Shown: positions 1 to 64,000 of the stretch, in pieces | Layout of the letters: each line of letters begins with the position of its first letter | Numbering within the stretch: position 1 is the first letter of the stretch | NCBI GenBank assembly: GCA_965208905.1 | Contig: OZ242365.1 | Coordinates: forward strand, 704,001 to 768,000 | Source of the DNA: Nitrosopumilaceae archaeon | GTDB lineage: Archaea; Thermoproteota; Nitrososphaeria; Nitrososphaerales; Nitrosopumilaceae | Length of the DNA stretch: 64,000 nt | Direction of reading: 5' to 3' | Position numbers and translations under genes: made by a program | Notes under the pieces: model-generated | What the model saw: only the letters and a program-made list of their open reading frames with translations | What the model was told of the DNA's origin: nothing | Database searches by the model: none

Positions 1-1313
1 CCCTCCACGTCCAGGCGCCCCTCAACATGGGCGCTGCCAGTATTAGCTGGCAATGTTACATCACGTAACTTTAGTTGGCCATGCGTGGCCCCCGGGCCGA
101 GTTTCTGCAGCCCTGCATCCTCTATGTTTGAGCCCGCATTGCAGTCGGCATGACTCGTATGGCCACACCGTTTACACAAGAACTTTCTGTCATCCCGGTT
201 ATCCTTGTGTGTATAACCGCACGAGCAGCACCGTTGGCTTGTATACGCCGCTGCAACCCAAATTATCTCTCCAGCCAACTTGTACGCCAACAGTAATGCC
301 AACAGCCCCCAGCACTGCTCCAGGATGGCCTTGTTCAGCCCAGATTTCTGCGCAACATTTTTGCCGGGTTTTTCTTCCGTACCTTTGGCGGACTGTACCA
401 TGTTTTGTATGGGAAGTTTCTCCATGGCTGCATGCGTGGCGCTGTTAGACATAACGCGCGATATTTTATGCGCCGTGGTTTTTCGAATGTTTGCAGCTTT
501 GCGTTTGTTCTTGGCGGCACGTTTGGCGGCTTTGGCCCACCGTCGGGAGCCGGGCTTACGATTCGTATGGTTGGGTTTCTGCCTGCGCGAGGCTATCTTT
601 TGTGCCTTTGAGGCCGTCTTCTCGGCGTTGTTCATGCGACGTGCGACCTTTTCGGGTACCATTACTATATAGTCAGGTGTGGCCACATTACCAACATTCC
701 GGTCTATGCCAATAACAGTCTGTTCGGTCACGGTTGGCATCTCGTCTGGTACATCACAGGATATGGTAATTCTCCACCCGCCATCCGGTAGTTGAAATAG
801 CCGTGCGGTCTTGGAGCGGTAATTCAAGACGGGAAACTCCCGAGAGAGTTTAATCTCACCCATCTTGGCTATCTTGATTGTACGTGTATCGGTGAAGCGC
901 GCCTGACCAGTAGTGTTATCATGCGTTATTACACACGGGATGGAGATTCGCTCACCGTGTCGTTTAAAGTGCGGTTCACCAAACTCCGCCTTAGGTTTTA
1001 TACCAGCAGCCTTCAGCCTCTCTGTCTCCATATATTGGTCATAATGCCTACCCAAGTCGTATAATACTTGGCGCGTCACCCCGGATATGGACTGACTCAG
1101 CCAACGCGGACCCGAGTGATTGCGCAAGTCCGTATACCACGCGTTTATCCTACCACGTGTAGTGTTGACCCTCCCAGCTCGACGGTACTCCTCCTTGAAG
1201 GTTTCCAATAGTTTGTTATACACGTACCTGTCCATGCCGGCCTGTCTGGCCAACATATCCTTCTTGAACCCTTTACGGAATCTAACGCCGAATGTGTATG
1301 TGCGGAACACCAT
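1..1313 (-). CDS. tnpB: TnpB RNA-guided endonuclease (copy 1), 3' end runs off the window
   Basis: Manual translation from ATG 1313 (MVFRTYTFGVRFRKGFKK...), open to position 1. RuvC motifs IGIDRN, AME, HADCNA; Zn finger CCSC/CKRC. Absent from the ORF track because it has no stop in the window. Confidence 0.9.
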   Translation of the reverse strand, partial: MVFRTYTFGVRFRKGFKKDMLARQAGMDRYVYNKLLETFKEEYRRAGRVNTTRGRINAWYTDLRNHSGPRWLSQSISGVTRQVLYDLGRHYDQYMETERLKAAGIKPKAEFGEPHFKRHGERISIPCVITHDNTTGQARFTDTRTIKIAKMGEIKLSREFPVLNYRSKTARLFQLPDGGWRITISCDVPDEMPTVTEQTVIGIDRNVGNVATPDYIVMVPEKVARRMNNAEKTASKAQKIASRRQKPNHTNRKPGSRRWAKAAKRAAKNKRKAANIRKTTAHKISRVMSNSATHAAMEKLPIQNMVQSAKGTEEKPGKNVAQKSGLNKAILEQCWGLLALLLAYKLAGEIIWVAAAYTSQRCCSCGYTHKDNRDDRKFLCKRCGHTSHADCNAGSNIEDAGLQKLGPGATHGQLKLRDVTLPANTGSAHVEGRLDVE

Positions 1314-1367
1314 TAGTGTACAGTACCGTCCACATGTTTAAAAAGATAGTTGAGGTGTGATATATGG

Positions 1368-1390
1368 CACCCGTCCTTGCGGGAGGAACC
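1368..1390 (-). repeat. Candidate left-end motif of tnpB elements (GGTTCCTCCCGCAAGGACGGGTG)
   Basis: 77 nt upstream of the tnpB-1 ATG; 19/23 matches at 3178-3200 (+) and at 44202-44224 (+). Confidence 0.6.
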
Positions 1391-1392
1391 TA

Positions 1393-3135
1393 CTAGTCCA
1401 AGATTATTTGTCCGGCAGGCACAAATCCGTTCAAATCAGTAACCTTCAGCAATCCTGGTGTAACCGTATAGAGATAGTCCCCTATGTACAGGGAGCGGGC
1501 CCAATCCGTATCATCATGCTTCACTATGCCCCTCTTTACAAGTATATTGTTTTCAATATTGTATACATGAAAGGTAGTTACACCATCGTGTGTGACTGGT
1601 ATGGATATTATGCGTGTAGATATGAGCGCCGCCTTATGATCCCACTGAATCTCCGAGTAGGCGTCACGATCATCTATAACCTCAAAGTCTGACAGGGTAG
1701 GATTGGTAGGATCAGATACATCAAAGACGGTTACTTTTATGCCGTCGATTACAGGCCCCCACTGTGCCTCTATGGTCTCGCGCCCCACTCCTACTACGGT
1801 ATCCTCATCATAGGGATGCAGATACTCGGAGAATCCCGGTAGTTTCAACTCGCCAACAACCATGGGACTCTCTGAAAAGTCGATTACAAAGAACGGATCC
1901 ACCTGACGGAAGGTAACCAGATACAGCGTATCACCATAAAACCTTGCAGAGTGCATCGTCTCCCCTGGTGCGATATCATACACGGCGCCCAGCATATCCA
2001 GATTGCTGTCCAATTTGAAAGCAGAGTTTACGCCAGACCAGGTGGTGGTTGCAATACGGAACGTGTTGTCCTTCTCGGCCATTGCAAACTGGTTTATTGG
2101 ATACCCCGGTACTGTACCTGCACCCTGATATGACAGGCCGGTTCCAGAGAGTCCTATCTTTACAACCTGAGTGTCGGTGGCACATATTGCCCCGCGAGTA
2201 GATTGGTCGGGAGGCCAGCTTGCACCGGACGAATAACCGGTCCCTGGCATAACAAGATACATGTTTGATTCAGAGACATATATCTCCATGTTAAATGGCG
2301 TAAGGAATGAAATTGCATCAAAACCAGACTCCAGACTGACCGCTGTTATCATGGTTCTGGTATCAACCATATAGAATGGGAAGTAATGCGTGTCGGGACT
2401 TTTTGCATCTGATCCATATTTTACAACAGGTATCCTATCTGGGGAGTCCTGAGTTATAACATAGATTGTGTTGTTTATGAGCCGGGCGTCTGTCATTGTT
2501 CCGGTTATTAATATACGATCAAGGATCTGCGGGTTTGTCCTATCAGATACATTCAATATTGTTATTTTTGTATCCCCACCCACATTGAACACAGCCAACA
2601 TGTCCTTATGCAAGAGAGCGGGCCCAGTTATCGGACTGTGCCCTACAACAGATATTCCATCAGGTGGATATGCCTGTATGACGTTCAGCTGACTACCAGA
2701 CAAGAATATGTCGGTGGCCGTGTTCTTTATGATGTCTGGCTCATCAACTTTGGCCTCCTGTATGTTGGTGGTAGAGTATAACGGGGAGGATGTACCTGCT
2801 GTAGACTCTGTCCTTGATGGCGCTATGGACAGCGTCACTGTATCCTGAATGACACCTTCCTGAAAGGACGTACCAAATGTAACTCTATTATTGTATGAGA
2901 GACATGCATGCGCGGGTACCTCGCCTGGCACTACTGTGGGCAGCGGTATGTCAGGTATGTAAAATCCAAACTGTATCATACTTTCGACATAATCCTCATC
3001 AACACATACCGAATTGCCCGTATCATGATGCATGAGCACCATATCTATGCAATAGTTTGCCTCAGCTGGCGGGATTGAGATGACAAGCAAGGCTACTACA
3101 GGCAACAATACGGCCAATGTCGTGCAATTAAACAT
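1393..3135 (-). CDS. Secreted beta-propeller domain protein (Beta_propel family)
   Basis: Signal peptide; motifs VDEPDIIK, LVTFRQVDPFFVID, GELKLPGFSEYLHPY. ATG 3135 preferred because a TATA-like box lies about 25 nt upstream. Confidence 0.8.
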   Translation of the reverse strand: MFNCTTLAVLLPVVALLVISIPPAEANYCIDMVLMHHDTGNSVCVDEDYVESMIQFGFYIPDIPLPTVVPGEVPAHACLSYNNRVTFGTSFQEGVIQDTVTLSIAPSRTESTAGTSSPLYSTTNIQEAKVDEPDIIKNTATDIFLSGSQLNVIQAYPPDGISVVGHSPITGPALLHKDMLAVFNVGGDTKITILNVSDRTNPQILDRILITGTMTDARLINNTIYVITQDSPDRIPVVKYGSDAKSPDTHYFPFYMVDTRTMITAVSLESGFDAISFLTPFNMEIYVSESNMYLVMPGTGYSSGASWPPDQSTRGAICATDTQVVKIGLSGTGLSYQGAGTVPGYPINQFAMAEKDNTFRIATTTWSGVNSAFKLDSNLDMLGAVYDIAPGETMHSARFYGDTLYLVTFRQVDPFFVIDFSESPMVVGELKLPGFSEYLHPYDEDTVVGVGRETIEAQWGPVIDGIKVTVFDVSDPTNPTLSDFEVIDDRDAYSEIQWDHKAALISTRIISIPVTHDGVTTFHVYNIENNILVKRGIVKHDDTDWARSLYIGDYLYTVTPGLLKVTDLNGFVPAGQIILD

Positions 3136-3176
3136 ACGTTTAGCGTATGCCAATCCTATTTAAGAGTGATTTGTGC

Positions 3177-3281
3177 GGATTTCTCCCGCAAGGGCAGGTG
3201 ATTATCTAGACGGTCCAGATCCAGACTGCAACACGGCCCAAATCGGACATGCGCGGGCAGTCAGGATGTGTTTTGGGTCGG
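3177..3281 (+). mobile_element. Candidate ~105-bp non-coding tnpB-element derivative (left-end motif plus structured RNA)
   Basis: Left-end motif copy at 3178-3200, stems GACTGC/GCAGTC and CGGCCCAAA/TTTGGGTCG, bounded by GG on both sides. Confidence 0.4.
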
Positions 3282-3378
3282 TTTTTTGGCAAAGTCCCAC
3301 CCGAATAGAGTACTTCAAAAAGCAAAACAGATACCTAAATCGTCAAAAATTATATACGAATTGCCAATATTACACATA

Positions 3379-3846
3379 TTGTCACGCATAGATGATATAG
3401 ACACATTAATTTTGTCTGAATTAGCCAACGATTCTTCAATATCCATCCCTAAACTATCATCAAAGATAAACGTCAATACATCTGTGGTGTACTCTCGTAT
3501 ACGCAGATTACAGTCTCGAGGACTCATACGCCGTTTTACCATAGAGGTGAACAATGCTGCCTTAGGATATACAGTAAAGGTACTGGCAGGTATAAAGATG
3601 GATACAAAGAAACGTAATCATATAATGCAAGAGTTATTCAACATTGATGGCGTCTTTGAGGTGGCTGAAGTGACTGGCCGCTTTGACATACTAGTTACAG
3701 CATACGCCAAGTCTCTGGAGTCGATGCATCACATGGTCTCTGAAAAGATAGGCCGTATAGATGGCGTACTCTCTTCAGAGTCATTTATAGAGATGAAGTC
3801 ACGTCAAAAGGCAATGCCATATATGGCCTCGGGTGGTGCTACTTGA
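3379..3846 (+). CDS. Lrp/AsnC family transcriptional regulator
   Basis: IDDIDTLILSEL, HTH, EVTGRFDI ligand domain; TTG 3379 follows TTATATA, so the longer ORF from 3268 is likely over-extended. Confidence 0.9.
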   Translation: MSRIDDIDTLILSELANDSSISIPKLSSKINVNTSVVYSRIRRLQSRGLIRRFTIEVNNAALGYTVKVLAGIKMDTKKRNHIMQELFNIDGVFEVAEVTGRFDILVTAYAKSLESMHHMVSEKIGRIDGVLSSESFIEMKSRQKAMPYMASGGAT

Positions 3847-4763
3847 CGTTGCAGAAACAAAAGACCTCCTCTAGGCTTGCCGTATACTATGAGCTGACAA
3901 AACCAAAGATATGGTATCTTTTGGTGTTTACAGCCTTTGGAGGATTGGTGGTGGCATCCAACATACACGGTGTCGAGGTATCAATTTGGACCTGGCTGCT
4001 GGCCATATTTTCGGTGGCTGCCGGTTCTGCAGCGGCCAACACCTTGACCAACTACCATGATCGGGATATAGATAGTATAATGGAGCGCACAAAACTACGG
4101 CCTTTGCCATCTAAGAGGATATATCCTGCCGTCAAGGCGCGAAACTTTGGATACATACTGGGAGGCATCTCACTGTTGCTGGCATGGTGTATATCATATA
4201 CGACTAGTATGGAGCAGGGTATGTGGGCTACGGCGTTTATAGCATTTGGCCTGCTGAACAACATCTTGATATACTCATACGCGCTAAAGCGGCGTTCCCG
4301 ACTCAATATCATACTGGGAGGACTGTGCGGCGGCTCACCACCCTTGGTGGGCTGGGTTGCTGTCACTATGGCCGATTTATGGAGTATGGGACTTGTACTG
4401 GCGGGTCTGGTCTTTGTCTGGATTCCATTACACATATGGTCGCTGACCATGCACTTTAAAGACGACTACAACAAGGTCGGCGTTCCCATGCTCACGGCGG
4501 TCCAGTCTGAGAGTATGTCTGCCCGGGTGATTGCCGCCTCTACCATGGCAATGGTAGCATTTAGTCTGGTTCCACTGTTTCTGTCTGGCGTGTCTGGTGT
4601 AGTGTATGCTGCCACTGCCTTGGCATCGGGCGGCTTGATGCTTGCCTTATCGGGCTGGGTTGTAGTTCGACCATCTGAAAAGTCTGCTTGGACACTCTTC
4701 AAATTTTCAAGTCCCTACCTGGCTGTACTATTTATCGGCATAATGGTGGATACTGCACTATAG
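3843..4763 (+). CDS. cyoE: Protoheme IX farnesyltransferase
   Basis: UbiA-family membrane protein: LTKPKI, DRDIDSIMERTKLRPLP, DDYNKVGVPML. Confidence 0.95.
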   Translation: MTLQKQKTSSRLAVYYELTKPKIWYLLVFTAFGGLVVASNIHGVEVSIWTWLLAIFSVAAGSAAANTLTNYHDRDIDSIMERTKLRPLPSKRIYPAVKARNFGYILGGISLLLAWCISYTTSMEQGMWATAFIAFGLLNNILIYSYALKRRSRLNIILGGLCGGSPPLVGWVAVTMADLWSMGLVLAGLVFVWIPLHIWSLTMHFKDDYNKVGVPMLTAVQSESMSARVIAASTMAMVAFSLVPLFLSGVSGVVYAATALASGGLMLALSGWVVVRPSEKSAWTLFKFSSPYLAVLFIGIMVDTAL

Positions 4764-4854
4764 AGTTTGACATGCCCCCATTGATGTGTTTAAGCACGGG
4801 CACTCTTGATCATACATATTCCTTAATAACAGACTTAAACCACCAGGTGCTCTA

Positions 4855-7566
4855 GTGTATAATGTGGGTGACTGTACTAGAATGAACCAAACATATAGTA
4901 TGATATTTTGTCTGAGCGTTATCGTTGTGAGTATGATGTATGTGCATGCATACGCTGAGATAGCCACTGTATCCCAGATAACTCAGGTGGTACTGAATAC
5001 TCAACTATACGTCGATAATGAGAGGTTTGATGCGTACCCCATATATTATCCAGATAATATACCTGATGAGCCTATAACTGGAGCGCTGATACACTACACC
5101 GACTCATCTGTTGATACATTTAACCAAATAGTTCTAGTGGAGATAAATGCAACCCTCCCCATACATGATGTCCTAAAAGATCTACGGGGCGCCAGTGCAG
5201 TTATAATGTATGGCATACATGACTGGACAATATCTGAGGATGCCCTCACAGAGACCCCTGCCATACGTGTGTCTGGTGACGATGGCTCCTCTTTAGTATC
5301 TCTGGCTGGCTCTGATGCCTTTGTGCTGTATGGACCTGGTATATATGATGCTCTGGATAGGGCTCGGGACGTTGAGACCATTATGGTATCTGAGAGGGTA
5401 TTTGCTATTGTAACTAGTGGGGACGGTGCACAAATAATAGATATCACTGATCCCACTTGGCCGGTACCCGCCCAAACCATAGAACCCATAGATATAGAAG
5501 AGTATCTGGACCTAACGACAGTTACAGTATCTGATACGCCCTACGCTATAATAGGTGGTAAACTAGGCATAGAGATATTCAATATTACAAATCCATACAA
5601 CCCAACACTGGCAAGTGTTATGCTGGACGGCAGTAATTTTGATACACTGCGAGGAGTACAAGATATAGAGACATTTACTCTAGCAGGAGGTACATACGCA
5701 ATAGCGACCAGCTATGATGATGATGGAATACAGCTAATAGATATCACAAATCCGTACAGACCATCGCCCACCAGCAGTGCGACAGATGGTATAGATGGCT
5801 TTGAGGCTCTAGGTGGCGCAAAGGGAGTTGATATAACAACAATATCTGACAGACTATACGCTATTGTGGCCGGGTATAGGGATGATGCCATACAACTTGT
5901 AGATATAATCAACCCTTTCCGTCCACTACCAATTGGAACATATCCCAACTCTACACAGACAGACCTCATGAGTGGGGCAACTGATGTCGAGACCGTAGAG
6001 ACCAATGAGGGCATATTGGCTATCGTAACTGGTCACAACGATGACTCTATTCAAATTGTAAACATAACAACCCCTACAATGCCACTAGATGAGGTTACAG
6101 TTGTGGATGGTACCGGCCGTTACACCGGTTTGGCTGGGGCTACAGAGGTATCCCTAATTGAAATATCCGGAACCACACATGCTGTAATAACCGGAACTGA
6201 TGATGATGCCGTACAGATAATAAGTATTGACAGTCGGGCAAACATCCGTCATGTCAGCAATACGCTGGATGATGAGGACTATGACTTTAAGTTAGATAGG
6301 GCGTTAGGCGTTGATACTGTAACCATTGATGGTACACCATACGCAATAGTTGCCAACCATAACTCTGATGGCATAGAGATAATAGATTTGAGTAGGCCTG
6401 CCTCCCCGGCTTTGGTCAGTGGTGCCTTTGATGTTGATGACACTGAATTGGTAGTGGAAGGCTCTTGGGGCTTGGATGTATTTACAATATCCGACAAGAC
6501 ATATGGTATAGTTGCCAACTATCATGATGATGCTGTACAGATAATTGACATAACAAACCCTCGTGTACCCCAACCTGTAGTTAGCCTACTGGAGGATGTA
6601 GACACTAATGATCTGGATGGCGCCACCGATGTGGAAGTCTTTGTTGTAAATGACAGAACATACGCTGCAGTTGCCAGTTATGAGGATGATGCTATACAAC
6701 TATTAGACATAACAGACCCTGCATCACCTGAGATATTAGAGCCTGCAATTGATGGAGAGGATGGCTTTACGGCGCTGGATGGCGCCCTTGATATTGATGT
6801 ACTGTCTCTGGGAGGTCGAATCTACGCGATGGTCGCCAGCTATGAAGAGGATGCAATCCAGATACTCGACTTGACCAATCCCAACTTTCCACTTCCATTA
6901 AGTGTAGTACAGCGGGATGTGGACTATGTTCGGGATGATGACTTTGGTAGGGAGGAGACTGAGACTGCAATAGGTCTGGATGGACCTAGTGGTATTGACA
7001 TGATGGTTGTAAATGGTCGTATATATGGTGTAATAGCAAGCCAGAATGATGATATCGTTCTAGTACTGGACATCAACAACCCTACCATACCCTGGCCTGC
7101 CAGTTTCATGTATGATGGTAATAGAGGCTTTAATACTCTGGATGGGGCCTCAGATGTGGAGATTGTAAATATTGGCGGTGTACCTTATGGTGTTGTAACT
7201 GCCAAGTGGGATCGTGGAGTACAGATAATTGATCTATCTGATCCGGAGTCGCCCGCCCCCGTGTCTGCCATATCTGATAACACTGATGGATTTGAGGCTC
7301 TAGCTGGCGCCAACAAAGTAGAGATAGTACCCTCTCCCATCGGTACACTTGCTATTGTGTCCAGCATACTTGATGATGCAGTTCAAGTCATTGATGTGTC
7401 GAATCCTGAAAATCCACTACCGGTACAACATGCTTTTGATCGTATAGACGGCTTTGACTCTCTGAAGGGTGCTGATGATATTGCGGCATTTTTAATTGAT
7501 GGTAATCTGTACATAATGGTGGCCGGTGTTGAAGACCGCGCCATACAAATCATGACTGTATCTTGA
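4855..7566 (+). CDS. Secreted LVIVD-repeat (beta-propeller) protein with N-terminal PA-like domain
   Basis: Signal peptide; many ~50-aa repeats of YAIVA...DDAIQxxDITNP; PA-like IVLV...GASAVIMY...PAIRVS...G. Start may be 4882. Confidence 0.75.
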   Translation: MYNVGDCTRMNQTYSMIFCLSVIVVSMMYVHAYAEIATVSQITQVVLNTQLYVDNERFDAYPIYYPDNIPDEPITGALIHYTDSSVDTFNQIVLVEINATLPIHDVLKDLRGASAVIMYGIHDWTISEDALTETPAIRVSGDDGSSLVSLAGSDAFVLYGPGIYDALDRARDVETIMVSERVFAIVTSGDGAQIIDITDPTWPVPAQTIEPIDIEEYLDLTTVTVSDTPYAIIGGKLGIEIFNITNPYNPTLASVMLDGSNFDTLRGVQDIETFTLAGGTYAIATSYDDDGIQLIDITNPYRPSPTSSATDGIDGFEALGGAKGVDITTISDRLYAIVAGYRDDAIQLVDIINPFRPLPIGTYPNSTQTDLMSGATDVETVETNEGILAIVTGHNDDSIQIVNITTPTMPLDEVTVVDGTGRYTGLAGATEVSLIEISGTTHAVITGTDDDAVQIISIDSRANIRHVSNTLDDEDYDFKLDRALGVDTVTIDGTPYAIVANHNSDGIEIIDLSRPASPALVSGAFDVDDTELVVEGSWGLDVFTISDKTYGIVANYHDDAVQIIDITNPRVPQPVVSLLEDVDTNDLDGATDVEVFVVNDRTYAAVASYEDDAIQLLDITDPASPEILEPAIDGEDGFTALDGALDIDVLSLGGRIYAMVASYEEDAIQILDLTNPNFPLPLSVVQRDVDYVRDDDFGREETETAIGLDGPSGIDMMVVNGRIYGVIASQNDDIVLVLDINNPTIPWPASFMYDGNRGFNTLDGASDVEIVNIGGVPYGVVTAKWDRGVQIIDLSDPESPAPVSAISDNTDGFEALAGANKVEIVPSPIGTLAIVSSILDDAVQVIDVSNPENPLPVQHAFDRIDGFDSLKGADDIAAFLIDGNLYIMVAGVEDRAIQIMTVS

Positions 7567-7653
7567 ATGAACGACAGTCTCTACACCAGTAGGCATTGCG
7601 GTACTCTACAGATGGTGTGTATCTGCGACATGGTTGTGCAATTAATACCGCCG

Positions 7654-7678
7654 TAGGCAGCACCGCCTGCCTATTTTT
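7654..7678 (+). terminator. Hairpin plus T-tract between convergent genes
   Basis: TAGGCAG-caccgc-CTGCCTA-TTTTT. Confidence 0.45.
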
Positions 7679-7855
7679 GGAGACTTATTGAATAATTATC
7701 GAGTTCGTTTAAACTTTCATGAATGTCGTGGGCAACCCACTCGAAGTGGGCAAGAGTAGAATTAAACGGGGCACATGTGTGATGGGATGTCATCCGGACT
7801 TTTAGATTTCAAGGCCCTGACTACCGGATCTGTTGGTAATACGGCAAACGACGCA

Positions 7856-8608
7856 TTACAACCTTGCCATCTCCGTAATTACCCGTGAAATCTCATCTTT
7901 GTCTGTGCCCAGCACCCGCGAAACCAGATTATAATCATGATCAGTGAATCTGGAAACCGTTGAGATGATCTTTGCAGAACCAGCCATCCTATGAACACTC
8001 TGTTTTATATCCGAAAATTCAACATCCGAATACCACACAAGTGAATAGATGTCGGCGATGTCCTTGATCCTCTTGTTCTCCTTGGACCTACCCACGACAG
8101 AATTTATCTTCATGGAAGTTAGTACATCTGGATATGGTATCATCGTCTCCAGCCCAAAATATGCTGAAATGGTAAATAGGTTATCCGCAAAAACATGTGT
8201 AAGCAGTGGCTCGTCTATTGGATCTAGTCCAAAGAGCACTTTGATTTTAGGATGGATTTTGTCAACTATTGGGTCTACGAACAGGTCTAACATTTCATAT
8301 TTGGGGTGCGTTCTAAATTCATCTTCTCCCAACAACCGCCCGGTCCCAACATCATAATGTTGGACAAAACGCGATCCTACTCCGTAATACCCTATTTTCT
8401 CTAAGATTTCAATCGACTTGGCAAACGCAGACTCCTGCAACTGCCTATCAGACCATGTTTCATCCACATGAAAGCCGAGATCAATATCGCGTGAACCGAT
8501 GTAATCCCGGCCCTGCTCATCGCTAAAGTTTTTGTTTACCGTGGCGTACACTGCCCACCCGCCCAGCAGACATACGGGTTCCTTGACATGTGAAACGACG
8601 ATAGACAA
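7856..8608 (-). CDS. Nucleotidyltransferase, AbiEii-like type IV toxin
   Basis: LLGGWAV...GSRDIDL NTase motif; C-terminal K...KRIKDIADIY. Start uncertain. Confidence 0.7.
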   Translation of the reverse strand: MSIVVSHVKEPVCLLGGWAVYATVNKNFSDEQGRDYIGSRDIDLGFHVDETWSDRQLQESAFAKSIEILEKIGYYGVGSRFVQHYDVGTGRLLGEDEFRTHPKYEMLDLFVDPIVDKIHPKIKVLFGLDPIDEPLLTHVFADNLFTISAYFGLETMIPYPDVLTSMKINSVVGRSKENKRIKDIADIYSLVWYSDVEFSDIKQSVHRMAGSAKIISTVSRFTDHDYNLVSRVLGTDKDEISRVITEMARL

Positions 8609-8630
8609 GTTTGATTTTGAGATGTCTATT

Positions 8631-9272
8631 TCATCTTTGGTGTACGTATCGACCCTCCTCCCTTTCCATCAACATCTCTGCTGCCTCAATACACGGCCCA
8701 CCATCCATCAAGAGATCGACAACCAGCTGTGGTATGGATACTGTCTTTAGTCCGTTATACTCGACTGAATTGTAAAAAACGTACTCATCCCCGATTAAAA
8801 CCCTAGTGTTTCCTTTACCAACAAGTCCATTCTGCGACAGTATCCCATGCCATTTTGCTTGGTCATTGACATGGATGTAAAAGTCCGTTCGGGATGGAAA
8901 AAGGTATTGCTGTACCAAATTTTCAGCGACATACGTGGTAAGCGCGTATTCCATCCCTGCAGATTTGAGAAGATCAAGCGGTTTTTTAATCATATATTCT
9001 CTTTTCTCGGGAACAACTCGAGAGTCCCTCCAAAGCAAGACGAGATCCCTAAAATTTACTACCCTGGTCTGTTCTACCAAACCTTTGTTCTCTAGGTCCC
9101 CGAGACAATCATGAACCCAAGAATATGCCACTCCTGTCGCTTTTGCCACCTGATATTTTGTATTGTCACCGCTAGGATTGTTCAGCAACGTTCGGAATAT
9201 CCTCTCTCTCTTGTGGCCCCTCTTTCTTTTATGCGTCTGACTATATCGGTATGCTTTAAATAGTTTATTCAT
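8631..9272 (-). CDS. Winged-helix regulator, AbiEi-like antitoxin
   Basis: N-terminal HTH (YQVAKATGVAYSWVH...LENKGLV); C-terminal VSIPQLVVDLL; directly upstream of the NTase. Confidence 0.7.
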   Translation of the reverse strand: MNKLFKAYRYSQTHKRKRGHKRERIFRTLLNNPSGDNTKYQVAKATGVAYSWVHDCLGDLENKGLVEQTRVVNFRDLVLLWRDSRVVPEKREYMIKKPLDLLKSAGMEYALTTYVAENLVQQYLFPSRTDFYIHVNDQAKWHGILSQNGLVGKGNTRVLIGDEYVFYNSVEYNGLKTVSIPQLVVDLLMDGGPCIEAAEMLMEREEGRYVHQR

Positions 9273-9289
9273 TACCGATATATCGGTAA
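9272..9289. promoter_or_regulatory. Perfect 18-bp palindrome, likely autoregulatory operator
   Basis: TTACCGATATATCGGTAA between a TATA-like box (~9297-9305, minus) and the antitoxin ATG; extra half-sites at 9242-9251 and 9311-9317. Confidence 0.7.
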
Positions 9290-9473
9290 CTTGTCTAATA
9301 TTTAATCTTGACCGATACAGGCTTGGTTGTCTTTGAGACGGTCTTTTGTTTTGCCATGTCTTCTATTACCAATTGGTAATATAAGGATGATCATTAAAAT
9401 ACGATCATCGCGGGCTGCAGCACTACGCGCAGGCCGGCAGTGGCGTTATAAACATCGCTTTACAATAACATAC

Positions 9474-9647
9474 ATGACCAAATGGGCGGCAAACGCCAAG
9501 GAATTCAGGGTGTCTATAACGCACAACGTAAAGAGGTGCACCAGCTACAACTACATTCCAAAGCCGATTCTTGCCAAACTTGGCAATCCAAAAGGATTGA
9601 AGTTTGTCATACAAGACGACAAGATACTAGTCACCGGTTCGGACTAG
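9474..9647 (+). CDS. Small AbrB/MazE-like DNA-binding protein
   Basis: 57 aa MTKWAANAKEFRVSI...IPKPILAKLG...LKFVIQDDKILV; TTATAAA about 25 nt upstream. Confidence 0.6.
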   Translation: MTKWAANAKEFRVSITHNVKRCTSYNYIPKPILAKLGNPKGLKFVIQDDKILVTGSD

Positions 9648-9822
9648 ACCAGACTGCTCAAAAATACACCAGAACACCATCAACCGAATTTGCAAGAGAA
9701 CCGATATTGGTTTTGAATTAGAACACAGTTCCAAATTTTGATACGGATGGTGTAGCGAAAGTACATGTGGTTTAGCTGAAAATAACATAAATTATATATA
9801 CAATATTTTGTATCATATATAT

Positions 9823-10189
9823 ATGGTGAAAGCAGATGCGCTAGCTCAGAAGACGTATGATGCTGCCAAACTCGCAGATTCAATGGGGGCTTCTGATGTT
9901 GCTGAGACTATGAGGGCCGCAGGTGATGAGGTGTTGGAGTTGGCCAGACTTGCCAGAGAAGTCGGAGAAGATATCCAAGATACTATCTCGACTGGGGCAT
10001 GTAGTGAAAACACTTGACCGCGATACTAACTCTGTGATTGAAAACTTTGAAAAGACATCTAAACATTATATAGAATATGACCGGTACATGAATGCGTCAA
10101 GGGAAGGAAAGCAGTTTGTCGAAAATGACATTACGATGATTCGACTCCTTCAGGATGATTTGCAAAAGATTAGGGAAGATGAAGATTAA
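9823..10189 (+). pseudogene. Probable frameshifted small helical protein
   Basis: Two overlapping ORFs join near 9990 into one acidic helical sequence. Confidence 0.35.
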
Positions 10190-13100
10190 TTACGGTACGC
10201 GTGATCTAACGGACATGCGGCCATTCTACAACTCTGATGTGCGGACTGCAATCAGTCACATTTGTAGCAAAGATATGTTTGTCATAATAATTGTCGCCAG
10301 CGTACTTGCGTATACGATTCCGGATGTCGTACCTGTCGCATATGCGGACAACACATTGTATGTATCTGCCGAGAGTGACATGTTTGAGAACCACTTTGTT
10401 GGTGCTCAGGTCATTGAGGTCATTGTTGCTAATGATCAATACACAAACCGTAATGTGTCATTCATGCCTACCGTGACCGTAAATAACAACCCACTTTTAA
10501 TGGTACAGGCCCAAAGCGGTAACTGGTACGGCTACTTTGTTGAGATGGACAAGGCTAAGGTGGCTAGTGCAAACGGCGCCATATACTATGGCGAAATGAC
10601 CGAGATACAATATGATTTCAGTACCGTCTTGAACCTGTATTTGCTGGAGTGGCCATTTGATGAAGCATATGGTCACTATGCACTCAAAGAGCCAGCAGTC
10701 GGACATCTTATCTTTGGAGAGTACTATTATAGTGGGACGCCAATACTTGCATATAGTTTTACTGAAGGTGATGATGTTGAGGTAAAGCTACACAACGGCG
10801 CATCAACAGAGTCTGTAACTCTCAGATATGATACTGTAGAAGATTACGCTGGCTTGCTACTTGATAGAGGCACATACCCCCAAAATGCTCATGTCCACAT
10901 TGCCATTACCGATACGTGGTTGAATATTGACCCGACATCTGAAGATATCTGGACCATGACTACTGGAGATGACCCTAGTCTATACTATGGTGTAGATAAT
11001 GTTGGTGATGTAGCGGTTGATACTTTCGATTTGATGTGTGATGTTAACTGTGTTTTAATAGTCAACAAAGATCTGCAGAATCAGGGTGATGTGTTAGAGC
11101 TATCACCGAATTTTGATAGGTACAGATTAACTGATACTGATATAGAACAGTTCTCTATTAGATTTGGAGAGGTTTCTCCCAACTCTGGTGTCTTTACAAA
11201 CAGTGATGATTATGGTGGGGCAAACGTAGTGATAACCGATACAGCCAGAAGGGGTACTACTGCTACCATTGACTATAATGATTCCCCAATTGATATTGCA
11301 GTCGCTAACAGCTTTGCTCGTATTGACATACAATTACAGGACGATACATGGAACTCTGGTGAAGAGATTCCAGTAATTATCGAAGATGATGATGCCAACA
11401 GGAATGGTGCTTGGAGTGAAAGTATGGTGGTGTCTGACCCCAAATCCATCATTCCAACACTAGTCATTGGCAGTCCAATCACACTGGATGATAATTCCAT
11501 GTATAGTACTGGCGATGATAACTACATGAGTACTGAAACCACAACCTTCTCAAAGAGGGGTAGTGTCAGTGTTGATGGCAACACCTTGGTCTTACACTAT
11601 GACGGTCAACCATTAAACCTGCTTGACCATGGGCCTGACTTTGAAGGCTTTATCTACTTTAACTATCACTTTGAGTCTCTAACCGAAGATTCGGTTAGTG
11701 TTACATTGACCAATGCCGACAGCGTTGATGCCGTAGTAGCTGATAACTGCATGACCGATAATATTGGTATGACACTAGACTGTCTTGTGGTAGCTGGGGC
11801 TATAACATCCTCACAAAGCGATGACATTCTAGACTTTGACGAGATTCCAGACTTTGGTAGTGATGCATGTAGCGCCACACTTGTGGATGACGGAGATGCG
11901 ATTGGCTACTTGAACGTAGATGATGCTCTTGGTATGTTAGACAACTGTAATGACAATGATGACATTGTCCTTGTGGTTAATGGCATGCTTGAGGGTGATC
12001 ATGCACCTGTTGTAGCCGACTTTATGGCCTTTGGATACACTGATGATGGAGTTCAAGGCAGCGAACGTGTTGCAGACCAAATTATCAGAATAGAGGCTGA
12101 AGAGACCGATGATAACACAGGTGTCTTTGAAGGTTCTCTGGAGTATATCATGGTGAATCAGTTGAATGTCCTAGATCAAGACACTTATGACAGTGTTGAT
12201 CCTATTAGCGATGCACCTATCTTCATAGTATTTGAAGATATGACCGATGAGAATGCACCAAAAGTCACATACCTAGACTTGGGCGCCGATGGCGTTTACA
12301 CACAGATATCTGACAGCCAGGATGTCCCTTCACACTCTGGTGTCGTAACATTTGATTCTGGCAATTACAAGATTGCCGATACTGTCACAGTTACTCTAAA
12401 CGACCCAGACTTGAACACAGATTCAGAACTTATTGATATCTATACCGTAGTGCGTGATAGCGACTCAAGTGTTTTTGGAAAAGTTGGATCTGACTTGGGA
12501 GTTAAAGAGACGTTTGGTGATCTAGGCAGATTACTGGATATTACGTTTGATAATTGGGACTGGCCAAGTGCTAGCAATTGTGATTTCAATGGTAATGCCG
12601 ATGGTCTTCAAGCAACCGGCTTTTCGCTAGTTGAGACCGGCGTTGCAACCGGCATCTTTACTGGTGACTTCCAAATACCAGCAGAATGGTGTTATGACGG
12701 CTGGCTTGAGTCTACTGCTGGGTATGACATCCAAGTCAACTATGTAGACTTTAGAGATGAATCTGGTGACATCATGGAAGTGGGCGACAGCTCTGCTGTT
12801 GGAGCACACACCGGCTCTGTCTCGCTCGACAGAACCGTTTATCCGGTACCGTTTGGTTTGCCTGAGAACTTTGGTCATGATAAAGACCACGAGGCCGATC
12901 CAGACAACGAATCATTCTTCCCCATACACTCTACAGGATTTGATGGTGACAGCGGTTTGAAGTATATCAACGCTGGTGACCTCACAATCCATGTACGAGT
13001 AACTGATACTGACTATGATGTATCTGCCACCAGTCAGGATACGATTAGTCAGGCAGTTGAGGGCACAGATCACACTGGTCCCGTCAAAGTGATGGTAAAG

Positions 13101-16061
13101 AGAGGCTCATCCTATCTTGTGTTAGGTTATGCAGGAGGTCCGGAGGAGACCGGCGATAGAGCAGGATTCCTCAAGACCGACTCTGATACTGTAAGACAGT
13201 TCGGACCAATCCAGGAGATTGCTCCTGATGCAGGAGTCTTTGAGATTGACATTGAGCTTGCGTATACTGACGGTCCCTCTAGTGGTGACTGTCCAATTAC
13301 AGCTCCAGATGGCTATCCAGACTATCTAACCGATGATGGTTATGATGACAAACGATTTGCCACAAGTGCTCACTTCTGTATACTACAAGGCGATACGCTT
13401 GAAGTAGAGTACAGAGACCCACTTGACGCATCTGGTGATCCAAACACTGTCACAGATTCAGCAACCTTCGATCTACGAAATGGTGTGCTACAATCTGACA
13501 AGAGCCAATATGTTATTGGTACTGACATGATACTGACACTCATTGAGCCCGACTTTGACTTAGACAACGACCAAGCCGAGACCTACGACCTTGACCTGAT
13601 TGAATGGGACTCTGATGCTGCTACACTCACCATGGGTGACAGTGGCGGAGAAGACACTGCATTTGATCCGGTACCGATGTACTTTATAGAGACTGGTGAT
13701 AGTACTGGTATATTTCAGACTATAATTCGGATACCTACCGAGCTTGAGGGCGATGCATTGGATAGAGGCGAGGTTATCACACTCGAGTATGTAGACTGGG
13801 GCCCTGCAGACGCTAATTATGTTGGTGATGCAGACAAGAATATACGACTTGTGGTGTCAACTACTGACTTTGGTGCTACCATGGAACTAGACAAAAAGGT
13901 TTACACGTGGACCGACAAGGTCTACATCACTCTAGTATCTTCTGACCACAACTATGACAGCGACTTGGTGGACGAGATTGGCGACACATCAACATATCCA
14001 CTAAAGATATCTACACGTGGTTATGCACTTGATAGATACAAATTGGTTGAAACAGGTACGGACACCGGCATCTTTACTGGTGAGATAGTTCTGACTGGGT
14101 TCTTAGCTCACGATGCGGACGGTGACGGTGTACAGAATGACGCTGATGGTGAGACCGGCGGTGATGGACCCACTGGTGGGAGACTTCAAACCGCCAACGA
14201 TGATAGCCTCTCTGTATCGTTTGAATACGGTGAGGGTATAACCGTCACTACATCTGCCCTAATTCACTGGAGTATCGGTGAGGTACAATGGCTCGAACCA
14301 AGCTATTCGGTTAACGGCGCCGGAGTAGTTCAAGTTATAGACCCGGACATGAATCTACATCCGGAATATGTCGATAACTTTGAGGTCAACGTCTGGTCTG
14401 ATTCGGATGCCGGCGGTATTGATTTGACTGTATCAGAGACAAATAGGGCGACAGGCGTTTTCGAGGGAATCGTACACTTTACAACCGAGGAGACCTCTGG
14501 GAATCACCTCAAGGTTGCCGAGGGTGATACTGTTACCGCTGGGTATGAAGACCGCACACTTCCAGACCCATACGATATACGAGATGATCTTGATGTCACT
14601 GATACCGCACTAATTGGCAGTACTGTGATATCAGCGGTTGGAGAGACCGTAGTGCTTAACACAAAAGGATCATCTGTACCTGGTTGTGAGGTGACCAACG
14701 ACTGCTTTGTGCCTCCTGTAGTCACCATAAATATGGGCGAGAAGATAGTCTGGAAGAATGTTGATACTGCAGCCCACACTGTCACCAGTGGTGTACTGGC
14801 TGATGGTGGCCCAGATGGCGTATTCGATAGTGGCCTGTTTGTTCCAGATACTGAATTCTCTTATACATTTGACACACTAGGCGAATATCCGTACTTTTGT
14901 CTTGTCCACCCGTGGATGGCGGGTATGATAGTCGTCCAAGAAACTGTAGATGATACTCCATCGGGTCAACCATACGTTAACATAGAGAACAACTTTTTCA
15001 TGGAGTTTCCTAAAGAGTGGTCTGTCCAAAATATGTACGGTGCAGATCAGCCAACTGTAGCGGCGGTGGGTTCTAGCATTGGTGTGATACCTCCAAGTAT
15101 CGCAGTATACGTTGAAGAGGCCGGTAGTCGCACGCTAAACACTGTTCGCGAAAGTAAATTGGCAGATTTAGAGACACTGGAGGGCAATCTTGAGATTTTA
15201 AATCATGAATTGGTAAGTATAAACAGTTTTGATGCTTTCGTATTGGATGCCACATATGTATTTGATCCGGGCACTGTACTCACGGATATTAAATATCGGG
15301 AAGCGACCATAGTGTCCTCTGGTAAAATCTACACCCTTTTGTTCAGCACAGCCTTGAGTGACTTTGACTCATACGTACACCATTTTACAGAATCGTTAGA
15401 ATCGTTTGGAATAATTATGCGTGAGAGTGATGAATCGCCCCCCCAGCGTACCATACGGGAGACTGATCTACGACTGGAATTTTACGATTCCAAGGGTAAC
15501 CACTACGTATGGACCCTACCCATATCTGCGTATGAGGATGCTGTGTTTGAAAGTCGTCTGAAATCCACATTCCTGGCGCTAAATCCACTACGACTTGATA
15601 TGGATGATGGGGAGACCATAACCACTACCAGACTAGATGGCTTCGTCCGGGGCAGTTTTGACAACGTAATAGATAACGTGTATGACAACTCATATGATAA
15701 TGCTGACTTTATCTGGGAGGTCTGGCATGTAGTATCGCAGTTGACAGTCTATGATGCGGATGTATATCTGCATAGCGAGGGCAGGTTTGCCACTGAGACG
15801 TTCTCACGTGGAGGTGGGGACTGCGAAGATCTGGCCATACTGATAGCGGACATGCTGGCCTCCTCGGAGCATACTGCGGACTGGAGCATTCAGTATCTGT
15901 ATATGGATACGGACAATCCCAAAGATCCGCAGAAGGTAAATCACGTGATGCTGCATGTAGATGATGGTGTACGTACTTACCTGATAGAGGCTACGGGCGA
16001 GCCGAGCTGGGATTACTATCCGGATGGTGTACGTGGATGGTTTATCGATGTCCAAGACTAG
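10155..16061 (+). CDS. S-layer protein paralogue with C-terminal cupredoxin, PsbP-like and transglutaminase-like domains
   Basis: Co-linear with 18565-23418 for about 1480 aa (ETGxxTGIF repeats); then HTVT...CLVHPWM copper site and GDCEDLA/NHV/IEAT triad. True start probably 10179-10275. Confidence 0.85.
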   Translation: MICKRLGKMKINYGTRDLTDMRPFYNSDVRTAISHICSKDMFVIIIVASVLAYTIPDVVPVAYADNTLYVSAESDMFENHFVGAQVIEVIVANDQYTNRNVSFMPTVTVNNNPLLMVQAQSGNWYGYFVEMDKAKVASANGAIYYGEMTEIQYDFSTVLNLYLLEWPFDEAYGHYALKEPAVGHLIFGEYYYSGTPILAYSFTEGDDVEVKLHNGASTESVTLRYDTVEDYAGLLLDRGTYPQNAHVHIAITDTWLNIDPTSEDIWTMTTGDDPSLYYGVDNVGDVAVDTFDLMCDVNCVLIVNKDLQNQGDVLELSPNFDRYRLTDTDIEQFSIRFGEVSPNSGVFTNSDDYGGANVVITDTARRGTTATIDYNDSPIDIAVANSFARIDIQLQDDTWNSGEEIPVIIEDDDANRNGAWSESMVVSDPKSIIPTLVIGSPITLDDNSMYSTGDDNYMSTETTTFSKRGSVSVDGNTLVLHYDGQPLNLLDHGPDFEGFIYFNYHFESLTEDSVSVTLTNADSVDAVVADNCMTDNIGMTLDCLVVAGAITSSQSDDILDFDEIPDFGSDACSATLVDDGDAIGYLNVDDALGMLDNCNDNDDIVLVVNGMLEGDHAPVVADFMAFGYTDDGVQGSERVADQIIRIEAEETDDNTGVFEGSLEYIMVNQLNVLDQDTYDSVDPISDAPIFIVFEDMTDENAPKVTYLDLGADGVYTQISDSQDVPSHSGVVTFDSGNYKIADTVTVTLNDPDLNTDSELIDIYTVVRDSDSSVFGKVGSDLGVKETFGDLGRLLDITFDNWDWPSASNCDFNGNADGLQATGFSLVETGVATGIFTGDFQIPAEWCYDGWLESTAGYDIQVNYVDFRDESGDIMEVGDSSAVGAHTGSVSLDRTVYPVPFGLPENFGHDKDHEADPDNESFFPIHSTGFDGDSGLKYINAGDLTIHVRVTDTDYDVSATSQDTISQAVEGTDHTGPVKVMVKRGSSYLVLGYAGGPEETGDRAGFLKTDSDTVRQFGPIQEIAPDAGVFEIDIELAYTDGPSSGDCPITAPDGYPDYLTDDGYDDKRFATSAHFCILQGDTLEVEYRDPLDASGDPNTVTDSATFDLRNGVLQSDKSQYVIGTDMILTLIEPDFDLDNDQAETYDLDLIEWDSDAATLTMGDSGGEDTAFDPVPMYFIETGDSTGIFQTIIRIPTELEGDALDRGEVITLEYVDWGPADANYVGDADKNIRLVVSTTDFGATMELDKKVYTWTDKVYITLVSSDHNYDSDLVDEIGDTSTYPLKISTRGYALDRYKLVETGTDTGIFTGEIVLTGFLAHDADGDGVQNDADGETGGDGPTGGRLQTANDDSLSVSFEYGEGITVTTSALIHWSIGEVQWLEPSYSVNGAGVVQVIDPDMNLHPEYVDNFEVNVWSDSDAGGIDLTVSETNRATGVFEGIVHFTTEETSGNHLKVAEGDTVTAGYEDRTLPDPYDIRDDLDVTDTALIGSTVISAVGETVVLNTKGSSVPGCEVTNDCFVPPVVTINMGEKIVWKNVDTAAHTVTSGVLADGGPDGVFDSGLFVPDTEFSYTFDTLGEYPYFCLVHPWMAGMIVVQETVDDTPSGQPYVNIENNFFMEFPKEWSVQNMYGADQPTVAAVGSSIGVIPPSIAVYVEEAGSRTLNTVRESKLADLETLEGNLEILNHELVSINSFDAFVLDATYVFDPGTVLTDIKYREATIVSSGKIYTLLFSTALSDFDSYVHHFTESLESFGIIMRESDESPPQRTIRETDLRLEFYDSKGNHYVWTLPISAYEDAVFESRLKSTFLALNPLRLDMDDGETITTTRLDGFVRGSFDNVIDNVYDNSYDNADFIWEVWHVVSQLTVYDADVYLHSEGRFATETFSRGGGDCEDLAILIADMLASSEHTADWSIQYLYMDTDNPKDPQKVNHVMLHVDDGVRTYLIEATGEPSWDYYPDGVRGWFIDVQD

Positions 16062-16558
16062 AAGGGTGGGTTGAGGGCAAGACTTGGATAGTTGTGTATG
16101 TATTCGCCCCCCACTGATCAAACACCGTAGTGACCCCTCGCAAATAATAAGATGCGGCGCGGTTCTGACATACGAGTTTGCGCAAGAGTTACAAAGTTCT
16201 GCATTTATTCAAGAACCGCACATGATCTTTGTTGGTTTGAATCGAACACAGCATCGTACATCTAGGTATAGGGCTCCCCGTGGGGGAAACAGATCAACTG
16301 ATTCCAATCGATACAAGATCTCTTCTATATGATGATGAGTGCCATCCATCTAAAGATGATGAACAGCATTGTCCATCTAGAATGACACATTCCGCAACCA
16401 AAATCTCTACAGTATGAGTACTAGAAGCGTATTATTCATGTATAATACACACATTTGACAGTAGATGGCATGTTACATGCAGAGTTGCGCGCCTCAACAA
16501 ATTTGCAAGATGAATCACATCCCTTAAAACATAAAACAGAGGTTTCCCTTATTATACT

Positions 16559-18295
16559 ATGAATATAAAATTACCAGTAATCTGCATCTCCATATTGCTT
16601 GTAGTTGTAACTCCAGCATTTGCAACACATCCAGAACTTGATGAATTTGGCAAGAGTAAGAAGATGGTGGCCCAAGAGATGGTCGAGCAGACGATATTAT
16701 CATTTGAAGATCGTCCTACCGATACAATATCGATGATAAACGATATGGATAATCTACTATTTCGTGATGGAAGTATCTATGCGTTTATAGTAGATCTCAA
16801 TGGTATCATAGTGGCACATGGCTCCACTCCAGACATGGTGGGAACAAATCTATATGATATAGAAAATTTGGAGAGGCTGTTTGCGCAAGCCTCACCTCAT
16901 GGATGGTGGATACAATATGATTGGGAAAACCCCACACACTCTACAAATGAAGTAAATCTTGCATGGATAAAGACAAAGTGGGGCTACAATTTTGGAGCTG
17001 GAATATATCTGGATGACATACCTGAGCACGACATAGAGTTGACCGAAGATGATAGAGAGCGTCAGAGAGTGGCCCAACATATGGTGGATGAGGCTATTGA
17101 GGCTTATACCACACAACCATCTTTGGCATTATCCATGATACATGATACGAACAACCCATTATTTCATGATCAAGAGCTATACGTTACCATAATACACACA
17201 AATGGAACTATAATAGCAGATGGTAACTACCCTACACTGATAGGCGCCGATATAGAGTTCATTCGAGATACTGCAGGCATTCATTTGGGAGACTTGTTTG
17301 ATGCAAACATCTCATTGTACGGCAGGTGGTTTGAGTATAATTGGCCAAATCCATTTTCATCAGAATCTAGCGCATTAAAGGTTGCTTGGATCAAAATCCT
17401 TGGCGAGTATATGTACACAGTGGGGATGTACCCAGAAGCTCCTGATGAGGAGTATGAGGATGTACTAACACAGTTTGATCAAGACCGTATGAAAACGGCT
17501 CAAATGATGCTTCAGAATGCCATAACAATGTTTGGGACAGATATGAGTCTGACTATTGATGTAATACATGACAAGAATAATCTGTTATTCCATGATGAAG
17601 AGTTGTATGTGGTTATAGCTGATCATACTGGAGATATAGTAGCACATGGCTACACCCCTGATATGGTGGGACAGAACCTGTATAACATAACAGATGGATA
17701 TGGTCTTAATCTAGGGGAGTTGTTTGAAACCAGTACCTATTATGGCAAATGGATTACATACCACTGGCCAAATCCAGATGCAGGAGGTGCTGTACAAGAG
17801 ATGAAGACACTACTGATGAATCGAGGAGGTTACACATTCTCTGTGGGTATATATCCGGGCTATAAGGAGCCATATGATGAGCTGACTCAACATGAGGTGG
17901 ACCGCCGCCATCTGGCCCAAAGTATGGTGGAACATACTATATCCTCATTTACAATGAATCCTACTTTGACAATCGACACAATACATGATGGTACAAACGA
18001 ACTGTACAATGATAATGAACTATACGTTACAATAACACATGTAAACGGCACTGTAATTGCGCATGGACAATCACCAGATCTGGTGGGAGATGATATGGAG
18101 AGTGTCAAAGACGGTAGAGGTGTGTCCCTTGGCGACCTATATGATGACAACCAGTCGATATATGGTAGATGGATTGAGTATCACTGGCCAAATCCTACCG
18201 TCCCTGGCTCTGATGATGAGTCGTATCTGGCATGGTTTAAGGCTAACTCTGACTATATATTCACCTCCGGCATATATCCTGAATATGATGACTAG
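16559..18295 (+). CDS. Secreted protein of four tandem single-Cache (sCache_2-like) domains
   Basis: Signal peptide plus four ~140-aa repeats: LYV.I...G.IVAHG..PD.VG...W..Y.WPNP...GIYP. Confidence 0.75.
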   Translation: MNIKLPVICISILLVVVTPAFATHPELDEFGKSKKMVAQEMVEQTILSFEDRPTDTISMINDMDNLLFRDGSIYAFIVDLNGIIVAHGSTPDMVGTNLYDIENLERLFAQASPHGWWIQYDWENPTHSTNEVNLAWIKTKWGYNFGAGIYLDDIPEHDIELTEDDRERQRVAQHMVDEAIEAYTTQPSLALSMIHDTNNPLFHDQELYVTIIHTNGTIIADGNYPTLIGADIEFIRDTAGIHLGDLFDANISLYGRWFEYNWPNPFSSESSALKVAWIKILGEYMYTVGMYPEAPDEEYEDVLTQFDQDRMKTAQMMLQNAITMFGTDMSLTIDVIHDKNNLLFHDEELYVVIADHTGDIVAHGYTPDMVGQNLYNITDGYGLNLGELFETSTYYGKWITYHWPNPDAGGAVQEMKTLLMNRGGYTFSVGIYPGYKEPYDELTQHEVDRRHLAQSMVEHTISSFTMNPTLTIDTIHDGTNELYNDNELYVTITHVNGTVIAHGQSPDLVGDDMESVKDGRGVSLGDLYDDNQSIYGRWIEYHWPNPTVPGSDDESYLAWFKANSDYIFTSGIYPEYDD

Positions 18296-18564
18296 CTTGT
18301 TTGCTAGATGGTTGGTTCGGGTGTGTCCCACTGGTATAAAGCCCCGGGAGGACCTACACCAGCAGTACAATTGGATGCATCCAGATGATGTCATACCACA
18401 ACAAGAGGACGACCAATGATATAAAACACCAAAATCTAAAATGGATGGAAGATGATATTAATGGGTGTTAGCCATGACCAAGCGCGACATGATTTCAGTT
18501 TAATACCCACAGTCGATTGGTTCATTAGTTTTAAATACAAATAAGGCAAAGAAAGCGCAATAAA

Positions 18565-21500
18565 ATGGAAAACGAAATAATACGAAAATCAACTAGTATT
18601 ACACTTATGGCGATCATGGTCGCTGGCGGACTTACATTTGCTATTCCAGGTGTCCTACCTGCCGCATATGCGGACAACGCATTGTATGTATCTGCCGAAA
18701 GCGAGATGTTCGAGAATTACTTTGTCGGTGCTCAGGTTATTGAAGTCATAGTTAATGATGATCAATACCGAACTGATGAGAACCGCGGAGATTCATACAT
18801 GCCCATTGTGACTGTGGATGATAACCCACTCCCAATGTATCAGGCAACAAGCGGTAACTGGTATGGTTACTTTGTAGAGAAAGATAAAGCAATGGAGGCC
18901 CAAAATGAGAATCTGTTTGACTTTGGTGATCGTGCCGAGTTAAGTACTGATGAGTGTCCTACAGTGGATGACATTGAATGTACCACGGACAACTTCAAGT
19001 TTGAGTTTTCAGAAACAAGAAATGTACTCGCTGAACCTCCAGGCCGTCCTGCAATCTATGCATTCGGCTTTACTGAAGGTAGTGACATCGATGTAGAACT
19101 AGAAAATGGTGCTGATACAGAGACTGTTACACTAAGTTATGATACTGTAGAAGATTACGCTGGATTGATGCTAGATAGAGGTGCATATCCTCAAATGGCC
19201 CATATCCATCTTGAAGTTACTGATGCATGGTTAAACATTGACCCAACATCTGAAGATGTTTGGTACTTTAATACAGTAGAAAATAATGAAGCCTCCTATA
19301 GAGGTACTAGCAATTACGTTGCCCTGCAAGATACAGGTCTAATGTGTGATGATAACTGTGTTTTGCTGATAAACCCTGATAGACAGGGTACAAACGAAAA
19401 TGGTGTTCTAAAAGTCGCAAGCAACATGGATCATGAGTTTGACGATGATGCTGAAAAGAAATACTACCCAATACGCCTTGAGGAGGGTTCGCCTAACTCT
19501 GGTGTCTTTACCAATACCGATGATGATGATGCAGCAAACTTGATGATAACTGACGATGCTAGAAGAGGTACCACTGCTACCATTGACTATAATGATTCCC
19601 CAATTGATATTGCAGTCGCCAACAGCTTTGCTAGTATTGACATACAACTGGACGATGATACATGGAACTCTGGCGAAGAGATTCCAGTAGTGATTACAGA
19701 TGATGATGCCAACAAGAATGGTGCCTCTGATGAGGACATGTTGGTATCTGATCCAGACACGATTATCCCGACACTAGTCACTGGTAGTCCAGTTACCCTA
19801 GATGATAATTCGATGTACAATGCTGATGGCCAATACGCGGATCGTGAAGCCTACATGGACACTGAAACCACGACCTTCTCAAAGAGGGGTACTGTCAGTG
19901 TTGATGGCAACACTCTGGTCTTACTGTACGATAAACAACCGTTAAGCCTGCTTAATCACGGAGATGACTTTAAGGGCTTTGCCTACTTTAACTATCACTT
20001 TGAGTCTGTATCTGATTCAGTCAGCATTACACTGACTAACCTCAACAGCGTTGATGCTGTAGTGGCAAACAATTGTATAAATAACAATTCTCTTGACATG
20101 ACTTTGTCTTGTCTTGAAGACGCTGGTGCAATAAGCTCAGACGATCGAGAAAATTTTCTGGACTTTGATGATATTCCAGACTTTGGTAGCGATGCATGTA
20201 GCGTCACCCTTGTAGATAATGGCGACGCAAGTGGCTATGTAAACATCGATAAATCTCTTAACATGCTAGGTAGTTGTGACGCAGATGAGAGCATTGTCCT
20301 TGTGATAAGCGGTGATATGCTTAATGGTGATGATGCACCCGTTGTCGCTGACTTTATGTCGTTCGGATATAATGATGACGGCGTTCAGGGTAGCGAGCGT
20401 GTTGCAGATCAGATTATCAGAATAGAGGCTGAAGAGACCGATGATAACACAGGTGTCTTTGAAGGCGCACTGGAGTATATCATGGTAAATCAGTTGAATG
20501 TCCTAGATAAAGCCACTTATGACAGTGTTGATCCTATTAGCGATGCACCTATCTTCATAGTATTTGAAGATATGACCGATGAGGATGCACCAAAAGTCAC
20601 ATATCTTGACTTGGGCGCCGATGGCGTTGCAACACAGGTATCTGACAGACAGGAGGCTCCTTCACACTCTGGTATAGTGACATTTGATTCTGGTAATTAC
20701 AAGATTGCCGATACTGTAACAGTTACTCTAAACGACCCAGATTTGAACACAGATTCAGAACTTATCGATATCTATACTGTTGTCCGTCAAGCAGATTCAA
20801 GCGTCTTTGGAAAGGCTGGTGAGGTCTTGACGTATGGAATGCTAGAATACAATCAGGCTGCACAGAATGTAATTGAGGATTGTGAAGATGATAATAATAA
20901 TAGAGCACATCAGGTAGACTGCGAAGCCATAGAGGTTAAAGAAACGTTTGGTGATCTAGGTAGATTGCTTGACATTACCTTTGATGATGCAGATTGGCCT
21001 AAACCTAACACTTCTGGCTGTAGCTTCGGCGGTGATGGCGATGGCCTTCACGCAACCGGCTTCTCCTTAGTTGAGACCGGTGTCGCAACCGGCGTCTTTG
21101 TGGGTGACTTCCAAATACCAGCAAAATGGTGTGAGGATGGTGAGCCTGAGACTACCACTGGATACGACATTGAAGTCAACTATGTAGACTTTAGAGATGC
21201 ATCTGGTGAAATCATTGAAGTGGGTGACAGCTCTGCTGTCGGCGCACACACCGGCTCAGTCTCACTAGACAGAACCGTTTACCCGGTACCGTTTGGTTTG
21301 CCTGAGAACTTTGGTCATGATAGAGACCACGAGGCCGATCCAGACAACGAATCATTCTTCCCCATACACTCTACAGGATTTGATGGTGACAGCGGTTTGA
21401 AGTATATCAACGCTGGTGACCTAACAATCCATATACGAGTAACTGATACTGACTATGATGTATCTGCCACTGGCCAAGATACAATTAGTCAGGCAGTTGA

Positions 21501-23418
21501 GGGTACAGATCACACTGGTCCCGTCAAAGTGATGGTAAAGAGAGGTTCATCCTATCTTGTGTTAGGTTATGCAGGTGGTCCAGAGGAAACTGGTGATAGA
21601 GCAGGATTCCTTAAGACCGACTCTGATAAGGTAAGACAATTCGGACCAATCCAGGAGATTGCTCCTGATGCAGGAGTCTTTGAGATTGACATTGAACTTG
21701 CGTATACTGACGGTCCCTCTAGTGGTGACTGTCCAAACACAGCCCCTGATGGCTATCCAGACTACCTAACTGATAATGGTGACGACAACCGATTTGCCAC
21801 AAGTGATCACTTCTGTATACTACAAGGCGATACGCTTGAAGTAGAGTACAGAGACCCACTTGACGCATCTGGTGATCCAAACACTGTCACAGATTCAGCA
21901 ACCTTCGATCTACGAAATGGTGTGCTACAATCTGACAAGAGCCAATATGTTATTGGTACTGACATGATACTGACACTCATAGAACCAGACTTTGACTTAG
22001 ACAACGACCAAGCCGAGACCTACGACCTTGACCTGATTGAATGGGACTCTGATGCTGCTACACTCACCATGGGTGACAGTGGCGGAGAGGACACTGCATT
22101 TGATCCAGAACCAACCGACTTTAGGGAGACTGGTGACAGTACTGGTATATTCCAGACTATAATCGAGATTCCTGCAGAGTTGGAGGGTGACAGGTTGGAG
22201 AGAAACGAGGCTATCACACTAGAGTATGTAGACTGGGGTCCCGCTGGCGCTAACTATGTTGGTGATGAGGATGAGGATGTACGACTTGATGTTGTAACCT
22301 CTGACTTTGGTGCTACCATAGAACTAGACCAGAAGGTTTACACCTGGACTGACAAAGTATACATCACTATAGTAGCTCCTGACCACAACTATGACAGCGA
22401 CTTGGTGGACGAGATTGGTGACACATCAACAGATCCACTAAAGATATCTACTCGTGGTCATGACCTTGACAGATACAAATTGGTTGAAACAGGCACAGAT
22501 ACCGGCATCTTTACTGGTGAGATAATTCTGACTGGATTCTCAGCTCACGATGCTGATGGTGACGGCGTACAGAGTGACGCTGATGGTGAGACAGGTGGTG
22601 ATGGACCCACAAGTGGGAAACTCCAAACCACTAACGATGACGGACTCTCTGTATCATACGAATACAGCGAGGATGTTACTATCGTCACATCTGCTCTAGT
22701 TCGCTGGAACATTGGTGAGGTACAATGGCTTGAATCAAGCTACCCCGCTAGTGGCACTGGCATAGTTCGAGTTATAGACCCAGACATGAACCTAAACCCA
22801 GAAGCTGTCGATAACTTTGACATCAACGTTTGGTCTGATTCAGACGCTGGTGGTATTGACTTGACTGTAACGGAGACGAATGAAGCGACTGGAATATTCG
22901 AGGGTACTGTATCCTTCACAATCGAGACGGAGTCCTCTGGACACCGACTCAGAGCTGCTGAGGGCGACACTGTTACCGCCGAGTATGAAGACCGCACACT
23001 TCCAGATCCATACAGTACGAGAGATGATCTCGATGTCACGGCCACCACACTGATTGGCACTATTGTACCTCCACTGGAGAGAGCACCCGCCTCTAACTTG
23101 AGAGTGGTTGACTCGTTCGGAAACAGTCTAGATACTGTCTCTGTTGACCAGCAGGTACAGATAACCGCTGATCTGACAAACGGTCAGAACAGAAACCAGG
23201 CATTTGCATATCTGGTACAGGTTCAAGATGCTAATGGTGTAGTAGTAAGTCTAGCTTGGATTACAGGTTCACTCACTCCTTCACAATCATTCAGTCCGGC
23301 TGAGTCTTGGACTCCCGATATGGCTGGCACATACACTGTGACTGCCTTTGTATGGGAATCACTTGATAACCCGACTGCACTTTCACCACCTATAACGACA
23401 GAAATTACCGTACAATAA
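18565..23418 (+). CDS. slaA: Major S-layer protein (Nitrosopumilus type)
   Basis: MENEIIRKSTSITLMAIMVAGGLTFA leader; acidic Ig-like repeats; canonical end AFVWESLDNPTALSP. Confidence 0.9.
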   Translation: MENEIIRKSTSITLMAIMVAGGLTFAIPGVLPAAYADNALYVSAESEMFENYFVGAQVIEVIVNDDQYRTDENRGDSYMPIVTVDDNPLPMYQATSGNWYGYFVEKDKAMEAQNENLFDFGDRAELSTDECPTVDDIECTTDNFKFEFSETRNVLAEPPGRPAIYAFGFTEGSDIDVELENGADTETVTLSYDTVEDYAGLMLDRGAYPQMAHIHLEVTDAWLNIDPTSEDVWYFNTVENNEASYRGTSNYVALQDTGLMCDDNCVLLINPDRQGTNENGVLKVASNMDHEFDDDAEKKYYPIRLEEGSPNSGVFTNTDDDDAANLMITDDARRGTTATIDYNDSPIDIAVANSFASIDIQLDDDTWNSGEEIPVVITDDDANKNGASDEDMLVSDPDTIIPTLVTGSPVTLDDNSMYNADGQYADREAYMDTETTTFSKRGTVSVDGNTLVLLYDKQPLSLLNHGDDFKGFAYFNYHFESVSDSVSITLTNLNSVDAVVANNCINNNSLDMTLSCLEDAGAISSDDRENFLDFDDIPDFGSDACSVTLVDNGDASGYVNIDKSLNMLGSCDADESIVLVISGDMLNGDDAPVVADFMSFGYNDDGVQGSERVADQIIRIEAEETDDNTGVFEGALEYIMVNQLNVLDKATYDSVDPISDAPIFIVFEDMTDEDAPKVTYLDLGADGVATQVSDRQEAPSHSGIVTFDSGNYKIADTVTVTLNDPDLNTDSELIDIYTVVRQADSSVFGKAGEVLTYGMLEYNQAAQNVIEDCEDDNNNRAHQVDCEAIEVKETFGDLGRLLDITFDDADWPKPNTSGCSFGGDGDGLHATGFSLVETGVATGVFVGDFQIPAKWCEDGEPETTTGYDIEVNYVDFRDASGEIIEVGDSSAVGAHTGSVSLDRTVYPVPFGLPENFGHDRDHEADPDNESFFPIHSTGFDGDSGLKYINAGDLTIHIRVTDTDYDVSATGQDTISQAVEGTDHTGPVKVMVKRGSSYLVLGYAGGPEETGDRAGFLKTDSDKVRQFGPIQEIAPDAGVFEIDIELAYTDGPSSGDCPNTAPDGYPDYLTDNGDDNRFATSDHFCILQGDTLEVEYRDPLDASGDPNTVTDSATFDLRNGVLQSDKSQYVIGTDMILTLIEPDFDLDNDQAETYDLDLIEWDSDAATLTMGDSGGEDTAFDPEPTDFRETGDSTGIFQTIIEIPAELEGDRLERNEAITLEYVDWGPAGANYVGDEDEDVRLDVVTSDFGATIELDQKVYTWTDKVYITIVAPDHNYDSDLVDEIGDTSTDPLKISTRGHDLDRYKLVETGTDTGIFTGEIILTGFSAHDADGDGVQSDADGETGGDGPTSGKLQTTNDDGLSVSYEYSEDVTIVTSALVRWNIGEVQWLESSYPASGTGIVRVIDPDMNLNPEAVDNFDINVWSDSDAGGIDLTVTETNEATGIFEGTVSFTIETESSGHRLRAAEGDTVTAEYEDRTLPDPYSTRDDLDVTATTLIGTIVPPLERAPASNLRVVDSFGNSLDTVSVDQQVQITADLTNGQNRNQAFAYLVQVQDANGVVVSLAWITGSLTPSQSFSPAESWTPDMAGTYTVTAFVWESLDNPTALSPPITTEITVQ

Positions 23419-23425
23419 TTCTAAA

Positions 23426-23440
23426 TTTTTTCCTTTTTTT
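23426..23440 (+). terminator. Archaeal oligo-T terminator
   Basis: TTTTTTCCTTTTTTT just after the slaA stop. Confidence 0.6.
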
Positions 23441-23477
23441 GTAAACCAATATTAGATGATACTGCGCATGATATTTT

Positions 23478-24440
23478 ATGAAGTGTTATATTTTGCTGAT
23501 GGTACTGTTATTGGTACCATTTGTATCTATATCGTATGCTGATTTAGAATTATATACTAACAGTAAGGTGTACACTACCGGCCAGCCGTTATTTGTATTT
23601 GGACAAACTTCTCCTCATGATAGTGTAGTAATACGGGTGCTTGGACCTGATGATGCCATTATTAGGTTTGATCAGATAACTGCAGAGCCGGACGGCTCAT
23701 ATCAGTATATTGTATTGACATGGCCCGAGGCCACCGTAACTTTTCCGTATGGGACGTATACAATTGAAGCTATAAGTACACAACAGAGTGATGAGTCCAG
23801 CTTGATTAATGTACGGTTTGCCGAGTCTTCAGAACTGGTAGAGACTCCAGTTGAGCGCAGTATACAGATGTTGATATTTGCCCCCGATATGGCTGCGGTA
23901 GGCGACACATTGCGCGTCTTTGTCCAGACTACCAGCGATGGGCTGTTAGTGGGGAACAATCCTGACTCTTTACTGGGAACTACCCATGTCCATCTACCAG
24001 ATGATACTGTGCATGATATCAGTGATAGCTTTGAGGCTCTACATAGGGGTCTATTCTATGCCGACTATACACCACATCAGGAAGGAACATACGTGTTTCA
24101 TGCCGTTGCGTTTAGCCAGGGCACAATATCGCATGGTTCTGCAGCTACTACAGTCTTGAAGCAAGACATTGGCGATATATCTGATCAAATTATACATCTA
24201 AACACAATACTTGCAGAGACATCTACTGAACTCGAACAACTAAAGGCAGAAGTGTCCGAGTTCAAAGGGACGCTGGAGCAGGCCAGTGATAGAATTGATA
24301 CCAGTGTAACTTCAGTATCTGAATCTGTCTCGAATATAGAGGAGGCATCCTCACAGTTAAACTCAATCTTCTTTCCTGTTGTTGCATTGATAGGTGTGAT
24401 TGTAGCACTACAGATTGCCACACTGGCTCGTAGCCGATGA
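23478..24440 (+). CDS. Membrane-anchored Ig-like/coiled-coil protein, candidate S-layer anchor (SlaB-like)
   Basis: Signal peptide, beta-rich domains, coiled coil, C-terminal TM helix; directly after slaA. Confidence 0.6.
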   Translation: MKCYILLMVLLLVPFVSISYADLELYTNSKVYTTGQPLFVFGQTSPHDSVVIRVLGPDDAIIRFDQITAEPDGSYQYIVLTWPEATVTFPYGTYTIEAISTQQSDESSLINVRFAESSELVETPVERSIQMLIFAPDMAAVGDTLRVFVQTTSDGLLVGNNPDSLLGTTHVHLPDDTVHDISDSFEALHRGLFYADYTPHQEGTYVFHAVAFSQGTISHGSAATTVLKQDIGDISDQIIHLNTILAETSTELEQLKAEVSEFKGTLEQASDRIDTSVTSVSESVSNIEEASSQLNSIFFPVVALIGVIVALQIATLARSR

Positions 24441-24474
24441 TATGTTATGTGCGGCGTTTTATATCATTCTTTAT

Positions 24475-25950
24475 GGGAATTATATAGATAAGAACACAGC
24501 CACAGATGCGCGCTTATCCCTTTTCTGACGACTTCGTTGTATGGAGTGGAGCATGGCGGGTGTTGGCTTGTAGCCCTCCTTGTGCCCCGGCCGTCTTAGG
24601 ACGACATTCCCCGCCGCCCGATACAGAATGTTCCAGGCGGCATTGACATCCGCGTGGAATACCCTGGTACAATTAGTGCAAATGAATTTGTCGCGTGATA
24701 TACGCGACTCTGAATCTACGTGATCACACACATGGCACGTCTGGCTCGTATATTTGGCCGATGCCCCCAACAGCGGTATGTTGTGTATCTCACACCACTG
24801 CGCAAGCTTGCGCAGGAACTCCCCAACACGGTTCTCCCGCATTGAACGGTTCATGGCGCGTTTGTAATTCCCGCCATGTGTGGTCATGTCTTTTACGGAG
24901 AACGACTCGACCACAATTGCGTCCACACCATTAGTTATCTGCGCAATCGTCTGATTTATCGTGTTCGCAGCTATGTTGTTGGCCTTCCTGTATAGCCGCC
25001 TTATTTGGTCATTCAATACACACCACTTCCGGCCATGCCGTACCTTGTGGTCACGAAGGTTCTTGAGCGCGTCAATCTCCCGCAGGATTGCTCTATGGCG
25101 TGTGTTGTGTATTGTAACATTGCCATTTGTGTCGACGGTAACTGCCAAGTGCTTGCAGCCCACATCGACACCACGCATTACACCAGTATTGCGGTGCGGC
25201 TCGACCGGGACGCGCACGGCGATATGCAGCTCAAACATGTGGTCTGACGGCTTTGTATGCTTGTCCACCCGTTTGGTGACATCAACTATCTTGAATGAGC
25301 GCATGTCCCATGATACAGCGATGGGCTTGGCGGTCTCTACAATACCATATCCGGGGATATGGATGGTGTGCTCACCTTTTCTTACCGGCGGATTTATACA
25401 GCTAAGTATGATGCGGCCGTCTTTGCGGCGGTACGGCGCGTGGTCTGAGTTGTCATCTATAACCCTTCTACATGCGACGGAGGCATCCTGTATGGCGCCC
25501 CTGCCAAACGATGCGGGGTACTCGCGCAGCCATGTATGTTTGGCGCGCCACCCCGTAAGCTGCTTGAACATGCCATACTTTAATGCCCTCTTTGACGGCC
25601 CAAAATCATATGTATGGTAGTCATCGTCCAACGTACCTGATGTAAAATCCAGCTTGCCCGGTAGTTTGAAGGGCTGCAGGATGTCCACTACCACCCTCCC
25701 CATATATTCACCACCAAACAAATACTCTGATACGGCGCGGTTGTACACATGTCTGGATACATGGCCCATACGGTGCACCCACTCTGCAAACAACACATCC
25801 CTTCGTAGCGGTACCTTGACTATCCGTATCATGATGTGTAATACGGTATACTGGTATTTAAGGAAGAATGTGGCGCATAGGCATGAAATCCATGGTGGTT
25901 TAGGCGTTAACCAAAACCTCCACAGGTGTGTTCTAATCTATATAATTCCC
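24475..25950 (-). mobile_element. TIR-bounded non-autonomous element carrying tnpB (IS1595-like ends)
   Basis: 24-bp TIRs 24475-24498 and 25927-25950 (23/24); 8-bp TSD TTCTTTAT at 24467-24474 and 25951-25958. Confidence 0.9.
24480..25832 (-). CDS. tnpB: TnpB RNA-guided endonuclease (copy 2)
   Basis: GVDVG, VVE, TSQTCHVC, CTNC, HADVNAAWNI; stop codon lies inside the TIR. Confidence 0.92.
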   Translation of the reverse strand: MIRIVKVPLRRDVLFAEWVHRMGHVSRHVYNRAVSEYLFGGEYMGRVVVDILQPFKLPGKLDFTSGTLDDDYHTYDFGPSKRALKYGMFKQLTGWRAKHTWLREYPASFGRGAIQDASVACRRVIDDNSDHAPYRRKDGRIILSCINPPVRKGEHTIHIPGYGIVETAKPIAVSWDMRSFKIVDVTKRVDKHTKPSDHMFELHIAVRVPVEPHRNTGVMRGVDVGCKHLAVTVDTNGNVTIHNTRHRAILREIDALKNLRDHKVRHGRKWCVLNDQIRRLYRKANNIAANTINQTIAQITNGVDAIVVESFSVKDMTTHGGNYKRAMNRSMRENRVGEFLRKLAQWCEIHNIPLLGASAKYTSQTCHVCDHVDSESRISRDKFICTNCTRVFHADVNAAWNILYRAAGNVVLRRPGHKEGYKPTPAMLHSIQRSRQKRDKRASVAVFLSI

Positions 25951-26219
25951 TTCTTTATCATGTATAGAATATCTTGCGCAGTCTTTATGCCGCATGTCAC
26001 ATCATGTGTAGTGGGCATATCTTCTATGCTGGGATATCTTGCTACTATCCATGATGAGATTATGTCCCATTCGTATTGTACACGTTTGATATCCCAGCCA
26101 TCAGGTACTGAATCTATTTTGACGAACTCGTCAGTATCTTGACGTGTATTTTTGTATGCGGTTGGAGTGGACCCCATAGAATGTTACTGTTTTCGGCATG
26201 ATTTTACATACATCTTCCA

Positions 26220-27077
26220 TCATTTATTTGTCATCTCCAACTGTTCGGCAAATTCTACTGGTGTCATGTATCCGATAGAGGAATGAATCCTCTCGGTGTT
26301 GTAATCTACAAAGGCCTTTGCAATGATCGTCTCTGCCTCCTGATAGTTCGCAAACTCGTGCGGCCAGATGTATTCCTTTTTCAGCGTCTTGTGAAATGAT
26401 TCGACATGTCCGTTCTGCTCCGGCGTATTCTTGTAGATGAATTCATGTTTGCCGATGCCAAGGGCCTGAACCGCATGTCTAAAGTCGCGGCTCGTATACT
26501 GGTTGCCGTTGTCCGTACGCAATCGTAATTGTGAGCAGTCAGGTTTCTCTGCGGCAACCGCGTTGGTGATTGAGGTGATTGCAATGTCTCGTGTGGCATT
26601 GACATCAAACGCGTAGGCGATCCACTTGCGCGTAAAGCAGTCAATTACGTTGAAGCAGTAGCACCAGCCGTCTATACCGCACCAGATGTATGTGATGTCC
26701 GTCTCCCACAACTGGTGTGGGGCTTTGGGTTTGAAGAGCTTTTGACCCGCTCGAATGATGTCGTTTTTGGTATTTTGTGGCTGGATGTAGCCCATTTTGC
26801 GATATATCCGCTGTATCTGCTTGCGGTTCACCACAATTCCCGTATCGCGCGTTATCTGGGCCGCCATGCGCCGTGTGCCGTACGTGGGCCTCTTTCTGCT
26901 CGTATCTAGCACAGTGCTCAATATATCCGGATTCAATCCCATGTCTCTGGGCTTGGGTTTGTAGTACCATTGGCGCCTGGATACGCCCGCATACCCTAGC
27001 GACTTGCGCAGGCTCAAATGTTGTTCCTGCATGATTTTTACCGCGTTCAATCGTTGCTTGCCTCCAAGGTTTTTTTT
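26220..27077 (-). CDS. IS3 transposase OrfB (DDE), reached by -1 frameshift
   Basis: WETDITY, RTDNG, VESFHKTLKKE; A8 slippery run at 27070-27077. Confidence 0.9.
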   Translation of the reverse strand, partial: KKNLGGKQRLNAVKIMQEQHLSLRKSLGYAGVSRRQWYYKPKPRDMGLNPDILSTVLDTSRKRPTYGTRRMAAQITRDTGIVVNRKQIQRIYRKMGYIQPQNTKNDIIRAGQKLFKPKAPHQLWETDITYIWCGIDGWCYCFNVIDCFTRKWIAYAFDVNATRDIAITSITNAVAAEKPDCSQLRLRTDNGNQYTSRDFRHAVQALGIGKHEFIYKNTPEQNGHVESFHKTLKKEYIWPHEFANYQEAETIIAKAFVDYNTERIHSSIGYMTPVEFAEQLEMTNK

Positions 27078-27337
27078 AAAGCGTCGTTTGCGATTGTCAG
27101 ATCCCCTATGATTCGCTTTAGGTCGCCGTTCTCCTTTTTGATGGCCTTTATCGGATCCTTCTTTCCGTGATGGGTCAGTCCGGACTTGCCTGCGTCCATG
27201 AACTTTTGCCGCCAGGCTTGAAACGTTTGGGGATGAACGTTGTGCTTGCGGCACAGCTCGGCCGTGCCAATATTGGTCTTGATTGATTCCAAAACGATCT
27301 GGATCTTTTGGTCTGGAGTAAACTTTGTTCTTACCAT
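27047..27337 (-). CDS. IS3 transposase OrfA (HTH)
   Basis: KFTPDQKIQIV...AELCRKHNV...W plus leucine-zipper tail. Confidence 0.9.
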   Translation of the reverse strand: MVRTKFTPDQKIQIVLESIKTNIGTAELCRKHNVHPQTFQAWRQKFMDAGKSGLTHHGKKDPIKAIKKENGDLKRIIGDLTIANDALKKTLEASND

Positions 27338-27511
27338 GGCATCATCCCTCCCATTACGACTTTAAGCTGTATGAACGTGAGTGTTCTCATTCTAGCGGGG
27401 TCCCCACCACGGTGTGTGGCAGTTCATTACCATCCTGATCCATGACATAAGCGACACATGAACGCTTTCCTATATCGATTCCAATACATGTTTTAATTTT
27501 TGTTATATTTT

Positions 27512-27709
27512 TCACCTCCTTTTTTCACAATACTGGCAAGCAGGTGACTGCACTGATACATCAGAACTGCCCGCATTATCGCAGATAACCGGCGCCCACA
27601 AAAGTTGCAGCTAAATTCGCCCCATTCACTATTGAGGGCTCGAAGCCCATGTTTATGCAGGGGTCTGCCCACCATACGTGCCTTTAGATGATCTGACATT
27701 TACTTACTC
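27512..27709 (-). ncRNA. IS110 non-coding left end, candidate bridge RNA (copy A)
   Basis: Directly upstream of the IS110 remnant; aligns without gaps over about 190 nt with 31777-31971. Confidence 0.65.
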
Positions 27710-27804
27710 TCACTAATGCACAACACATCTGTCGTACCATATACTCACATATACCAACATGTCCAGACACCACATATTACAGTGGCACAACTTCATCAAT
27801 CGTA

Positions 27805-28674
27805 CTATTTGTCATCGTCATCATCACCCAAAAAGATATCCATGCCAACTTCAGAAGCCTTCTGATATACGGCATCTAAGGCATCCATAAAGGACTCCTC
27901 ACTTCTCCAAAATGAAAGGCTGCCCAGTTGGCGAGGGAGGGATATGGACACTTCTGGTATGAATGCAGGGTGTGTCGGTACCATGCCATGTACACCTTTG
28001 CCCCAGAATGCATCCATGTCGACTGGAAGATCCTCATTCTTTGGAGCTTTCGGGGCCAGTATGGATACATCGGTATCGTGTTTAACATCTGAGAACGCAC
28101 TTACACCCATCATATCAAGTAAGTCCTTGGGGTCCATGCCCCTCACCCGCAGTATCAGAAGTGGTTCCAGATCAAAGCGCTCGGATACTATCAAATATAC
28201 CGCCGCTATATGTTTACAGGGATTGGCCCAGTCCCAGCAATTACAGTCAGTCTTTAGGTCATCGGGAAAGAGTGAAAGACCCACATCGCTAAAGACACTC
28301 TCCAGCTCTTCAGGCATCTGACCAGCCATCATCTTGGCGGCAATGACAGGTCTTGCCATCAACGAGTCTGCCACTTTCTTCCACTCGTCGGTACCCAGAC
28401 GTTTTACATTTATAGATACCTTGTACGGTTGGGACTCTGAGCCATACACGTCTCCATACACGCCACCCTTCTTCACATCTATTGACTCAACCTGGCCGCG
28501 GCGAGCGTATGAGCGAGCCCGGGCGAGTCGGCTATCATCTATTTTTTTATACAATATATCATTCCATCTCTTACCCCACCAGGTTCTAGCAGACTCACCG
28601 CGCTTTGACTGCAGTTTTATACCACCCTTGACCTTTTTGAGGCTACGAGATGTGTAATAATATCCGCCCCACAC
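27805..28674 (-). CDS. SWIM zinc finger protein
   Basis: RLARARSYARRGQV; CNC...CKH. Confidence 0.9.
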   Translation of the reverse strand: MWGGYYYTSRSLKKVKGGIKLQSKRGESARTWWGKRWNDILYKKIDDSRLARARSYARRGQVESIDVKKGGVYGDVYGSESQPYKVSINVKRLGTDEWKKVADSLMARPVIAAKMMAGQMPEELESVFSDVGLSLFPDDLKTDCNCWDWANPCKHIAAVYLIVSERFDLEPLLILRVRGMDPKDLLDMMGVSAFSDVKHDTDVSILAPKAPKNEDLPVDMDAFWGKGVHGMVPTHPAFIPEVSISLPRQLGSLSFWRSEESFMDALDAVYQKASEVGMDIFLGDDDDDK

Positions 28675-31667
28675 TATGCCATCGCCTCCCGACTCAATGC
28701 TAGTACCTCGCGCAACTCTTCATTGGACATATTGGCAATCCATCCTTCACCAGTACCAACTACACTTCCGGCTATCTGTTTCTTTTGTTCGATCATTTTA
28801 TCTATCTTCTCTTCAAGCGTACCAATACACATCATCTTGCGCACCTGCACGTTTTTGGTCTGACCTATGCGAAAAGCCCGGTCAGTGGCCTGGTCTTCAA
28901 CGGCGGGGTTCCACCACCGATCAAAGTGGAACACATGATTGGCGGCAGTCAGATTCAGACCTGTTCCGCCAGCCTTTAGAGATACAACAAACACCTGTAT
29001 TGCATCATCACCACTAAAGCGTTCCACCATAATGTCACGCTGTCGCCGCGGCGTGCCCCCATGTAGGAATAACACCTCACGACCAAATGTCTCCTGAATG
29101 TGTTGCTTTATGATGTTGCCCATCTCCACAAATTGAGTGAATATCAGGGCCTTGTCGCCGGTCTCTATCACCTCCTCAAGCATCTGTATGAGTCTGTCCA
29201 GCTTACCAGAGCGTTTTGGTATTGCAGAGTTATCTCTTAGGAAGTGGGCCGGATGATTGCACACCTGTTTGAGTTTGATAAGCGCTCCTAGAATTGCACC
29301 CTTTCGCCCCATGCCCTCGGACTCCAATATGGCATTCTCTACATCCTGTAGCACGGAAGCATATAGTGTGGTCTGCTCCTTTGTCAGGGCGCAGTACTCT
29401 TTAATCTCAATCTTATCGGGCAGATCTGATATTACAGACTTGTCGGTCTTGAGTCTGCGCAGTATAAACGGACCGGTAGCCCGCCGGAGCCTATTGATTG
29501 CCTCCTCGCCTTGGCCAGCCTTTATGGGACGTATAAAGTTCTTTTGGAACTGTTCTAGTCCGCCCAAAAATCCCGCATTCAGAAACTCCATTATGGACCA
29601 CAAATCCGCCACGCCATTCTCGACCGGCGTGCCGGTCAGGGCAAACTTATAGTCTGCCGTAATGGAACGTATCACCTGTGCCTGTTTGGCGTATGGGTTC
29701 TTGATATTCTGAGCCTCATCAGCCACAATACCACTCCATTCCACACCTCGTATTGTGTCAACATCACGTCTTAGTGTGCCATAACTTGTAACAACTAGAG
29801 CATGGCTAGCAGCGTCCTTGGCAAATGTATCAGACTTTGTCCTAGAAGATCCATGATGTATCATGACCGGCATGTTGGGCGTGAAACGAGCAGCCTCCCG
29901 TTTCCAGTTATTAATTACGGATGTGGGACATACCAACAAGGCCGGCCTACCCTCTCTTCCCTCCACATCCCGTTGTATCATGGTCAGTGTCTGAACCGTC
30001 TTTCCCAGGCCCATGTCATCTGCCAGGCATCCGCCCAATCCCAAATCTCGCAGGAATGACAGCCATGCATACCCCCGTCGCTGATATGGCCGGAGCTCTC
30101 CAGTAAAGTGTTTGGGCAGATTTGGTTCTTGTATGGTTGCCTGTCCATTCAATCTTTCTATTATATCAGTAATTGTATCTGCGGATGATACCCCGCCCCA
30201 CTCCAGATCCGCAGGCATATCGCCCATTCCCAGATCCATTTTAATCATGTCTTGCAGAGATCTTTTGTTACCACCCTTCTTTAACAAGCGTATGGCAGAG
30301 CGTATCTCTTTGTGACTCACCACAGCCCATTGACCCCGCATTCTCACAAGTGGTGACTTTAGTGCAGCCATCGCCTCCAATTCCTCGATAGACATAGTCT
30401 GATCCCCCAGTGCCACTTCCCAGTCAAATTGCATCACACTGTCCAATGTCAACATGCCCGAACTTTGATTGGTGGCGCGCTGCATATTGGCCCTGGCGGT
30501 CAGCCGCCGGGTCTTATCACGTCCCATCCACCACGCGGGAAGTATAACTCCATATCCTGCCTTACTGAGGGCCTCGGCATCACGGGTCAAAAATTGGTAG
30601 GCGCCACCTGCGCTGGTCGTATACCCCACAGGCCCATCCTTTGTTATTCCATTTGATATGTCCGGGCAGATGCTGGCAGCCTGTCCCAAGGCAAGCAGTA
30701 TGTGGCCTCGTATATCCGACTCTTTAGAGTTCCATACTGTGTCGGCGGGCACCAGTAGGCTGGGGTCATCGTTGGGTTGCACCAAATATCGCACAGTCCA
30801 TTTACCGTGATCTTTGTCGGGTTCTTCAATACGAAAGCATATTCGAAAGGACGAGCCTGCCATTACGCCTATAGGTGCCTGCCATTCGCGTATCTGGCCC
30901 ACCAGAGTCTGTACTCCCTCGGCAGTACCGGATATCGTGTTGTTGTTGGAGCGCAGCGAATGCAGCCACGCATCATGGTCACTGTCAAAGCGGGCACGGT
31001 GACGTCGATAACTCTTAGAGTCCGAGTGTACTGTGCGTACCAGATAATCAGTCATGTTCGATATTACATTCCACAACACTGTGACCGCGGGCTGAAAGAT
31101 AGTTTCCTTGTCTTCGCCCCATGTCAGGGCGCGCCCCGATGCGGGCATTTTGGCAGCGGCCACATCCATCCATTCGGCATCCTCACCCACAAATGCAGGA
31201 TTCCATACCCCCTTATACTTTTCATCAAAATGGGGTATGGCATCGGGCAGATACTGCTGTCTTGCAACCATTGAGATGGCCTGCCGTAATATGTGTGTCC
31301 ACCACGCCATATCTTCACCCACTATAACGCCATCTTTCAGAGTTCTCTTGCCATATGCCGTGCTCAATATCGCTATACTTTCGGCCATAGAGAGGCTTAG
31401 AGTTGCAACCTTCCAGGGAGCAATACGTTTTGGTGTCGCGCTCATTTCACCAAGCATGCCACTAGAAGGTACCGGGGCATCATCCGCGGTGGGAAGCCAT
31501 GCCACTGCCACTGCATCCTTACTCTTCTTTAGTATTGGAGATGTCTCCCGGAGCTCGTCAGTGGTAGCCGACAAAGGATGTTTGCCTTTTTTGGCTTTCG
31601 AGTCTTTGGATTTTTCAGCCCAGAGTACAAGCGAGTCCAGTATATTGGCCATATGTAGTATTAACAT
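28674..31667 (-). CDS. SNF2-family helicase/ATPase
   Basis: LRPYQ, LADDMGLGKT, DEAQ, LTGTPVEN, QATDRAFRIGQ. Confidence 0.95.
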   Translation of the reverse strand: MLILHMANILDSLVLWAEKSKDSKAKKGKHPLSATTDELRETSPILKKSKDAVAVAWLPTADDAPVPSSGMLGEMSATPKRIAPWKVATLSLSMAESIAILSTAYGKRTLKDGVIVGEDMAWWTHILRQAISMVARQQYLPDAIPHFDEKYKGVWNPAFVGEDAEWMDVAAAKMPASGRALTWGEDKETIFQPAVTVLWNVISNMTDYLVRTVHSDSKSYRRHRARFDSDHDAWLHSLRSNNNTISGTAEGVQTLVGQIREWQAPIGVMAGSSFRICFRIEEPDKDHGKWTVRYLVQPNDDPSLLVPADTVWNSKESDIRGHILLALGQAASICPDISNGITKDGPVGYTTSAGGAYQFLTRDAEALSKAGYGVILPAWWMGRDKTRRLTARANMQRATNQSSGMLTLDSVMQFDWEVALGDQTMSIEELEAMAALKSPLVRMRGQWAVVSHKEIRSAIRLLKKGGNKRSLQDMIKMDLGMGDMPADLEWGGVSSADTITDIIERLNGQATIQEPNLPKHFTGELRPYQRRGYAWLSFLRDLGLGGCLADDMGLGKTVQTLTMIQRDVEGREGRPALLVCPTSVINNWKREAARFTPNMPVMIHHGSSRTKSDTFAKDAASHALVVTSYGTLRRDVDTIRGVEWSGIVADEAQNIKNPYAKQAQVIRSITADYKFALTGTPVENGVADLWSIMEFLNAGFLGGLEQFQKNFIRPIKAGQGEEAINRLRRATGPFILRRLKTDKSVISDLPDKIEIKEYCALTKEQTTLYASVLQDVENAILESEGMGRKGAILGALIKLKQVCNHPAHFLRDNSAIPKRSGKLDRLIQMLEEVIETGDKALIFTQFVEMGNIIKQHIQETFGREVLFLHGGTPRRQRDIMVERFSGDDAIQVFVVSLKAGGTGLNLTAANHVFHFDRWWNPAVEDQATDRAFRIGQTKNVQVRKMMCIGTLEEKIDKMIEQKKQIAGSVVGTGEGWIANMSNEELREVLALSREAMA

Positions 31668-31776
31668 GTTATGAGATCACACATGTATGATATTTCAAAG
31701 TATCTTTTAATGGACCTGTTCAATCTTCAACTGATCCTCCAAATCACTCAAAAATACCAAAAAACAATCGTACTTG

Positions 31777-31971
31777 AAAGTAAATGTTAGTCCATCCAAA
31801 GACACGTATGTCGGGCAGACCTCTTACTGACAATTGACTTCGAGTCCTCGTACTTGAATGGGGCGAATTGAGCTGCGACTTTTGTGGGCGTCGGTTATCC
31901 GAGAGGATGCAGGCAGCTCTTATGTATCATTGCAGTCGCCTGCTTGCCGGTACTGTGAAAAAAGGAGGTGA
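31777..31971 (+). ncRNA. Orphan IS110 non-coding left end, candidate bridge RNA (copy B)
   Basis: Homologous to 27512-27709; stops right after AGGAGGTGA with no recombinase following. Confidence 0.6.
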
Positions 31972-32006
31972 GTGTGTACCTCTAATGCTCACAAGCACAT
32001 AATAAT

Positions 32007-35000
32007 GTGAAATACATATGCAAGTTTATGTGGACGTGGTTTGCGTTTGTATTGCTTATCATATCTGGAGTGTCTATCCCTGTATTGGCGCTCGAGTACC
32101 CTGATTTTGCGCAAGATGCACCCAACTACACATCAAATATAGTACAGTTTGATCCCAGCACGTTTCAATCGTATAATCTACACCGCTATATCACAGATAC
32201 TGGTATAGTGGTGCAGGATGACTCTTGGCCAAATGTACTATTTGGCGCCATGCGTGACATAAAACTGACACAGCACAATCAGGCAGCAGATATAGGACAT
32301 GTTACCGGCTCCACAGTTGCCAATAATATGTATAATGCCACCGGTAAAGGTGTTGTAGTGGCCGTAGTGGACTCGGGTGTGGACTTTTCCAATCCAGACC
32401 TGATACATGCAATAGCCAGGGATAAGAACAACTATCCTATAATGCTGGACCCTGACGGGCAGGGCATAGTGATAACAAATGCAACCTTTGCATCCAACAT
32501 AGATGACAACGGTATAATACGAAATATCGAAGATATTGGAAATCACACATCAAGAGTGTATGTGGATGACGCCGGCGTATATCTGGATGTGTACCAACAA
32601 GGGGTGGGAACCGAACTAGCTGTATACAATACATTTTACCCAATGCTGGGAAGTTCGCCAATACTGACAGGTTTGATGGATGATGATTTGAAGATCGGTG
32701 ACAACAACCGAGACTTTATACGGTCCCAGAGCGGAGTGTATCACTTTGGTGTCGCACTGTTACTTAGTGGGAATCAAATTCTGGTGGTACCATTGTTGAT
32801 AGTGGATTCGCAGACTGCTGGCATATATGATACAGTAATACCTGACATGTCTACATCCTGGGCAGACTTTATGCTACGTATAGGCTCAGATGACTCTCCA
32901 AAACTAGACTTTGACTTTACTGATGAGACGCCCATCATACTGGGTAGCGGAAATGAAGTACTAGTGTATGATCACAATGATGATGGCTACGGAGACTATA
33001 GCGCTGGCGTGCTGGGCGCCCGAGTCTTGGATGTATATGGTGCAATATCAAATACTACTACCCCTGACGACTACATCACTGGGTCCATAAATGCAACACT
33101 ACTAGAACCTCTGGATGTGGACGGCAATTATCTAGGTATAATGACTGACTATAGTTACCATGGCACGGCAGTGGCTGGCGTCATATCATCTAGAGGCAGT
33201 CAATCGTATGATATATACAATGATACTGAACTTTACACAATTCCAGGAGTCGCTCCTGATGCCAAAATATTACCCGTCAAGGCGTTATGGTATGGTAGTG
33301 TCGAATACGGCTGGCTGTGGGCTGCTGGTATGGAGAATGATGGTGGTGGATGGGAGTACACCGGCGAGGAACGCGCTCATATAATAACGAACAGTTGGAG
33401 CGTACCTACATTTCCCAATGTAGAGGAGGCGCCCGGCTATGACCAGCTATCTACATTAGCCAACACATTAACCACGCCCGGCGCCCTGCATCAGAACCAT
33501 CCTGGTGTAGTAATGATAGCCAGCGCCGGAAATTCAGGTCATGGATATGGTACCATCAGCTTACCTGGCGCTGCATCATTGGTATTATCGGCCGGAGCGA
33601 GCACCAGCTCTGCATACGTAAACACTCCGATATTTGAGGGACAGCCTCGATTTGGCAACTCTACCATACATGATAATCATTTGGTGGACTTTTCCAGTAG
33701 GGGTCCGGGTATAATAGGTGATACAAAACCAGATCTGGTATCCATGGGAGCTTATGGTTTCTCACTTGGTATGGTAACCAAAACTGATGTAGACTCCGAA
33801 GACGAACCATACAGACTATTTGGAGGTACATCCATGTCTGCACCCCTGATTGCTGGAGTTGCTGCCATTATAATCGAGCAGCTAACAACAAACGATATGC
33901 CGTATACGCCATTTACAATAAAGAATATACTAATGTCAACTGCCAACGACATGGGAAATGACCCCCTTGTACAGGGGGCCGGACTTGTAAATGCAACCAG
34001 AGCATCTGAGTATGTGGCCGGTGATGGGCCGTTCCTGGTCACTAATGATATGTCGTATACAAACATTCGTGAGGCGACACTACCTGCCATCCAGTCATTG
34101 AACAATACAATATTTGGAATTGATCATATTGCAGTACCGCCAAAGTCGTACCCCATGAGTAGTTGGTTTGCTGGCCATCTACAACATAACCAAAAGAGTG
34201 CAACTACATTTACAGTAACAAATCCCACAGACCGGCCCATCACAATACAGGTACAACCACAGACCGTTTCAATATTACAGCAAGGAGATGTGAATCTAAC
34301 CACTATCCCCCGCCAACAAGATATTGTAATGAACGATGATGGTGTATATGCCCCCAATTACGTACTGTTGTCGGATGTACGACAGACATCAACACTATCT
34401 GAGATATTTGCTCCCAACGACATACCAGAGTCCTCACTCTTGGTCTTGAATGTCAACTTTGACTTTGATGAATTTCTAAACTCTACTGCAGATGTATTCG
34501 CCGATGACTTTGTAATATCCTCATTATATCTATACGACTGGATTGATCGTAACGGTGATGGCGAGATAGAGGCTGGCGAGCTGGCCATGGTGAATAGAGC
34601 TGGAAATTGGGGAACTGTCCAAGAGATGAGAGTATCACATCCGCATCAGATATTTGACGGCATACCCGTTGTGGGGGTATACCCGGTACCTGTAAAGGCA
34701 TCATACTGGCGTGGGATTACCGATGTCAACGCCACTGCCATGGACTATACAATTACCGCCACATACTATGATAGGGTACACTGGCCGGATGTGTGGCTGG
34801 AGTCCAGCAGTATTGTGGTGCCTCCACAGTCCGAATATACAATAAACGCTGCCATCTCGGTTCCGCCCAACGTGGACAGCGGCATATATCAGGGATTTGT
34901 CACGTTCATGTCAGATACACATACAGTAAACGTACCTGTGTCATATGCTGTCACGCAACCAGTTACAGATGGTATGATACACCTTGTATCGGGCAATGAT

Positions 35001-35441
35001 GACAATGATACACTACTGTACTCACCTGGAATGGTACGGGGTTCATTTGATATGTCCGGGCGATACATGGCCGGAGAGTGGCGCCACCAATATGTGGATG
35101 TGCCCGAGAATGTCACCTCGGGTGTGATAGAGGTATCCTGGCAGTCCAATAATACCAGTATAGGAGTCTTTGTTGTAAGTCCTGAAGGAGACATAGTACA
35201 GAGTAATGCCAATCCGGGTGTCTTTGGACACTTTGCAGGCTGGCCTTCGGATGACTGGCTAGGATATAGCGTATTTAGCGAGGGTGGCGGATTCTTCCCG
35301 GTCAGCGGATGGAACGACACATCTACTACATTTAGTGTATTGATTGACGAGCCTGGCATATACTCGATAATGACTCATACAACACTATATGGAGGAGAGT
35401 CTCCTACCGAGCCCATTGTGATAACGGCTAGATTCGACTAG
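32007..35441 (+). CDS. Secreted S8 subtilisin-like peptidase
   Basis: VDSG, HGT, AGN and GTSMS catalytic motifs. Confidence 0.92.
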   Translation: MKYICKFMWTWFAFVLLIISGVSIPVLALEYPDFAQDAPNYTSNIVQFDPSTFQSYNLHRYITDTGIVVQDDSWPNVLFGAMRDIKLTQHNQAADIGHVTGSTVANNMYNATGKGVVVAVVDSGVDFSNPDLIHAIARDKNNYPIMLDPDGQGIVITNATFASNIDDNGIIRNIEDIGNHTSRVYVDDAGVYLDVYQQGVGTELAVYNTFYPMLGSSPILTGLMDDDLKIGDNNRDFIRSQSGVYHFGVALLLSGNQILVVPLLIVDSQTAGIYDTVIPDMSTSWADFMLRIGSDDSPKLDFDFTDETPIILGSGNEVLVYDHNDDGYGDYSAGVLGARVLDVYGAISNTTTPDDYITGSINATLLEPLDVDGNYLGIMTDYSYHGTAVAGVISSRGSQSYDIYNDTELYTIPGVAPDAKILPVKALWYGSVEYGWLWAAGMENDGGGWEYTGEERAHIITNSWSVPTFPNVEEAPGYDQLSTLANTLTTPGALHQNHPGVVMIASAGNSGHGYGTISLPGAASLVLSAGASTSSAYVNTPIFEGQPRFGNSTIHDNHLVDFSSRGPGIIGDTKPDLVSMGAYGFSLGMVTKTDVDSEDEPYRLFGGTSMSAPLIAGVAAIIIEQLTTNDMPYTPFTIKNILMSTANDMGNDPLVQGAGLVNATRASEYVAGDGPFLVTNDMSYTNIREATLPAIQSLNNTIFGIDHIAVPPKSYPMSSWFAGHLQHNQKSATTFTVTNPTDRPITIQVQPQTVSILQQGDVNLTTIPRQQDIVMNDDGVYAPNYVLLSDVRQTSTLSEIFAPNDIPESSLLVLNVNFDFDEFLNSTADVFADDFVISSLYLYDWIDRNGDGEIEAGELAMVNRAGNWGTVQEMRVSHPHQIFDGIPVVGVYPVPVKASYWRGITDVNATAMDYTITATYYDRVHWPDVWLESSSIVVPPQSEYTINAAISVPPNVDSGIYQGFVTFMSDTHTVNVPVSYAVTQPVTDGMIHLVSGNDDNDTLLYSPGMVRGSFDMSGRYMAGEWRHQYVDVPENVTSGVIEVSWQSNNTSIGVFVVSPEGDIVQSNANPGVFGHFAGWPSDDWLGYSVFSEGGGFFPVSGWNDTSTTFSVLIDEPGIYSIMTHTTLYGGESPTEPIVITARFD

Positions 35442-35444
35442 TAA

Positions 35445-35933
35445 CTAAAACGGCGATACTACTGTTGGTGTACCAAGTGCAAAGACTACCGTATACGTCA
35501 AGACCCATATGAACAGAAACAGAAAGATATAACTGAATATACCCTGCGTGACAATCTTCTTTCTGTCTGACTTTGGTAGCGGTATACGCATGGATTTTGC
35601 CACAAATATGGTGGCCAGAAACAGTAATGCCATATATCCAATGGCGGCCCAGCGCCTCTCCTCACCCTCTACGGACTCAAAGATAAAGACGGCTGTCACT
35701 CCTGCAACTACTGCTAGTATGATTCGCAGCCAGAACAACTGGTCCAGCTTGCGGTTCTTGTCTAGCACATCAAAGTCTTTTACATCTGTGGGAGGCAGGG
35801 CACCCTCATCTATTGGCTGTGGTTTTGTGATGTCTTCTCCGGGGTCGGCAGGTTGAGGTTCTTCCTTTTCTATGGGCTTTGAGGGCTTATCGGGAAACCT
35901 TGGCGGCGACTTGCGTTTTTTATGTTTGGCCAA
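35445..35933 (-). CDS. Three-TM membrane protein, EMC6/Rab5ip-like
   Basis: Charged N-terminus; LFWLR...AG; three TM helices ending FLFIWVLTYT. Confidence 0.55.
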   Translation of the reverse strand: MAKHKKRKSPPRFPDKPSKPIEKEEPQPADPGEDITKPQPIDEGALPPTDVKDFDVLDKNRKLDQLFWLRIILAVVAGVTAVFIFESVEGEERRWAAIGYMALLFLATIFVAKSMRIPLPKSDRKKIVTQGIFSYIFLFLFIWVLTYTVVFALGTPTVVSPF

Positions 35934-35960
35934 TACAAAGTATTATCCTTTGCACTAGTC

Positions 35961-36485
35961 TTAATAGCTTTTGTCTTTTGAGTCTAAACGACGATCCTTT
36001 TTTACTGTATGATTGACCTTACCGTGTACGCGTCCAGTTCCCTGACACACCTTGCACGTGTTTATCTTCTCTATAAAGAGAAATCTACGCGTTATGTATC
36101 CGCGTCCATCACAGGATGTGCACTTTATTACATTGCTTGATTTTGGTTTGTTCTTCTTTTGCAGTGCTGCCTGACGTCGGGCGGCCTTACCGGGCTTGTA
36201 CGGATTGACTCTGGTCTGACGTGCCGAATTACTCTTCATCGTTCCATCATTGTTGTAATACTGTGGATACTCTGTATCTTGTGTGTCTGATTTATCACCA
36301 GGCTTGTGCTGTCTTTGTATGTAGTCCCAAGAGTGTCTTATGCGTTGAAGGTGTTCAGCAGCATCATCAGAGTCATTTCTGTCTGGGTGGTACTGCTTTA
36401 CCAACATACGATACTGCTGCTGGCACTCCTCATATGATGCCCCCCGCCGGACTCCCAACGTTTCATAAGGATCATAATCTCCCAT
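35961..36485 (-). CDS. Small J-domain protein with one zinc centre
   Basis: DPYETLG...YHPDRN; two CxxCxGxG motifs. Confidence 0.85.
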   Translation of the reverse strand: MGDYDPYETLGVRRGASYEECQQQYRMLVKQYHPDRNDSDDAAEHLQRIRHSWDYIQRQHKPGDKSDTQDTEYPQYYNNDGTMKSNSARQTRVNPYKPGKAARRQAALQKKNKPKSSNVIKCTSCDGRGYITRRFLFIEKINTCKVCQGTGRVHGKVNHTVKKDRRLDSKDKSY

Positions 36486-36536
36486 TATTATACTACATTT
36501 TACATATGGTATATTAGTACATGTTGGAGACCTACG

Positions 36537-37838
36537 TCAACGTAAGATGCCGGCCTGCGTTATCACAGATGTTGGCGGTGAACCGCCATTCAGAGGAGCT
36601 CTACTGAGATGTTCCTTGATGGTTGGACTTTGACGCCCATCCTTTGGACAGCCTGTGCCGGCCATCACGTCGTTAGCACTTGGGGGAAGCGTGCAAGTGC
36701 CAAGATGTATCTTTCCTCTCAAGACCACTCCGGCCTTGGTTTGCAGTGAATAAACGGCCTGCGCACGCTTACTCCACTGCACTGCATAAAAAGTGAATAA
36801 TATATTGAATGCCGCGTTTATATCAGCGTGCACCAGAACACCACAATCATGACACCGAAACTTACTGCTTTTGCGACATGTGTTTGTGCTGCCACACATG
36901 CAACATAGTTGTGAGGTGCCTTTCTGGTCTATTTCCATGTACTCGGTGTTATGTTGCAAAGCCTGCTGCGCTAGCAAGGCCCGCGCCTCACCACACTTAC
37001 TTTGTCGCATCAATCTATTCTTGGCTTTCTGACCCTTCCCTTTTGTGGTCATGGTGTGGAGATTCATGCCCTCCATGATGATTTTGTCACACTGTCTCAT
37101 CAGTTTCTTAGAGAACTTGCGCAGCTGGTCTTTCTGCTTATTCTCCATCTTTTTGTAGACTGATTGTAGCTGTGCATGCAGGCTGCGCCACTTGTGAGAA
37201 TAAAGTTTACAACGAGACATCTTTTTCTGTATTCGCGCGATATTCCGCAATGTGTCCTTCTCTCGAAGCGTAAGCATGGCAATACTGCCGTCTGACTTTC
37301 CAACAATAAGTGTGTGCTTGCCACCCATGTCAATCCCCGCATGTATACCGGTCGCTACGCGGTCCGGTATATGTTCACGTATAGTTACATGTAGTTCAAA
37401 TTGCCTTTCCTTATCAGCATGGTTTGTAACATCCACAAGCTTATATGACTGTGATGTGTGGGGGAGTGTACCTTTCTGCAGTTTGAAGGGCATGTTGCAC
37501 CTTGGGAGGTACACTATATCATCTTTGGACTTTTTACCCAACGGTATAGCGCTGTACAAAGGATATATCTTGCTCCCGTACTTCACATGACTGCAGCCTT
37601 CCATCGCGTGGCCTTCCTGGATTGCGCCACGAACCCAGGCCTGGGGAATGGTCTGAAGCAGTGTTGCTATTGTCATGGTGTCAAATACCGACAATCCAGC
37701 CCGCCGCGCCTCAATCCCCGCATTGAGCCACATATGTGATTCAGAATACATGGAGTTAAAGTACTTGGTGAGTTTGGTTGATGTCTTTAAACGGTACCGA
37801 AGGGTTCTAATAACGTATTGTGTACCATTGTACTTCAT
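36537..37838 (-). CDS. tnpB: TnpB RNA-guided endonuclease (copy 3)
   Basis: AGIDMG, IME, TSQLCCMC, CHDC, HADINAAFNI; shares VDVT...FELH with copy 2. Confidence 0.92.
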   Translation of the reverse strand: MKYNGTQYVIRTLRYRLKTSTKLTKYFNSMYSESHMWLNAGIEARRAGLSVFDTMTIATLLQTIPQAWVRGAIQEGHAMEGCSHVKYGSKIYPLYSAIPLGKKSKDDIVYLPRCNMPFKLQKGTLPHTSQSYKLVDVTNHADKERQFELHVTIREHIPDRVATGIHAGIDMGGKHTLIVGKSDGSIAMLTLREKDTLRNIARIQKKMSRCKLYSHKWRSLHAQLQSVYKKMENKQKDQLRKFSKKLMRQCDKIIMEGMNLHTMTTKGKGQKAKNRLMRQSKCGEARALLAQQALQHNTEYMEIDQKGTSQLCCMCGSTNTCRKSSKFRCHDCGVLVHADINAAFNILFTFYAVQWSKRAQAVYSLQTKAGVVLRGKIHLGTCTLPPSANDVMAGTGCPKDGRQSPTIKEHLSRAPLNGGSPPTSVITQAGILR

Positions 37839-38004
37839 ATATGGTTTATCACTTGGTGATATTTAAGCGTCTTGCCTGACTAACATCTATACCACAGACT
37901 GGTATGTTAGTTTGGTCACTGCACCACCGTACACCAGGTCACCAAGATGCACCAGTTCCGAAAAGAACCAAGATTTATAACCAAATCGACTCGTATATAT
38001 ATAG

Positions 38005-38604
38005 ATGGCAGAGGTACAACAAACCGGTGGTCTGTCACGCCGTGATTTTCTAAAACTGATGGGTGCTGCTGGAACGGGATTGGCGTTTGCACCCTTTGTG
38101 CCTTGGGGAAATTTTATGCCAAATCCCAGCGGAGCAACCCTAGAGAAGGTTCCCGTAGAGTTGCCTGATGGTACACAGGCAAATGTAAAGACATTTCCAA
38201 CCAATTATGCCGAGGTCATTACATATCCCAAGACCGGCGACAGGGTACTAGACGAGGAGGCATTTAGAAAGTGGCAGTTCATAAGACTACCAGAAGAGAT
38301 GGGGGGCTCTGCCAATGATGTATCGGCCTTTAGAGCGTTCTCCATGGTCTGCCTGCATCTGTGGTGTCTGTGGAAGTACTATCCATCTGAAGATAAGAAG
38401 AGGGGTGAATGCCCATGCCATGGTTCGATATATGATCCCATAACTGGTACTGCTGTGGCCGGACCCGCATCCCTGCAGGCGGCCCCTTCGGATACATTAC
38501 CTAAACTGGACTTTGAGGCTGATGCAGATGGCTTTTTGTGGATTCTTCCCCCGGTGTGGGGTATCAATGAAAATGGTGTAGTAGGATATGGCCGTCTCAC
38601 TTAG
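38005..38604 (+). CDS. Rieske Fe-S subunit of complex III
   Basis: Tat signal SRRDFLK; CLHLWC and CPCHGS. Confidence 0.95.
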   Translation: MAEVQQTGGLSRRDFLKLMGAAGTGLAFAPFVPWGNFMPNPSGATLEKVPVELPDGTQANVKTFPTNYAEVITYPKTGDRVLDEEAFRKWQFIRLPEEMGGSANDVSAFRAFSMVCLHLWCLWKYYPSEDKKRGECPCHGSIYDPITGTAVAGPASLQAAPSDTLPKLDFEADADGFLWILPPVWGINENGVVGYGRLT

Positions 38605-40060
38605 CCGACGAACAGGCGCCGTCGCCTTCTTCTACTGGATATGGGATGGACTGGACAGAACAATATTTACTGCCATAAAATTCTCATTTCCGGCTAGGTT
38701 TGTCAGCCCCTTTGGCTTTTTGGGCATGCTCACCTTTATTGTATTTGTAATACTTGGAGTCTCTGGGGCTCTGTTGATGTTCTATTACCAACCTATACTA
38801 GATAGGGCGTGGGACAGTGTAGAGTTCATCAACAATGAAGTACCATTTGGCTTCCATATACGCAACATTCACTATCACGGCTCAAACGCAATGGTGCTCT
38901 TGGCGGTTCTACACATGTACTATCAATACTTTAGTGGCCGCTACAAGATACGCAATGAAATACTATGGGTTACTGGCGTCATACTAGGTACTGTGACGAT
39001 ACTGGAGGCCTTTACCGGCTATGATATAATATTTAGTGAACGCGCCGAGCTGGCTATCAGCATTGCCGCATCTCTAACTAACTCGATACCTGTTGCCGGG
39101 CCGCTCATACGCGACGCTATGTTCGGCAGTGGATTCTCGGACTTTGTATTGAGATTCTATGCGCAACACGTCTTTATCTTGCCTTTGGTGATGTTGGGCC
39201 TTATGGCTGTACACTTTCCTAGGTTTCTGGTATTTGATGTCCCGATGGTCTTTGCCATTGGCGGCGCCATAATGTTGACGGGTGGTGTCTTCCCCATAGA
39301 TTTGGGTTTCAAGTTCCAACCCAATGTGCCGCCGGGAATCACGGTTCCAGAATGGTATCTGACTGGATTGTACGCATTTCTGCGCACTCAATATGACAAA
39401 TTTGTTACTGGCGTGTTGTGGCCCGGTCTCTTCATAGCCTCGTTGCTTTTGGTCCCATTTCTGGACAGATACAAAAAGTTCTCCTGGAAGGATCGTCCCA
39501 TGATTACAGCATTTGGTATTACAGGAATTGCGCAGATAATGGTGACCACCTATTGGGGCTTTTACATCCCTGCAGACACCACCTTGGCACTGGTAGACCG
39601 GCTGGTAATAGACCCTGTATTCTTGTATCTTGTAATGATACTCTTGGTTCCGATGAGCTTTGGATTCACGTACATGATGATAAAACTGGCCAAGGAGGCT
39701 GAGCGCAAGGCAAAGCTTGCCAAAGAGAAGGGACCCAAGCAGGTGTCCACAATTCGCCTATCTCAACAGTGGATAAACTGGCTTGTGGTGGCACTATTGG
39801 CATTCCAGGTCTTTTTGAACATAGCTGCGTATAATGCGGCCTTGACTGGCATGAAGAATATCGAGCTCTTCTTGGTGGGTATGATAATGATTACCTTTGC
39901 TGGGTTCTTCCACCTGTACAGGTATAGCATGAACGAGTCAAAGAAGGCTCCCCCGCCCCCGCCACCAAAGACTGATATGCCACAACTGGCTGAGGCCGAA
40001 AAGGTACCTGAAGTTGAGTCCGAGAAGGCCGTACCTGAAAAGCCACCCATCACCAAGTAG
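38588..40060 (+). CDS. petB: Cytochrome b of complex III
   Basis: IRNIHYHG, haem-ligand His residues, PEWY motif. Confidence 0.95.
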   Translation: MAVSLSRRTGAVAFFYWIWDGLDRTIFTAIKFSFPARFVSPFGFLGMLTFIVFVILGVSGALLMFYYQPILDRAWDSVEFINNEVPFGFHIRNIHYHGSNAMVLLAVLHMYYQYFSGRYKIRNEILWVTGVILGTVTILEAFTGYDIIFSERAELAISIAASLTNSIPVAGPLIRDAMFGSGFSDFVLRFYAQHVFILPLVMLGLMAVHFPRFLVFDVPMVFAIGGAIMLTGGVFPIDLGFKFQPNVPPGITVPEWYLTGLYAFLRTQYDKFVTGVLWPGLFIASLLLVPFLDRYKKFSWKDRPMITAFGITGIAQIMVTTYWGFYIPADTTLALVDRLVIDPVFLYLVMILLVPMSFGFTYMMIKLAKEAERKAKLAKEKGPKQVSTIRLSQQWINWLVVALLAFQVFLNIAAYNAALTGMKNIELFLVGMIMITFAGFFHLYRYSMNESKKAPPPPPPKTDMPQLAEAEKVPEVESEKAVPEKPPITK

Positions 40061-40218
40061 TGACCTCTCCCAAAGAGAGAGAATGGTCTCAATTCCTTGA
40101 AACTATGTCCACCCATCATGCACACCATACATCGTATTATAAGACATCTGAAGCTACATCTGCAAGACACCTTAGTTTTTTCTAGAAAGATTATATTAGA
40201 TTGTAAGTACGCAAAAAC

Positions 40219-40686
40219 GTGAGCCAAGTTAGTACTACTAGTCCTGCATATGGTATAGGACTGATTACAGTCATTGTTGGCGTAGCCGCCAGCTTGGTAT
40301 TTTATCAAGTATTCTATCTGCCTGAGAGTCTACTAAAGCCCAGCGTTGATGAGCATATACTACATCCGGTAGGCCAAACAGAGGTGGAGATGATTCTAGG
40401 CTCTTCGGATGCCAACCAGGATGCTAACTTTGTTCCAAAGCAACTGAACATACAACTTGGTATAGACAACCACGTAATATGGAACAATGTGGACGATACT
40501 GCGCATACAGTAACTCCTGATCACCGTGTAGAAGACTCATACAGTGGTGAGTTTGGTAGCGATGGGGTCATAATGCCAGGAGACTCTTATGAGTTTCTCT
40601 TTACAGAGGATGTCGAGACCGGCTACTTTTGCATTCCACACCCATGGATGACTGGTGAGCTGATCGTAACAAAGCAGAGATTCTAA
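40219..40686 (+). CDS. Membrane-anchored cupredoxin (complex III associated)
   Basis: N-terminal TM; HTVT...CIPHPWM. Confidence 0.88.
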   Translation: MSQVSTTSPAYGIGLITVIVGVAASLVFYQVFYLPESLLKPSVDEHILHPVGQTEVEMILGSSDANQDANFVPKQLNIQLGIDNHVIWNNVDDTAHTVTPDHRVEDSYSGEFGSDGVIMPGDSYEFLFTEDVETGYFCIPHPWMTGELIVTKQRF

Positions 40687-40773
40687 GCACTACATGGTTT
40701 ATCTAGTATATGTTGTTCCATATTTGACATTTCAGACATACCTTTATGATACATATACACTAACCATACACGA

Positions 40774-41685
40774 ATGAAGAGATTATTGATAACCGGCTCA
40801 TCGGGCTTTATAGGACACAATCTGACTCAAAAATGTCAGCAGGCCGGCTATGACACATATGGGTTGGAGAGGCGAGCCTCTAATCTACCAAATATTATAC
40901 ACGGTGACCTCACTGACCCATCACTATCTGTTGGCGAGCATACCTTTGACTGTGTATTTCATCTTGGTTCTGCAACACCATTGGAGCGTGACACAAAAAG
41001 GCTACATCAAGTAAACGTAGATGGCACCAAAAATCTCTGGAATGCGATATCTGATAAAACCAAATCTGTGATATATGTCTCTGGTTTAGGCATATACGGC
41101 AATGTCAAAGGAGCCATATCTGAATCTACACCATATAACCCAGATACCGAGTTTGCGCGCATGCGCCTAGAGTCTCATGCATATCTGCAAGAGCAGTGCA
41201 AAAATTCAGGCATAAAGTTTAGTGCTGCAATTCTTGGTGATGTGTACGGGCCCGGAGGCTGGTTTAAGAATATCATAGTGGATAAACTACAGAACAACAA
41301 CCCATTTCTGATGCCGGGAGGAGGCAAGTACCAAAAGGCATTCTTGAGTGTGGATGATGCTGCCGGGAGCATACTGTCAATATATGAGAGCGGACTACAA
41401 CTGCCACTATACGTGGTGGCCAGTCCAGAGCAGGTTACATTCCGGGAGTTTTTGGAGTATGCCGCCAGACTGTTGAATGTTGGCCGCCCTCGTTCCATTC
41501 CAAAGTTTGCAGCCAAGATGGCTCTGGGCCCTGATCTGGTAAAGCTTCTCTGCACTCCTACATCCGTATCGAATGATGCTATATCGGAGATATACGAATT
41601 TGCACACCCACAATTTCAAGATGGTCTAACTGATACCATACAAAAGTTGCGCAACAACACATCACTGGACTATAACCAGACTTGA
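40774..41685 (+). CDS. NAD-dependent epimerase/dehydratase family protein
   Basis: ITGSSGFIG, NVDGT, VYGPG. Confidence 0.88.
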   Translation: MKRLLITGSSGFIGHNLTQKCQQAGYDTYGLERRASNLPNIIHGDLTDPSLSVGEHTFDCVFHLGSATPLERDTKRLHQVNVDGTKNLWNAISDKTKSVIYVSGLGIYGNVKGAISESTPYNPDTEFARMRLESHAYLQEQCKNSGIKFSAAILGDVYGPGGWFKNIIVDKLQNNNPFLMPGGGKYQKAFLSVDDAAGSILSIYESGLQLPLYVVASPEQVTFREFLEYAARLLNVGRPRSIPKFAAKMALGPDLVKLLCTPTSVSNDAISEIYEFAHPQFQDGLTDTIQKLRNNTSLDYNQT

Positions 41686-44169
41686 CTTCCAAGGATGGAC
41701 CATACAAAAGTATGGATATTCGCCCTTCTCATCAAATGTATGGATAAACATGCTCCCCGGCATTATAAGACCACTATCAAAGTTGTCATCGGGACCTTCT
41801 GACAGACTGCCACTAGTGACGCTGTGCAGAACAGTGTCATGATTGGTCCAACTTACAGTCTCCCCCTCACTTATGTGGACTATCTGTGGCCTAAAACATC
41901 CGATTTTTCTATCACACTCGGGTGTTGAGGCATTTAGTATGCCAATATGTGTTGCTTGTGCTGGTATAACATGAAACTGTACGTCTGTAACAAAGCCACC
42001 TGTGTGATCATACAGAGATATACCATATGTGCCATCATTGCCCGCCTGCACCTGAGTATTAAAGAGATTATCTGTGACATCGACATCTAGTATCTCTACA
42101 ATCTGTCCGTCTTGGTTGGTTATCATAATAGTACTGGATTCATCGTACATCTCGTTATAGTGACCATCAATCAGCACTGTATCGCCAGATATGTACTGTA
42201 TATGATCAGTGTATATCTTACCTGTATAAGATACTGATGGTGCATCAACAACATAAAATATAGTATCGGCTATGAACTCTCCGTCTTTGTCATACACCTG
42301 TATGCTGTATGTACCTGCATCATCATACCCATGAGTATACGTCTTGATTCTACCATCATCAGTGTGGATGTAAAGACTCTCCACAACGTATCCACTTGAA
42401 TCTGTTATGGTTATATCTGAAGACCCTTCATACTCGTGTGAATATAGTACTGTGATGTGTATGCCGCTTTTAGGCATGTACACTAAATCACTGGTGAACA
42501 CCACTCCAGAATCCGGAGGGGTGACATCCGGACCAGTTACCTCAAATGCACTATTCGCTGAAAGATTACCATCATTATCATACATCCGGACTTTGTATGT
42601 TCCAGATGTGTAATATCCTGCTATGCTCTTATCAAAACCATCGTATAATGTTCCTGCATCTTGGCCGGTTACATCGGTGTGGCTGTCTAAAATGTCTACA
42701 TCAAACACATCTGCTATCATATTATTTGGATCAATTATCACTATCTTTGCTGTACCTCTATATTCGTCCCAGTACCACCCGCGTATCTGTATGCTGTCTC
42801 CGGGCTCGTACGCAGACGGTACCGCCCTAATCTCCCCCAGATCCGACGAATAACTACTATCTGATATCTCCACCAAATGTAACTCATTCTGGTAGTCCTT
42901 TGCAGTAAATACTGCGTCTGGTGTTGGATTATTGGGAGTCAAAAACCCATCTGTACCATACATTAGAACAATGCCTGCCAGTGTAATCTCTGATGTGTAA
43001 TTGATATCACTTGGCATGTTGAATGCATGGCCCATACCTATGGCATGCTTGAATTGATGCAGTGCCGCATCTTTGATGTCCATACTAGTGTCATCTATGC
43101 AGACTGTTACCTGCACAGGCCTTGATGTTATATCTTCATTCGTATAGTATTCACATGTCTTGGGTGTTATCACATGCATTATGATATCAGGCTCTACCTG
43201 ATGGAATAACTCATTACCTGTAATTATGCCAAACTCGACATCCCAACTCCCACCATATCTCTCTTTTAATTTGGCCGTAAGTGATGTTATACTCTCTATG
43301 ATCTCTGTGTAATGATCTTCTGTATCTGATATGATTGCCACCTTGGGCGTTGACTCAAACTTTAAGGGTTTGTATATCTCTATGTATCTTTCACTTGTTA
43401 TGGGGCTTACGGTAACTTGAGTGGGCGATTGAAGTATCTTTACATCTTGACATGACTGATGACTAGTCACTGTGGGGCCCATATCACATGTGGATATTTT
43501 ATGGTACATGTCATTGCCCTCAAAGACCGCATATACCTCCATTGATTCATCCGAGTCTGTATTGACTGCAGACCAACTTGTGCTAAAGCGTCCTGTATCG
43601 TTGACATATGCGTTGCCTAGAATGTCATCTTCACCGGTGGTATCCCTCTCTTTTATGTATATGATGGCACCCTTGGTGTCTCTACCATCCAGGTTTAACA
43701 TACCCGAGAATGTAATGATATCTCCCTCATACGCCTCATGCGGTATTGCATCCAACACAAGATATCCACCATGCTTTAGAATTCTCAAGTTATATGTCCC
43801 ACTCTTGTCGGAACGATAGTCTGCATCCCCATCAAATACAGCATATATGTCAAAATCTAATGTATCGGACTCTACAATCCACGGTATGGCAAACTGCCCT
43901 TGTGAGTCGGTCTTACCACTTGCAAAACACTCATCAGGTGCATACATGTTGTGTCTGCATATCTGTATACTCTTGTCTGGTAGGGGCTCATCCTCACTGT
44001 ATAATGTGCCTGTAAATGATATCTGCTCGCCTATGTATGACCCATCTTGTATGGCATCAAATGTTATGCCTGTGATATATTGGGTGGTATCGTATTGAGC
44101 GTTGGCATTTACCATACATGATACAACAATCAATGATATGATCGATGGTAACGCCCATAACATACTCAT
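41662..44169 (-). CDS. Secreted multidomain protein: Ig-like repeats, metzincin-like motif, C-terminal cupredoxin
   Basis: Signal peptide; HQFKHAIGMGH; HSVT...CMVHPWK. Confidence 0.75.
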   Translation of the reverse strand: MSMLWALPSIISLIVVSCMVNANAQYDTTQYITGITFDAIQDGSYIGEQISFTGTLYSEDEPLPDKSIQICRHNMYAPDECFASGKTDSQGQFAIPWIVESDTLDFDIYAVFDGDADYRSDKSGTYNLRILKHGGYLVLDAIPHEAYEGDIITFSGMLNLDGRDTKGAIIYIKERDTTGEDDILGNAYVNDTGRFSTSWSAVNTDSDESMEVYAVFEGNDMYHKISTCDMGPTVTSHQSCQDVKILQSPTQVTVSPITSERYIEIYKPLKFESTPKVAIISDTEDHYTEIIESITSLTAKLKERYGGSWDVEFGIITGNELFHQVEPDIIMHVITPKTCEYYTNEDITSRPVQVTVCIDDTSMDIKDAALHQFKHAIGMGHAFNMPSDINYTSEITLAGIVLMYGTDGFLTPNNPTPDAVFTAKDYQNELHLVEISDSSYSSDLGEIRAVPSAYEPGDSIQIRGWYWDEYRGTAKIVIIDPNNMIADVFDVDILDSHTDVTGQDAGTLYDGFDKSIAGYYTSGTYKVRMYDNDGNLSANSAFEVTGPDVTPPDSGVVFTSDLVYMPKSGIHITVLYSHEYEGSSDITITDSSGYVVESLYIHTDDGRIKTYTHGYDDAGTYSIQVYDKDGEFIADTIFYVVDAPSVSYTGKIYTDHIQYISGDTVLIDGHYNEMYDESSTIMITNQDGQIVEILDVDVTDNLFNTQVQAGNDGTYGISLYDHTGGFVTDVQFHVIPAQATHIGILNASTPECDRKIGCFRPQIVHISEGETVSWTNHDTVLHSVTSGSLSEGPDDNFDSGLIMPGSMFIHTFDEKGEYPYFCMVHPWKSSLVIVQ

Positions 44170-44275
44170 AATTGTATGGTGTTTTTTGCGCTATTTATTC
44201 CGGTTCCTCCCCCAAAGTTGGGTGATGGTCGATATATTGTTAGATAGTGTTGAATACATTATTAAACCGTACTAT

Positions 44276-44596
44276 ATGATGACTTTTATAAAAAATAGTA
44301 GGGCAGTAACACGCCCATACACAAAAAATTTGGACATACAATACGTGTTTGAACATGTCAGGAAGGTGGCAGAAGTAGCATATGTTATAGCAAATAACAC
44401 AGGGAAGAATACCTATGATGTTGACGCATTGATATACCATACGATGCGCGGTCCCAATCCCAAAGTATATTCGTCCATAACGCAGACCGCTATACGGGAC
44501 GGGGTTGCCGCCCATAAAACGTACAGGACAAAGGCTGCGCAGGGCATGAAAGTGTCTGAACCCGTATTCCGCAAGTCTGATATGGACTTGTTCTGA
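44276..44596 (+). pseudogene. Truncated TnpB-like N-terminal fragment
   Basis: QTAIRDGVAAHKTY...PVFRK resembles the TnpB N-terminal lobe; left-end motif 74 nt upstream. Confidence 0.5.
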
Positions 44597-44779
44597 CCAT
44601 CAATTGTGCAATTTCAAAAATTAGTTAATCAAACTTCGAGAGAACCAAAAGCGTGCCAAATTGTCTAGGATTGTATCATTTGTGTGACGACACCTGTGGT
44701 TACATCTGCCCACCTGGCAACCTTGGGCTTCATACTTTATACCTGATCAGTAATGTCTCCGCAATAACCATCTATTTGA

Positions 44780-45013
44780 CTAGTCGACTATTAGCTCGCC
44801 AGCTATTACATCATCAATGATTGCCTCTCCAGCTGCTACTGCCACAGTCAATGATATGGCCAGCGGAATGATGAGTAGTATCCCCACCAGCAGACAGTTT
44901 TTTGCTTTGTCTAGATCATCGTGCCTGATGGCAAGGAATGCTATTATGCCTCCTGGCAGATTAAACAACACTGGCAGTATAAACCAGAGCCTACTTCTAT
45001 ACCTGTTGGCCAT
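44780..45013 (-). CDS. Small membrane protein
   Basis: RSRLWFILP...GGIIAF...DDLDKAKNCL; two hydrophobic segments. Confidence 0.7.
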   Translation of the reverse strand: MANRYRSRLWFILPVLFNLPGGIIAFLAIRHDDLDKAKNCLLVGILLIIPLAISLTVAVAAGEAIIDDVIAGELIVD

Positions 45014-45231
45014 GTGTTCCTGTACAAATATCCACAGCATGCCATTTCTGACTTTGTGTAGATGTTGCATCTCCATGTATATAGTACTCATCTGGGGTAT
45101 TTAAGATAACACCGACCAATTTGGCGTACTTTTCGTTGTACGTCTTTGTTCTGGAAGGGATGATACTCAGGTATGATTATGAGACCGCGTTGATCCTCTC
45201 ATTTTTATAAGTAATTACATTAATTGGTACA

Positions 45232-45555
45232 TTGAAGGCAGCCGTACTGTATAATAAAAAGACCATCGACCTTCAATATGTAATCAAAATTTATGGTGCG
45301 GCCACTATAGAGCACTGTAATCCAGAGACCATCAACAAGGTGATCCCTACACTTGAGACGAGCAGTCACATAATTTGCCCCATCGACATAGAGTACACTC
45401 TAAATGACATACCCGTCTTGGATGGGTTTGAGCAGCTGAAAGCCGAACAGTATGGCCCCCACAACCACATTCTGGAAGACCATCTGACGGGAAGGTGCTG
45501 CTTGCCTTGGCGTTTCACGAATACTCCACACCCCAGAGGCAAGCCGGTGAAGTAG
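45232..45555 (+). pseudogene. Collapsed remnant, possibly of an ATP-grasp/M20 peptidase gene
   Basis: N-terminus resembles D-Ala-D-Ala-ligase-like starts; IPVLDGF...HILEDHL..R resembles an M20 C-terminus. Confidence 0.35.
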
Positions 45556-45558
45556 GAG

Positions 45559-47208
45559 ATGTCCAGTACAGTCGAGACCACCCTAAAGCGTGTCGAAGAG
45601 TCGTTTCGTATGACTCCTGACAAAAAAGCATCCTTATCTAGGCGCGGAATGGTTGCAACGGCATTTCCAGATGCCACCTGCGCTGGGGCCGAGATGCTTC
45701 GGCGCGGAGGCAATGCGGTGGATGCCGCCTGCGCAGCCTCTCTTGCCTTGGCAGTATGCGAGCCGCAAGCATCCGGAATAGGTGGGCAGACCATCGCCCT
45801 AATACATGTGAATGGCAGAACCGTTGCGATAGATGGTTCTAGTCGGGCGCCGTCCCTGGCACACTCTTCCAGATTTACCACGCAACAGACGCGGTTCCTC
45901 GGATATGGAGCTTCCACCGTACCTAGCACTATTGCAACCATCGGCTACCTGAACGATCACTATGGCTGTCTAGACTGGGAGACGATTGTGGGGCCGGCGA
46001 TACGCATAGCCAGGCGCGGATACAGAATCACCAAGCTGCAGCACAGGTGTCAGGTGGATAACCTAGACAAATTCCTCTCTGTGGAATCCCGGTCAGGAGC
46101 AAAGTACTTTCTCAAGGATGGGCTGGCTCCCTACGAAGTGGGCGACCTGTTCATACAGGAGGAATTGGCCGAAACGCTGGACCATCTTGGCAAGTACGGA
46201 TACCACTCGTTCTACCATGGAGATATGGCGGATCAGATAGACGCAGACATGCGCAAGAACGGCGGCCTACTCCGGAAAGAGGATCTAGTCCTAGTCCCCA
46301 CACCGGTGGAGAGAAGGCCCATCTCCCGGAAGTATCGGGGAATCCGCGTCTCTACGATACCCCCACCTGGCGCGGGAGACACGATGCTCTTGGTCCTGAT
46401 GATACTAGACAATATTCCACGAAAGTACGTAGGCGAGAAGAGTCATAACTCCTATCACTATCTGGCCGAGACGTTCAGGAAGGCCCTCCTGTACAGGACA
46501 CAGAGGCCCTTTGATCCTAACACATATCACCATATTACCAACAAGACCCACTTGAGCGTTGATTTTGCAAGAAGACTGGCCAGATCTATAAAAGACAACG
46601 TTGATCCCACCCTTCCGTTGCGGGAACCTCCGGCAGATCCCGAAGATACCACCCACCTGTCTACCATGGACGAGGAAGGAAATGCGGTCAGCATGACCCA
46701 GTCCATAGAACTGGTCTATGGATCCAAGGCAGCGGCAGACGGACTGGGATTCTTGTACAACAATTACATGTCGGCATTTGAGATCAGCAATCCCGTACAT
46801 CCGTTCTATCTAAGGCCCAATGCCGTGCCATGGTCGTCAGTCTGTCCTAGTATAGTATTCAATGGTAGTGAGCCGTGGATCACTGTGGGCAGCCCCGGAA
46901 GCGAGAGAATATTCAGTACGATGAGTCTGTTCCTGTCGAGACTCTTTGATGAAGAGAACTCCATATATGATGCCATGGCAAGATCGCGTATTCACTGCTC
47001 TCTTGGAGGCCAGATAAGCCTAGAGACTGACGGTGCCGGGGACGGCCTGGCGGCATACCTAAAGAAGCGCGGGTACAAAGTGAACGTACTGGACAGATAC
47101 TCGTTTTATCTGGGGACGATACATGCGGCGATGAGATGTCTAACCAGAGAAGGCTTTCAGGGAGTGGCAGACATCAGGCGCGACGGGACTGCAGAGGGCA
47201 TTCCATGA
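45559..47208 (+). CDS. ggt: Gamma-glutamyltransferase
   Basis: GGNAVDAA, EPQASGIGG, autocleavage TTHLS, GSPG. Confidence 0.93.
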   Translation: MSSTVETTLKRVEESFRMTPDKKASLSRRGMVATAFPDATCAGAEMLRRGGNAVDAACAASLALAVCEPQASGIGGQTIALIHVNGRTVAIDGSSRAPSLAHSSRFTTQQTRFLGYGASTVPSTIATIGYLNDHYGCLDWETIVGPAIRIARRGYRITKLQHRCQVDNLDKFLSVESRSGAKYFLKDGLAPYEVGDLFIQEELAETLDHLGKYGYHSFYHGDMADQIDADMRKNGGLLRKEDLVLVPTPVERRPISRKYRGIRVSTIPPPGAGDTMLLVLMILDNIPRKYVGEKSHNSYHYLAETFRKALLYRTQRPFDPNTYHHITNKTHLSVDFARRLARSIKDNVDPTLPLREPPADPEDTTHLSTMDEEGNAVSMTQSIELVYGSKAAADGLGFLYNNYMSAFEISNPVHPFYLRPNAVPWSSVCPSIVFNGSEPWITVGSPGSERIFSTMSLFLSRLFDEENSIYDAMARSRIHCSLGGQISLETDGAGDGLAAYLKKRGYKVNVLDRYSFYLGTIHAAMRCLTREGFQGVADIRRDGTAEGIP

Positions 47209-47975
47209 ACAGGCTGCCCGTGGCAATATCTATCCCACATGGCGGAACTGCCATACCCGCAGAGCTTGATGGTCGTCTTTGTATATCTCCCTGTGATATT
47301 TTACATGATGCTGACCCCTTTGCCATCCAGCTGTACGACCTAGGAGATAGGGTAAGTCGTGTCATCAAAACCGAAACAGCGAGAACTTTTGTTGATTTAA
47401 ACCGCTCGTTACATGATCTTCCACCAGACCACCCCGACGGTATAATAAAGACCTCCACGTTCCACGGACGGCCCATATATCTAGAGGGGATGGAACCTGA
47501 TGAGGGTGTCCAACGAAGACTGATGGAACTATACTACATGCCATATCACAGAGCGATACAGCGTAGTATGATGGAGCTGGACCTGCAGCTGTGTCTGGAT
47601 TGCCATACCATGGAAGCTATCGCTCCCAAGATATCTCCTGATGCCACAGGCAAAAAACGGCCGGTATTCTGCCTGTCCAACAAAGACGGTCGCACATCCT
47701 CCTCAGAGATGATAGAACTATTGGCCTCATGCATGGCCGAGTCGTATGGTATAGACTCGACCCAAATATCCATCAACAACCCCTTCCATGGAGGACACAT
47801 AACGACTACCTATGGCAACAATCCGGTACCGTGGATTCAGGTGGAGATGAACCGCAACCTCTACCTGACAGAGCCATGGTTCGATGCAGAGTCGTTGTCC
47901 ATGGACCATACGCGCCTACAGGACCTGAACAAGCAATTCAGTGACGCGCTAAACATCTTCTTTGCTCGAATCTAA
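47205..47975 (+). CDS. N-formylglutamate amidohydrolase family protein
   Basis: SIPHGG, VDLNR, YYMPYH, DCH, QVEMNR; ATGA overlap with ggt. Confidence 0.9.
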   Translation: MNRLPVAISIPHGGTAIPAELDGRLCISPCDILHDADPFAIQLYDLGDRVSRVIKTETARTFVDLNRSLHDLPPDHPDGIIKTSTFHGRPIYLEGMEPDEGVQRRLMELYYMPYHRAIQRSMMELDLQLCLDCHTMEAIAPKISPDATGKKRPVFCLSNKDGRTSSSEMIELLASCMAESYGIDSTQISINNPFHGGHITTTYGNNPVPWIQVEMNRNLYLTEPWFDAESLSMDHTRLQDLNKQFSDALNIFFARI

Positions 47976-48237
47976 GCCACTTCTGCATGTTACTCCCACC
48001 AGGATGTTATTCTCAGCAGTCTGAATGTGGTTTAAATTATACAATTGATGTCAAAACAGGCCCATATCAGACATATTTTTCTGGACAAAATCATAGCCTG
48101 GTACCACTGCGACATTCTGCATGATACATCTGTATCTTGGTGACCTCGGCTGGGTTTCTACCACCAAAATTTGGCGCGATACAATCCCTCGCCCCTCTGG
48201 AGGACTTGCAGATTATCTAAAGGGATACAGTGCATCA

Positions 48238-48606
48238 TCATCTGATTTTGGAAGAGGAACCTGGTGTATATTCAACAAACACAATTGTACTGTCTACCTC
48301 TTTGTGCTGCTCTATTATGGAGGCTCGAAACTTTACTTCATAACTGCGGTCCGCTTCAAACTTGGCCTCGGCTTCAAACTCTGCAGAGTTGTCTATAACA
48401 TCACTATGCGGTATGAACAGCCGAGCAATGTTGGATATCTTTTTACCATTATATGATGTGTATACGATGTGGTGATTTGAGTCTAGTACCTGTGCATTTA
48501 TGACTATGCCATCGTAGCGGCCCGGATATGATACTGATATTACACCTTTTATGACATCCGTACTACAAAACTTTGCTGGCTTTACCTTTAATGTGATATC
48601 CATCAT
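48238..48606 (-). CDS. Hypothetical protein
   Basis: Clean ORF at the end of the ABC operon. Confidence 0.7.
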   Translation of the reverse strand: MMDITLKVKPAKFCSTDVIKGVISVSYPGRYDGIVINAQVLDSNHHIVYTSYNGKKISNIARLFIPHSDVIDNSAEFEAEAKFEADRSYEVKFRASIIEQHKEVDSTIVFVEYTPGSSSKIR

Positions 48607-48641
48607 ACATCTAAACAACACAGAGGCTTATAATTTGCGCA

Positions 48642-49430
48642 TTAGAACGGCCTGCTGACATCTCTGGTAAACGTCCAGCCCGCCACCAGTATTATCGCAC
48701 CAACAAAGACACCCAGCACTCCTAGACTTAGTGATACTGGTATGCCTGACTCTACTCCGGTCATCATCTCTCGAATCAGCAGAATCGTGTATGTTGCGGG
48801 ATTTATTTGAGCCAATGATGACAGCCAATCTGGCATCAACTCCAACGGAAATAGTGCCGGGCTTATCATGAATAGGGGCATTCCTAGAAAGTTGATTATC
48901 CCCCAGAATGCCTCCTGTGACTTGGCAGTGGCCGCCACAATAACCGACACTCCGGAAAATCCCAAGGAAAACAACGTTACGATGGCCATAATGGGGATGA
49001 TCATTGCATAATCGATAAAACTAACACCAATGATCAACGATATTGCGATAATCAGTGAGGCTTGCAGTGTTGCCACTATTGCTATGGCCAGCATCTTACC
49101 TAATGCCAACGATGATCTGAATATGGGTGAGACAAGAGCCTTGTTCATAAAGCCATATCGACGGTCCCACAAGGTGTTGACCCCACCAAATATACTGGTA
49201 AATATGGCCGTCAACACAATAACTCCCGGCGCCATAAACTCGATATACTCCCCATCAAACCCTGCCGCCTGTATCAGAGGTTTTGTACCCGAGAAGGTGT
49301 GCCCTATAACTACAATCCAGACTGCCGGCTGTATCAGTCTTATCAATACACCACTCTTCGATTTACGATACCGCATCATCTCCCGCCAGAATATGGCATA
49401 TGTATCAGTAGCAAACTTGCGCATTACCAT
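48642..49430 (-). CDS. ABC-2 type permease
   Basis: Six TM helices; YIEFMAPG, DRRYG, NPATY. Confidence 0.93.
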   Translation of the reverse strand: MVMRKFATDTYAIFWREMMRYRKSKSGVLIRLIQPAVWIVVIGHTFSGTKPLIQAAGFDGEYIEFMAPGVIVLTAIFTSIFGGVNTLWDRRYGFMNKALVSPIFRSSLALGKMLAIAIVATLQASLIIAISLIIGVSFIDYAMIIPIMAIVTLFSLGFSGVSVIVAATAKSQEAFWGIINFLGMPLFMISPALFPLELMPDWLSSLAQINPATYTILLIREMMTGVESGIPVSLSLGVLGVFVGAIILVAGWTFTRDVSRPF

Positions 49431-50392
49431 CTCCTCTTGCGACGGGGCTCCGGACCCTGTTCGCGTATCTGATGTCCCGTATATGATATGTATACATCAT
49501 CTAGTGTGGGACCTGTCATCGATACAGACTGTATCTGTATGTTTAATGACTGAGCCTTTTGAAATATTATGGGTATAGTCTGCGGACCATCACTGACATG
49601 TATCTGTAATGTGTCATTTGTGCGTCGTATATCCTGTACGCCATCTATACTCGATATATTATCGGAGAGCAGAACTGCATTATCTGAACGCATATTTATC
49701 ACCTCCTGCTCTAGATTCTCCTTCATCTGACTTGGTCTGCCTACAGCCTTTACCTTGCCTTGGTCTATAATACATATCCTATCACAGAGCATATCGGCCT
49801 CTTCCATGTAGTGTGTTGATATAAAGACAGTCATATCGTACTCTTTGTGCATTGTATGTATGTGCTCCCATATGCGATGGCGAGTCTGTATATCCAGGCC
49901 TACAGTGGGCTCATCAAGAAACAGTATGGTGGGTCTGTGTAATAGTCCAGATGCAATATCCAGACGCTTCTTCATGCCGCCTGAGTATGTGACTGTGGCA
50001 TCATGCTGTCTGTCCGCCAGACCTGTAGTCTCCATCAACTCATCTATGCGCCTCTCGGCGACTGCAGGTTCTAGACGGCTTAGTCGGGCCTGCAAGATGA
50101 GATTCTCGCGTCCTGTCAAATACTCATCTATGGCGCTCTCTTGTTGTACAAATCCTATATGTTCTCGAACGCTGGACTGCTGGGTTGCTATATCATATCC
50201 GGCTACACGCGCCGAGCCTGATGTGGGCCGCAGTAGAGTGGTTAACATCTTCATTGTGGTACTCTTTCCTGCACCATTGGATCCCAAAAAGCCGTACACC
50301 TCAGACTGCTCCACATCTATTGTTATGTTATCCACAGACTGTATGTCTCCAAAGCGTTTGGAGAGCGAATCAGTCTTGATGGTATAACTCAT
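49424..50392 (-). CDS. ABC transporter ATP-binding protein (DrrA-like)
   Basis: GSNGAGKST, YSGGM, LDEPT. Confidence 0.95.
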   Translation of the reverse strand: MSYTIKTDSLSKRFGDIQSVDNITIDVEQSEVYGFLGSNGAGKSTTMKMLTTLLRPTSGSARVAGYDIATQQSSVREHIGFVQQESAIDEYLTGRENLILQARLSRLEPAVAERRIDELMETTGLADRQHDATVTYSGGMKKRLDIASGLLHRPTILFLDEPTVGLDIQTRHRIWEHIHTMHKEYDMTVFISTHYMEEADMLCDRICIIDQGKVKAVGRPSQMKENLEQEVINMRSDNAVLLSDNISSIDGVQDIRRTNDTLQIHVSDGPQTIPIIFQKAQSLNIQIQSVSMTGPTLDDVYISYTGHQIREQGPEPRRKRRW

Positions 50393-50426
50393 GTACTTTA
50401 GCCACATTTAACTAAATTAAAAACTA

Positions 50427-50501
50427 CGGGCCCGAAGGGCTTCGATCCCTTGACCATTGGATTAGAAGTCCAACACTCTATCCATACTGAGCTACGGGCC
50501 C
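50427..50501 (-). tRNA. tRNA-Arg(TCT)
   Basis: GGGCCCG acceptor stem; anticodon arm TTGGA-CTTCTAA-TCCAA; no intron, CCA not encoded. Confidence 0.95.
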
Positions 50502-50518
50502 GTTTAAAAAACAGACGA

Positions 50519-51334
50519 TTACCATTTTAAGGGTTTTTCAGACTCGTCCCGAGCCATCTTGAAGAGATACTGTTGCGCATAACCTGCGTATGGCCCTAGC
50601 ATATCTACTATATCATCATGTAGTGTATCGTATTGTTGTGCTGTACGTGGAGCAGTACCATCACCTATACTGTAATACTCATGCATCATACGAATGATCC
50701 AACGATCCAAGGGGACTGCCTCTAGGTGACCGCAGCCAAACAACAGTATGCAGTCTGCAACCTTGCGGCCCACCCCTGATAACATACACAATCTCTCCTG
50801 CGCATCCTTATACGACATGCTCTGTATATTACTGCATGAGCCATCACGTATCATACATGATGCCTCTTGAATGTACCTGGCTCTATACCCCACGCCACAC
50901 TCTTTGATCTCTTGTATGTCTGCATCAGCCAGAACGTCTGGGGTTGGAAATATGCGAAACATTATACCGTCATACTCTATCTCATCTCCAAATTTGTGGC
51001 ATATCTCTTGGAGGTTTCTGCGAATTCGTGGTATGTTGGAGTTGGCTGATACTATAAAAGATATTGTACACTGAAAGAGGTCTTGATGTGTAATTCTCAG
51101 ACCCGCATACCTATCTAATAACTCTGATAACAGTCGGTCTTGCCTGAATGTATCATGTATATGTTGAATATCATCACTGCATCGAAAAAAGTCTGCTATG
51201 GTACATGTGGCATCCACCACACCCGTACTGTCTGCTTTTAGCACATTCTGCCCATCTATGATATACCAAAATCTGCCTACCTCTCTCCACAAGAATACCT
51301 GCCCGCTACATAAAGTACCATATACATCCATCAT
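50519..51334 (-). CDS. 8-oxoguanine DNA glycosylase, Ogg1-like (HhH-GPD)
   Basis: TLCSGQVF, SANSNIPRI, GVGRKVADC, PLD, YAGYAQQYLF; ATGA overlap with the upstream gene. Confidence 0.88.
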   Translation of the reverse strand: MMDVYGTLCSGQVFLWREVGRFWYIIDGQNVLKADSTGVVDATCTIADFFRCSDDIQHIHDTFRQDRLLSELLDRYAGLRITHQDLFQCTISFIVSANSNIPRIRRNLQEICHKFGDEIEYDGIMFRIFPTPDVLADADIQEIKECGVGYRARYIQEASCMIRDGSCSNIQSMSYKDAQERLCMLSGVGRKVADCILLFGCGHLEAVPLDRWIIRMMHEYYSIGDGTAPRTAQQYDTLHDDIVDMLGPYAGYAQQYLFKMARDESEKPLKW

Positions 51335-52599
51335 ACAGTTACAGTTTGGGATGCCTCGCCGGCAAAGGCCTTCAGCCCAAATCTCTCTTGTATCTGCTGC
51401 GCAAACATTGTACATGACTCGGCATCGCCGTGTACTGTCATGACTTGAGGGTTCCCCTCTATTTTTTTGAGCATATCAAACAAATCCTTACTATCCGAGT
51501 GTCCTGAAAACTGGAACTGGCGTACTGCGGCGACCACCGACGCATCCTTACCCCTCACGGCGACCACGCCCTCGTCCAGTAGACGCTTACCTGGAGTACC
51601 ATCGCCCTGATATGATACCATGGCTATGCCATTCTTCTTGTCTAGTGCTAACTCTTGCAGATAAAACACAGCATTTCCTCCCACTAGCATACCTGCTGGT
51701 GATATTATGACGCAGGGGTCTGATATGGCGTTTTTACGATCACGGTTGTGTTTCACTGAATGCGCACCATTGACTGCATCCTGAAAGACATTTGGGTCTC
51801 GGTGAAACTCTGGATACCTCAAAAGTATCTCATTGACCTTGAGTGCCATCCCATCCATCACAATTTTGTGTTTAAAGCCGTACGCTCTTAGTATACACAA
51901 CATCTCTTGCGCCCTCTCGACCGAGAATGATGGTATGAACAATCTACCTTTGTTGTCTATTATCTCATTGGCAAAGTCAACTAGTGCCCTCTCAGACTCT
52001 TCCCGCGGTACCTGTTCTGACTGTGAGTATGTACTCTCTGTTATCAGCAAGTCTATGGCTCCTATATCCAAGTCTGCAGGACCCAACAGCCTAGAACCCG
52101 AAACCTTGATGTCTCCTGTATAAAATAGCCTTTTGCCATCAGCCTCCATCAGTATGGTACTTCCGCCAATTACATGGCCGGACTGGCGTAGCTCAAGTGA
52201 TATAGGACCAATCTGAATCTTGTCTCCATACGGTACATCTATGGCGCTGCGCATCATGTTGTATAGCTGATTCGCATCAAAGGGGTACTGTTTTGATTTA
52301 CTCAGTTTTAGCATATCTGTGATTAATAACTCGGTGAGATCAAATGTTGGTGCAGTTGCAAATATGTCCACACTGCCCGTCTGAAACAGAGATGGCATAA
52401 AACCCGAGTGGTCTAGGTGTGCATGTGTGATTATTGCCCCATCCAAATCTCTGGACTGTACCTGTACGGGAAACTTTGGTGGCTCGCCCCTGCGCTCAAA
52501 CATCACACCATAATCCATCAATACTTTGGTGTTGCCCTCCTGAACTAGAAATCCAGAGCGTCCTACCTGTCTAGCAGCTCCCAATACAGTAACATTCAA
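51331..52599 (-). CDS. Beta-CASP metallo-beta-lactamase ribonuclease
   Basis: THAHLDH, GHVIG, TGD, ESTY, FSGH, VHG. Confidence 0.92.
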   Translation of the reverse strand: MNVTVLGAARQVGRSGFLVQEGNTKVLMDYGVMFERRGEPPKFPVQVQSRDLDGAIITHAHLDHSGFMPSLFQTGSVDIFATAPTFDLTELLITDMLKLSKSKQYPFDANQLYNMMRSAIDVPYGDKIQIGPISLELRQSGHVIGGSTILMEADGKRLFYTGDIKVSGSRLLGPADLDIGAIDLLITESTYSQSEQVPREESERALVDFANEIIDNKGRLFIPSFSVERAQEMLCILRAYGFKHKIVMDGMALKVNEILLRYPEFHRDPNVFQDAVNGAHSVKHNRDRKNAISDPCVIISPAGMLVGGNAVFYLQELALDKKNGIAMVSYQGDGTPGKRLLDEGVVAVRGKDASVVAAVRQFQFSGHSDSKDLFDMLKKIEGNPQVMTVHGDAESCTMFAQQIQERFGLKAFAGEASQTVTV

Positions 52600-52719
52600 G
52601 ATTTAATCGTTCATTTTGGCGATTATATATCTATGGTATTTTGTACTTGTGTAATATGAGATTGTAACAAAGATGTAATACTCATAAGATTTAATTATTA
52701 ATGCGAAATCTACTAACTC

Positions 52720-52941
52720 ATGGGAAGAACTTACGAACAATGGATTAACCAACAAGACCCTGCATTGGTTGCTCAAGTGAGAGCTGGTGACGAGAACAAT
52801 CCTCCACTTTTGAACCAGATAAACTGGATATGGGTTAAGAACCTAATGGCTAAAAAGTCAGAACTCAATCCGTCTGCAGCAGAGTTGCTTGACTGGGTAA
52901 CATCAGGTCAAATCGAAGCAGTGAGACAGACAAAGAAATAG
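52720..52941 (+). CDS. Small hypothetical protein (73 aa)
   Basis: Own TATA-like box and T-rich tail; resembles small proteins I recall from other AOA. Confidence 0.8.
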   Translation: MGRTYEQWINQQDPALVAQVRAGDENNPPLLNQINWIWVKNLMAKKSELNPSAAELLDWVTSGQIEAVRQTKK

Positions 52942-53063
52942 TTATACTCACTTCGTAAACTCTTTTTATTTTAATTATAATACATGACGATTGCTGCGTG
53001 TTATCATAACGGGGTTTTGGATTTTGATTATAGTTTAAATATTATCACTGCGCATCATACAGT

Positions 53064-53459
53064 ATGCCAATAGCAATACTTCCAGACATTGACGCTCAGA
53101 GATGTATAGGCTGCGCACTTTGCGTACAAATTTGTACAGCCCTGACACCCGATGTCCTTAGAATGAAGTCCCTTGAAGGCTGGAACAGAAGCAAGGCGTT
53201 CGTCTTTTATCCAGAGAGATGTATCTCTGATGGCGCATGCATTGGAGTGTGTCCTACAAAGTCCATCTTTTGGATGAGACCGATGAAGTACACATCTGGC
53301 CAGCCAGTACCTCTGCACCAGGGTGGCGTATTCGCCAACGGCTGGGCCGAGGATGCAGCTCTTGACAATGATGGCAAGAAGGCAGTAATCTCTGCACAGA
53401 TGGATGAGCAGAACGCTGCTGGCGCTGCCCAGATCGCAGCTGCCCAAGGCGGCGCATAG
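53064..53459 (+). CDS. Dicluster ferredoxin
   Basis: CIGCALC...C and CISDGAC...CP. Confidence 0.92.
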   Translation: MPIAILPDIDAQRCIGCALCVQICTALTPDVLRMKSLEGWNRSKAFVFYPERCISDGACIGVCPTKSIFWMRPMKYTSGQPVPLHQGGVFANGWAEDAALDNDGKKAVISAQMDEQNAAGAAQIAAAQGGA

Positions 53460-53482
53460 AGGGAAATCTCGCTTTTTTCTTT

Positions 53483-54973
53483 TTATATAGTAGTGTGATG
53501 CTTGGCGCACTTTACATCTTTGAGAAAGTACGCCAGAAAGACATCCTTGTGGTCGTAGTGTATGGACGTAAAGCTGTTGTTGCTCAGGAATGCCATTAAC
53601 GCCTCTCCAAATGTACCATATCTATCTGGTGTATGAGAGACTCGTGCATCGAGGTGGTGGGAGGCCGGATACATGTCCGACAACTCCAATGGTATTATAC
53701 CCAGATATGGGTTGTATATGCAGATTTGGGCATCATCGGGTATCTTTGCATACTTCTTTAACAGGTATGCCGGTTTGGTTTGAGGCTCTGGCAGTACGTA
53801 TAATGTGTCTTTTTTGGTTCGAAACTTGGATATAATACGGCGGAACTCTACTACTTCGGGTCTGTACTGGTCTGTATGATCAAACAGAAAGATGGCCTTG
53901 TCTTTGAATCGAGGTGTACCCACATGTAGTATCGCGTTATTTCCAGTCAAGACTCGTATCGCCTCAAAGAGGCGGGGATGTGCTCTGGCCTTCTTTAATG
54001 TGTACTCCCAGAGGCGTCCCTCATAAATGGCCTGTCTTGTGGCATCCACCTCTAGTCTTATGGCTGCTAGATTGTGTAGTGCCAAAAGGTCTGTTCTCTC
54101 TTTTTGTTCTGCAGATATCAGCTCCGCCGGAGTATATTTGGTACAGACATCACAGTTGCACGGAAATACGCGAATCTCACTTAGGTTGCGTGTCCCGTCC
54201 TGTGTTATGTATCTGCCCTCCTTTGCGTACAACATGTATGATGCAGAGTCAAATGTATCACACCCCAAAGATATTGCCAGTGGTATTGTGATGGGATGGC
54301 CGGCACCAAATAGATGTAGGGGTATTGATGGCGGGAGTATGCTTCGCGCCTGTACTATCATGGATGCCAGCTTGTAATATTCGTACGACTCCATAAATTC
54401 TACTGGGCTGCCCAGCGCCATGATCTGAAAGCCATACTCCAGGAGACTCTTTGTTGAATGTTTTACCAAGTCTTGGTGCTCGCCGCCTTGTATGGGGCCC
54501 ACCCACAACTGGCCATTATCTTTGGCGGACTGTATGGTGTCATGACAGGCCTGTAGTGTTCTGGATACATATGATGATGCTGTATCATGCGGAAGGCCAA
54601 ACCCTGTTGGCTTGTCCAGTGGAATGGGGATATCTGTCATTATGCCCATCTCAAACTCGGCCATCTGACTGGGTGATATATCCAAATCCCCATACTCCAA
54701 CACTTGATAGCCTCCCGAGTCTGTCATTATGGGACCATCAAATCCGACTATATCATGAATGCCGCGCCGTATGGCCTCATCCCCCCACCGCTTCATTGTT
54801 ATGTATGCGTTGGTTATGATCATCTGAAACTTCATCTTCTTTAGCGTATCCCCTGATATGGTCTGCTTAACCGGATGCATTACTGGTATATAGGCGGGTG
54901 TGTCCACTATGCCATGATTTGTGTGCAGTCTACCTATACGTCCTGCCAGATCTGATTTTATTATCTCAAACAT
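53483..54973 (-). CDS. tgtA: tRNA-guanine(15) transglycosylase
   Basis: MTDSGGYQ, HLFGAG, DTFDSA, CNCDVC...H. Confidence 0.95.
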   Translation of the reverse strand: MFEIIKSDLAGRIGRLHTNHGIVDTPAYIPVMHPVKQTISGDTLKKMKFQMIITNAYITMKRWGDEAIRRGIHDIVGFDGPIMTDSGGYQVLEYGDLDISPSQMAEFEMGIMTDIPIPLDKPTGFGLPHDTASSYVSRTLQACHDTIQSAKDNGQLWVGPIQGGEHQDLVKHSTKSLLEYGFQIMALGSPVEFMESYEYYKLASMIVQARSILPPSIPLHLFGAGHPITIPLAISLGCDTFDSASYMLYAKEGRYITQDGTRNLSEIRVFPCNCDVCTKYTPAELISAEQKERTDLLALHNLAAIRLEVDATRQAIYEGRLWEYTLKKARAHPRLFEAIRVLTGNNAILHVGTPRFKDKAIFLFDHTDQYRPEVVEFRRIISKFRTKKDTLYVLPEPQTKPAYLLKKYAKIPDDAQICIYNPYLGIIPLELSDMYPASHHLDARVSHTPDRYGTFGEALMAFLSNNSFTSIHYDHKDVFLAYFLKDVKCAKHHTTI

Positions 54974-54993
54974 GTAACTGTAGAGATTATCAC

Positions 54994-55530
54994 CTATTTA
55001 TTAAATTCAAAGAATCGTTGCATATCTTTATTCTCTGATATTTGATGTAGCCATTGCACATCATCTGATTTAATATTGTATTTAATGGCCTGTAAAACCC
55101 TCTGTATGTTGTCTTGTATGGTGTTGTTGGTTGTATCTATCTGAGTTACCACACCAAATGTATTACGTGCGTCTGAGTATACTATATCTAGTATCTCAGC
55201 TCCTAAATTGTCTAGTATCTTTTGGTGTGAATATTTACGGTCTTTGTATATGTTGTATAGCTCGTAGGGACTGCGTCTTAATACTACTGTTTTTTTTATT
55301 ATATGTTTTTTTGATATTACATACGGTGCTAGATGGCCTACTATAATACTGGATTTTTGTATATTTATGATATCGGCAAGTCTGTCGGTATCTACCTCGC
55401 CATCAAATATGAGATTTGATTCTCTGGCTATAATATTGATGTCAATTATATCTAAATTTAATATACGCGATATGGCATCTGCAATTGTGTGTTTTCCAGT
55501 TCCGGGGCTGCCGGTTATCACATACGACAT
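54994..55530 (-). CDS. AK6/Fap7-like nucleotide kinase
   Basis: GSPGTGKH P-loop, IIVGH motif. Confidence 0.8.
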   Translation of the reverse strand: MSYVITGSPGTGKHTIADAISRILNLDIIDINIIARESNLIFDGEVDTDRLADIINIQKSSIIVGHLAPYVISKKHIIKKTVVLRRSPYELYNIYKDRKYSHQKILDNLGAEILDIVYSDARNTFGVVTQIDTTNNTIQDNIQRVLQAIKYNIKSDDVQWLHQISENKDMQRFFEFNK

Positions 55531-55617
55531 TATAATGTGTATTGCATCATAAAAAAATAAAACATTTTTGCATAACTACATTACAAATTCAAATATTATG
55601 GGTTTTAGAAATAATTT

Positions 55618-56047
55618 GGGAATTATCTCCTTAATTCGCAAACTGAAAAAACATGACACCTTTAGATAATGTAACACTATATGGTACAAGGGTAGCAAAC
55701 ACATCATAAAGATACTACGATACAAGGTGAGCACATACTCACATGTTACATACGTAGCAATATGATGCACTCTGAAGTGAACGCGGACTATGGCATATTG
55801 TATAATACAAGTATAGTAGAATGGTCAAGGCGTGCGCAACACAACATCAGACTATACAAGTCGTACGACAAGGTCGGACTGGCCTTGCAAGACAAGATAC
55901 ATCTCAGTAGATATATTATATCTCCAGTTACTAGAGACGGGGCTGATGGCGCAGGCGACCCTCAGCGACATCTTAATAGAGGCATCTCTGAGTGGCGAAC
56001 TCGCCAACAGATGTATGGTAGTTCTGCGAACTATGTATATGATTCCC
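55618..56047 (+). mobile_element. TIR-bounded 430-bp element carrying an internally deleted tnpB
   Basis: 23-bp TIRs 55618-55640 and 56025-56047 (18/23); 8-bp TSD AATAATTT at 55610-55617 and 56048-56055. Confidence 0.85.
55681..56010 (+). pseudogene. tnpB: tnpB remnant related to copy 3 (first ~20 codons plus 3' tail)
   Basis: YKGSKHIIKILRYKV vs YNGTQYVIRTLRYRL; HSEVNA...VEWSRRAQ...KVGLALQDKIHL vs HADINA...VQWSKRAQ...KAGVVLRGKIHL. Confidence 0.8.
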
Positions 56048-56087
56048 AATAATTTTATAAAGTTCTATCTTTGTGTAATGCGTGGAG

Positions 56088-57182
56088 ATGAAAAAGACTG
56101 CCATACCAGGCTTTTATAAGAAAACACCAGATGAACGTCTGGATATAATCTCAAATATTGCCAATCTGAACAAGACTGAAAGAGATGCACTTCGAGCCGA
56201 ATTAAATGTAGATGTGGCAGATGGTCTAATAGAGAATACAATTGGAACTTTTACACTACCACTGGGCATTGCTACAAATTTTAGAATAAACAACCGCGAT
56301 TATATCATACCCATGGTAATAGAGGAGCCCTCAGTTGTCGCTGCGGCATCTGCAGGAGCAAAGGCAACCGATAACGTCACAGTTACAGGTGGTAATTCAC
56401 ATGTAATAGGACAGATACAGGTTTTGAATCCGGATGCAGATGCAATTGCAAAAGTTCTATCAAGAAAATCTGACATACTTGATGCTGCAGCCAGTATACT
56501 CTCCGGGCACATGTCTGTTGTGGATGTATACAGTAGTATGCTTGATGTACAGTCAAGGATGCTAAAGGTGGAGATTGTAATTGATACTGGTGAGGCGATG
56601 GGGGCTAACGCAGTAAATACCACCTGTGAGGGTCTGGCCCCCATAATAGAAGAGATAACCGGCGGACGTGTGCTGTTGCGCATACTGTCTAATGCTGTTC
56701 CTGGTGTGGTATCTGCGCAGGCTCACTTTAAGACAAGTGACTCTGTCGCCAGAGATATTGTATCTGCATACGAGTTTGCCCATATTGACAAACTTCGTGC
56801 CGTGACACACAACAAGGGAATAATGAATGGAATAACTGCTGTGGCGATGGCAACCGGTCAGGATACTCGTGCCATAGAAGCGGCAGCGCATATGTATGCG
56901 GCCGAGTCTGGCGTTTATGGACCTCTCTCAAAGTGGTATATGCAAGATGATAGACTATGTGGCGAGCTACACCTGCCCATACGTGTGGGAACCGTTGGTG
57001 GCCTTACTACACATCATGATACAGCTGCAACATGTCTCAAAATACTGGGTAATCCTACCTCGCAGGAGCTGGCAGGTATAATGGTATCTGTTGGACTATG
57101 CCAAAACTTCTCGGCCTTAAGGGCACTATCTACAGACGGCATACAGAAAGGACATATGAAACTCCATGCGCGGCGTCTGTGA
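56088..57182 (+). CDS. mvaA: HMG-CoA reductase, class II
   Basis: ENTIG, EEPSVVAA, AMGAN, THNKGIMNG, GIQKGHMKLH. Confidence 0.92.
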   Translation: MKKTAIPGFYKKTPDERLDIISNIANLNKTERDALRAELNVDVADGLIENTIGTFTLPLGIATNFRINNRDYIIPMVIEEPSVVAAASAGAKATDNVTVTGGNSHVIGQIQVLNPDADAIAKVLSRKSDILDAAASILSGHMSVVDVYSSMLDVQSRMLKVEIVIDTGEAMGANAVNTTCEGLAPIIEEITGGRVLLRILSNAVPGVVSAQAHFKTSDSVARDIVSAYEFAHIDKLRAVTHNKGIMNGITAVAMATGQDTRAIEAAAHMYAAESGVYGPLSKWYMQDDRLCGELHLPIRVGTVGGLTTHHDTAATCLKILGNPTSQELAGIMVSVGLCQNFSALRALSTDGIQKGHMKLHARRL

Positions 57183-57499
57183 TGTTATCTCAAAATCACC
57201 CTCTAGTATGATATCTGATACTGATGTGGTGATAACTTGGTATCCCAAAAGGCACCCCTCTAAGATTTTAGTGTAAAAATGTGAAGGCTTGAGAGCCCTA
57301 TATGTCCACACAACGACAAGTTATCAACTCATGATGTGTAACTTGGATCGTGAGTGGTAATCAGAGCAGCATATGCCATGTGCTGCCTAGACACCTAGGT
57401 TCACATTCGGGTAGCGCAGACATGCCTATGCAGAACCACTTGGAACTTCTCAGCAGAGTGAGCGGAGCGATTATATGCATTTGTACGCATAACCGGCAT

Positions 57500-57934
57500 A
57501 TGAAACGCGACGAGCACACTGACAGACAAATCCGTACAATGCTGATGAGCGCCCGCAGGGTGGCAGTGGTGGGCATGTCCCGGAGCACCGCCAAGGCGGC
57601 GGGCCAGATTCCTAGGTATCTGGCCGGGCGTGGATATGACGTAATTCCCATCAACCCAAACGCTGACTGTATATGCGGCAGGAGATCATACGCCAGCATT
57701 ACCGAGGTGGAGGACCAAATAGATATTGTGGACGTATTTAGACCGTCTGACCAGGCAGCGGCGGTCGTCCGCGAGGCGCTGACCAAGAGGCCTAAAATGA
57801 TATGGCTGCAAGAGGGAATATACAGTGACGAGGCAGAGAAGCTGGCTCGGCAGGAGGGCATCCCGCTGGTCTACAACAGGTGCATAATGGTGGAACACCA
57901 GAGGCTAGTGGGCGCCGACGGGCATCAGGTATAA
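57500..57934 (+). CDS. CoA-binding protein (YccU-like)
   Basis: VAVVGMS, PINP, DIVDVFRP, WLQEG, NRC. Confidence 0.9.
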   Translation: MKRDEHTDRQIRTMLMSARRVAVVGMSRSTAKAAGQIPRYLAGRGYDVIPINPNADCICGRRSYASITEVEDQIDIVDVFRPSDQAAAVVREALTKRPKMIWLQEGIYSDEAEKLARQEGIPLVYNRCIMVEHQRLVGADGHQV

Positions 57935-58090
57935 TAATACTGATGCGCAAACCTATCTTGGACCGCACCGGCCCACCAAGATATGTTTTGACCACACTGC
58001 TGACATTCATCCCTGTCGTGAAAATATGTCCTTGTCATCAGACTGGTAGTTCGCGTACGATATTTAACCTCCTGTTTTACAAGGAGTATA

Positions 58091-59800
58091 ATGGCAGACT
58101 TGGACTATGATGTTATAATATGTGGTTCTGGTTTGGCTGGATTGAGGGCGGCCATTGAGGCGGCCAGCACAAGCCCCAAACTACGTGTAGCTGTGGTATC
58201 CAAATTACAGGTGATGCGCTCCCACTCGGTCTCGGCCGAAGGTGGTACTGCGGCAGTTCTATACCCTGAGAATGGAGACTCGATAGAGTCGCACATATAT
58301 GACACCGTCAAGGGCAGTGACTTTCTGGCGGATCAGGACGTTGCCGAGCGACTCTGCAATGAGATGCCTCAAGAGGTGTACAATCTGGACCGCTGGGGCA
58401 TGCCTTGGTCTCGTCGAGAGAACGGAGAGATTGATCAGCGTGCATTTGGAGGATACTCGTATCCCAGAGCTACATATGCCTCTGATAAAGTGGGATTCTT
58501 TGAGATGCAGACACTATATGATGCCTGCCAAAGGTTTGACAACATCGAGTACTATAACGAGTGGTTTGGCACCTCCATACTGCATGATGGCAGTAAGGTT
58601 CGCGGCATAACAGTGATTGAGCTCTCATCGGGGCAGTTTAGTGTGATGTCCACAAAGGCGCTTATAATGGCAACCGGGGGTGCGGGCAGACTGTATAGTT
58701 TTTCAACGTATGCGCTATCTTCCACACCTGATGGTCTGGACATGGCGTACCGCGCAGGCATGGCGCTTAAAGATATGGAGTTTGTGCAGTTTCATCCCAC
58801 CGGAATACTGCCTTCGGGCATACTGATAACTGAGGGCGCCCGGGGAGAGGGTGGCTACCTGTTAAACAACAAGAACGAGAGATTCATGAAGCAGTATGCC
58901 CCCGGAAAGATGGAGCTGGCTCCCCGAGATATAGTGTCTCGCTCAATAATGACTGAGATAAATCAGGGACGGGGGTTTATCAACGAGACAGGTGTAGAAT
59001 GCATAAAACTTGACCTTAGACATATAGGAGATGAGACTATAAAGGAGAAGCTGGGAGGAATCCGTGAGATATCTATAAAATTTTCAGGCGTGGATCCTGC
59101 TACTGAAATTCTGGATATACGGCCTGTCTGCCATTATATGATGGGAGGTATACATACAAACATCGATGGAGCCACCGAACTAACTGGAATGTGGGCCTCT
59201 GGGGAGGCCGCATGCAGCTCCGTCCATGGCTCAAACCGCTTGGGCGCCAACTCTACATCCGAATGTATAGTTTGGGGCAAGATAACTGGCAAGATGGCTG
59301 CCGAGTATGCATTGGGTAGTATACCCTCAGAACCATTCCCCCATGATTTGGTGAAACTCGAGGAGAAGAGAATATACGATGGTATATTTCGAGGTCGGGG
59401 TGAGGTAAATCCATATGAAGTACGTCAGGAATTATCAGATATGATGACCGAGAAGGCGTATGTGTATCGAACCCATGATGAACTTGTTGAAGGCCTAAAG
59501 ATATTGCGCAATCTACAGTCTCAGACTTGGAAGCATGTGGACGACTCTGCAAAAGAGTACAACACCAACTTTGTCAATGTTATGGAACTGGACTCTATGT
59601 TTAGGGCTGCTGAGACGATACTTGTGGGCGCCATAAACCGTAAAGAGTCTCGTGGAGCTCACGCCAGAATAGACTATCCCAGCAGGGACGATGACTCCTT
59701 TCTTCATCATACACTAGCGTATATGGGACCTGACAAACCCATCATGAGGACACATCCCGTAACAATTACAAAGTACGAACCAGTGGAGAGGAAGTATTAG
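58091..59800 (+). CDS. sdhA: Succinate dehydrogenase flavoprotein
   Basis: GSGLAG, RSHSVSAEGG, QFHPT, HGSNRLG. Confidence 0.97.
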   Translation: MADLDYDVIICGSGLAGLRAAIEAASTSPKLRVAVVSKLQVMRSHSVSAEGGTAAVLYPENGDSIESHIYDTVKGSDFLADQDVAERLCNEMPQEVYNLDRWGMPWSRRENGEIDQRAFGGYSYPRATYASDKVGFFEMQTLYDACQRFDNIEYYNEWFGTSILHDGSKVRGITVIELSSGQFSVMSTKALIMATGGAGRLYSFSTYALSSTPDGLDMAYRAGMALKDMEFVQFHPTGILPSGILITEGARGEGGYLLNNKNERFMKQYAPGKMELAPRDIVSRSIMTEINQGRGFINETGVECIKLDLRHIGDETIKEKLGGIREISIKFSGVDPATEILDIRPVCHYMMGGIHTNIDGATELTGMWASGEAACSSVHGSNRLGANSTSECIVWGKITGKMAAEYALGSIPSEPFPHDLVKLEEKRIYDGIFRGRGEVNPYEVRQELSDMMTEKAYVYRTHDELVEGLKILRNLQSQTWKHVDDSAKEYNTNFVNVMELDSMFRAAETILVGAINRKESRGAHARIDYPSRDDDSFLHHTLAYMGPDKPIMRTHPVTITKYEPVERKY

Positions 59801-60235
59801 ATGGACACCAACAAAGATAATCGGGAAGGTATAGGTGGAATGGCAAATCCGGGCCGATACGGAATTGAGCGTGTGGCGTACTGGTTGATGAGGCTCAGCG
59901 GACTGGGCCTGTTGGTGTACTTTATAGCCCACATATACGAGACCAGCAGCATTCTCCGGGGCGAAGTGGGTTGGAATGAATTGATGGCAATGACCGATAC
60001 GCCAGAATTTCATATTGTTCTTATTATTGTGATAGGTATGTGCGTCTTTCATACGGTCAATGGGATACGTGTAATGCTAGGACATGGCGGTGTCGGAGTG
60101 GGAAGACCTACCCGTCCAGACTACCCGTACGCGCCAGCATCCCAGAATACACGTCACAAGATAGCCATATACTCGGCAATCGTACTGGCCGCAATCGCCA
60201 TGGTGTATGGCTCTACTGTACTGTTTGGTGTATGA
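59801..60235 (+). CDS. sdhC: Succinate dehydrogenase membrane subunit C
   Basis: RLSG, FHTVNGIR; TM helices; operon position. Confidence 0.88.
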   Translation: MDTNKDNREGIGGMANPGRYGIERVAYWLMRLSGLGLLVYFIAHIYETSSILRGEVGWNELMAMTDTPEFHIVLIIVIGMCVFHTVNGIRVMLGHGGVGVGRPTRPDYPYAPASQNTRHKIAIYSAIVLAAIAMVYGSTVLFGV

Positions 60236-60236
60236 T

Positions 60237-60581
60237 ATGCGCGAAAGTCACATCATGAAGATACATTACGGCACGGCACTTGCAGCCGTGGGGCTGGTCG
60301 CTGTTCACATACTGATGCGCATGGCTGATGGATATCACCAGTCTCTAGAGTTTGCCAATGTACTGGCAAACTATCAGTTTGTACCATATGCGGGCCTATT
60401 GGAGATAATACTGATACTACTCTCAATACATGGTTTTAACGGACTGCGTGTAATACTGTTGGAGTTGCATCAGGGCCACTCTTATGAGAAGGCCGTCTCG
60501 TATGGCTGCATAGCTGGCATGATAGGTTTAATTGCGTATGGTTCACGTACAATTGTTATGGCAAATATGGGGATGATATGA
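60237..60581 (+). CDS. sdhD: Succinate dehydrogenase membrane subunit D
   Basis: HGFNGLRVIL; three TM helices; operon position. Confidence 0.85.
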   Translation: MRESHIMKIHYGTALAAVGLVAVHILMRMADGYHQSLEFANVLANYQFVPYAGLLEIILILLSIHGFNGLRVILLELHQGHSYEKAVSYGCIAGMIGLIAYGSRTIVMANMGMI

Positions 60582-61270
60582 ACAACACAATAAAACTACG
60601 TGTAAAGCGCTCGGCAACTGACGATTTTGATGAGTTCACAATACCCGTCCAAAAATGGACTACCGTTCTGGAGTGTATACTACACGCAAAACATCAATTT
60701 GATCACTCCATTGCAGTACGATACTCTTGCCGGCAGGCCACCTGCGGTAGTTGTGGAATGAAGATAAACGGCAAGCCGTCCTTGGCATGTTTCACCAAAG
60801 TCTCTGAAATAGATAGTGATACCATTACAGTAGAGCCGATGAGCAACTTTCCTATAATTCGGGATCTGGCAGTAAAGTTTGACAGGCTATTTGAGAACCA
60901 TCGCAAAGTAATGCCATACATGGACAATACTCCCCCCGAGTCTAGCAGAATGCACATACAGAGTCCTGCTGAACTAGACAAGTTCATACAGTTTGCCAAC
61001 TGCATAAAGTGTGGACTGTGCAACTCGGCATGTCCTACCATGGCAACTGATACATCATTTACAGGTCCGCAGGCTTTGGCGCAGGCGTATCGTTATGTGG
61101 CCGACAGCCGTGATAAAGATAAGGACAAGAGACTGCGTATAATAGACGACTCACATGGAATATGGCGTTGCCACTTTGCTGGATCTTGTAGCCAGGTCTG
61201 TCCAAAAGGTGTTGATCCCGCCATGGGAATACAACTATTGCGTGGATACATGTTAGGCTTGAGTGATTAA
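60578..61270 (+). CDS. sdhB: Succinate dehydrogenase Fe-S subunit
   Basis: SCRQATCGSC, CIKCGLC...CP, C...C...CP. Confidence 0.97.
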   Translation: MNNTIKLRVKRSATDDFDEFTIPVQKWTTVLECILHAKHQFDHSIAVRYSCRQATCGSCGMKINGKPSLACFTKVSEIDSDTITVEPMSNFPIIRDLAVKFDRLFENHRKVMPYMDNTPPESSRMHIQSPAELDKFIQFANCIKCGLCNSACPTMATDTSFTGPQALAQAYRYVADSRDKDKDKRLRIIDDSHGIWRCHFAGSCSQVCPKGVDPAMGIQLLRGYMLGLSD

Positions 61271-61272
61271 AT

Positions 61273-61590
61273 CTACTTTTTGGGTTTTGGACTGTTGTTT
61301 ACCTGATTGTTTATCTGTTCTGCCATAAAGTGATTAGATACGTTGACCTTTACTTCTTCTACACCATCAATCATCAAAAGGTTGTCATGTATATCCTGAC
61401 ATATTTTAAAGCCAAAGACCGCCGGACAGAACGGACTGGTCAGATGTAAGTCCACCTTGACATCACTATCCTGTATATCCACCTCATCAATCAATTCCAA
61501 ATCCGTGATGGATGTGTCGATCTCTGGGTCCTTTATCTTTGATAACTCATCAAATATGCGTACTCTCATCTTTTTGATGTCTTGAGACAT
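61273..61590 (-). CDS. Fe-S assembly protein (DUF59/SufT-like)
   Basis: DPEI...DLELI...LTSPFCP. Confidence 0.9.
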   Translation of the reverse strand: MSQDIKKMRVRIFDELSKIKDPEIDTSITDLELIDEVDIQDSDVKVDLHLTSPFCPAVFGFKICQDIHDNLLMIDGVEEVKVNVSNHFMAEQINNQVNNSPKPKK

Positions 61591-61830
61591 ACGTGTAGGT
61601 GGCATTAAACTATATTTAAATTCATTTGGGATGCCGAGTGGCGTTTCGTGGTTTTAATAACATCCGTACAATACGTTATAATTCCAGCGCTAATATCACA
61701 AAAGATGTGCGTATTTATTCTGATATCGTCGAACCTGCATGTATAATCATCTGTGAATGAGATACCAATTATAAAATACTGTTTTGTATGGCACAACTTT
61801 TAATTTAACTACACACTGTACTGTATTATC

Positions 61831-62700
61831 TTGGGATTGGTGGATGATATACGCAATAAGAGACCAATGGTGGTTCCAGGCGTATATGATGCTCTAGGCG
61901 CCAGAATGGCTCAATCTGTGGGGTTTGATGCAATGTTTCAGACTGGATATGGTACATCTGCAACACTGTTTGGAATGCCTGATTATGGGTTTGTAGGTGC
62001 TGCCGAAACCTTGGATAATGCTCGCCGTATATGCTCGGCTATCTCTACACCAGTTATCGTAGATGCTGATACCGGGTATGGTGGAGCGCTAAATGTGCGG
62101 CGGCTTGTGCAGCAGTTAGAGTCGGCGGGAGCTGCGGGCATGTTCTTGGAGGACCAGATATGGCCAAAGAGGTGCGGTCACATGCAGGGCAAGGATGTCA
62201 CTCCGCATTCCGAATATACAGAGAAACTGGGGGCGGCTCTTGATGCGCGCCAGAGCAAAGACTTTGTGGTTGTAGCCCGCACAGATGCCCGGGCCACTTT
62301 GGGATTAGAAGATGCAATACAGAGAGGAGTTGACAACTACAAGACTGGTGCAGATGTAATATTCATCGAAGCGCCCCTCTCCATATCTGAGATGAAACAG
62401 ATTGGCTCATCAATTAACGCACCTCTAGTGGCTAACATGATTGAGGGCGGCGCGACCCCATTACAACCGGCCAAATCACTTCATGATATGGGGTTCTCTC
62501 TGGTGCTGTACCCACTCTCCGTTTTGTACGCATCTACAGCTGCATCCCTGCGAGTGTTGCATGAGTTACACAAGAGTGGTACTGTTGCATCTAAACCATC
62601 TGATATTGTATCATTTGATCAATTCAATGAGATAGTTGGACTATCCGAGATGCGTACTCTGGAAGAACACTATCGAACTTTGCATCGTGACGTGACATAA
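61831..62700 (+). CDS. Isocitrate lyase/PEP mutase family enzyme
   Basis: DADTGYG, EDQ...KRCGH, ARTDA. Confidence 0.9.
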   Translation: MGLVDDIRNKRPMVVPGVYDALGARMAQSVGFDAMFQTGYGTSATLFGMPDYGFVGAAETLDNARRICSAISTPVIVDADTGYGGALNVRRLVQQLESAGAAGMFLEDQIWPKRCGHMQGKDVTPHSEYTEKLGAALDARQSKDFVVVARTDARATLGLEDAIQRGVDNYKTGADVIFIEAPLSISEMKQIGSSINAPLVANMIEGGATPLQPAKSLHDMGFSLVLYPLSVLYASTAASLRVLHELHKSGTVASKPSDIVSFDQFNEIVGLSEMRTLEEHYRTLHRDVT

Positions 62701-62736
62701 AAATAACCAATATAAAACAAAAAACAGAATGCAGAG

Positions 62737-63024
62737 TTACTCTGCGTTCTTCTTTACTTCGATTTCGATGGTTGACACATTACGTGCTTTTCCGTCGTTT
62801 GATTCTAGCGACTCGGATCCTATTCTGATGTCTCCAATGGAGTATCCTGCATTTTCAGTCTTGCGAGATATGATTTGAGCCACATCTACGGCGCGACCAA
62901 TACTCATGCCTCTTGCTTTGATATTTACCGTCGGTACATTAGTCAACTGAATGAGCGTAGATGTAACATACGCCATCAGAGGCTTTTTACCGATAAAGAT
63001 GGTATCGCGTGCTTCGTTCGACAT
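62737..63024 (-). CDS. albA: Alba chromatin protein
   Basis: IFIGKKP...KARG...AVDVA...VSTIEI. Confidence 0.95.
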   Translation of the reverse strand: MSNEARDTIFIGKKPLMAYVTSTLIQLTNVPTVNIKARGMSIGRAVDVAQIISRKTENAGYSIGDIRIGSESLESNDGKARNVSTIEIEVKKNAE

Positions 63025-63496
63025 TGGGAGTGAATAAATATATTGCTAATTTAAATCAAACATTTTTTGCCTTCTTTGGCAAGTATGACTGGCCAACCCT
63101 TCCTGTAACTATTGCACACATCCACACACCAGACACTGATGATTTATGATATCGTACCTAATCAACTTGCTTTTTTACTAGTTCCCCCACAAGTTTGGGC
63201 GTTAGCCAGTAAAATTGAATTAATGATCTTAAATTCTAGGAATAACTATCGCAAATATGTAGTTAGACACGGAAGTACAGAAATCTATAACAAAGACGTA
63301 CATACAAGAGCGGTCAAATCAATAATAACTGATGTAACGTGACATCTGAGAGTAAAGCGGCGTATGGTCTCGTTGCACGTAATAAACCTCAATGAAGCCG
63401 TCAATATGATGTAATTTAGATCATGTTCTAACTTTGGAGGAAACCCACAAACAACAATCCTTTTATGATACAAATATGTAACAACTATGCAGTGCC

Positions 63497-63877
63497 ATGG
63501 CGAAGAACACATCTTGGGGAAACGTGCGTGTCCGCCAGGACTTGATTGACCGAATGACCAAAGCCCTCCATACCGCCGAGCTACAACGTGAGGGATTCAC
63601 AAATGTTGCGCAGCTTACAGATAATATAATACGCAAGGCCCTGGCATCCCTTGAAGCCAAACGATTTGAACATATAAACATGTATGAGGACCATGTCAAA
63701 ATACTAGATAACCACATAGGCCGTCAAGGCCGTATAATATCCGTATACTATAAGGAAAATATGGACCCCATATGTGAATACTGCGAGGATAGCGACTGCG
63801 TACATATACAGTACGCCTGGGAGATAGGTGCAGTACGAGACATACTAAAGCAGCATGGCTTTAAGCCACCATCATGA
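63497..63877 (+). CDS. Putative RHH plus zinc-binding regulator
   Basis: N-terminal strand-helix-helix pattern; CEYCEDSDCVH. Confidence 0.6.
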   Translation: MAKNTSWGNVRVRQDLIDRMTKALHTAELQREGFTNVAQLTDNIIRKALASLEAKRFEHINMYEDHVKILDNHIGRQGRIISVYYKENMDPICEYCEDSDCVHIQYAWEIGAVRDILKQHGFKPPS

Positions 63878-64000
63878 TGTGATGCCCCAAAAGTGTTGTT
63901 TTTTAGACGGTTGACCTGTTATCGTCTCCATTAGCATCTTCATATATCCCAAAAATTTTACAGTACCGTCTTCCCACTACACACTTGGTAAACAGTAGTC

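Follow-up and report, generated by a model that had tools for sequence, protein, structure and literature searches.

TnpB is known mainly from the IS200/IS605 and IS607 elements, where excision is scarless and RNA-guided re-cutting of the donor site is useful for that reason. TnpBs associated with DDE transposases have also been described, in six branches (DDE-1 to DDE-6), together with solo TnpBs whose ends resemble those of transposase-bearing elements and which were read as mobilised in trans (Altae-Tran et al., 2023, PNAS, PMC10691335). The DDE families named with TnpB are IS630 in that paper, and ISL2, IS630, and IS1031 in a 2026 review (PMC13565253); IS1595 does not appear among them, and supplementary tables may list it. 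Within the IS1595 family itself there are mobile insertion cassettes as well as "transporter IS" with passenger genes (Siguier et al., 2009, cited in PMC3129680), and in eukaryotes the TnpB homologue Fanzor (HERMES) is found in transposons with terminal inverted repeats (TIRs) (PMC10312701, PMC10711439, PMC13565253). A literature search returned no publication naming TnpB as an IS1595 passenger.

In the window (i.e., the whole 64,000-nt stretch of DNA analysed here), positions 24475–25950 read as a 1476-bp element with one intact tnpB as its sole cargo. We consider it very probable that this is an IS1595-family cassette that lacks a transposase and whose only cargo is a functional-looking tnpB. 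As in the DDE-associated TnpBs of Altae-Tran et al., symmetric inverted ends surround TnpB and its 3' end lies near the transposon end (PMC10691335): the two ends agree at 23 of 24 positions, the tnpB stop codon stands 5 nt short of the terminus (the limit used there is 250 bp), and three composites of sister species link tnpB to a DDE transposase in cis. By contrast with the elements described in that paper, the target-site duplication (TSD) is a variable 8 bp, the stop codon falls within the end repeat at this 5-nt distance from the terminus, and the whole genomic TnpB set, comprising at least 8 nucleotide clusters, is without a TnpA partner. The earlier note had presented a TnpB mobilised in trans by a DDE transposase as potentially new; this claim is to be lowered, as both TnpBs associated with DDE transposases and solo TnpBs moved in trans were already in print in 2023 (PMC10691335).

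The other relatives show a similar mixture of likeness and difference. The IS1595 family, as described, matches the element in its 8-bp duplications, GG-initial inverted ends, DDE_Tnp_IS1595 transposase family, passengers, and transposase-less derivatives, whereas the cargo here is a mobile-element nuclease itself. Fanzor/HERMES elements likewise have an RNA-guided TnpB homologue as the non-transposase cargo of a cut-and-paste transposon, although the host here is prokaryotic. The Fanzor guide RNA extends through the inverted repeat on the 3' side and on into the TSD, a geometry that is only predicted for the window element, and Fanzor TSDs are described as short and fixed (TA, TTAA) and as part of the target-adjacent motif (TAM), whereas the TSD here is a variable octamer with a conserved base just outside it. 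With the IS1341 group the element shares a single tnpB, the lack of a transposase, and multiple copies; however, IS200/IS605 elements, including IS1341, have neither inverted ends nor a duplication (PMC13565253), and the window element has both.

Anatomy of the element and its tnpB gene

The host of the element is a sponge-type ammonia-oxidising archaeon. The two TSD copies, TTCTTTAT at 24467–24474 and 25951–25958, were read directly and match perfectly over 8 bp. The TIR on the 3' side of tnpB is GGGAATTATATAGATAAGAACACA (24475–24498, plus strand), and that on the 5' side (25927–25950, minus strand) is its reverse complement with one mismatch. With up to three mismatches allowed, the terminal 24-mer occurs in the window at two places only, the element's own ends, and 0 of 100 dinucleotide shuffles contained a match.

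The tnpB gene (24480–25832, minus strand) is intact and encodes 450 aa, as supported by Pfam, NCBIfam, and the catalytic residues. Its product matches Cas12f1-like_TNB (PF07282; 57.4 bits, cut-off 26.3), OrfB_IS605 (PF01385; 34.2 bits, cut-off 30.5), and the NCBIfam model guided_TnpB (NF040570; 113.9 bits, cut-off 100). The RuvC triad is complete (D223, E309, D395), two CxxC pairs are present (366–369 and 385–388), and alignment to the solved TnpB 8iaz puts the RuvC residues and zinc-finger cysteines at the correct places. The TAA stop (24480–24482) lies inside the TIR, so that the C-terminal residues (...VAVFLSI) are specified by repeat sequence. Upstream, a TATA-like box (25853–25863 in plus-strand coordinates; CCTTAAATACC as read on the minus strand, which is that of tnpB) includes a TTAAATA that starts 31 nt from the ATG. 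The homology among the sub-groups of c1, the subfamily of the window element, starts exactly at this box, whose function is putative.

ORF and Pfam checks of 24475–25950 found no transposase gene. As tnpB is the sole long ORF, the element is a cassette and not an autonomous IS, which would need an IS1595 transposase gene of its own. The anatomy given in the earlier note, namely 24-bp TIRs, a perfect TSD, a complete tnpB with a TATA-like box and its stop within the TIR, and no transposase, was thus confirmed in every part. In four sets of assembled contigs from DNA and RNA libraries, the contigs break inside the repeated element; in two DNA runs, contigs that start in the left flank extend as far as the end repeat, and no contig of the four sets joins across the element as an empty-site joint would.

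Copies, empty sites, and composites

The end motif, with up to three mismatches, occurs at 28 places genome-wide (a reversed control pattern at 0), and 27 pairs of ends proved to be bordered by an 8-bp duplication. The TnpB complement of the genome amounts to 75 TNB-domain matches. Subfamily c1 has 16 copies with 77–94% protein identity, 13 of which have their own 8-bp TSD (at least 7 of 8 bases matching) between unrelated flanks. The earlier note would have been undone if other copies of this tnpB lacked TIRs and no further TIR-tnpB unit stood at another TSD-marked site; instead, these copies carry the same ends at different TSD-marked sites. There were 0 matches to Y1 TnpA (PF01797) and 0 to serine recombinase/resolvase (PF00239) in this one-contig genome, which is 99.6% complete.

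At 55618–56047 lies an element of 430 bp that belongs to the same end family, with ends GGGAATTATCTCC... and GGGAATCATATAC... and the TSD AATAATTT at 55610–55617 and 56048–56055. It had been taken for a second such element, suggesting a family. The family stands, given the shared end type and the 16 c1 copies, but the element at 55618 has no tnpB and no assignable ORF of at least 60 aa, and no likeness to the tnpB elements was found beyond its ends. The adjoining ORF (56082–57182) encodes HMG-CoA reductase. Neither a decayed tnpB nor a c1-like guide region was found beyond the ends in a 2131-bp IS1595 transposase element of this genome (described below) or in the small cargo-less elements.

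The search for empty sites that the earlier note proposed bore out the insertion. In the sister genome G005, the exact site is unoccupied, with a single TTCTTTAT and flanks 98% identical over 3075 bp. For c1 copy 864610 and c4 copy 28035, the syntenic G005 pieces overlap by exactly 8 bp. Copy 33496 of c1 is absent from G005 together with 96 + 65 bp of surrounding sequence, and may have inserted into some other small element. No clean empty site was found in G005 for the c3 element 872692 and two fragments, the regions differing in complex ways in 20-kb comparisons.

In two sister species, tnpB and an IS1595 transposase are enclosed in one 8-bp duplication. Three such composites were found: G001 L087 (CCGGTATC), G001 L088 (TACCGCGA), and G006 L086 (GGGTCTAG). 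In these species, tnpB and the IS1595 transposase are autonomous and move as one unit.

IS1595 termini and the mobilising enzyme

The ISNwi1 group of IS1595 presumably has the end consensus GGnnATTAT. Four elements with an intact IS1595 transposase are present in the genome (PF12762, 138–140 bits; NCBIfam NF033547, 170–176 bits, cut-off 75), all with GGGAATTATA ends and 8-bp duplications. Two are 2131 bp long, and a DNA methylase-HNH passenger is present in the others, of 2837 bp and 2690 bp. The 2131-bp elements are identical at 2130 of 2131 positions and occupy different sites; the IS1595 transposases of this genome are recently active. Across the genus, 19 distinct elements have this terminus ahead of their transposase, and in the 7 whose match starts at residue 1, the transposase ATG is 36–38 nt from the terminus.

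The earlier note had called for an IS1595 transposase with matching ends, and such a match exists in part. The GGGAATTATA termini and 8-bp TSDs are shared, and the first 10–13 nt of the window element's ends are the same as in the four transposase elements, but no transposase element of the genome shares these ends beyond nt 13; over 24 nt the identity is at best 19 (2837-bp element), followed by 18 (2690-bp) and 14–15 (2131-bp). Overall, the IS1595 identity proposed in that note is supported by the termini, the TSDs, the copies, the empty site, and the in-cis composites. Judging from sequence, IS1595 transposases whose genes lie elsewhere in the genome are the most likely movers of the window element, and cross-mobilisation by those of this genome is plausible. 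An IS1595 DDE transposase acting in trans would bind the shared GGGAATTATATA(C/G) termini, move the cassette, and make the 8-bp duplication.

Another DDE transposase might instead mobilise the cassette, with the IS1595-like ends coincidental, and the candidates include 13 IS240-like proteins (PF13610; 356–501 aa). These are numerous in the genome, and an automated search for ends plus a duplication returned none for the 13 IS240-like and 3 weak IS1595-like transposases, so that end comparison does not speak against the IS240-like candidates and the GGTTCC and TGGGCTG end families have no matched enzyme. We nevertheless regard such a mobiliser as very unlikely, because it is precisely the elements with IS1595 transposases that have GGGAATTATA termini and 8-bp TSDs in common with the cassette, the transposase ATG follows that terminus at the fixed distance noted above in 7 of them, and the three composites hold tnpB and an IS1595 transposase within one duplication. 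It is barely credible that the element owes its movement to TnpB itself, or to a classical IS200/IS605 or IS607 pathway, and is an IS1341-type unit with incidental repeats. TnpB-only elements have traditionally been filed in the IS1341 group (PMC13565253), but TIRs and variable 8-bp TSDs are hallmarks of DDE transposition that IS200/IS605 and IS607 elements are without, according to the same review, and this anatomy contradicts the IS1341-type reading. In addition, the genome has neither a Y1 TnpA nor a serine recombinase, and TnpB scores far under the NCBIfam cut-offs for IS200_TnpB (69.6 vs. 425 bits) and IS607_TnpB (76 vs. 350 bits). With ends and TSD present and 0 matches to PF01797 and PF00239, the element has the features of neither group, and we retain the reading in which an IS1595 transposase would act on it in trans.

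Predicted guide RNA, flank base, and a possible role for TnpB

A putative omegaRNA scaffold is predicted at 24475–24760 (minus strand), overlapping the last ~90 tnpB codons and ending at the element terminus. Its consensus fold on the sense strand has compensatory pairs at 9 of 58, a number reached by 1 of 500 shuffles (slid controls, 0–3), from a comparison of two clades only and with the structure derived from the same sequences as those tested. Third-position (synonymous) diversity is reduced in the last 90 tnpB codons, but in the first 30 as well. An Rfam search of 24200–26200 gave no match. Contigs from RNA libraries over tnpB are shallow and have 8–20 differences, and their source may be DNA or another copy. 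With the guide geometry of IS200/IS605 TnpB and Fanzor (PMC10312701) as the model, a read-through guide is predicted at 24455–24474 (minus strand), consisting of the TSD and ~12 nt. The left TSD forms the first 8 nt of this flank in the tnpB sense, and the predicted guide sequence is unbroken in the G005 empty site.

On the other side of the element, a candidate TAM, ...CATG in the tnpB sense (25959–25962, minus strand), lies directly 5' of the TSD. The base just before the TSD on this tnpB-upstream side is G in 13/13 TSD-intact c1 copies, compared with 3/16 at the mirror position; the motif is absent in the c5 subfamily and in the in-cis composites. A target-adjacent motif of TnpB would be expected at the position this G occupies. 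We put forward, tentatively and as clearly short of an even chance, that in these archaea TnpB has become the usual cargo of DDE transposons from at least two end families, and that the invariant bases on the tnpB-upstream side are its TAM, i.e., G in c1, TTA in c3, and TTG in c4.

The same motif could reflect an oriented choice of target by the insertion machinery (e.g., of AT-rich, TATA-like promoter sites entered in one direction), with no part for TnpB in where copies are located, and we would place this somewhat below even. The TSDs are AT-rich octamers like TATA boxes, and of the c1 insertions 11/13 are intergenic and 7/13 have a predicted gene start no more than 100 nt away, although no single promoter geometry accompanies the invariant G and 4/13 sites have the 3' end of a convergent ORF downstream. 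Elements without TnpB but with the same termini are mildly enriched in G before the TSD (9/20; binomial p = 0.024), and the G signal may come partly from the insertion machinery; by contrast, the IS1595 transposase elements of the genus have G on the transposase-5' side at background level (5/19). Because the two end repeats are identical over 21–24 nt, an asymmetric transposase complex is not expected. Moreover, the ends of c3 and c4 have their first 14 nt in common, yet A occurs at the flank position in 9/10 and 1/7, respectively (Fisher p = 0.004), in statistics from which the c5 rows and every 3' column of c3 had been dropped, as end detection had picked internal sequences for c3 3' ends and for four c5 5' ends.

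Within the cassette reading, a role can be proposed for TnpB, which would not be the transposase. A guide RNA transcribed from the last ~250–290 nt of tnpB through the end repeat would copy the TSD and the adjacent flank. The matching target would exist only in the empty allele, where the upstream flank with its final G would stand before it; in the occupied allele, the element's ...TTCCC takes the place of that flank. For this reason, TnpB could cut empty alleles and spare occupied ones, and the element would be retained or re-copied by recombination. If the flank base is indeed a TAM, copies would persist or spread only where chance insertion had made the TAM, the duplication, and the flank contiguous in the empty allele, a form of RNA-guided homing for a DDE element; alternatively, TnpB may help to choose or orient the insertion site.

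Why a cut-and-paste DDE element keeps TnpB is a question raised in the 2026 review (PMC13565253). This genus is a natural system for it, with dozens of intact TnpB cassettes, no TnpA, and recently active IS1595 transposases, and it further offers autonomous units of tnpB and transposase, empty sites, and a one-sided flank motif that makes a testable TAM prediction. More broadly, the annotation "IS1341-type" conceals elements of other IS families.

Anatomy of the window element

The window element (24475-25950, 1476 bp) is bounded by two 24-nt end repeats, GGGAATTATATAGATAAGAACACA on the left (24475-24498) and the reverse complement of GGGAATTATATAGATTAGAACACA on the right (25927-25950), which agree at 23/24 positions, and TTCTTTAT lies directly outside both ends as an 8-bp duplication. 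Within the 64-kb window, the end 24-mer (≤3 mismatches) was found only at these two places, and it had no match in 100 shuffles of the window. The sole long ORF within the element is tnpB (24480-25832, minus strand), whose 450-aa product scores above the Pfam cut-offs for Cas12f1-like_TNB and OrfB_IS605, reaches 113.9 bits against NCBIfam guided_TnpB (cut-off 100), and falls far under the NCBIfam IS200_TnpB and IS607_TnpB models. D223, E309, and D395, along with two CxxC pairs, were located by inspection and by alignment to a TnpB of known structure (8iaz). The TAA stop falls inside the end repeat at a distance of 5 nt from the final base of the element, so that the repeat encodes C-terminal residues of TnpB. 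A TTAAATA box begins 31 nt 5' of the ATG, and similarity between sub-groups of the tnpB family starts exactly at this box. The inverted repeats, perfect duplication, complete tnpB, TATA-like box, and stop inside the repeat that an earlier note had read from the sequence are all borne out.

The region around the cassette is a cluster of insertions, including an IS3-family element (26220-27337, minus strand; HTH_Tnp_1 orfA and rve orfB) 260 bp to its right. A 79-aa ORF (25938-26177, minus strand) enters the end repeat from the right flank and stops there; at the empty site in sister genome G005, described below, its frame would continue, and thus a small gene may have been truncated by the insertion.

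Matching transposases, empty sites, and linkage in cis

In G000, the genome holding the window (one contig, 2.21 Mb, 45.6% G+C, 99.6% completeness), the end motif (≤3 mismatches) occurs at 28 places vs. none for the reversed control pattern. Pairing of termini (≤2 mismatches to GGGAATTATATA) with an 8-bp duplication (≤1 mismatch) yielded 27 elements. Pfam scans, covering 14 ORFs of these paired elements, identified tnpB-only units (1420-1554 bp) and four elements with a DDE_Tnp_IS1595 transposase (Pfam, 138-140 bits; NCBIfam NF033547, 173-176 bits, cut-off 75). A transposase with matching ends, as the earlier note had proposed, is therefore present, with these four elements agreeing with the window ends at up to 13/13 of the first nucleotides and up to 19/24 overall. 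Two of them are copies of a 2131-bp element at different sites (G000:C1:675271-677401 and 1211856-1213986; 11 matches to the window ends over the first 13 nt, 14-15 over 24 nt); they are the same at 2130/2131 bases, indicating recent activity. Beside its transposase gene, this element carries about 1.1 kb that has no likeness to the tnpB elements and no Pfam-matching ORF (one 120-aa ORF, no match). The other two, of 2837 bp (G000:C1:1043578-1046414; 12-13 matches over the first 13 nt, 17-19 over 24 nt) and 2690 bp (1770047-1772736; 12 over 13 nt, 18 over 24 nt), combine the transposase with a passenger gene that encodes an N6/N4 DNA methylase-HNH nuclease fusion, in which the HNH portion has weak similarity to IscB and Cas9d models.

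In the seven elements whose transposase match starts at residue 1, the ATG lies 36-38 nt from the terminus, and because of this spacing the GGGAA-TTATATA terminus resembles an archaeal BRE/TATA promoter that faces inward and could serve a leaderless transposase mRNA. Where such a promoter-like terminus lies at the tnpB 3' end, it would direct antisense transcripts into the putative guide region.

The subfamily of the window element (c1) has 16 copies in G000, at 77-94% protein identity. As the earlier note had suspected from a second element, these form a family at different sites: 13/16 have an 8-bp duplication (≥7/8 bases matching) with unrelated flanks, and the other three, which have no matching duplication, may be rearranged. 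Sister genome G005 has no c1-type TnpB (best match 29% identical) and contains the window flanks at 98% identity over 3075 bp, joined by one TTCTTTAT. The window site in G005 is a precise empty site, which the earlier note had named as a check. G005 also lacks the c1 copy at 864610 and a c4 copy at 28035, and at both places its syntenic pieces share an overlap of exactly 8 bp; the remaining sites in the two 20-kb G000-G005 comparisons were complex and were left out of the empty-site verdicts. At G000:C1:33400-35032, the c1 copy at 33496 is missing in G005 along with 96 bp on its left and 65 bp on its right, and this cassette may sit within another small element. Nested insertions occur at G000:C1:1098872-1110533 and 1972621-1975198. 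One places about 10 kb of DNA within a c5 tnpB cassette, the other an IS630-like (DDE_3) element within a c1 cassette, and both outer cassettes keep their 8-bp duplications.

Sister species hold units in which a single pair of GGGAATTAT ends, with a single 8-bp duplication, encloses both a c5-like tnpB and, on the same strand, an IS1595 transposase. Loci L087 (G001, 2106-4667; duplication CCGGTATC; ORFs confirmed by Pfam and NCBIfam), L088 (G001, 1920-4520; duplication TACCGCGA; transposase split over two reading frames), and L086 (G006, 2223-4731; duplication GGGTCTAG) are three independent insertions of an autonomous tnpB-transposase unit. The IS1595 transposase is present in 10/10 genomes of the genus, G000 included, and the window TnpB (E 1e-20 or better) in 8/9 other genomes of the genus and in 1/31 searched genomes of other genera. 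The latter, G015, contains a tnpB element of 1882 bp that is bounded by perfect 30-nt GGGAATTATATAC ends and has a duplication of its own.

TnpB elements with other ends

We found 75 TNB-domain hits in the G000 genome, and neither a Y1 TnpA nor a resolvase-type recombinase hit. The 74 tnpB ORFs of G000 fall into at least eight nucleotide clusters, of which c1, c5, and c7 have IS1595-type ends. The ends of c3 and c4 begin with GGTTCCTCCCGCAA, those of c2 with TGGGCTG, TGAGCTGG, or GGCACTGTCAAATC, and c6 has another inverted end; elements of these four clusters have 8-bp duplications wherever readable. A strict automated scan recovered ends and duplication for 34/74 tnpB ORFs, its misses including truncated, nested, and rearranged copies. 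In a quick, unrooted tree with long branches, c5 pairs with c4 (support 96) and c7 with c2 (support 99), so the end type does not follow TnpB descent, which tentatively suggests repeated capture of tnpB or exchange of ends.

Inverted ends of the types GGTTCCTCCCGCAA, TGGGCTGTGACG, TGAGCTGGTAAC, and GGCACTGTCAAATC, all with 8-bp duplications, are exemplified by tnpB elements at 239554-241169 and 28035-29550 in G000 and at 3-1313 and 36537-37838 (both minus strand) in the window. The GGTTCC end type presumably resembles IS6/IS26-type ends. Thirteen G000 proteins of 356-501 aa, which we take to be longer than typical IS6 transposases, match DDE_Tnp_IS240 at 46-58 bits (e.g., 1337783-1339051); the end scan of G000 detected no inverted ends or duplication for them, and one such gene directly adjoins a truncated c2 tnpB (2094889-2097160).

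Flank motif, putative guide RNA, and relation to known TnpB elements

With tnpB setting the orientation of each element, G is the base immediately 5' of the tnpB-upstream copy of the duplication in 13/13 duplication-intact c1 copies and in 13/15 of all c1 copies whose 5' end could be read (binomial p 3e-7), whereas the mirror position past the downstream duplication is C in only 3/16 (Fisher p 1e-5). Positions -3 and -4 of the c1 flank lean to T and A. The G recurs in 3/4 c1-like G006 copies with a matching duplication, in 3/3 c7 copies, and, provided that a 7-bp duplication is assumed there, in the c1-like G008 copy. On the same side, the duplication is preceded by TTA or ATA in 9/10 copies of c3 and by TTG in 4/7 copies of c4; these clusters have the first 14 end nucleotides in common, yet the base before the duplication is A in 9/10 vs. 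1/7 (p 0.004).

Assuming that the guide derives from the flank past the tnpB 3' end, the conserved base would sit exactly at the position of the TnpB target-adjacent motif (TAM): at an empty site, the target (duplication plus flank) would be preceded by the flank motif, and at an occupied site by ...TTCCC. The motif may be a TAM, a reading to which we assign somewhat less than an even chance. Against a purely TnpB-based origin, among 10 non-TnpB elements with the same termini G stands at 9/20 ends (p 0.024), and c5 and the three tnpB-transposase composites have no such base. That the transposase itself produces the motif has a similar chance, likewise somewhat below even. Against a purely transposase-based origin, in transposase-bearing elements of the genus G is found at 5/19 on the transposase-5' side, the element ends are symmetric, and the G goes with no one promoter geometry.

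Because the element leaves no space downstream of tnpB, a putative guide-RNA scaffold would have to overlap the last tnpB codons. Ten 3'-terminal 286-nt segments (five from c1 and five from G006/G001 homologs, at about 57% protein identity) are identical over long nucleotide stretches and share a consensus fold in which 97.9% of cells pair and 9/58 pairs change on both sides, a number equaled by 1/500 shuffles (slid controls, 0-3); this covariation stems from two clades, and the fold was derived from the very segments scored. Several invariant G-U pairs point to the sense strand. At codons whose amino acid is invariant, third-position diversity runs at 0.11-0.16 across the final 90 codons vs. 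0.18-0.41 in codons 31-360, and the first 30 codons are likewise low (0.14). Rfam gave no match in 24200-26200. The fold and the codon pattern are no more than suggestive of a guide-RNA scaffold overlapping the tnpB 3' end. In Fanzor, the guide RNA extends through the 3' repeat and reaches into the duplication (PMC10312701).

Published examples include TnpBs that accompany DDE transposases and inverted terminal repeats, their 3' ends ≤250 bp from the element end, as well as solo TnpBs that have near-identical ends and are probably mobilized in trans; IS630 is the family named (Altae-Tran et al., 2023, PMC10691335). A 2026 review names ISL2, IS630, and IS1031 and discusses why DDE elements rarely keep TnpB (PMC13565253). 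IS1595 is not named for TnpB in the available portions of either source, and supplementary tables may list such a branch; a literature search returned nothing relevant linking TnpB with IS1595, on ISNwi1, or on TnpB in Cenarchaeum. The IS1595 family is already known to include members that carry passenger genes, and cassettes lacking a transposase are likewise an established concept (PMC3129680, citing Siguier 2009).

Overall, the original observation is confirmed and its interpretation supported, the window element being an IS1595-family tnpB cassette. Compared with the portions of published accounts available to us, the empty sites, in-cis units, genome-wide absence of TnpA, and one-sided flank motif are better documented here, and the one-sided flank motif offers a way to test what TnpB does in DDE elements.

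Follow-up and report, generated by a model that had tools for sequence, protein, structure and literature searches.

The window, that is, the whole 64-kb stretch of DNA analysed here, belongs to an archaeal host, as had been assumed. An inverted repeat search of this window gave copies A and B as the sole inverted repeat of at least 40 nt. The arms (27512-27705 and 31778-31971) aligned over 194 nt without gaps and were 81% complementary, in agreement with the gap-free alignment of about 190 nt in the preliminary description. The two copies and their parts were located as follows.

27711-27718, minus strand: left target flank of A, CATTAG followed by the core TG, read in the sequence
27512-27710, minus strand: copy A, left end of an IS110-superfamily element and predicted bridge-RNA gene; base 1 is 27710, and it ends at the ribosome-binding site GGAGGTGA (27512-27519)
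27649-27659, minus strand: A target-binding loop, 5' side (TGCATAAACAT), right-target guide, a role assigned from right-flank covariation in the family
27624-27635, minus strand: A target-binding loop, 3' side (TCAATAGTGAAT), with the left-target guide CAATAG plus TG at 27627-27634
27598-27606, minus strand: A donor-binding loop, 5' side (AACTTTTGT); its ACTTT, in reverse complement AAAGT, matches element bases 1-5, AGAGT, at 4/5
27552-27563, minus strand: A donor-binding loop, 3' side (TGATGTATCAGT), which reads TC, whereas family members whose right end is known read TG; the right end of A is missing
27410-27511, minus strand: A recombinase remnant, piece 1 (..IGIDIGKRSCVAYVMDQDGNELPHT), matching the N-terminus of NF033542 at E 0.0034
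26163-27409, minus strand: IS3-family element (orfA HTH_Tnp_1, orfB rve, from Pfam) within the recombinase remnant of A, with a 4-bp duplication, CGGT
26114-26158, minus strand: A recombinase remnant, piece 2 (AYKNTRQDTDEFVKI), from the read-through compared with c1780 and the G018 relative
31769-31776, plus strand: left target flank of B, CGTACT followed by the core TG, read in the sequence
31777-31971, plus strand: copy B, solo left end and predicted bridge-RNA gene, ending at GGAGGTGA (31964-31971)
31824-31834, plus strand: B target-binding loop, 5' side (TTACTGACAAT), which predicts the right flank GTCAGTA; B's own right flank is lost
31848-31859, plus strand: B target-binding loop, 3' side (TCGTACTTGAAT), with the left-target guide CGTACT plus TG at 31849-31856
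31877-31885, plus strand: B donor-binding loop, 5' side (GACTTTTGT); its ACTTT, in reverse complement AAAGT, equals element bases 1-5 (5/5)
31920-31931, plus strand: B donor-binding loop, 3' side (TTATGTATCATT); like A, it has TC where the core would lie

Each sequence fact in the preliminary description was re-read in the DNA and was correct to the base. The variable 9-mer was CAATAGTGA in A (27626-27634, minus strand) and CGTACTTGA in B (31849-31857). The 9-mer at the flank of A, CATTAGTGA (27710-27718), matched the guide 9-mer of A at 8/9, and CGTACTTGA at the flank of B (31769-31777) lay inside an exact 11-nt match, in which 31768-31778 equals 31848-31858. Guide and flank were separated by 84 and 80 nt, respectively. 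The hairpin read GGGCTTCGAGCCC in one copy and TGACTTCGAGTCC in the other, which is a compensatory change from G-C to A-T at alignment columns 88/96. The match of the flank 9-mers was retained, but their final A (27710 in A, 31777 in B) was element base 1 and not flank. The true flanks were CATTAGTG (27711-27718) for A and CGTACTTG (31769-31776) for B. The left guide equalled the flank at 5/6 variable positions plus TG in A and at 6/6 plus TG in B. The 5' target guide of A predicted the right flank TG+TTTATGC, and A's own right flank was lost.

The copies differed at 36 aligned positions, which comprised 10 of the 13 variable target-guide positions and 26 of the 181 others (Fisher p = 3e-6). 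Between A and B, the 5' donor guide was changed at 0/5 positions and the 3' donor guide at 1/6. Since the differences were concentrated in the target guides, and since the guide-flank match recurred in 56 independent insertions of the family, the match in A and B exceeds chance. Short-read contigs spanned both the A and B junctions and showed no differences; the reads were probably from the same sample as the genome assembly. It could be proposed that A and B bound a composite or invertible segment of 4 kb with the SNF2 helicase genes, as its terminal inverted repeat, and act as DNA, not as an RNA gene. The window contains no other long inverted repeat, and the arms face outward around two co-oriented genes. 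However, dozens of single, unpaired IS110 elements elsewhere had left ends homologous to each arm, and the arms were just 81% alike, with the differences located in guide positions. No transposase for such a unit was present, the 84%-identical operon of a genus mate was without such arms, and the contigs contained no inversion joints. We regard this proposal as very improbable.

The left-end unit of about 175 nt was found directly upstream of DEDD recombinase genes in the same genome and in relatives (Nitrosopumilaceae, Nitrososphaerales). Covariance model R1 gave five matches in the window's own genome, two of them directly upstream of IS110 recombinase genes (c1780 and c573). One family recombinase in this genome was intact, c1780 (NF033542 score of 210 bits, cut-off 140), and c573 was frameshifted. 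The recombinases of the family carried DEDD_Tnp_IS110 and Transposase_20. The unit was matched in 8 of the 9 other genomes of the genus (9/10 with the window's own), and 35/38 further recombinase loci carried a model match just upstream. The proposed linkage to IS110 recombinases was therefore observed outside the window as well. Copy A matched R1 over its full length with 127.5 bits (E 5.5e-31) and kept 26/26 model pairs; copy B matched with 110.8 bits (E 1.2e-26) and kept 24/26. Against Rfam 15, the whole window gave a tRNA as its single match at gathering score, and the part from 27300 to 32100 gave no match even with an E limit of 1.

RNAalifold was applied to 26 distinct left ends. It gave 26 pairs, of which 16 were compensatory, and a closing stem around two internal loops. 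Paired cells amounted to 97.9%, compared with 35-50% when the partners were slid, and 0/500 shuffles reached any of five measures. G-U cells exceeded A-C cells in this 26-sequence fold (52 vs 5), which indicated the recombinase-sense strand as the RNA strand. Single-sequence folds were not stabler than shuffles (z -0.25 for A, z +1.38 for B); it is solely the alignment on which the predicted left-end RNA structure rests. A bridge (seek) RNA would be encoded by the first 175-200 nt or so of the element, in the same orientation as the recombinase gene. Its closing stem would enclose two modules of stem, internal loop and hairpin, the first target-binding and the second donor-binding.

The left guide was located on the 3' side of loop 1, after the stem-loop, and repeated the left flank and the TG core. 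Over 56 distinct insertions with 39 distinct guides, the mean match was 4.32/6 variable positions, with at least 4 in 47/56. The permutation control gave 2.01 (sd 0.12, maximum 2.39 in 2000), although this and the other permutation figures overstate significance because kin are not independent and many insertions share a guide. Flank positions -1 to -4 matched the guide in 48-51/56 insertions. The result was replicated with 25 insertions from other genomes (4.68/6 vs 2.67, sd 0.18), so the covariation of guide with flank in further copies was strong. Nine of the 56 insertions matched at 3/6 or fewer; several of these are degraded or partial copies, and in L065 the guide CAATTG did not fit the flank GTCTAC at all. 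The earlier claim that the left guide matches the left flank was upheld, but not its length of 9 nt, as the effective guide was about 4-5 nt plus TG.

The right guide was located on the 5' side of loop 1 and was the reverse complement of the right flank. Right ends were defined by divergence in multi-copy families and were placed in single-copy elements using the donor guide itself; 9/42 insertions had no clean right end and were left out. The mean match over 32 distinct right flanks was 4.19/7, compared with 1.78 after permutation (sd 0.18, maximum 2.47 in 5000), and positions +1 to +3 matched in 24-25/32. The donor loop, loop 2, showed a similar tracking of the element ends. Its 5' strand was complementary to element bases 1-5, its 3' strand equalled the last 5-6 bases plus TG, and 29 distinct combinations matched at 4.41/5 vs 2.92. 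Each of six right-end types was mirrored by the 3' donor guide. TG preceded element base 1 and terminated the right end in all families examined. The core had been suggested to be (T)GA; TG was retained, whereas the A was element base 1. This A was mirrored in the RNA in 43/56 insertions, like a handshake base. The 3' donor guide read ..ATGTATC, with TC, in A, B and the dead copy L097, compared with TG in all elements with a known right end. A, B and L097 are each without a right end, the sequence that their 3' donor guide should match.

The fold was thus established by covariation, the four guides covaried with flanks or ends, TG was found at both junctions and the unit was linked to DEDD recombinases. 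The bridge-RNA reading holds on the basis of the fold covariation, the left and right guide-flank matches and the loop 2 matches to the element ends. The flank-matching guide lies 3' of the stem-loop, opposite to IS621, and the second guide lies 5'. It could also be argued that the left-end unit is merely a structured 5' leader controlling recombinase translation, with flank matches as a by-product of chance or flank copying. The unit extends as far as the ribosome-binding site, it probably shares a transcript with the recombinase gene, and ATA replaces ATG at the start position in many copies, which suggests tight translational control. However, 39 left and 37 right distinct guides tracked their own flanks on opposite strands and the second loop tracked the element ends; a leader role does not predict such tracking, and there is only a very slight chance that this account suffices. 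A leader role and a guide role are not mutually exclusive.

By analogy with IS621 and ISEc11, a complex of recombinase and bridge RNA would bring the circular right-end/left-end junction into synapsis with a target N4-5 TG N3-6, and strand exchange would occur at TG. We infer the transcription, protein binding, circular intermediate and chemistry of the left-end RNA system.

The state of the two copies was then considered. The recombinase homology of the A remnant ended at the 26114-26158 piece, at about codon 53, and tblastn over the whole genome found no more pieces. The IS3 element within it had its inverted ends and 13 more genome copies at 99.8-100% identity. No recombinase gene followed copy B; the following ORF was a subtilase. 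Judged from sequence, both window copies are inactive: A has about 53 recombinase codons split by IS3, B has no recombinase and neither has a right end. Natural reprogramming, as proposed earlier, was borne out by the distinct left guides in the 56 insertions; neither window copy is a live element.

A and/or B could nevertheless be retained orphan bridge RNAs that work in trans with c1780, for example in rearranging around the flanked SNF2 helicase operon. The preserved pairs, the identical 5' donor guides with 3' donor guides differing at one position, the intact recombinase of the same family and the inverted orientation of A and B around a single operon were consistent with such a role. However, the donor guides of A and B (AAAGT.. 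/ ..ATGTATC) mismatched the c1780 element ends (AAAGC.. / ..CATAGGTG), and the A-lineage recombinase N-terminus was merely 68% identical to c1780 over 25 residues. The model scores of 127 and 111 bits were below the 160-171 bits of multi-copy elements. The contigs showed no rearranged joints, and the operon was present in the closest relative without A or B. A role in trans is therefore unlikely. No empty target site was recovered, and the intergenic flanks of the closest relative were too diverged to align. For annotation, the two window repeats count as ends of dead mobile elements, not as regulators of the SNF2 operon. We conclude, with a probability of about 0.9, that A and B are left-end relics from two separate insertions of related, differently programmed RNA-guided IS110-superfamily elements of an ammonia-oxidising archaeal host.

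Since recombination guided by bridge or seek RNA is an established and widespread phenomenon, such an RNA in an archaeon is expected and not surprising. The analysis adds a well-supported RNA model for a Nitrosopumilaceae/Nitrososphaerales family absent from Rfam 15, and a clear record of natural retargeting, including two diverged neighbouring copies that differ mainly in their target guides. The family also provides candidate programmable recombinases native to ammonia-oxidising archaea. In addition, the layout fits neither characterised subtype, as it has an upstream RNA, the IS1111 guide order and a TG core.

The system was compared with the IS621 bridge RNA of E. coli, as set out in published accounts (Durrant et al. 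2024, PMC11208160; Hiraizumi et al. 2024, PMC11208158). Both have a left-end RNA upstream of a DEDD/Tnp recombinase, two internal loops for target and donor, and a post-core base like the handshake guide. The c1780 recombinase matched the IS621 and ISCro4 chains weakly (E about 1e-11, 47 bits), with the YQSG serine motif aligned. In the IS621 RNA, the LTG (nt 50-58) is described before the stem-loop and the RTG (nt 77-80) after it (PMC11208160, PMC11208158). The guide order within each loop was reversed here, with right guide, stem-loop and left guide. Unlike IS621 and its relatives, for which a CT core is reported, the core here was TG. The IS621 RNA is described as having a 5' stem-loop and then two consecutive modules, whereas a long-range closing stem surrounded both loops here. 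The sigma-70 junction promoter model of IS621 is not transferable, because the host is an archaeon.

The ISEc21 seekRNA, of IS110 type, is described (Siddiquee et al. 2024, PMC11187229) with an upstream non-coding region in which short stretches complement each of the two target strands, which is similar to the present family, and natural retargeting among its relatives was reported there. However, the complement of the top strand lies 3' of that of the bottom strand in the ISEc21 account and 5' here. The present order is that described for the IS1111 type (ISEc11, ISKpn4, ISPa11; PMC11187229, PMC11208160), in which, unlike here, the RNA is placed downstream of the recombinase gene; a few IS1111 members are reported with an upstream non-coding region (PMC11187229). 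Sub-terminal inverted repeats in IS1111 elements are usually 11-13 bp. Among relatives, we found such repeats at 13-21 bp in the compact thaumarchaeal elements of 1.4 kb and at 13-15 bp in the haloarchaeal ones. Elements of 1.6-1.7 kb from the genus of the window had only imperfect repeats, 7-9 bp long and 16-29 nt from the ends, and A and B are without right ends.

The best matches of the c1780 recombinase in the plasmid collection were ISHvo9 (Haloferax volcanii pHV4) and a Haloarcula relative, at about 32% identity (E 1e-42 to 1e-47). ISHvo9 is annotated as 'IS110-like element ISHvo9 family transposase'. We found no published description of an ISHvo9-like RNA, though the supplements of two 2024 papers may list it; ISHvo10 is mentioned as a divergent relative of IS1111 that has a long non-coding region on either side (PMC11187229). 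By eye, the layout of ISHvo9 and the Haloarcula relative was alike, with an upstream unit, a post-hairpin segment repeating the left flank and a right end ..CATAGGTG. They scored only E 0.19-0.25 against R1, so they belong to a sister group rather than to this RNA family. The layout bears on the divergence of the IS110 and IS1111 subfamilies and on proposals, as outlined in a preprint (bioRxiv 10.1101/2024.06.21.599552), that tie the IS110 recombinases of archaea to Nop5 and C/D-box RNPs. We tentatively suggest, as a possibility somewhat below even odds, that the thaumarchaeal elements, and probably the haloarchaeal ISHvo9-like ones, are a branch of the IS110 superfamily that is actively retargeting in ammonia-oxidising archaea, as its 56 insertions carry 39 left guides. 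If so, the branch would offer a native compact programmable recombinase (350 aa plus about 175 nt) for organisms without genetic tools. It would join IS1111-type features, namely the top-strand guide first and sub-terminal inverted repeats, with the upstream RNA gene of the IS110 type; guide order and RNA location would have been uncoupled in evolution, and the branch would be a living intermediate of the proposed RNA translocation between the ends.

A repeat scan of the whole 64-kb window returned only one long inverted repeat, whose arms corresponded to copies A and B. The arms were 194 nt long, ungapped and 81% complementary, with a separation of 4072 nt. This reproduced the long gap-free alignment of the two copies in the preliminary description, and the 9-mers, flank words, spacings and hairpin change given there were all correct on re-reading of 27300-32200. 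Both arms faced outward from the 4-kb segment between them.

Features of the inverted repeat and the segment between its arms
27512-27705, minus strand: arm A
27805-28674, minus strand: 289-aa gene with no Pfam or NCBIfam match, within the 4-kb segment, partner of the SNF2 gene
28674-31667, minus strand: SNF2-family helicase gene, 997 aa, within the 4-kb segment
31778-31971, plus strand: arm B

The 2.21-Mb genome consists of one contig, and its SSU and LSU rRNAs scored best with archaeal models, in line with the archaeal host named earlier. Used as a query, the sequence of A hit four places in this genome. Besides A and B, these were two partial matches, each followed at a distance of approximately 100 nt by an IS110 recombinase gene (loci c1780 and c573). 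The c573 gene was frameshifted. The preliminary description had proposed a search for an intact recombinase, and c1780 encoded one, with 350 aa matched and a score of 210 bits (cut-off 140) against NCBIfam NF033542, "IS110 family RNA-guided transposase". In the PDB, its protein also matched chains of IS621 and ISCro4 at E ~1e-11, and the serine motif YQSG was aligned in these matches.

To define the RNA, 38 regions were fetched and oriented, and 26 distinct left ends were aligned. RNAalifold predicted five helices on this alignment: the closing stem (9 bp) and, bounding each of the two internal loops, one stem (4 bp for loop 1, 5 bp for loop 2) and one hairpin. The foot of the closing stem lay about 35-40 nt into the left end, roughly 25 nt past a conserved GTAAAT/GTATAT motif, and a sense transcript covering both loops would be predicted to begin there. 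Compensatory changes were observed at 16 of the 26 pairs. The paired cells amounted to 97.9%, compared with 35-50% when the partners were slid by 1-3 columns, and none of 500 shuffles reached any of the five measures. G-U cells outnumbered A-C cells (52 vs 5), which placed the RNA on the recombinase-sense strand. Single-sequence folding of A and B gave no signal (z of -0.25 and +1.38), so the fold was taken from the alignment instead. Rfam gave no match to A or B. We infer that the left-end RNA is transcribed and active.

A covariance model of the left end (R1), proposed in the preliminary description, was built and found the family across the genus. R1 matched five places in the own genome and 9 of the 10 genomes of the genus, the own genome counted; 74 matches were obtained across 84 sources. 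Other genomes supplied 38 further recombinase loci (a subset of 80 obtained), and R1 matched at 35 of these, in every case immediately 5' of the gene. Together with c1780 and c573, these loci confirmed the suggested link to IS110 recombinases elsewhere. Among 201 genomes sampled from the taxonomic family, 32 carried a relative of the c1780 protein (E <= 1e-20), and so did 10 of the 27 genera, own genome and genus included; some genus mates had at least 10 copies. The names of relatives included Nitrosopumilaceae, Nitrosopumilus, Cenarchaeum and Nitrososphaerales.

Several features were seen beside these elements. The own genome carried a second, unrelated IS110 family (G000:C1:1375051, 1695622, 1908172 and 138414), whose left end of ~190 nt was conserved but of another sequence; all three near-identical copies lost the recombinase frame at about residue 270-300. 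In elements of the genus (e.g., L020 and L051), the 330-400 nt 3' of the recombinase gene held a conserved G+C-rich hairpin (..GCCGCCCC..GGGGCGGC..), which was also present in this second family. At 6-8 nt after the ribosome-binding site GGAGGTGA, some members had ATG and many had ATA (L051-L061 and others), including copy A (27497-27499), c1780 and an element with at least 10 identical copies in a genus mate. In c1780, no ATG, GTG or TTG was found between the in-frame stop and the GIDIGK motif. ATA may serve as a weak, non-canonical start and thereby limit how much recombinase is made.

The guides were then read across the family. The left target guide was the 3' side of loop 1, with the form T-N6-TG-AAT. 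Over 56 distinct insertions with 39 distinct N6, N6 agreed on average with 4.32 of the 6 bases preceding the junction TG, and 47 insertions matched at four or more. When guides were permuted among insertions, the mean was 2.01 (sd 0.12, maximum 2.39 in 2000). The guide-flank covariation expected from the two window copies was thus seen over further copies. Matches were found in 48-51 of 56 insertions at positions -1 to -4, in 27 at -5 and in 16 at -6, which was near chance. In an independent set taken from other genomes (25 insertions), the figures were 4.68/6 vs 2.67, with 12 of 37 matches left out as partial or irregular.

The right target guide was the 5' side of loop 1, with the form T-N7-CA-T. 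Right ends were taken from the divergence point of multi-copy families and were elsewhere located via the donor guide; 9 of 42 insertions without a clean right end were left out. The reverse complement of N7 matched 4.19/7 over 32 distinct right flanks, against a control of 1.78 (sd 0.18, maximum 2.47 in 5000). By position, 24-25 of 32 matched at +1 to +3 and 17-19 at +4 to +6. Taken together, the position-wise matches gave a target of approximately N4-5 TG N3-6. Related insertions often carry one and the same guide, so the significance given by permutation is overstated.

Loop 2 behaved as the donor side. Five bases on its 5' side were the reverse complement of element bases 1-5 (4.41/5 vs 2.92, 29 distinct combinations). 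Its 3' side gave the last right-end bases plus TG, and each of six right-end types was mirrored. TG was found at both junctions, which makes TG the core in place of the (T)GA suggested earlier. The A was not part of the core; it was element base 1, and the RNA base after TG equalled this base in 43 of the 56 insertions. By analogy, this base behaves as a handshake guide would.

The c1780 element had the ends AAAGC.. (left) and ..CATAGGTG (right). It was located (L020; G000:C1 ~1779940 and 1781625) inside a cluster of short repeats, (G)AGTGGAAA(C/T), and the same repeat was seen upstream of the recombinase at 1695622. Since the c1780 guides spell GGAGTG and GAAACA, the element appears to target this repeat. 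Written out in full, its target reads GTTGAG-TG-GAAACAT. A MITE-like 149-nt repeat with 30-nt terminal inverted repeats occurred at G000:C1:1779700-1779850 and at least eight other places in 100% identical copies, one of which adjoined the c1780 element.

Two loci departed from the general pattern. In L065 (genome G135), the guide CAATTG did not fit the flank GTCTAC. Two copies that carry the fitting guide, CCTACT, have a flank paralogous to this one. This suggests that gene conversion between copies replaced the RNA gene once the element had inserted. L092 (G000:C1:1703697-1703826) was a partial left end that began at element base 1 and, at the TG of its own left-guide word, passed straight into GAAACAG, the target's right half. 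A deletion seems to have taken out the body of the element, from the guide-encoding DNA up to the right junction, and may have occurred by recombination at the guide word, a mimic of the target's left half.

In the window, the guide matches to the left flanks claimed for A and B were borne out.

Comparison of copies A and B
Left guide vs flank: A, 5/6 + TG; B, 6/6 + TG
Model base pairs kept: A, 26/26; B, 24/26
5' donor guide vs own first bases: A, 4/5; B, 5/5

Of the 36 differences between A and B, 10 lay in the 13 variable positions of the target guides (p = 3e-6). No difference separated the 5' donor guides, and the 3' donor guides differed at one of six positions. As read from sequence, this pattern is what would be expected of two elements of one lineage after retargeting, and the concentration of changes in the target guides supported the natural reprogramming proposed earlier. 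The 3' donor guide of both copies read ..ATGTATC; its final TC stood in place of the TG seen in all elements whose right end is known. The same TC was seen in one other dead copy, L097; a right end matching this guide was sought in the extended sequence of L097, where the recombinase was truncated too, and all three copies lack a right end.

Both copies are inactive as elements. On the minus strand 3' of arm A, a 45-residue open stretch retained the N-terminal IS110 motif IGIDIGK..DGNEL. This remnant was cut by an IS3-family element (orfA/orfB) at 26163-27409, with TGG..CCA inverted ends and a 4-bp duplication, CGGT. The IS3-family element had 13 further genome copies at 99.8-100% identity and is evidently the most active element in this genome. 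Reading through its insertion extended the recombinase frame by 15 residues, to about codon 53, where homology ended; tblastn over the genome found no further piece. In arm B, homology broke off directly after the ribosome-binding site, and a subtilase gene came next. Loop 1 predicts the target CAATAG-TG-TTTATGC for A and CGTACT-TG-GTCAGTA for B. The right-flank words predicted for the lost right ends (A, TTTATGC; B, GTCAGTA) occurred in the genome only at unrelated places. The best candidate for the right end of A, ..CATGTATC, 1955 nt from its left end, was rejected as it lay within the TnpB element region and was at chance level.

A TnpB-type gene (OrfB_IS605 and Cas12f1-like TNB) was present at 24480-25832 (minus) and 25801-25961, near which the recombinase homology of A stopped; 60-160 nt of its 5' end recurred at >10 genome places. 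After B (31972-32006) and a solo left end in another genome (L106, G100), homology broke near the ribosome-binding site and was followed by alike words, GTG..CCTCTAATG. Another mobile element, one that favours this spot, may end here. The 31972-32006 sequence occurred once in the own genome.

The history of the locus was followed in relatives. In genus mate G083, the SNF2 segment was present at 84% identity with neither A nor B. Alignable homology to G083 ended at 27804 and 31703, which made the pre-insertion sites of A and B unreadable. In genome G018, an A-like left end was found near the orthologous operon, behind one extra gene, and its own recombinase was cut after ~65 codons. DNA contigs from four sequencing runs of one sample were used to check the assembly, and they agreed with it across both junctions. 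None of these contigs joined one arm to the other or changed strand; the short sides of two poorly supported joints measured 21-25 letters.

The SNF2 helicase (27805-31667 pair, minus) carried DUF3670, and its closest NCBIfam model was the SCO1167/SCO6262 family helicase, at 700 bits, below the cut-off of 1200. The pair with the 289-aa gene had a paralogue in the own genome and an 84% identical counterpart in a genus mate. Elsewhere in the window, a direct duplication was seen (10287-14626 vs 18613-23066, ~8.3-8.4 kb apart, blocks 74-97% identical), and 5167-7395 held a series of ~160-nt periodic repeats resembling repeated protein domains.

The bridge-RNA interpretation of the preliminary description stands on the fold, the guides against flanks and ends, and the recombinase linkage. 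The left-end unit is the bridge/seek RNA of a thaumarchaeal IS110-superfamily lineage, and the window holds it as two dead, differently programmed copies. Archaeal IS110 recombinases were already known (n = 662 in bioRxiv 10.1101/2024.06.21.599552). A 2026 preprint gives 32,190 bridge RNAs in 86 covariance models/families (10.64898/2026.10.21.760802), which may include the thaumarchaeal family. Among titles and abstracts, no paper describing bridge RNAs of Thaumarchaeota was found.

As described in PMC11208160 and PMC11208158, the IS621 bridge RNA has its left guide (nt 50-58) before the stem-loop and its right guide (nt 77-80) after it. [quoted passage not shown] However, the right guide came first, and the left guide followed the stem-loop. 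According to Siddiquee et al. (PMC11187229), the top-strand complement comes first in IS1111-type seekRNAs and second in the IS110-type ISEc21, and RNAs are encoded downstream in IS1111 and upstream in IS110, with a few exceptions. On this comparison of layouts, the thaumarchaeal family had the guide order of IS1111 and the RNA location of IS110. Sub-terminal inverted repeats are a mark of IS1111. Their length was 13-21 bp in thaumarchaeal relatives of compact size (1.4 kb) and 13-15 bp in ISHvo9 and a Haloarcula element, both haloarchaeal relatives. Elements from the genus of the window, 1.6-1.7 kb long, had only imperfect repeats of 7-9 bp. ISHvo9-type elements were the best relatives of the c1780 recombinase in the plasmid collection (~32% identity). 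Their loci showed the same layout by eye from sequence, and R1 barely detected them (E 0.19-0.25). Judged by these layout features, the left-end RNA fits the broad bridge/seek RNA kind fully and neither of the characterised subtypes.

Follow-up and report, generated by a model that had tools for sequence, protein, structure and literature searches.

A probable relic of a tnpB-carrying IS1595-type transposon upstream of the HMG-CoA reductase gene of an ammonia-oxidising archaeon

Elements of the IS200/IS605 family are moved by the Y1 transposase TnpA, insertion sequences of the IS1595 family typically make 8-bp target-site duplications, and miniature inverted-repeat elements arise from insertion sequences by internal deletion. 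The presence of tnpB on DDE transposons bounded by inverted terminal repeats has been reported, together with solo tnpB genes that have like ends and are mobilised in trans, IS630 being the family named (Altae-Tran et al., 2023, PMC10691335). In its list of tnpB-linked DDE families a 2026 review gives “ISL2, IS630, IS1031”, without IS1595, and tnpB on duplication-making cut-and-paste transposons is treated there as rare in prokaryotes; the same source describes elements of the IS200/IS605 family as having subterminal hairpins, no inverted ends and no duplication (PMC13565253). To this family belong the palindrome-associated transposable elements (PATEs), which frequently code for an omega RNA dependent on TnpB supplied in trans (Meers et al., 2023, preprint, PMC10055086), and in eukaryotes Fanzor genes have been described inside inverted-repeat transposons (Bao and Jurka, 2013, PMC3627910).

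The element analysed here lies in a window of 64,000 nucleotides, which corresponds to bases 704001-768000 of a closed, single-contig genome of 2,214,775 bases (designated G000; estimated completeness 99.6%). Archaeal AmoA is encoded in this genome, the host being an ammonia-oxidising archaeon. The element measures 430 bp (55618-56047; positions are those of the window unless stated otherwise) and is located between a P-loop kinase-like gene (54994-55530, minus strand, AAA_18) and an HMG-CoA reductase gene (56082-57182, plus strand), the reading frame of which starts 34 bp downstream of the element in the same orientation. The insertion region is AT-rich and represents the divergent promoter region of these two genes. 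Based on the evidence described below, we consider it probable that the element is a decayed, tnpB-deleted, non-autonomous IS1595-type relic that once carried tnpB and an omega RNA as cargo. Its features are collected in Table 1.

Table 1. Features of the 430-bp element and its borders (positions in the 64,000-nucleotide window)
Feature	Position	Strand	Remarks
Left copy of the 8-bp target-site duplication, AATAATTT	55610-55617	.	Perfect match to 56048-56055
Left terminal inverted repeat, GGGAATTATCTCCTTAATTCGCA	55618-55640	+	First 9 nt equal to the termini of the IS1595 transposase-encoding elements of G000
TATA-box-like TTTAGATAA	55661-55669	+	At the place of GCTTAAATA upstream of the tnpB start in copy-3-type elements; by-eye comparison
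5' tnpB remnant	55681-55759	+	ATG at 55681, frameshift, ~22-24 codons matching copy 3 residues 3-24; stop at 55763-55765
3' tnpB remnant	55744-56046	+	101 codons without a stop in G000, running through the right end of the element
Hairpin H1, CAAGGTC-GGACT-GGCCTTG	55869-55887	+	Also present in the 3' part (guide RNA) of copy-3-type genes; paired in 100% of cells (7 pairs)
Hairpin H3, TGGCG-AACT-CGCCA (TGGCGAACTCGCCA)	55993-56006	+	Paired in 98.1% of cells (4 pairs counted)
Right terminal inverted repeat, reverse complement GGGAATCATATACATAGTTCGCA	56025-56047	-	12 of the first 13 nt equal to GGGAATTATATAC of the IS1595 elements
Right copy of the 8-bp target-site duplication, AATAATTT	56048-56055	.	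A guide taken from the flank would begin with these 8 nt

The inverted ends and the perfect duplication reported in the first-pass annotation of this DNA were both read at their exact coordinates, with AATAATTT flanking 55618-56047. The two 23-nt ends are alike at 18 positions and differ at 5, and the right one holds a small palindrome (TAGTTC-TGC-GAACTA). Genome-wide, 101 inverted pairs of GGGAAT-type termini are found at distances of 150-4000 bp, of which 19 are abutted by a perfect 8-bp repeat, compared with none in the shifted controls (n = 8, with either side shifted); the 8-bp duplication of the element is therefore more than chance. The empty-site form of the locus would read TTTTAGAAATAATTTTATAAAG once.

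When one mismatch in the repeat was allowed and at least 14 of 25 end positions were required to match, 21 two-ended GGGAAT-type elements with 8-bp duplications were found in G000, the duplication being perfect in 19 and having one mismatch in 2. All of them share GGGAATTAT(ATAC) tips, and 15 carry tnpB. Four of the 21, which are 2.1-2.8 kb long and of which two are at genome positions 1043578-1046414 and 1770047-1772736, encode proteins of 316-320 residues with an ISXO2-like DDE domain and an IS1595 zinc ribbon (DDE_Tnp_IS1595, E 1e-40 to 2e-40 for the four proteins; NCBIfam transpos_IS1595, E 8.5e-52 for the one that was scanned). The strong DDE_Tnp_IS1595 matches of the whole genome (n = 4) all fall in these four elements, each of which has an 8-bp duplication. 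The left end of the 430-bp element, GGGAATTAT, matches the four transposase-encoding elements, and the inner parts of the repeats differ. No DDE transposase frame is present inside the 430 bp. Since its tips are shared with transposase-encoding elements, and since it holds no transposase frame and four strong matches exist elsewhere in the genome, the element is predicted to be a non-autonomous relative of IS1595-family transposons. As a separate observation, two of the four transposase-encoding elements also carry a DNA methylase fused to an HNH nuclease domain; this frame is confirmed by Pfam in one of them, and in the other, where it is divided between two frames, it was judged from the resemblance of the translated sequence.

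The interior of the element contains the start and the tail of a tnpB gene. The translation of 55685-55750 is identical to residues 3-24 of tnpB copy 3 of the window (36537-37838, minus strand) at 8 of 22 positions and positive at 17 of 22 (pairwise E 5e-5), with a frameshift in the region of the start codon, the ATG being at 55681 and the aligned frame running from 55685. In a blastx comparison with the N-termini of copy-3-type reading frames the same remnant gives 36-50% identity over 22 aa, with E values of 0.15-8.9 that are not significant alone. The translation of 55744-55965 matches residues 329-399 of copy 3 with 25 of 74 positions identical (pairwise E 1e-13; E 6e-8 by tblastn over the whole genome) and spans the last zinc-finger cysteine and the region of the RuvC-III motif (HSEVNA; HADINA in copy 3). 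About 300 codons (~0.9 kb) of tnpB are gone, and the promoter region, the start and the tail are kept. The box TTTAGATAA, placed by eye against an upstream alignment of 11 copy-3-type elements, may be a remnant of the promoter.

It had been claimed that the start and tail inside the element derive from a copy-3-like tnpB. The alignments to copy 3 are significant (E 5e-5 for the N-terminal and 1e-13 for the C-terminal part) and both remnants are homologous to it, so that this part of the claim stands; the kinship is more distant than the wording implied. Over the tail the element is only 34% identical to copy 3, 34-39% identical to the copy-3-type reading frames by blastx (11 frames) and 33-41% identical to copy-3-type genes by six-frame search (13 places in G000), and in the searches of G000 the tail has no detectable similarity to other tnpB lineages. 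Because the remnant is only 33-41% identical in protein to copy-3-type genes, its parent tnpB belonged to a separate lineage (called X), and the remnant is not a copy of copy 3. The gene at 24475-25950, which had been described as a different tnpB variant, is indeed only 28% identical to copy 3.

A single two-ended copy of the element occurs in G000. Eight other loci of this genome share right-end pieces (28-250 bp, 67-86% identity); one of the eight, a 0.9-kb form at genome position ~1821163-1822087, also has the X-type start region, with an unrelated 204-codon frame, unassigned to any family, at the place of tnpB. No intact X-lineage tnpB was found in G000 or among 151 genomes of the family, in which matches with E ≤ 1e-5 are confined to G000, to a sister species of the same genus (G005) and to a further genome (G008); apart from the orthologue, the best matches in the family genomes are copy-3-type genes with 33-41% identity. 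A search for longer relatives in a collection of 5.8 billion proteins returned none, which is weak evidence, and in an exact-pattern scan of genome contigs for the parent gene only the G005 record matched. A like scan of metagenome contigs gave a single match, which is located in an unrelated GC-rich stretch and was judged from its locus to be due to chance.

It is possible, though on balance unlikely, that the internal deletion of tnpB took place elsewhere and that the 430-bp unit was then transposed as a miniature inverted-repeat element; this course would be compatible with the relic proposed above and would alter only the sequence in which deletion and insertion occurred. Both ends and the perfect duplication are intact, and a second short, protein-less element is present among the 21 two-ended ones, of 372 bp (genome positions 341419-341790), also with a perfect duplication and with weak remnants of a 24480-type tnpB. 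Against movement in the short form, no other 430-bp copy is found in G000, where the remaining occurrences are right-end fragments or the 0.9-kb form with its different insert, and in G005 only the orthologous copy and one right-end fragment are present, with no other DNA match to the element.

The 3' region was compared in an alignment of 4 X-lineage copies and 11 copy-3-type copies. Two hairpins, CAAGGYC/GGYCUUG and UGGCG/CGCCA, are common to all 15 rows; the second is the one to which the first-pass annotation had drawn attention (TGGCG...CGCCA), and its counterpart in copy 3 is at 36573-36588. Taken together, 157 of 158 cells of these two hairpins are in standard pairs, compared with 16-53% in slid controls, and 2 of 11 pairs are changed on both sides. 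In H1 one pair is changed on both sides and G-U pairs occur in 11 of the 15 rows, which would fit an RNA on the tnpB strand, and in H3 a C-G to U-A exchange is seen in 3 rows. The copy-3 lineage has a further, internal hairpin, which does not enter the pair counts because its rows are out of register, and RNAalifold on the mixed alignment gave two helices only. The middle of the scaffold is not alignable between X and copy-3-type rows, and about 26 aligned columns of the copy-3-type RNAs have no counterpart in the X copies, the 3' end of which is entirely different and of the GGGAAT type. Single-sequence folds are slightly below shuffles in energy (z -1.9 for the element and -2.1 for copy 3). 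The position of an omega RNA is indicated by homology only, in that 55744-56046, which extends to the right terminus, aligns with the tails of copy-3-type genes. Rfam models applied to the whole window at gathering scores gave one tRNA elsewhere and nothing at the element, and those applied to 55500-56150 at E up to 10 gave three sub-threshold chance matches only. In the RNA runs X16 and X17, available as assembled contigs, cover is limited to 56091-56363 and is uninformative for the element.

These data are relevant to the proposal that the element is a working guide-only cassette, in which the retained promoter would drive an omega-type RNA with its scaffold at 55869-56047 and the right flank as guide, and a copy-3-type TnpB produced from another locus would load this RNA in trans and cut unoccupied alleles, by which the element would be maintained or spread; the cleavage target would then bear AATAATTTTATAAAGT. 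Such a reading could draw on the promoter-like box and the 3' region, which are kept in the right order and on the right strand, on the two hairpins held in common with the copy-3 lineage, on the fold energies slightly under those of shuffles, and on the fact that the idea is in print for protein-less IS605-type elements (PMC10055086). Nevertheless, we regard it as very unlikely. Besides the absent columns and the different 3' terminus, the protein identity to any candidate partner in the RNA-overlapping part is only 33-41%, and a flank-derived guide would have no second genomic target, as the 20 nt after the right end have no other match with ≤3 mismatches in the genome. The age and the rate of change of the insertion, considered next, weigh in the same direction.

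The sister species G005 holds the whole 2301-bp query (54700-57000), including the element, at 97% identity and with the same duplication. The DNA runs X5 and X11 also carry the element at this site, and no contig joint skips it. No empty site was found with this query in 31 related genomes: only G005 keeps both flanking genes together, and there the site is occupied, the sequence beyond the kinase-like gene is unrelated in G008, and the reductase gene has another neighbour in G003. Gene order around the site is preserved in element-bearing genomes alone. When the G000 and G005 copies of the element are aligned, 29 of 419 sites are substituted (6.9%) and a further 11 columns are gaps, compared with 27 changes in 467 four-fold degenerate sites (5.8%) of the three neighbouring genes, a divergence estimate that is coarse since it is drawn from one orthologous pair and two runs. 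In G005 each of the two inverted ends carries 4 changes in its 23 nt, one of which affects the terminal base of the right end, and the orthologous frame of the 3' remnant contains one TAA stop. The stretch has five differences in X5, and in X11 it has deletions of 1, 5, 11 and 5 nt together with changes in hairpin and terminal bases. The 5' part (55641-55760) has diverged less, with 4 substitutions in 119 aligned sites (3.4%). The element as a whole evolves at or above the synonymous rate, with no sign of constraint, and the pattern is that of an old, fixed and neutrally decaying insertion, older than the split of the sister species.

A neutral or faster divergence, indels in the scaffold and mutated ends in relatives are all at odds with a functional guide cassette, and with the site occupied in every relative seen nothing is left to home into. 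The suggestion of the first-pass annotation that the unit is a mobile guide-RNA cassette serving copy 3 in trans could thus not be upheld: the element is present as a single two-ended copy, it is an old shared insertion that diverges at the synonymous rate or faster, no intact X-lineage tnpB was found in G000 or in the 151 genomes of the family, and the RNA region is remote from that of copy 3, which itself has no detectable inverted ends in the window.

The same comparison bears on a role as domesticated regulatory DNA, in which the promoter or the ends of the element would now aid expression of one of the two neighbouring genes, either the HMG-CoA reductase gene or the divergent kinase-like one. 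Its position and orientation upstream of the reductase gene would suit such a role, as would its retention at the site in G005, X5 and X11 and the overlap of the right copy of the duplication with a TATA-like TTTATAAA at 56053-56060. Yet a neutral insertion would be retained over 2-7% divergence without any need for selection, the element changes at least as fast as synonymous sites, and TTTATAAA is in the flank and predates the insertion; in addition, as a weak hint, one RNA contig begins at 56091, outside the element. We give this possibility very little probability.

For the relic that we favour, the following course of events may be proposed. An IS1595-type DDE transposase acting in trans would have inserted the element into AATAATTT and duplicated these 8 bp, as suggested by the duplication and by the family resemblance. 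An internal deletion of ~0.9 kb, before or after the insertion, would have taken out tnpB codons ~25-325, with the left end, the promoter region, ~24 N-terminal codons, the last ~100 codons overlapping the guide-RNA scaffold and the right end being left over. The insertion would have preceded the split of the sister species and would have been followed by decay at about the neutral rate; today the element would lack a nuclease of the X lineage as partner, and most likely it has no activity.

Some features of the locus run against a relic, namely that the two hairpins still pair, that the promoter-like box is kept, that the 101-codon frame is open and that the 5' part is less diverged.

The pairing of inverted ends with tnpB, which had been proposed to be recurrent, is general in G000. 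In addition to the 15 tnpB elements with GGGAAT ends and 8-bp duplications, the copy-3 lineage, to which a genome copy at 402508-403851 is assigned, has inverted ends in 10 of its 11 copies; these are 11-52 nt long and of other sequences (TGGGCTGTGACG..., GGAACTGTCCCA..., GGAGCTGTCAAATC...), and the duplications are perfect 8-bp repeats in 4 cases, contain a single mismatch in 3 and are missing in 3.

At least 44 long tnpB-like reading frames are present in G000 without an IS605/IS607-type transposase, and no Y1_Tnp or serine resolvase domain was found in this single-contig genome. In a tree of 44 such frames (those of at least 380 residues, with 11 shorter frames left out), which is unrooted and in which long branches meet, the GGGAAT-ended lineages (15, 6 and 3 frames) are interspersed among others, and one of them is sister to the copy-3 lineage (SH-aLRT 100). 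GGGAAT-type ends are associated with at least four tnpB lineages. As the remnants of the 430-bp element are nearest to the copy-3 lineage and its ends are GGGAAT-type, unlike those of that lineage, the modules have been carried on more than one IS1595-like backbone variant.

In 13 of 13 two-ended insertions of two of these lineages, the nucleotide immediately 5' to the duplication on the side upstream of tnpB is G (often within ATNG), and it looks like a transposon-adjacent motif. If it were one, guide-directed cutting in concert with a DDE transposase would follow. A wider scheme can be outlined for this archaeal lineage, in which the nuclease-guide modules ride IS1595-type and not IS605/IS607 elements, guide-directed cutting of the empty site cooperates with the DDE transposase, and cassettes such as the present one were once serviced in trans, the relic being the guide-only end state of a mode of life not reported before for TnpB; we consider this scheme quite doubtful.

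Based on these considerations, the element is to be annotated as a transposon relic and not as a gene or a functional RNA. Taken alone, a presumably inactive insertion in front of the reductase gene is of little weight and its value is that of a marker. The surrounding tnpB population offers a natural system for asking if guide-directed homing serves cut-and-paste transposons that leave duplications, and merits a study of its own.

When set against known systems, the element is like miniature inverted-repeat elements in being small, with inverted ends, a duplication and no intact gene, and in having ends as in autonomous relatives; unlike them, it has one two-ended copy instead of many, and its remnants come from a cargo gene and not from a transposase. 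With PATEs it shares the lack of a protein and the retention of both ends and of the guide-RNA region, so that TnpB and transposase would be needed in trans. It differs from IS200/IS605, IS1341-type or PATE elements in its 23-nt inverted ends and 8-bp duplication, in a genome without a Y1 transposase and with no sign of constraint on the element. Fanzor elements offer a likeness in that a nuclease of the TnpB family is cargo of cut-and-paste transposons making target-site duplications, but they are eukaryotic or viral, whereas here the host is archaeal and ammonia-oxidising, and its element has a backbone of IS1595 type. Neither tnpB on IS1595 elements nor the tnpB elements of this archaeal group were found described in the main texts of the literature, the supplements of which may bear on the point. 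As far as these texts show, the IS1595 backbone and the archaeal host appear to be new for tnpB on DDE transposons, and the idea of guide-only elements acting in trans is already in print. A resemblance is also seen to the systems of Altae-Tran et al. (2023, PMC10691335), although the main text of their work names IS630 and IS1595 occurs there 0 times, and here tnpB is deleted. As in those systems, the distance from tnpB to a symmetric end is within 250 bp, the transposase is encoded elsewhere in elements with like ends, and the cargo is seemingly transferable between backbones.

In the closed genome G000, of which the window is part, the tnpB complement comprises 44 tnpB-like frames when only those of 380 residues or more are counted; from 150 residues upward, 55 frames show matches. 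Domain searches of the same genome found neither a Y1 transposase nor a serine resolvase domain; matches to the IS1595-type DDE domain that passed its cut-off comprise four strong ones and five weaker ones. Two IS1595-family elements with a passenger gene (L012 and L013) are listed in the table below, together with a second derivative of the X lineage, the tnpB lineage of the parent of the studied relic (L047), and a second protein-less element (L019). Some 270 bp separate the right end of the window's tnpB element 24475-25950 from an rve-type integrase frame at 26220-27254, which has IS3/IS481-like domains (rve, rve_3, and HTH_21).

Elements of G000 related to IS1595-type transposition or to tnpB (positions on contig C1).
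Locus	Position	Content	Duplication	Domain evidence
L047	about 1821163-1822087	second X-lineage derivative		no confident Pfam family
L019	341419-341790	two-ended, 372 bp, protein-less	perfect, TAAATTTA	
L012	1043578-1046414	IS1595-family, transposase and passenger N6/N4 DNA methylase fused to HNH nuclease domain		Pfam-confirmed
L013	1770047-1772736	IS1595-family, transposase and candidate methylase-HNH passenger split over two frames		

L047 combines a tnpB start region and a right end of the X-lineage kind with a 204-codon frame occupying the place of tnpB, for which the best Pfam match (DUF2787, E 0.011) falls below the cut-off. Its left end is degenerate, and no duplication is apparent. A further X-type right-end fragment of about 200 bp (in the stretch G000:C1:857100-857700) directly adjoins a putative tRNA gene, according to a call made by eye. 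A full element of the 24480 type is situated about 300 bp away from L019, which itself retains weak remnants of a tnpB of this same type on the minus strand.

The studied relic itself varies among relatives. At window positions 55887-55912, the orthologous element of the sister genome G005 (loci L002 and L020) departs from the relic by a gap of 9 nt and by clustered substitutions, and these G005 differences are closer to the second X-type fragment of G005 itself than to the sequence of G000. Judging from this resemblance, gene conversion between copies may have generated them. In the DNA run X11, two contigs end at 55679 and 55682 and continue into unrelated sequence on both sides, which may reflect a break in the assembly or, in the strain concerned, an additional insertion into the element or a rearrangement within it.

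Inverted ends of their own (11-52 nt) were detected in 10 of the 11 copy-3-type tnpB elements, namely copy 3 (window 36537-37838, minus strand) and ten other loci of the genome; copy 3 has lost detectable inverted ends. Duplications of 8 bp flank seven of the 11 (four perfect and three with one mismatch). As a group, copy-3-type elements do not belong to the classical end-less units of the IS1341 type. In the alignment, the copy at G000:C1:1691442-1692734 showed a long run of ACTAC/CTACA pentamers downstream of its right end.

The bases next to the duplications were counted genome-wide in the flanks of the two-ended GGGAAT-type elements that carry tnpB (n = 15), with tnpB setting the orientation. 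A G immediately precedes the left copy of the duplication in 13 of these 15 carriers, frequently within the contexts ATAG, ATGG, or TATG. It is present in all 12 carriers of the 24480 lineage, represented in the window by 24475-25950, and in the single carrier of the 913845 lineage, and in neither of the two carriers of the 352058 lineage. The studied element (55618-56047) has A, not G, at this base. On the opposite side, the corresponding base just beyond the right copy (3') is C in only 3/15 carriers. As read from these flanks, the asymmetry between the 5' G and the 3' C looks more like a transposon-adjacent motif than like a symmetric preference of a transposase.
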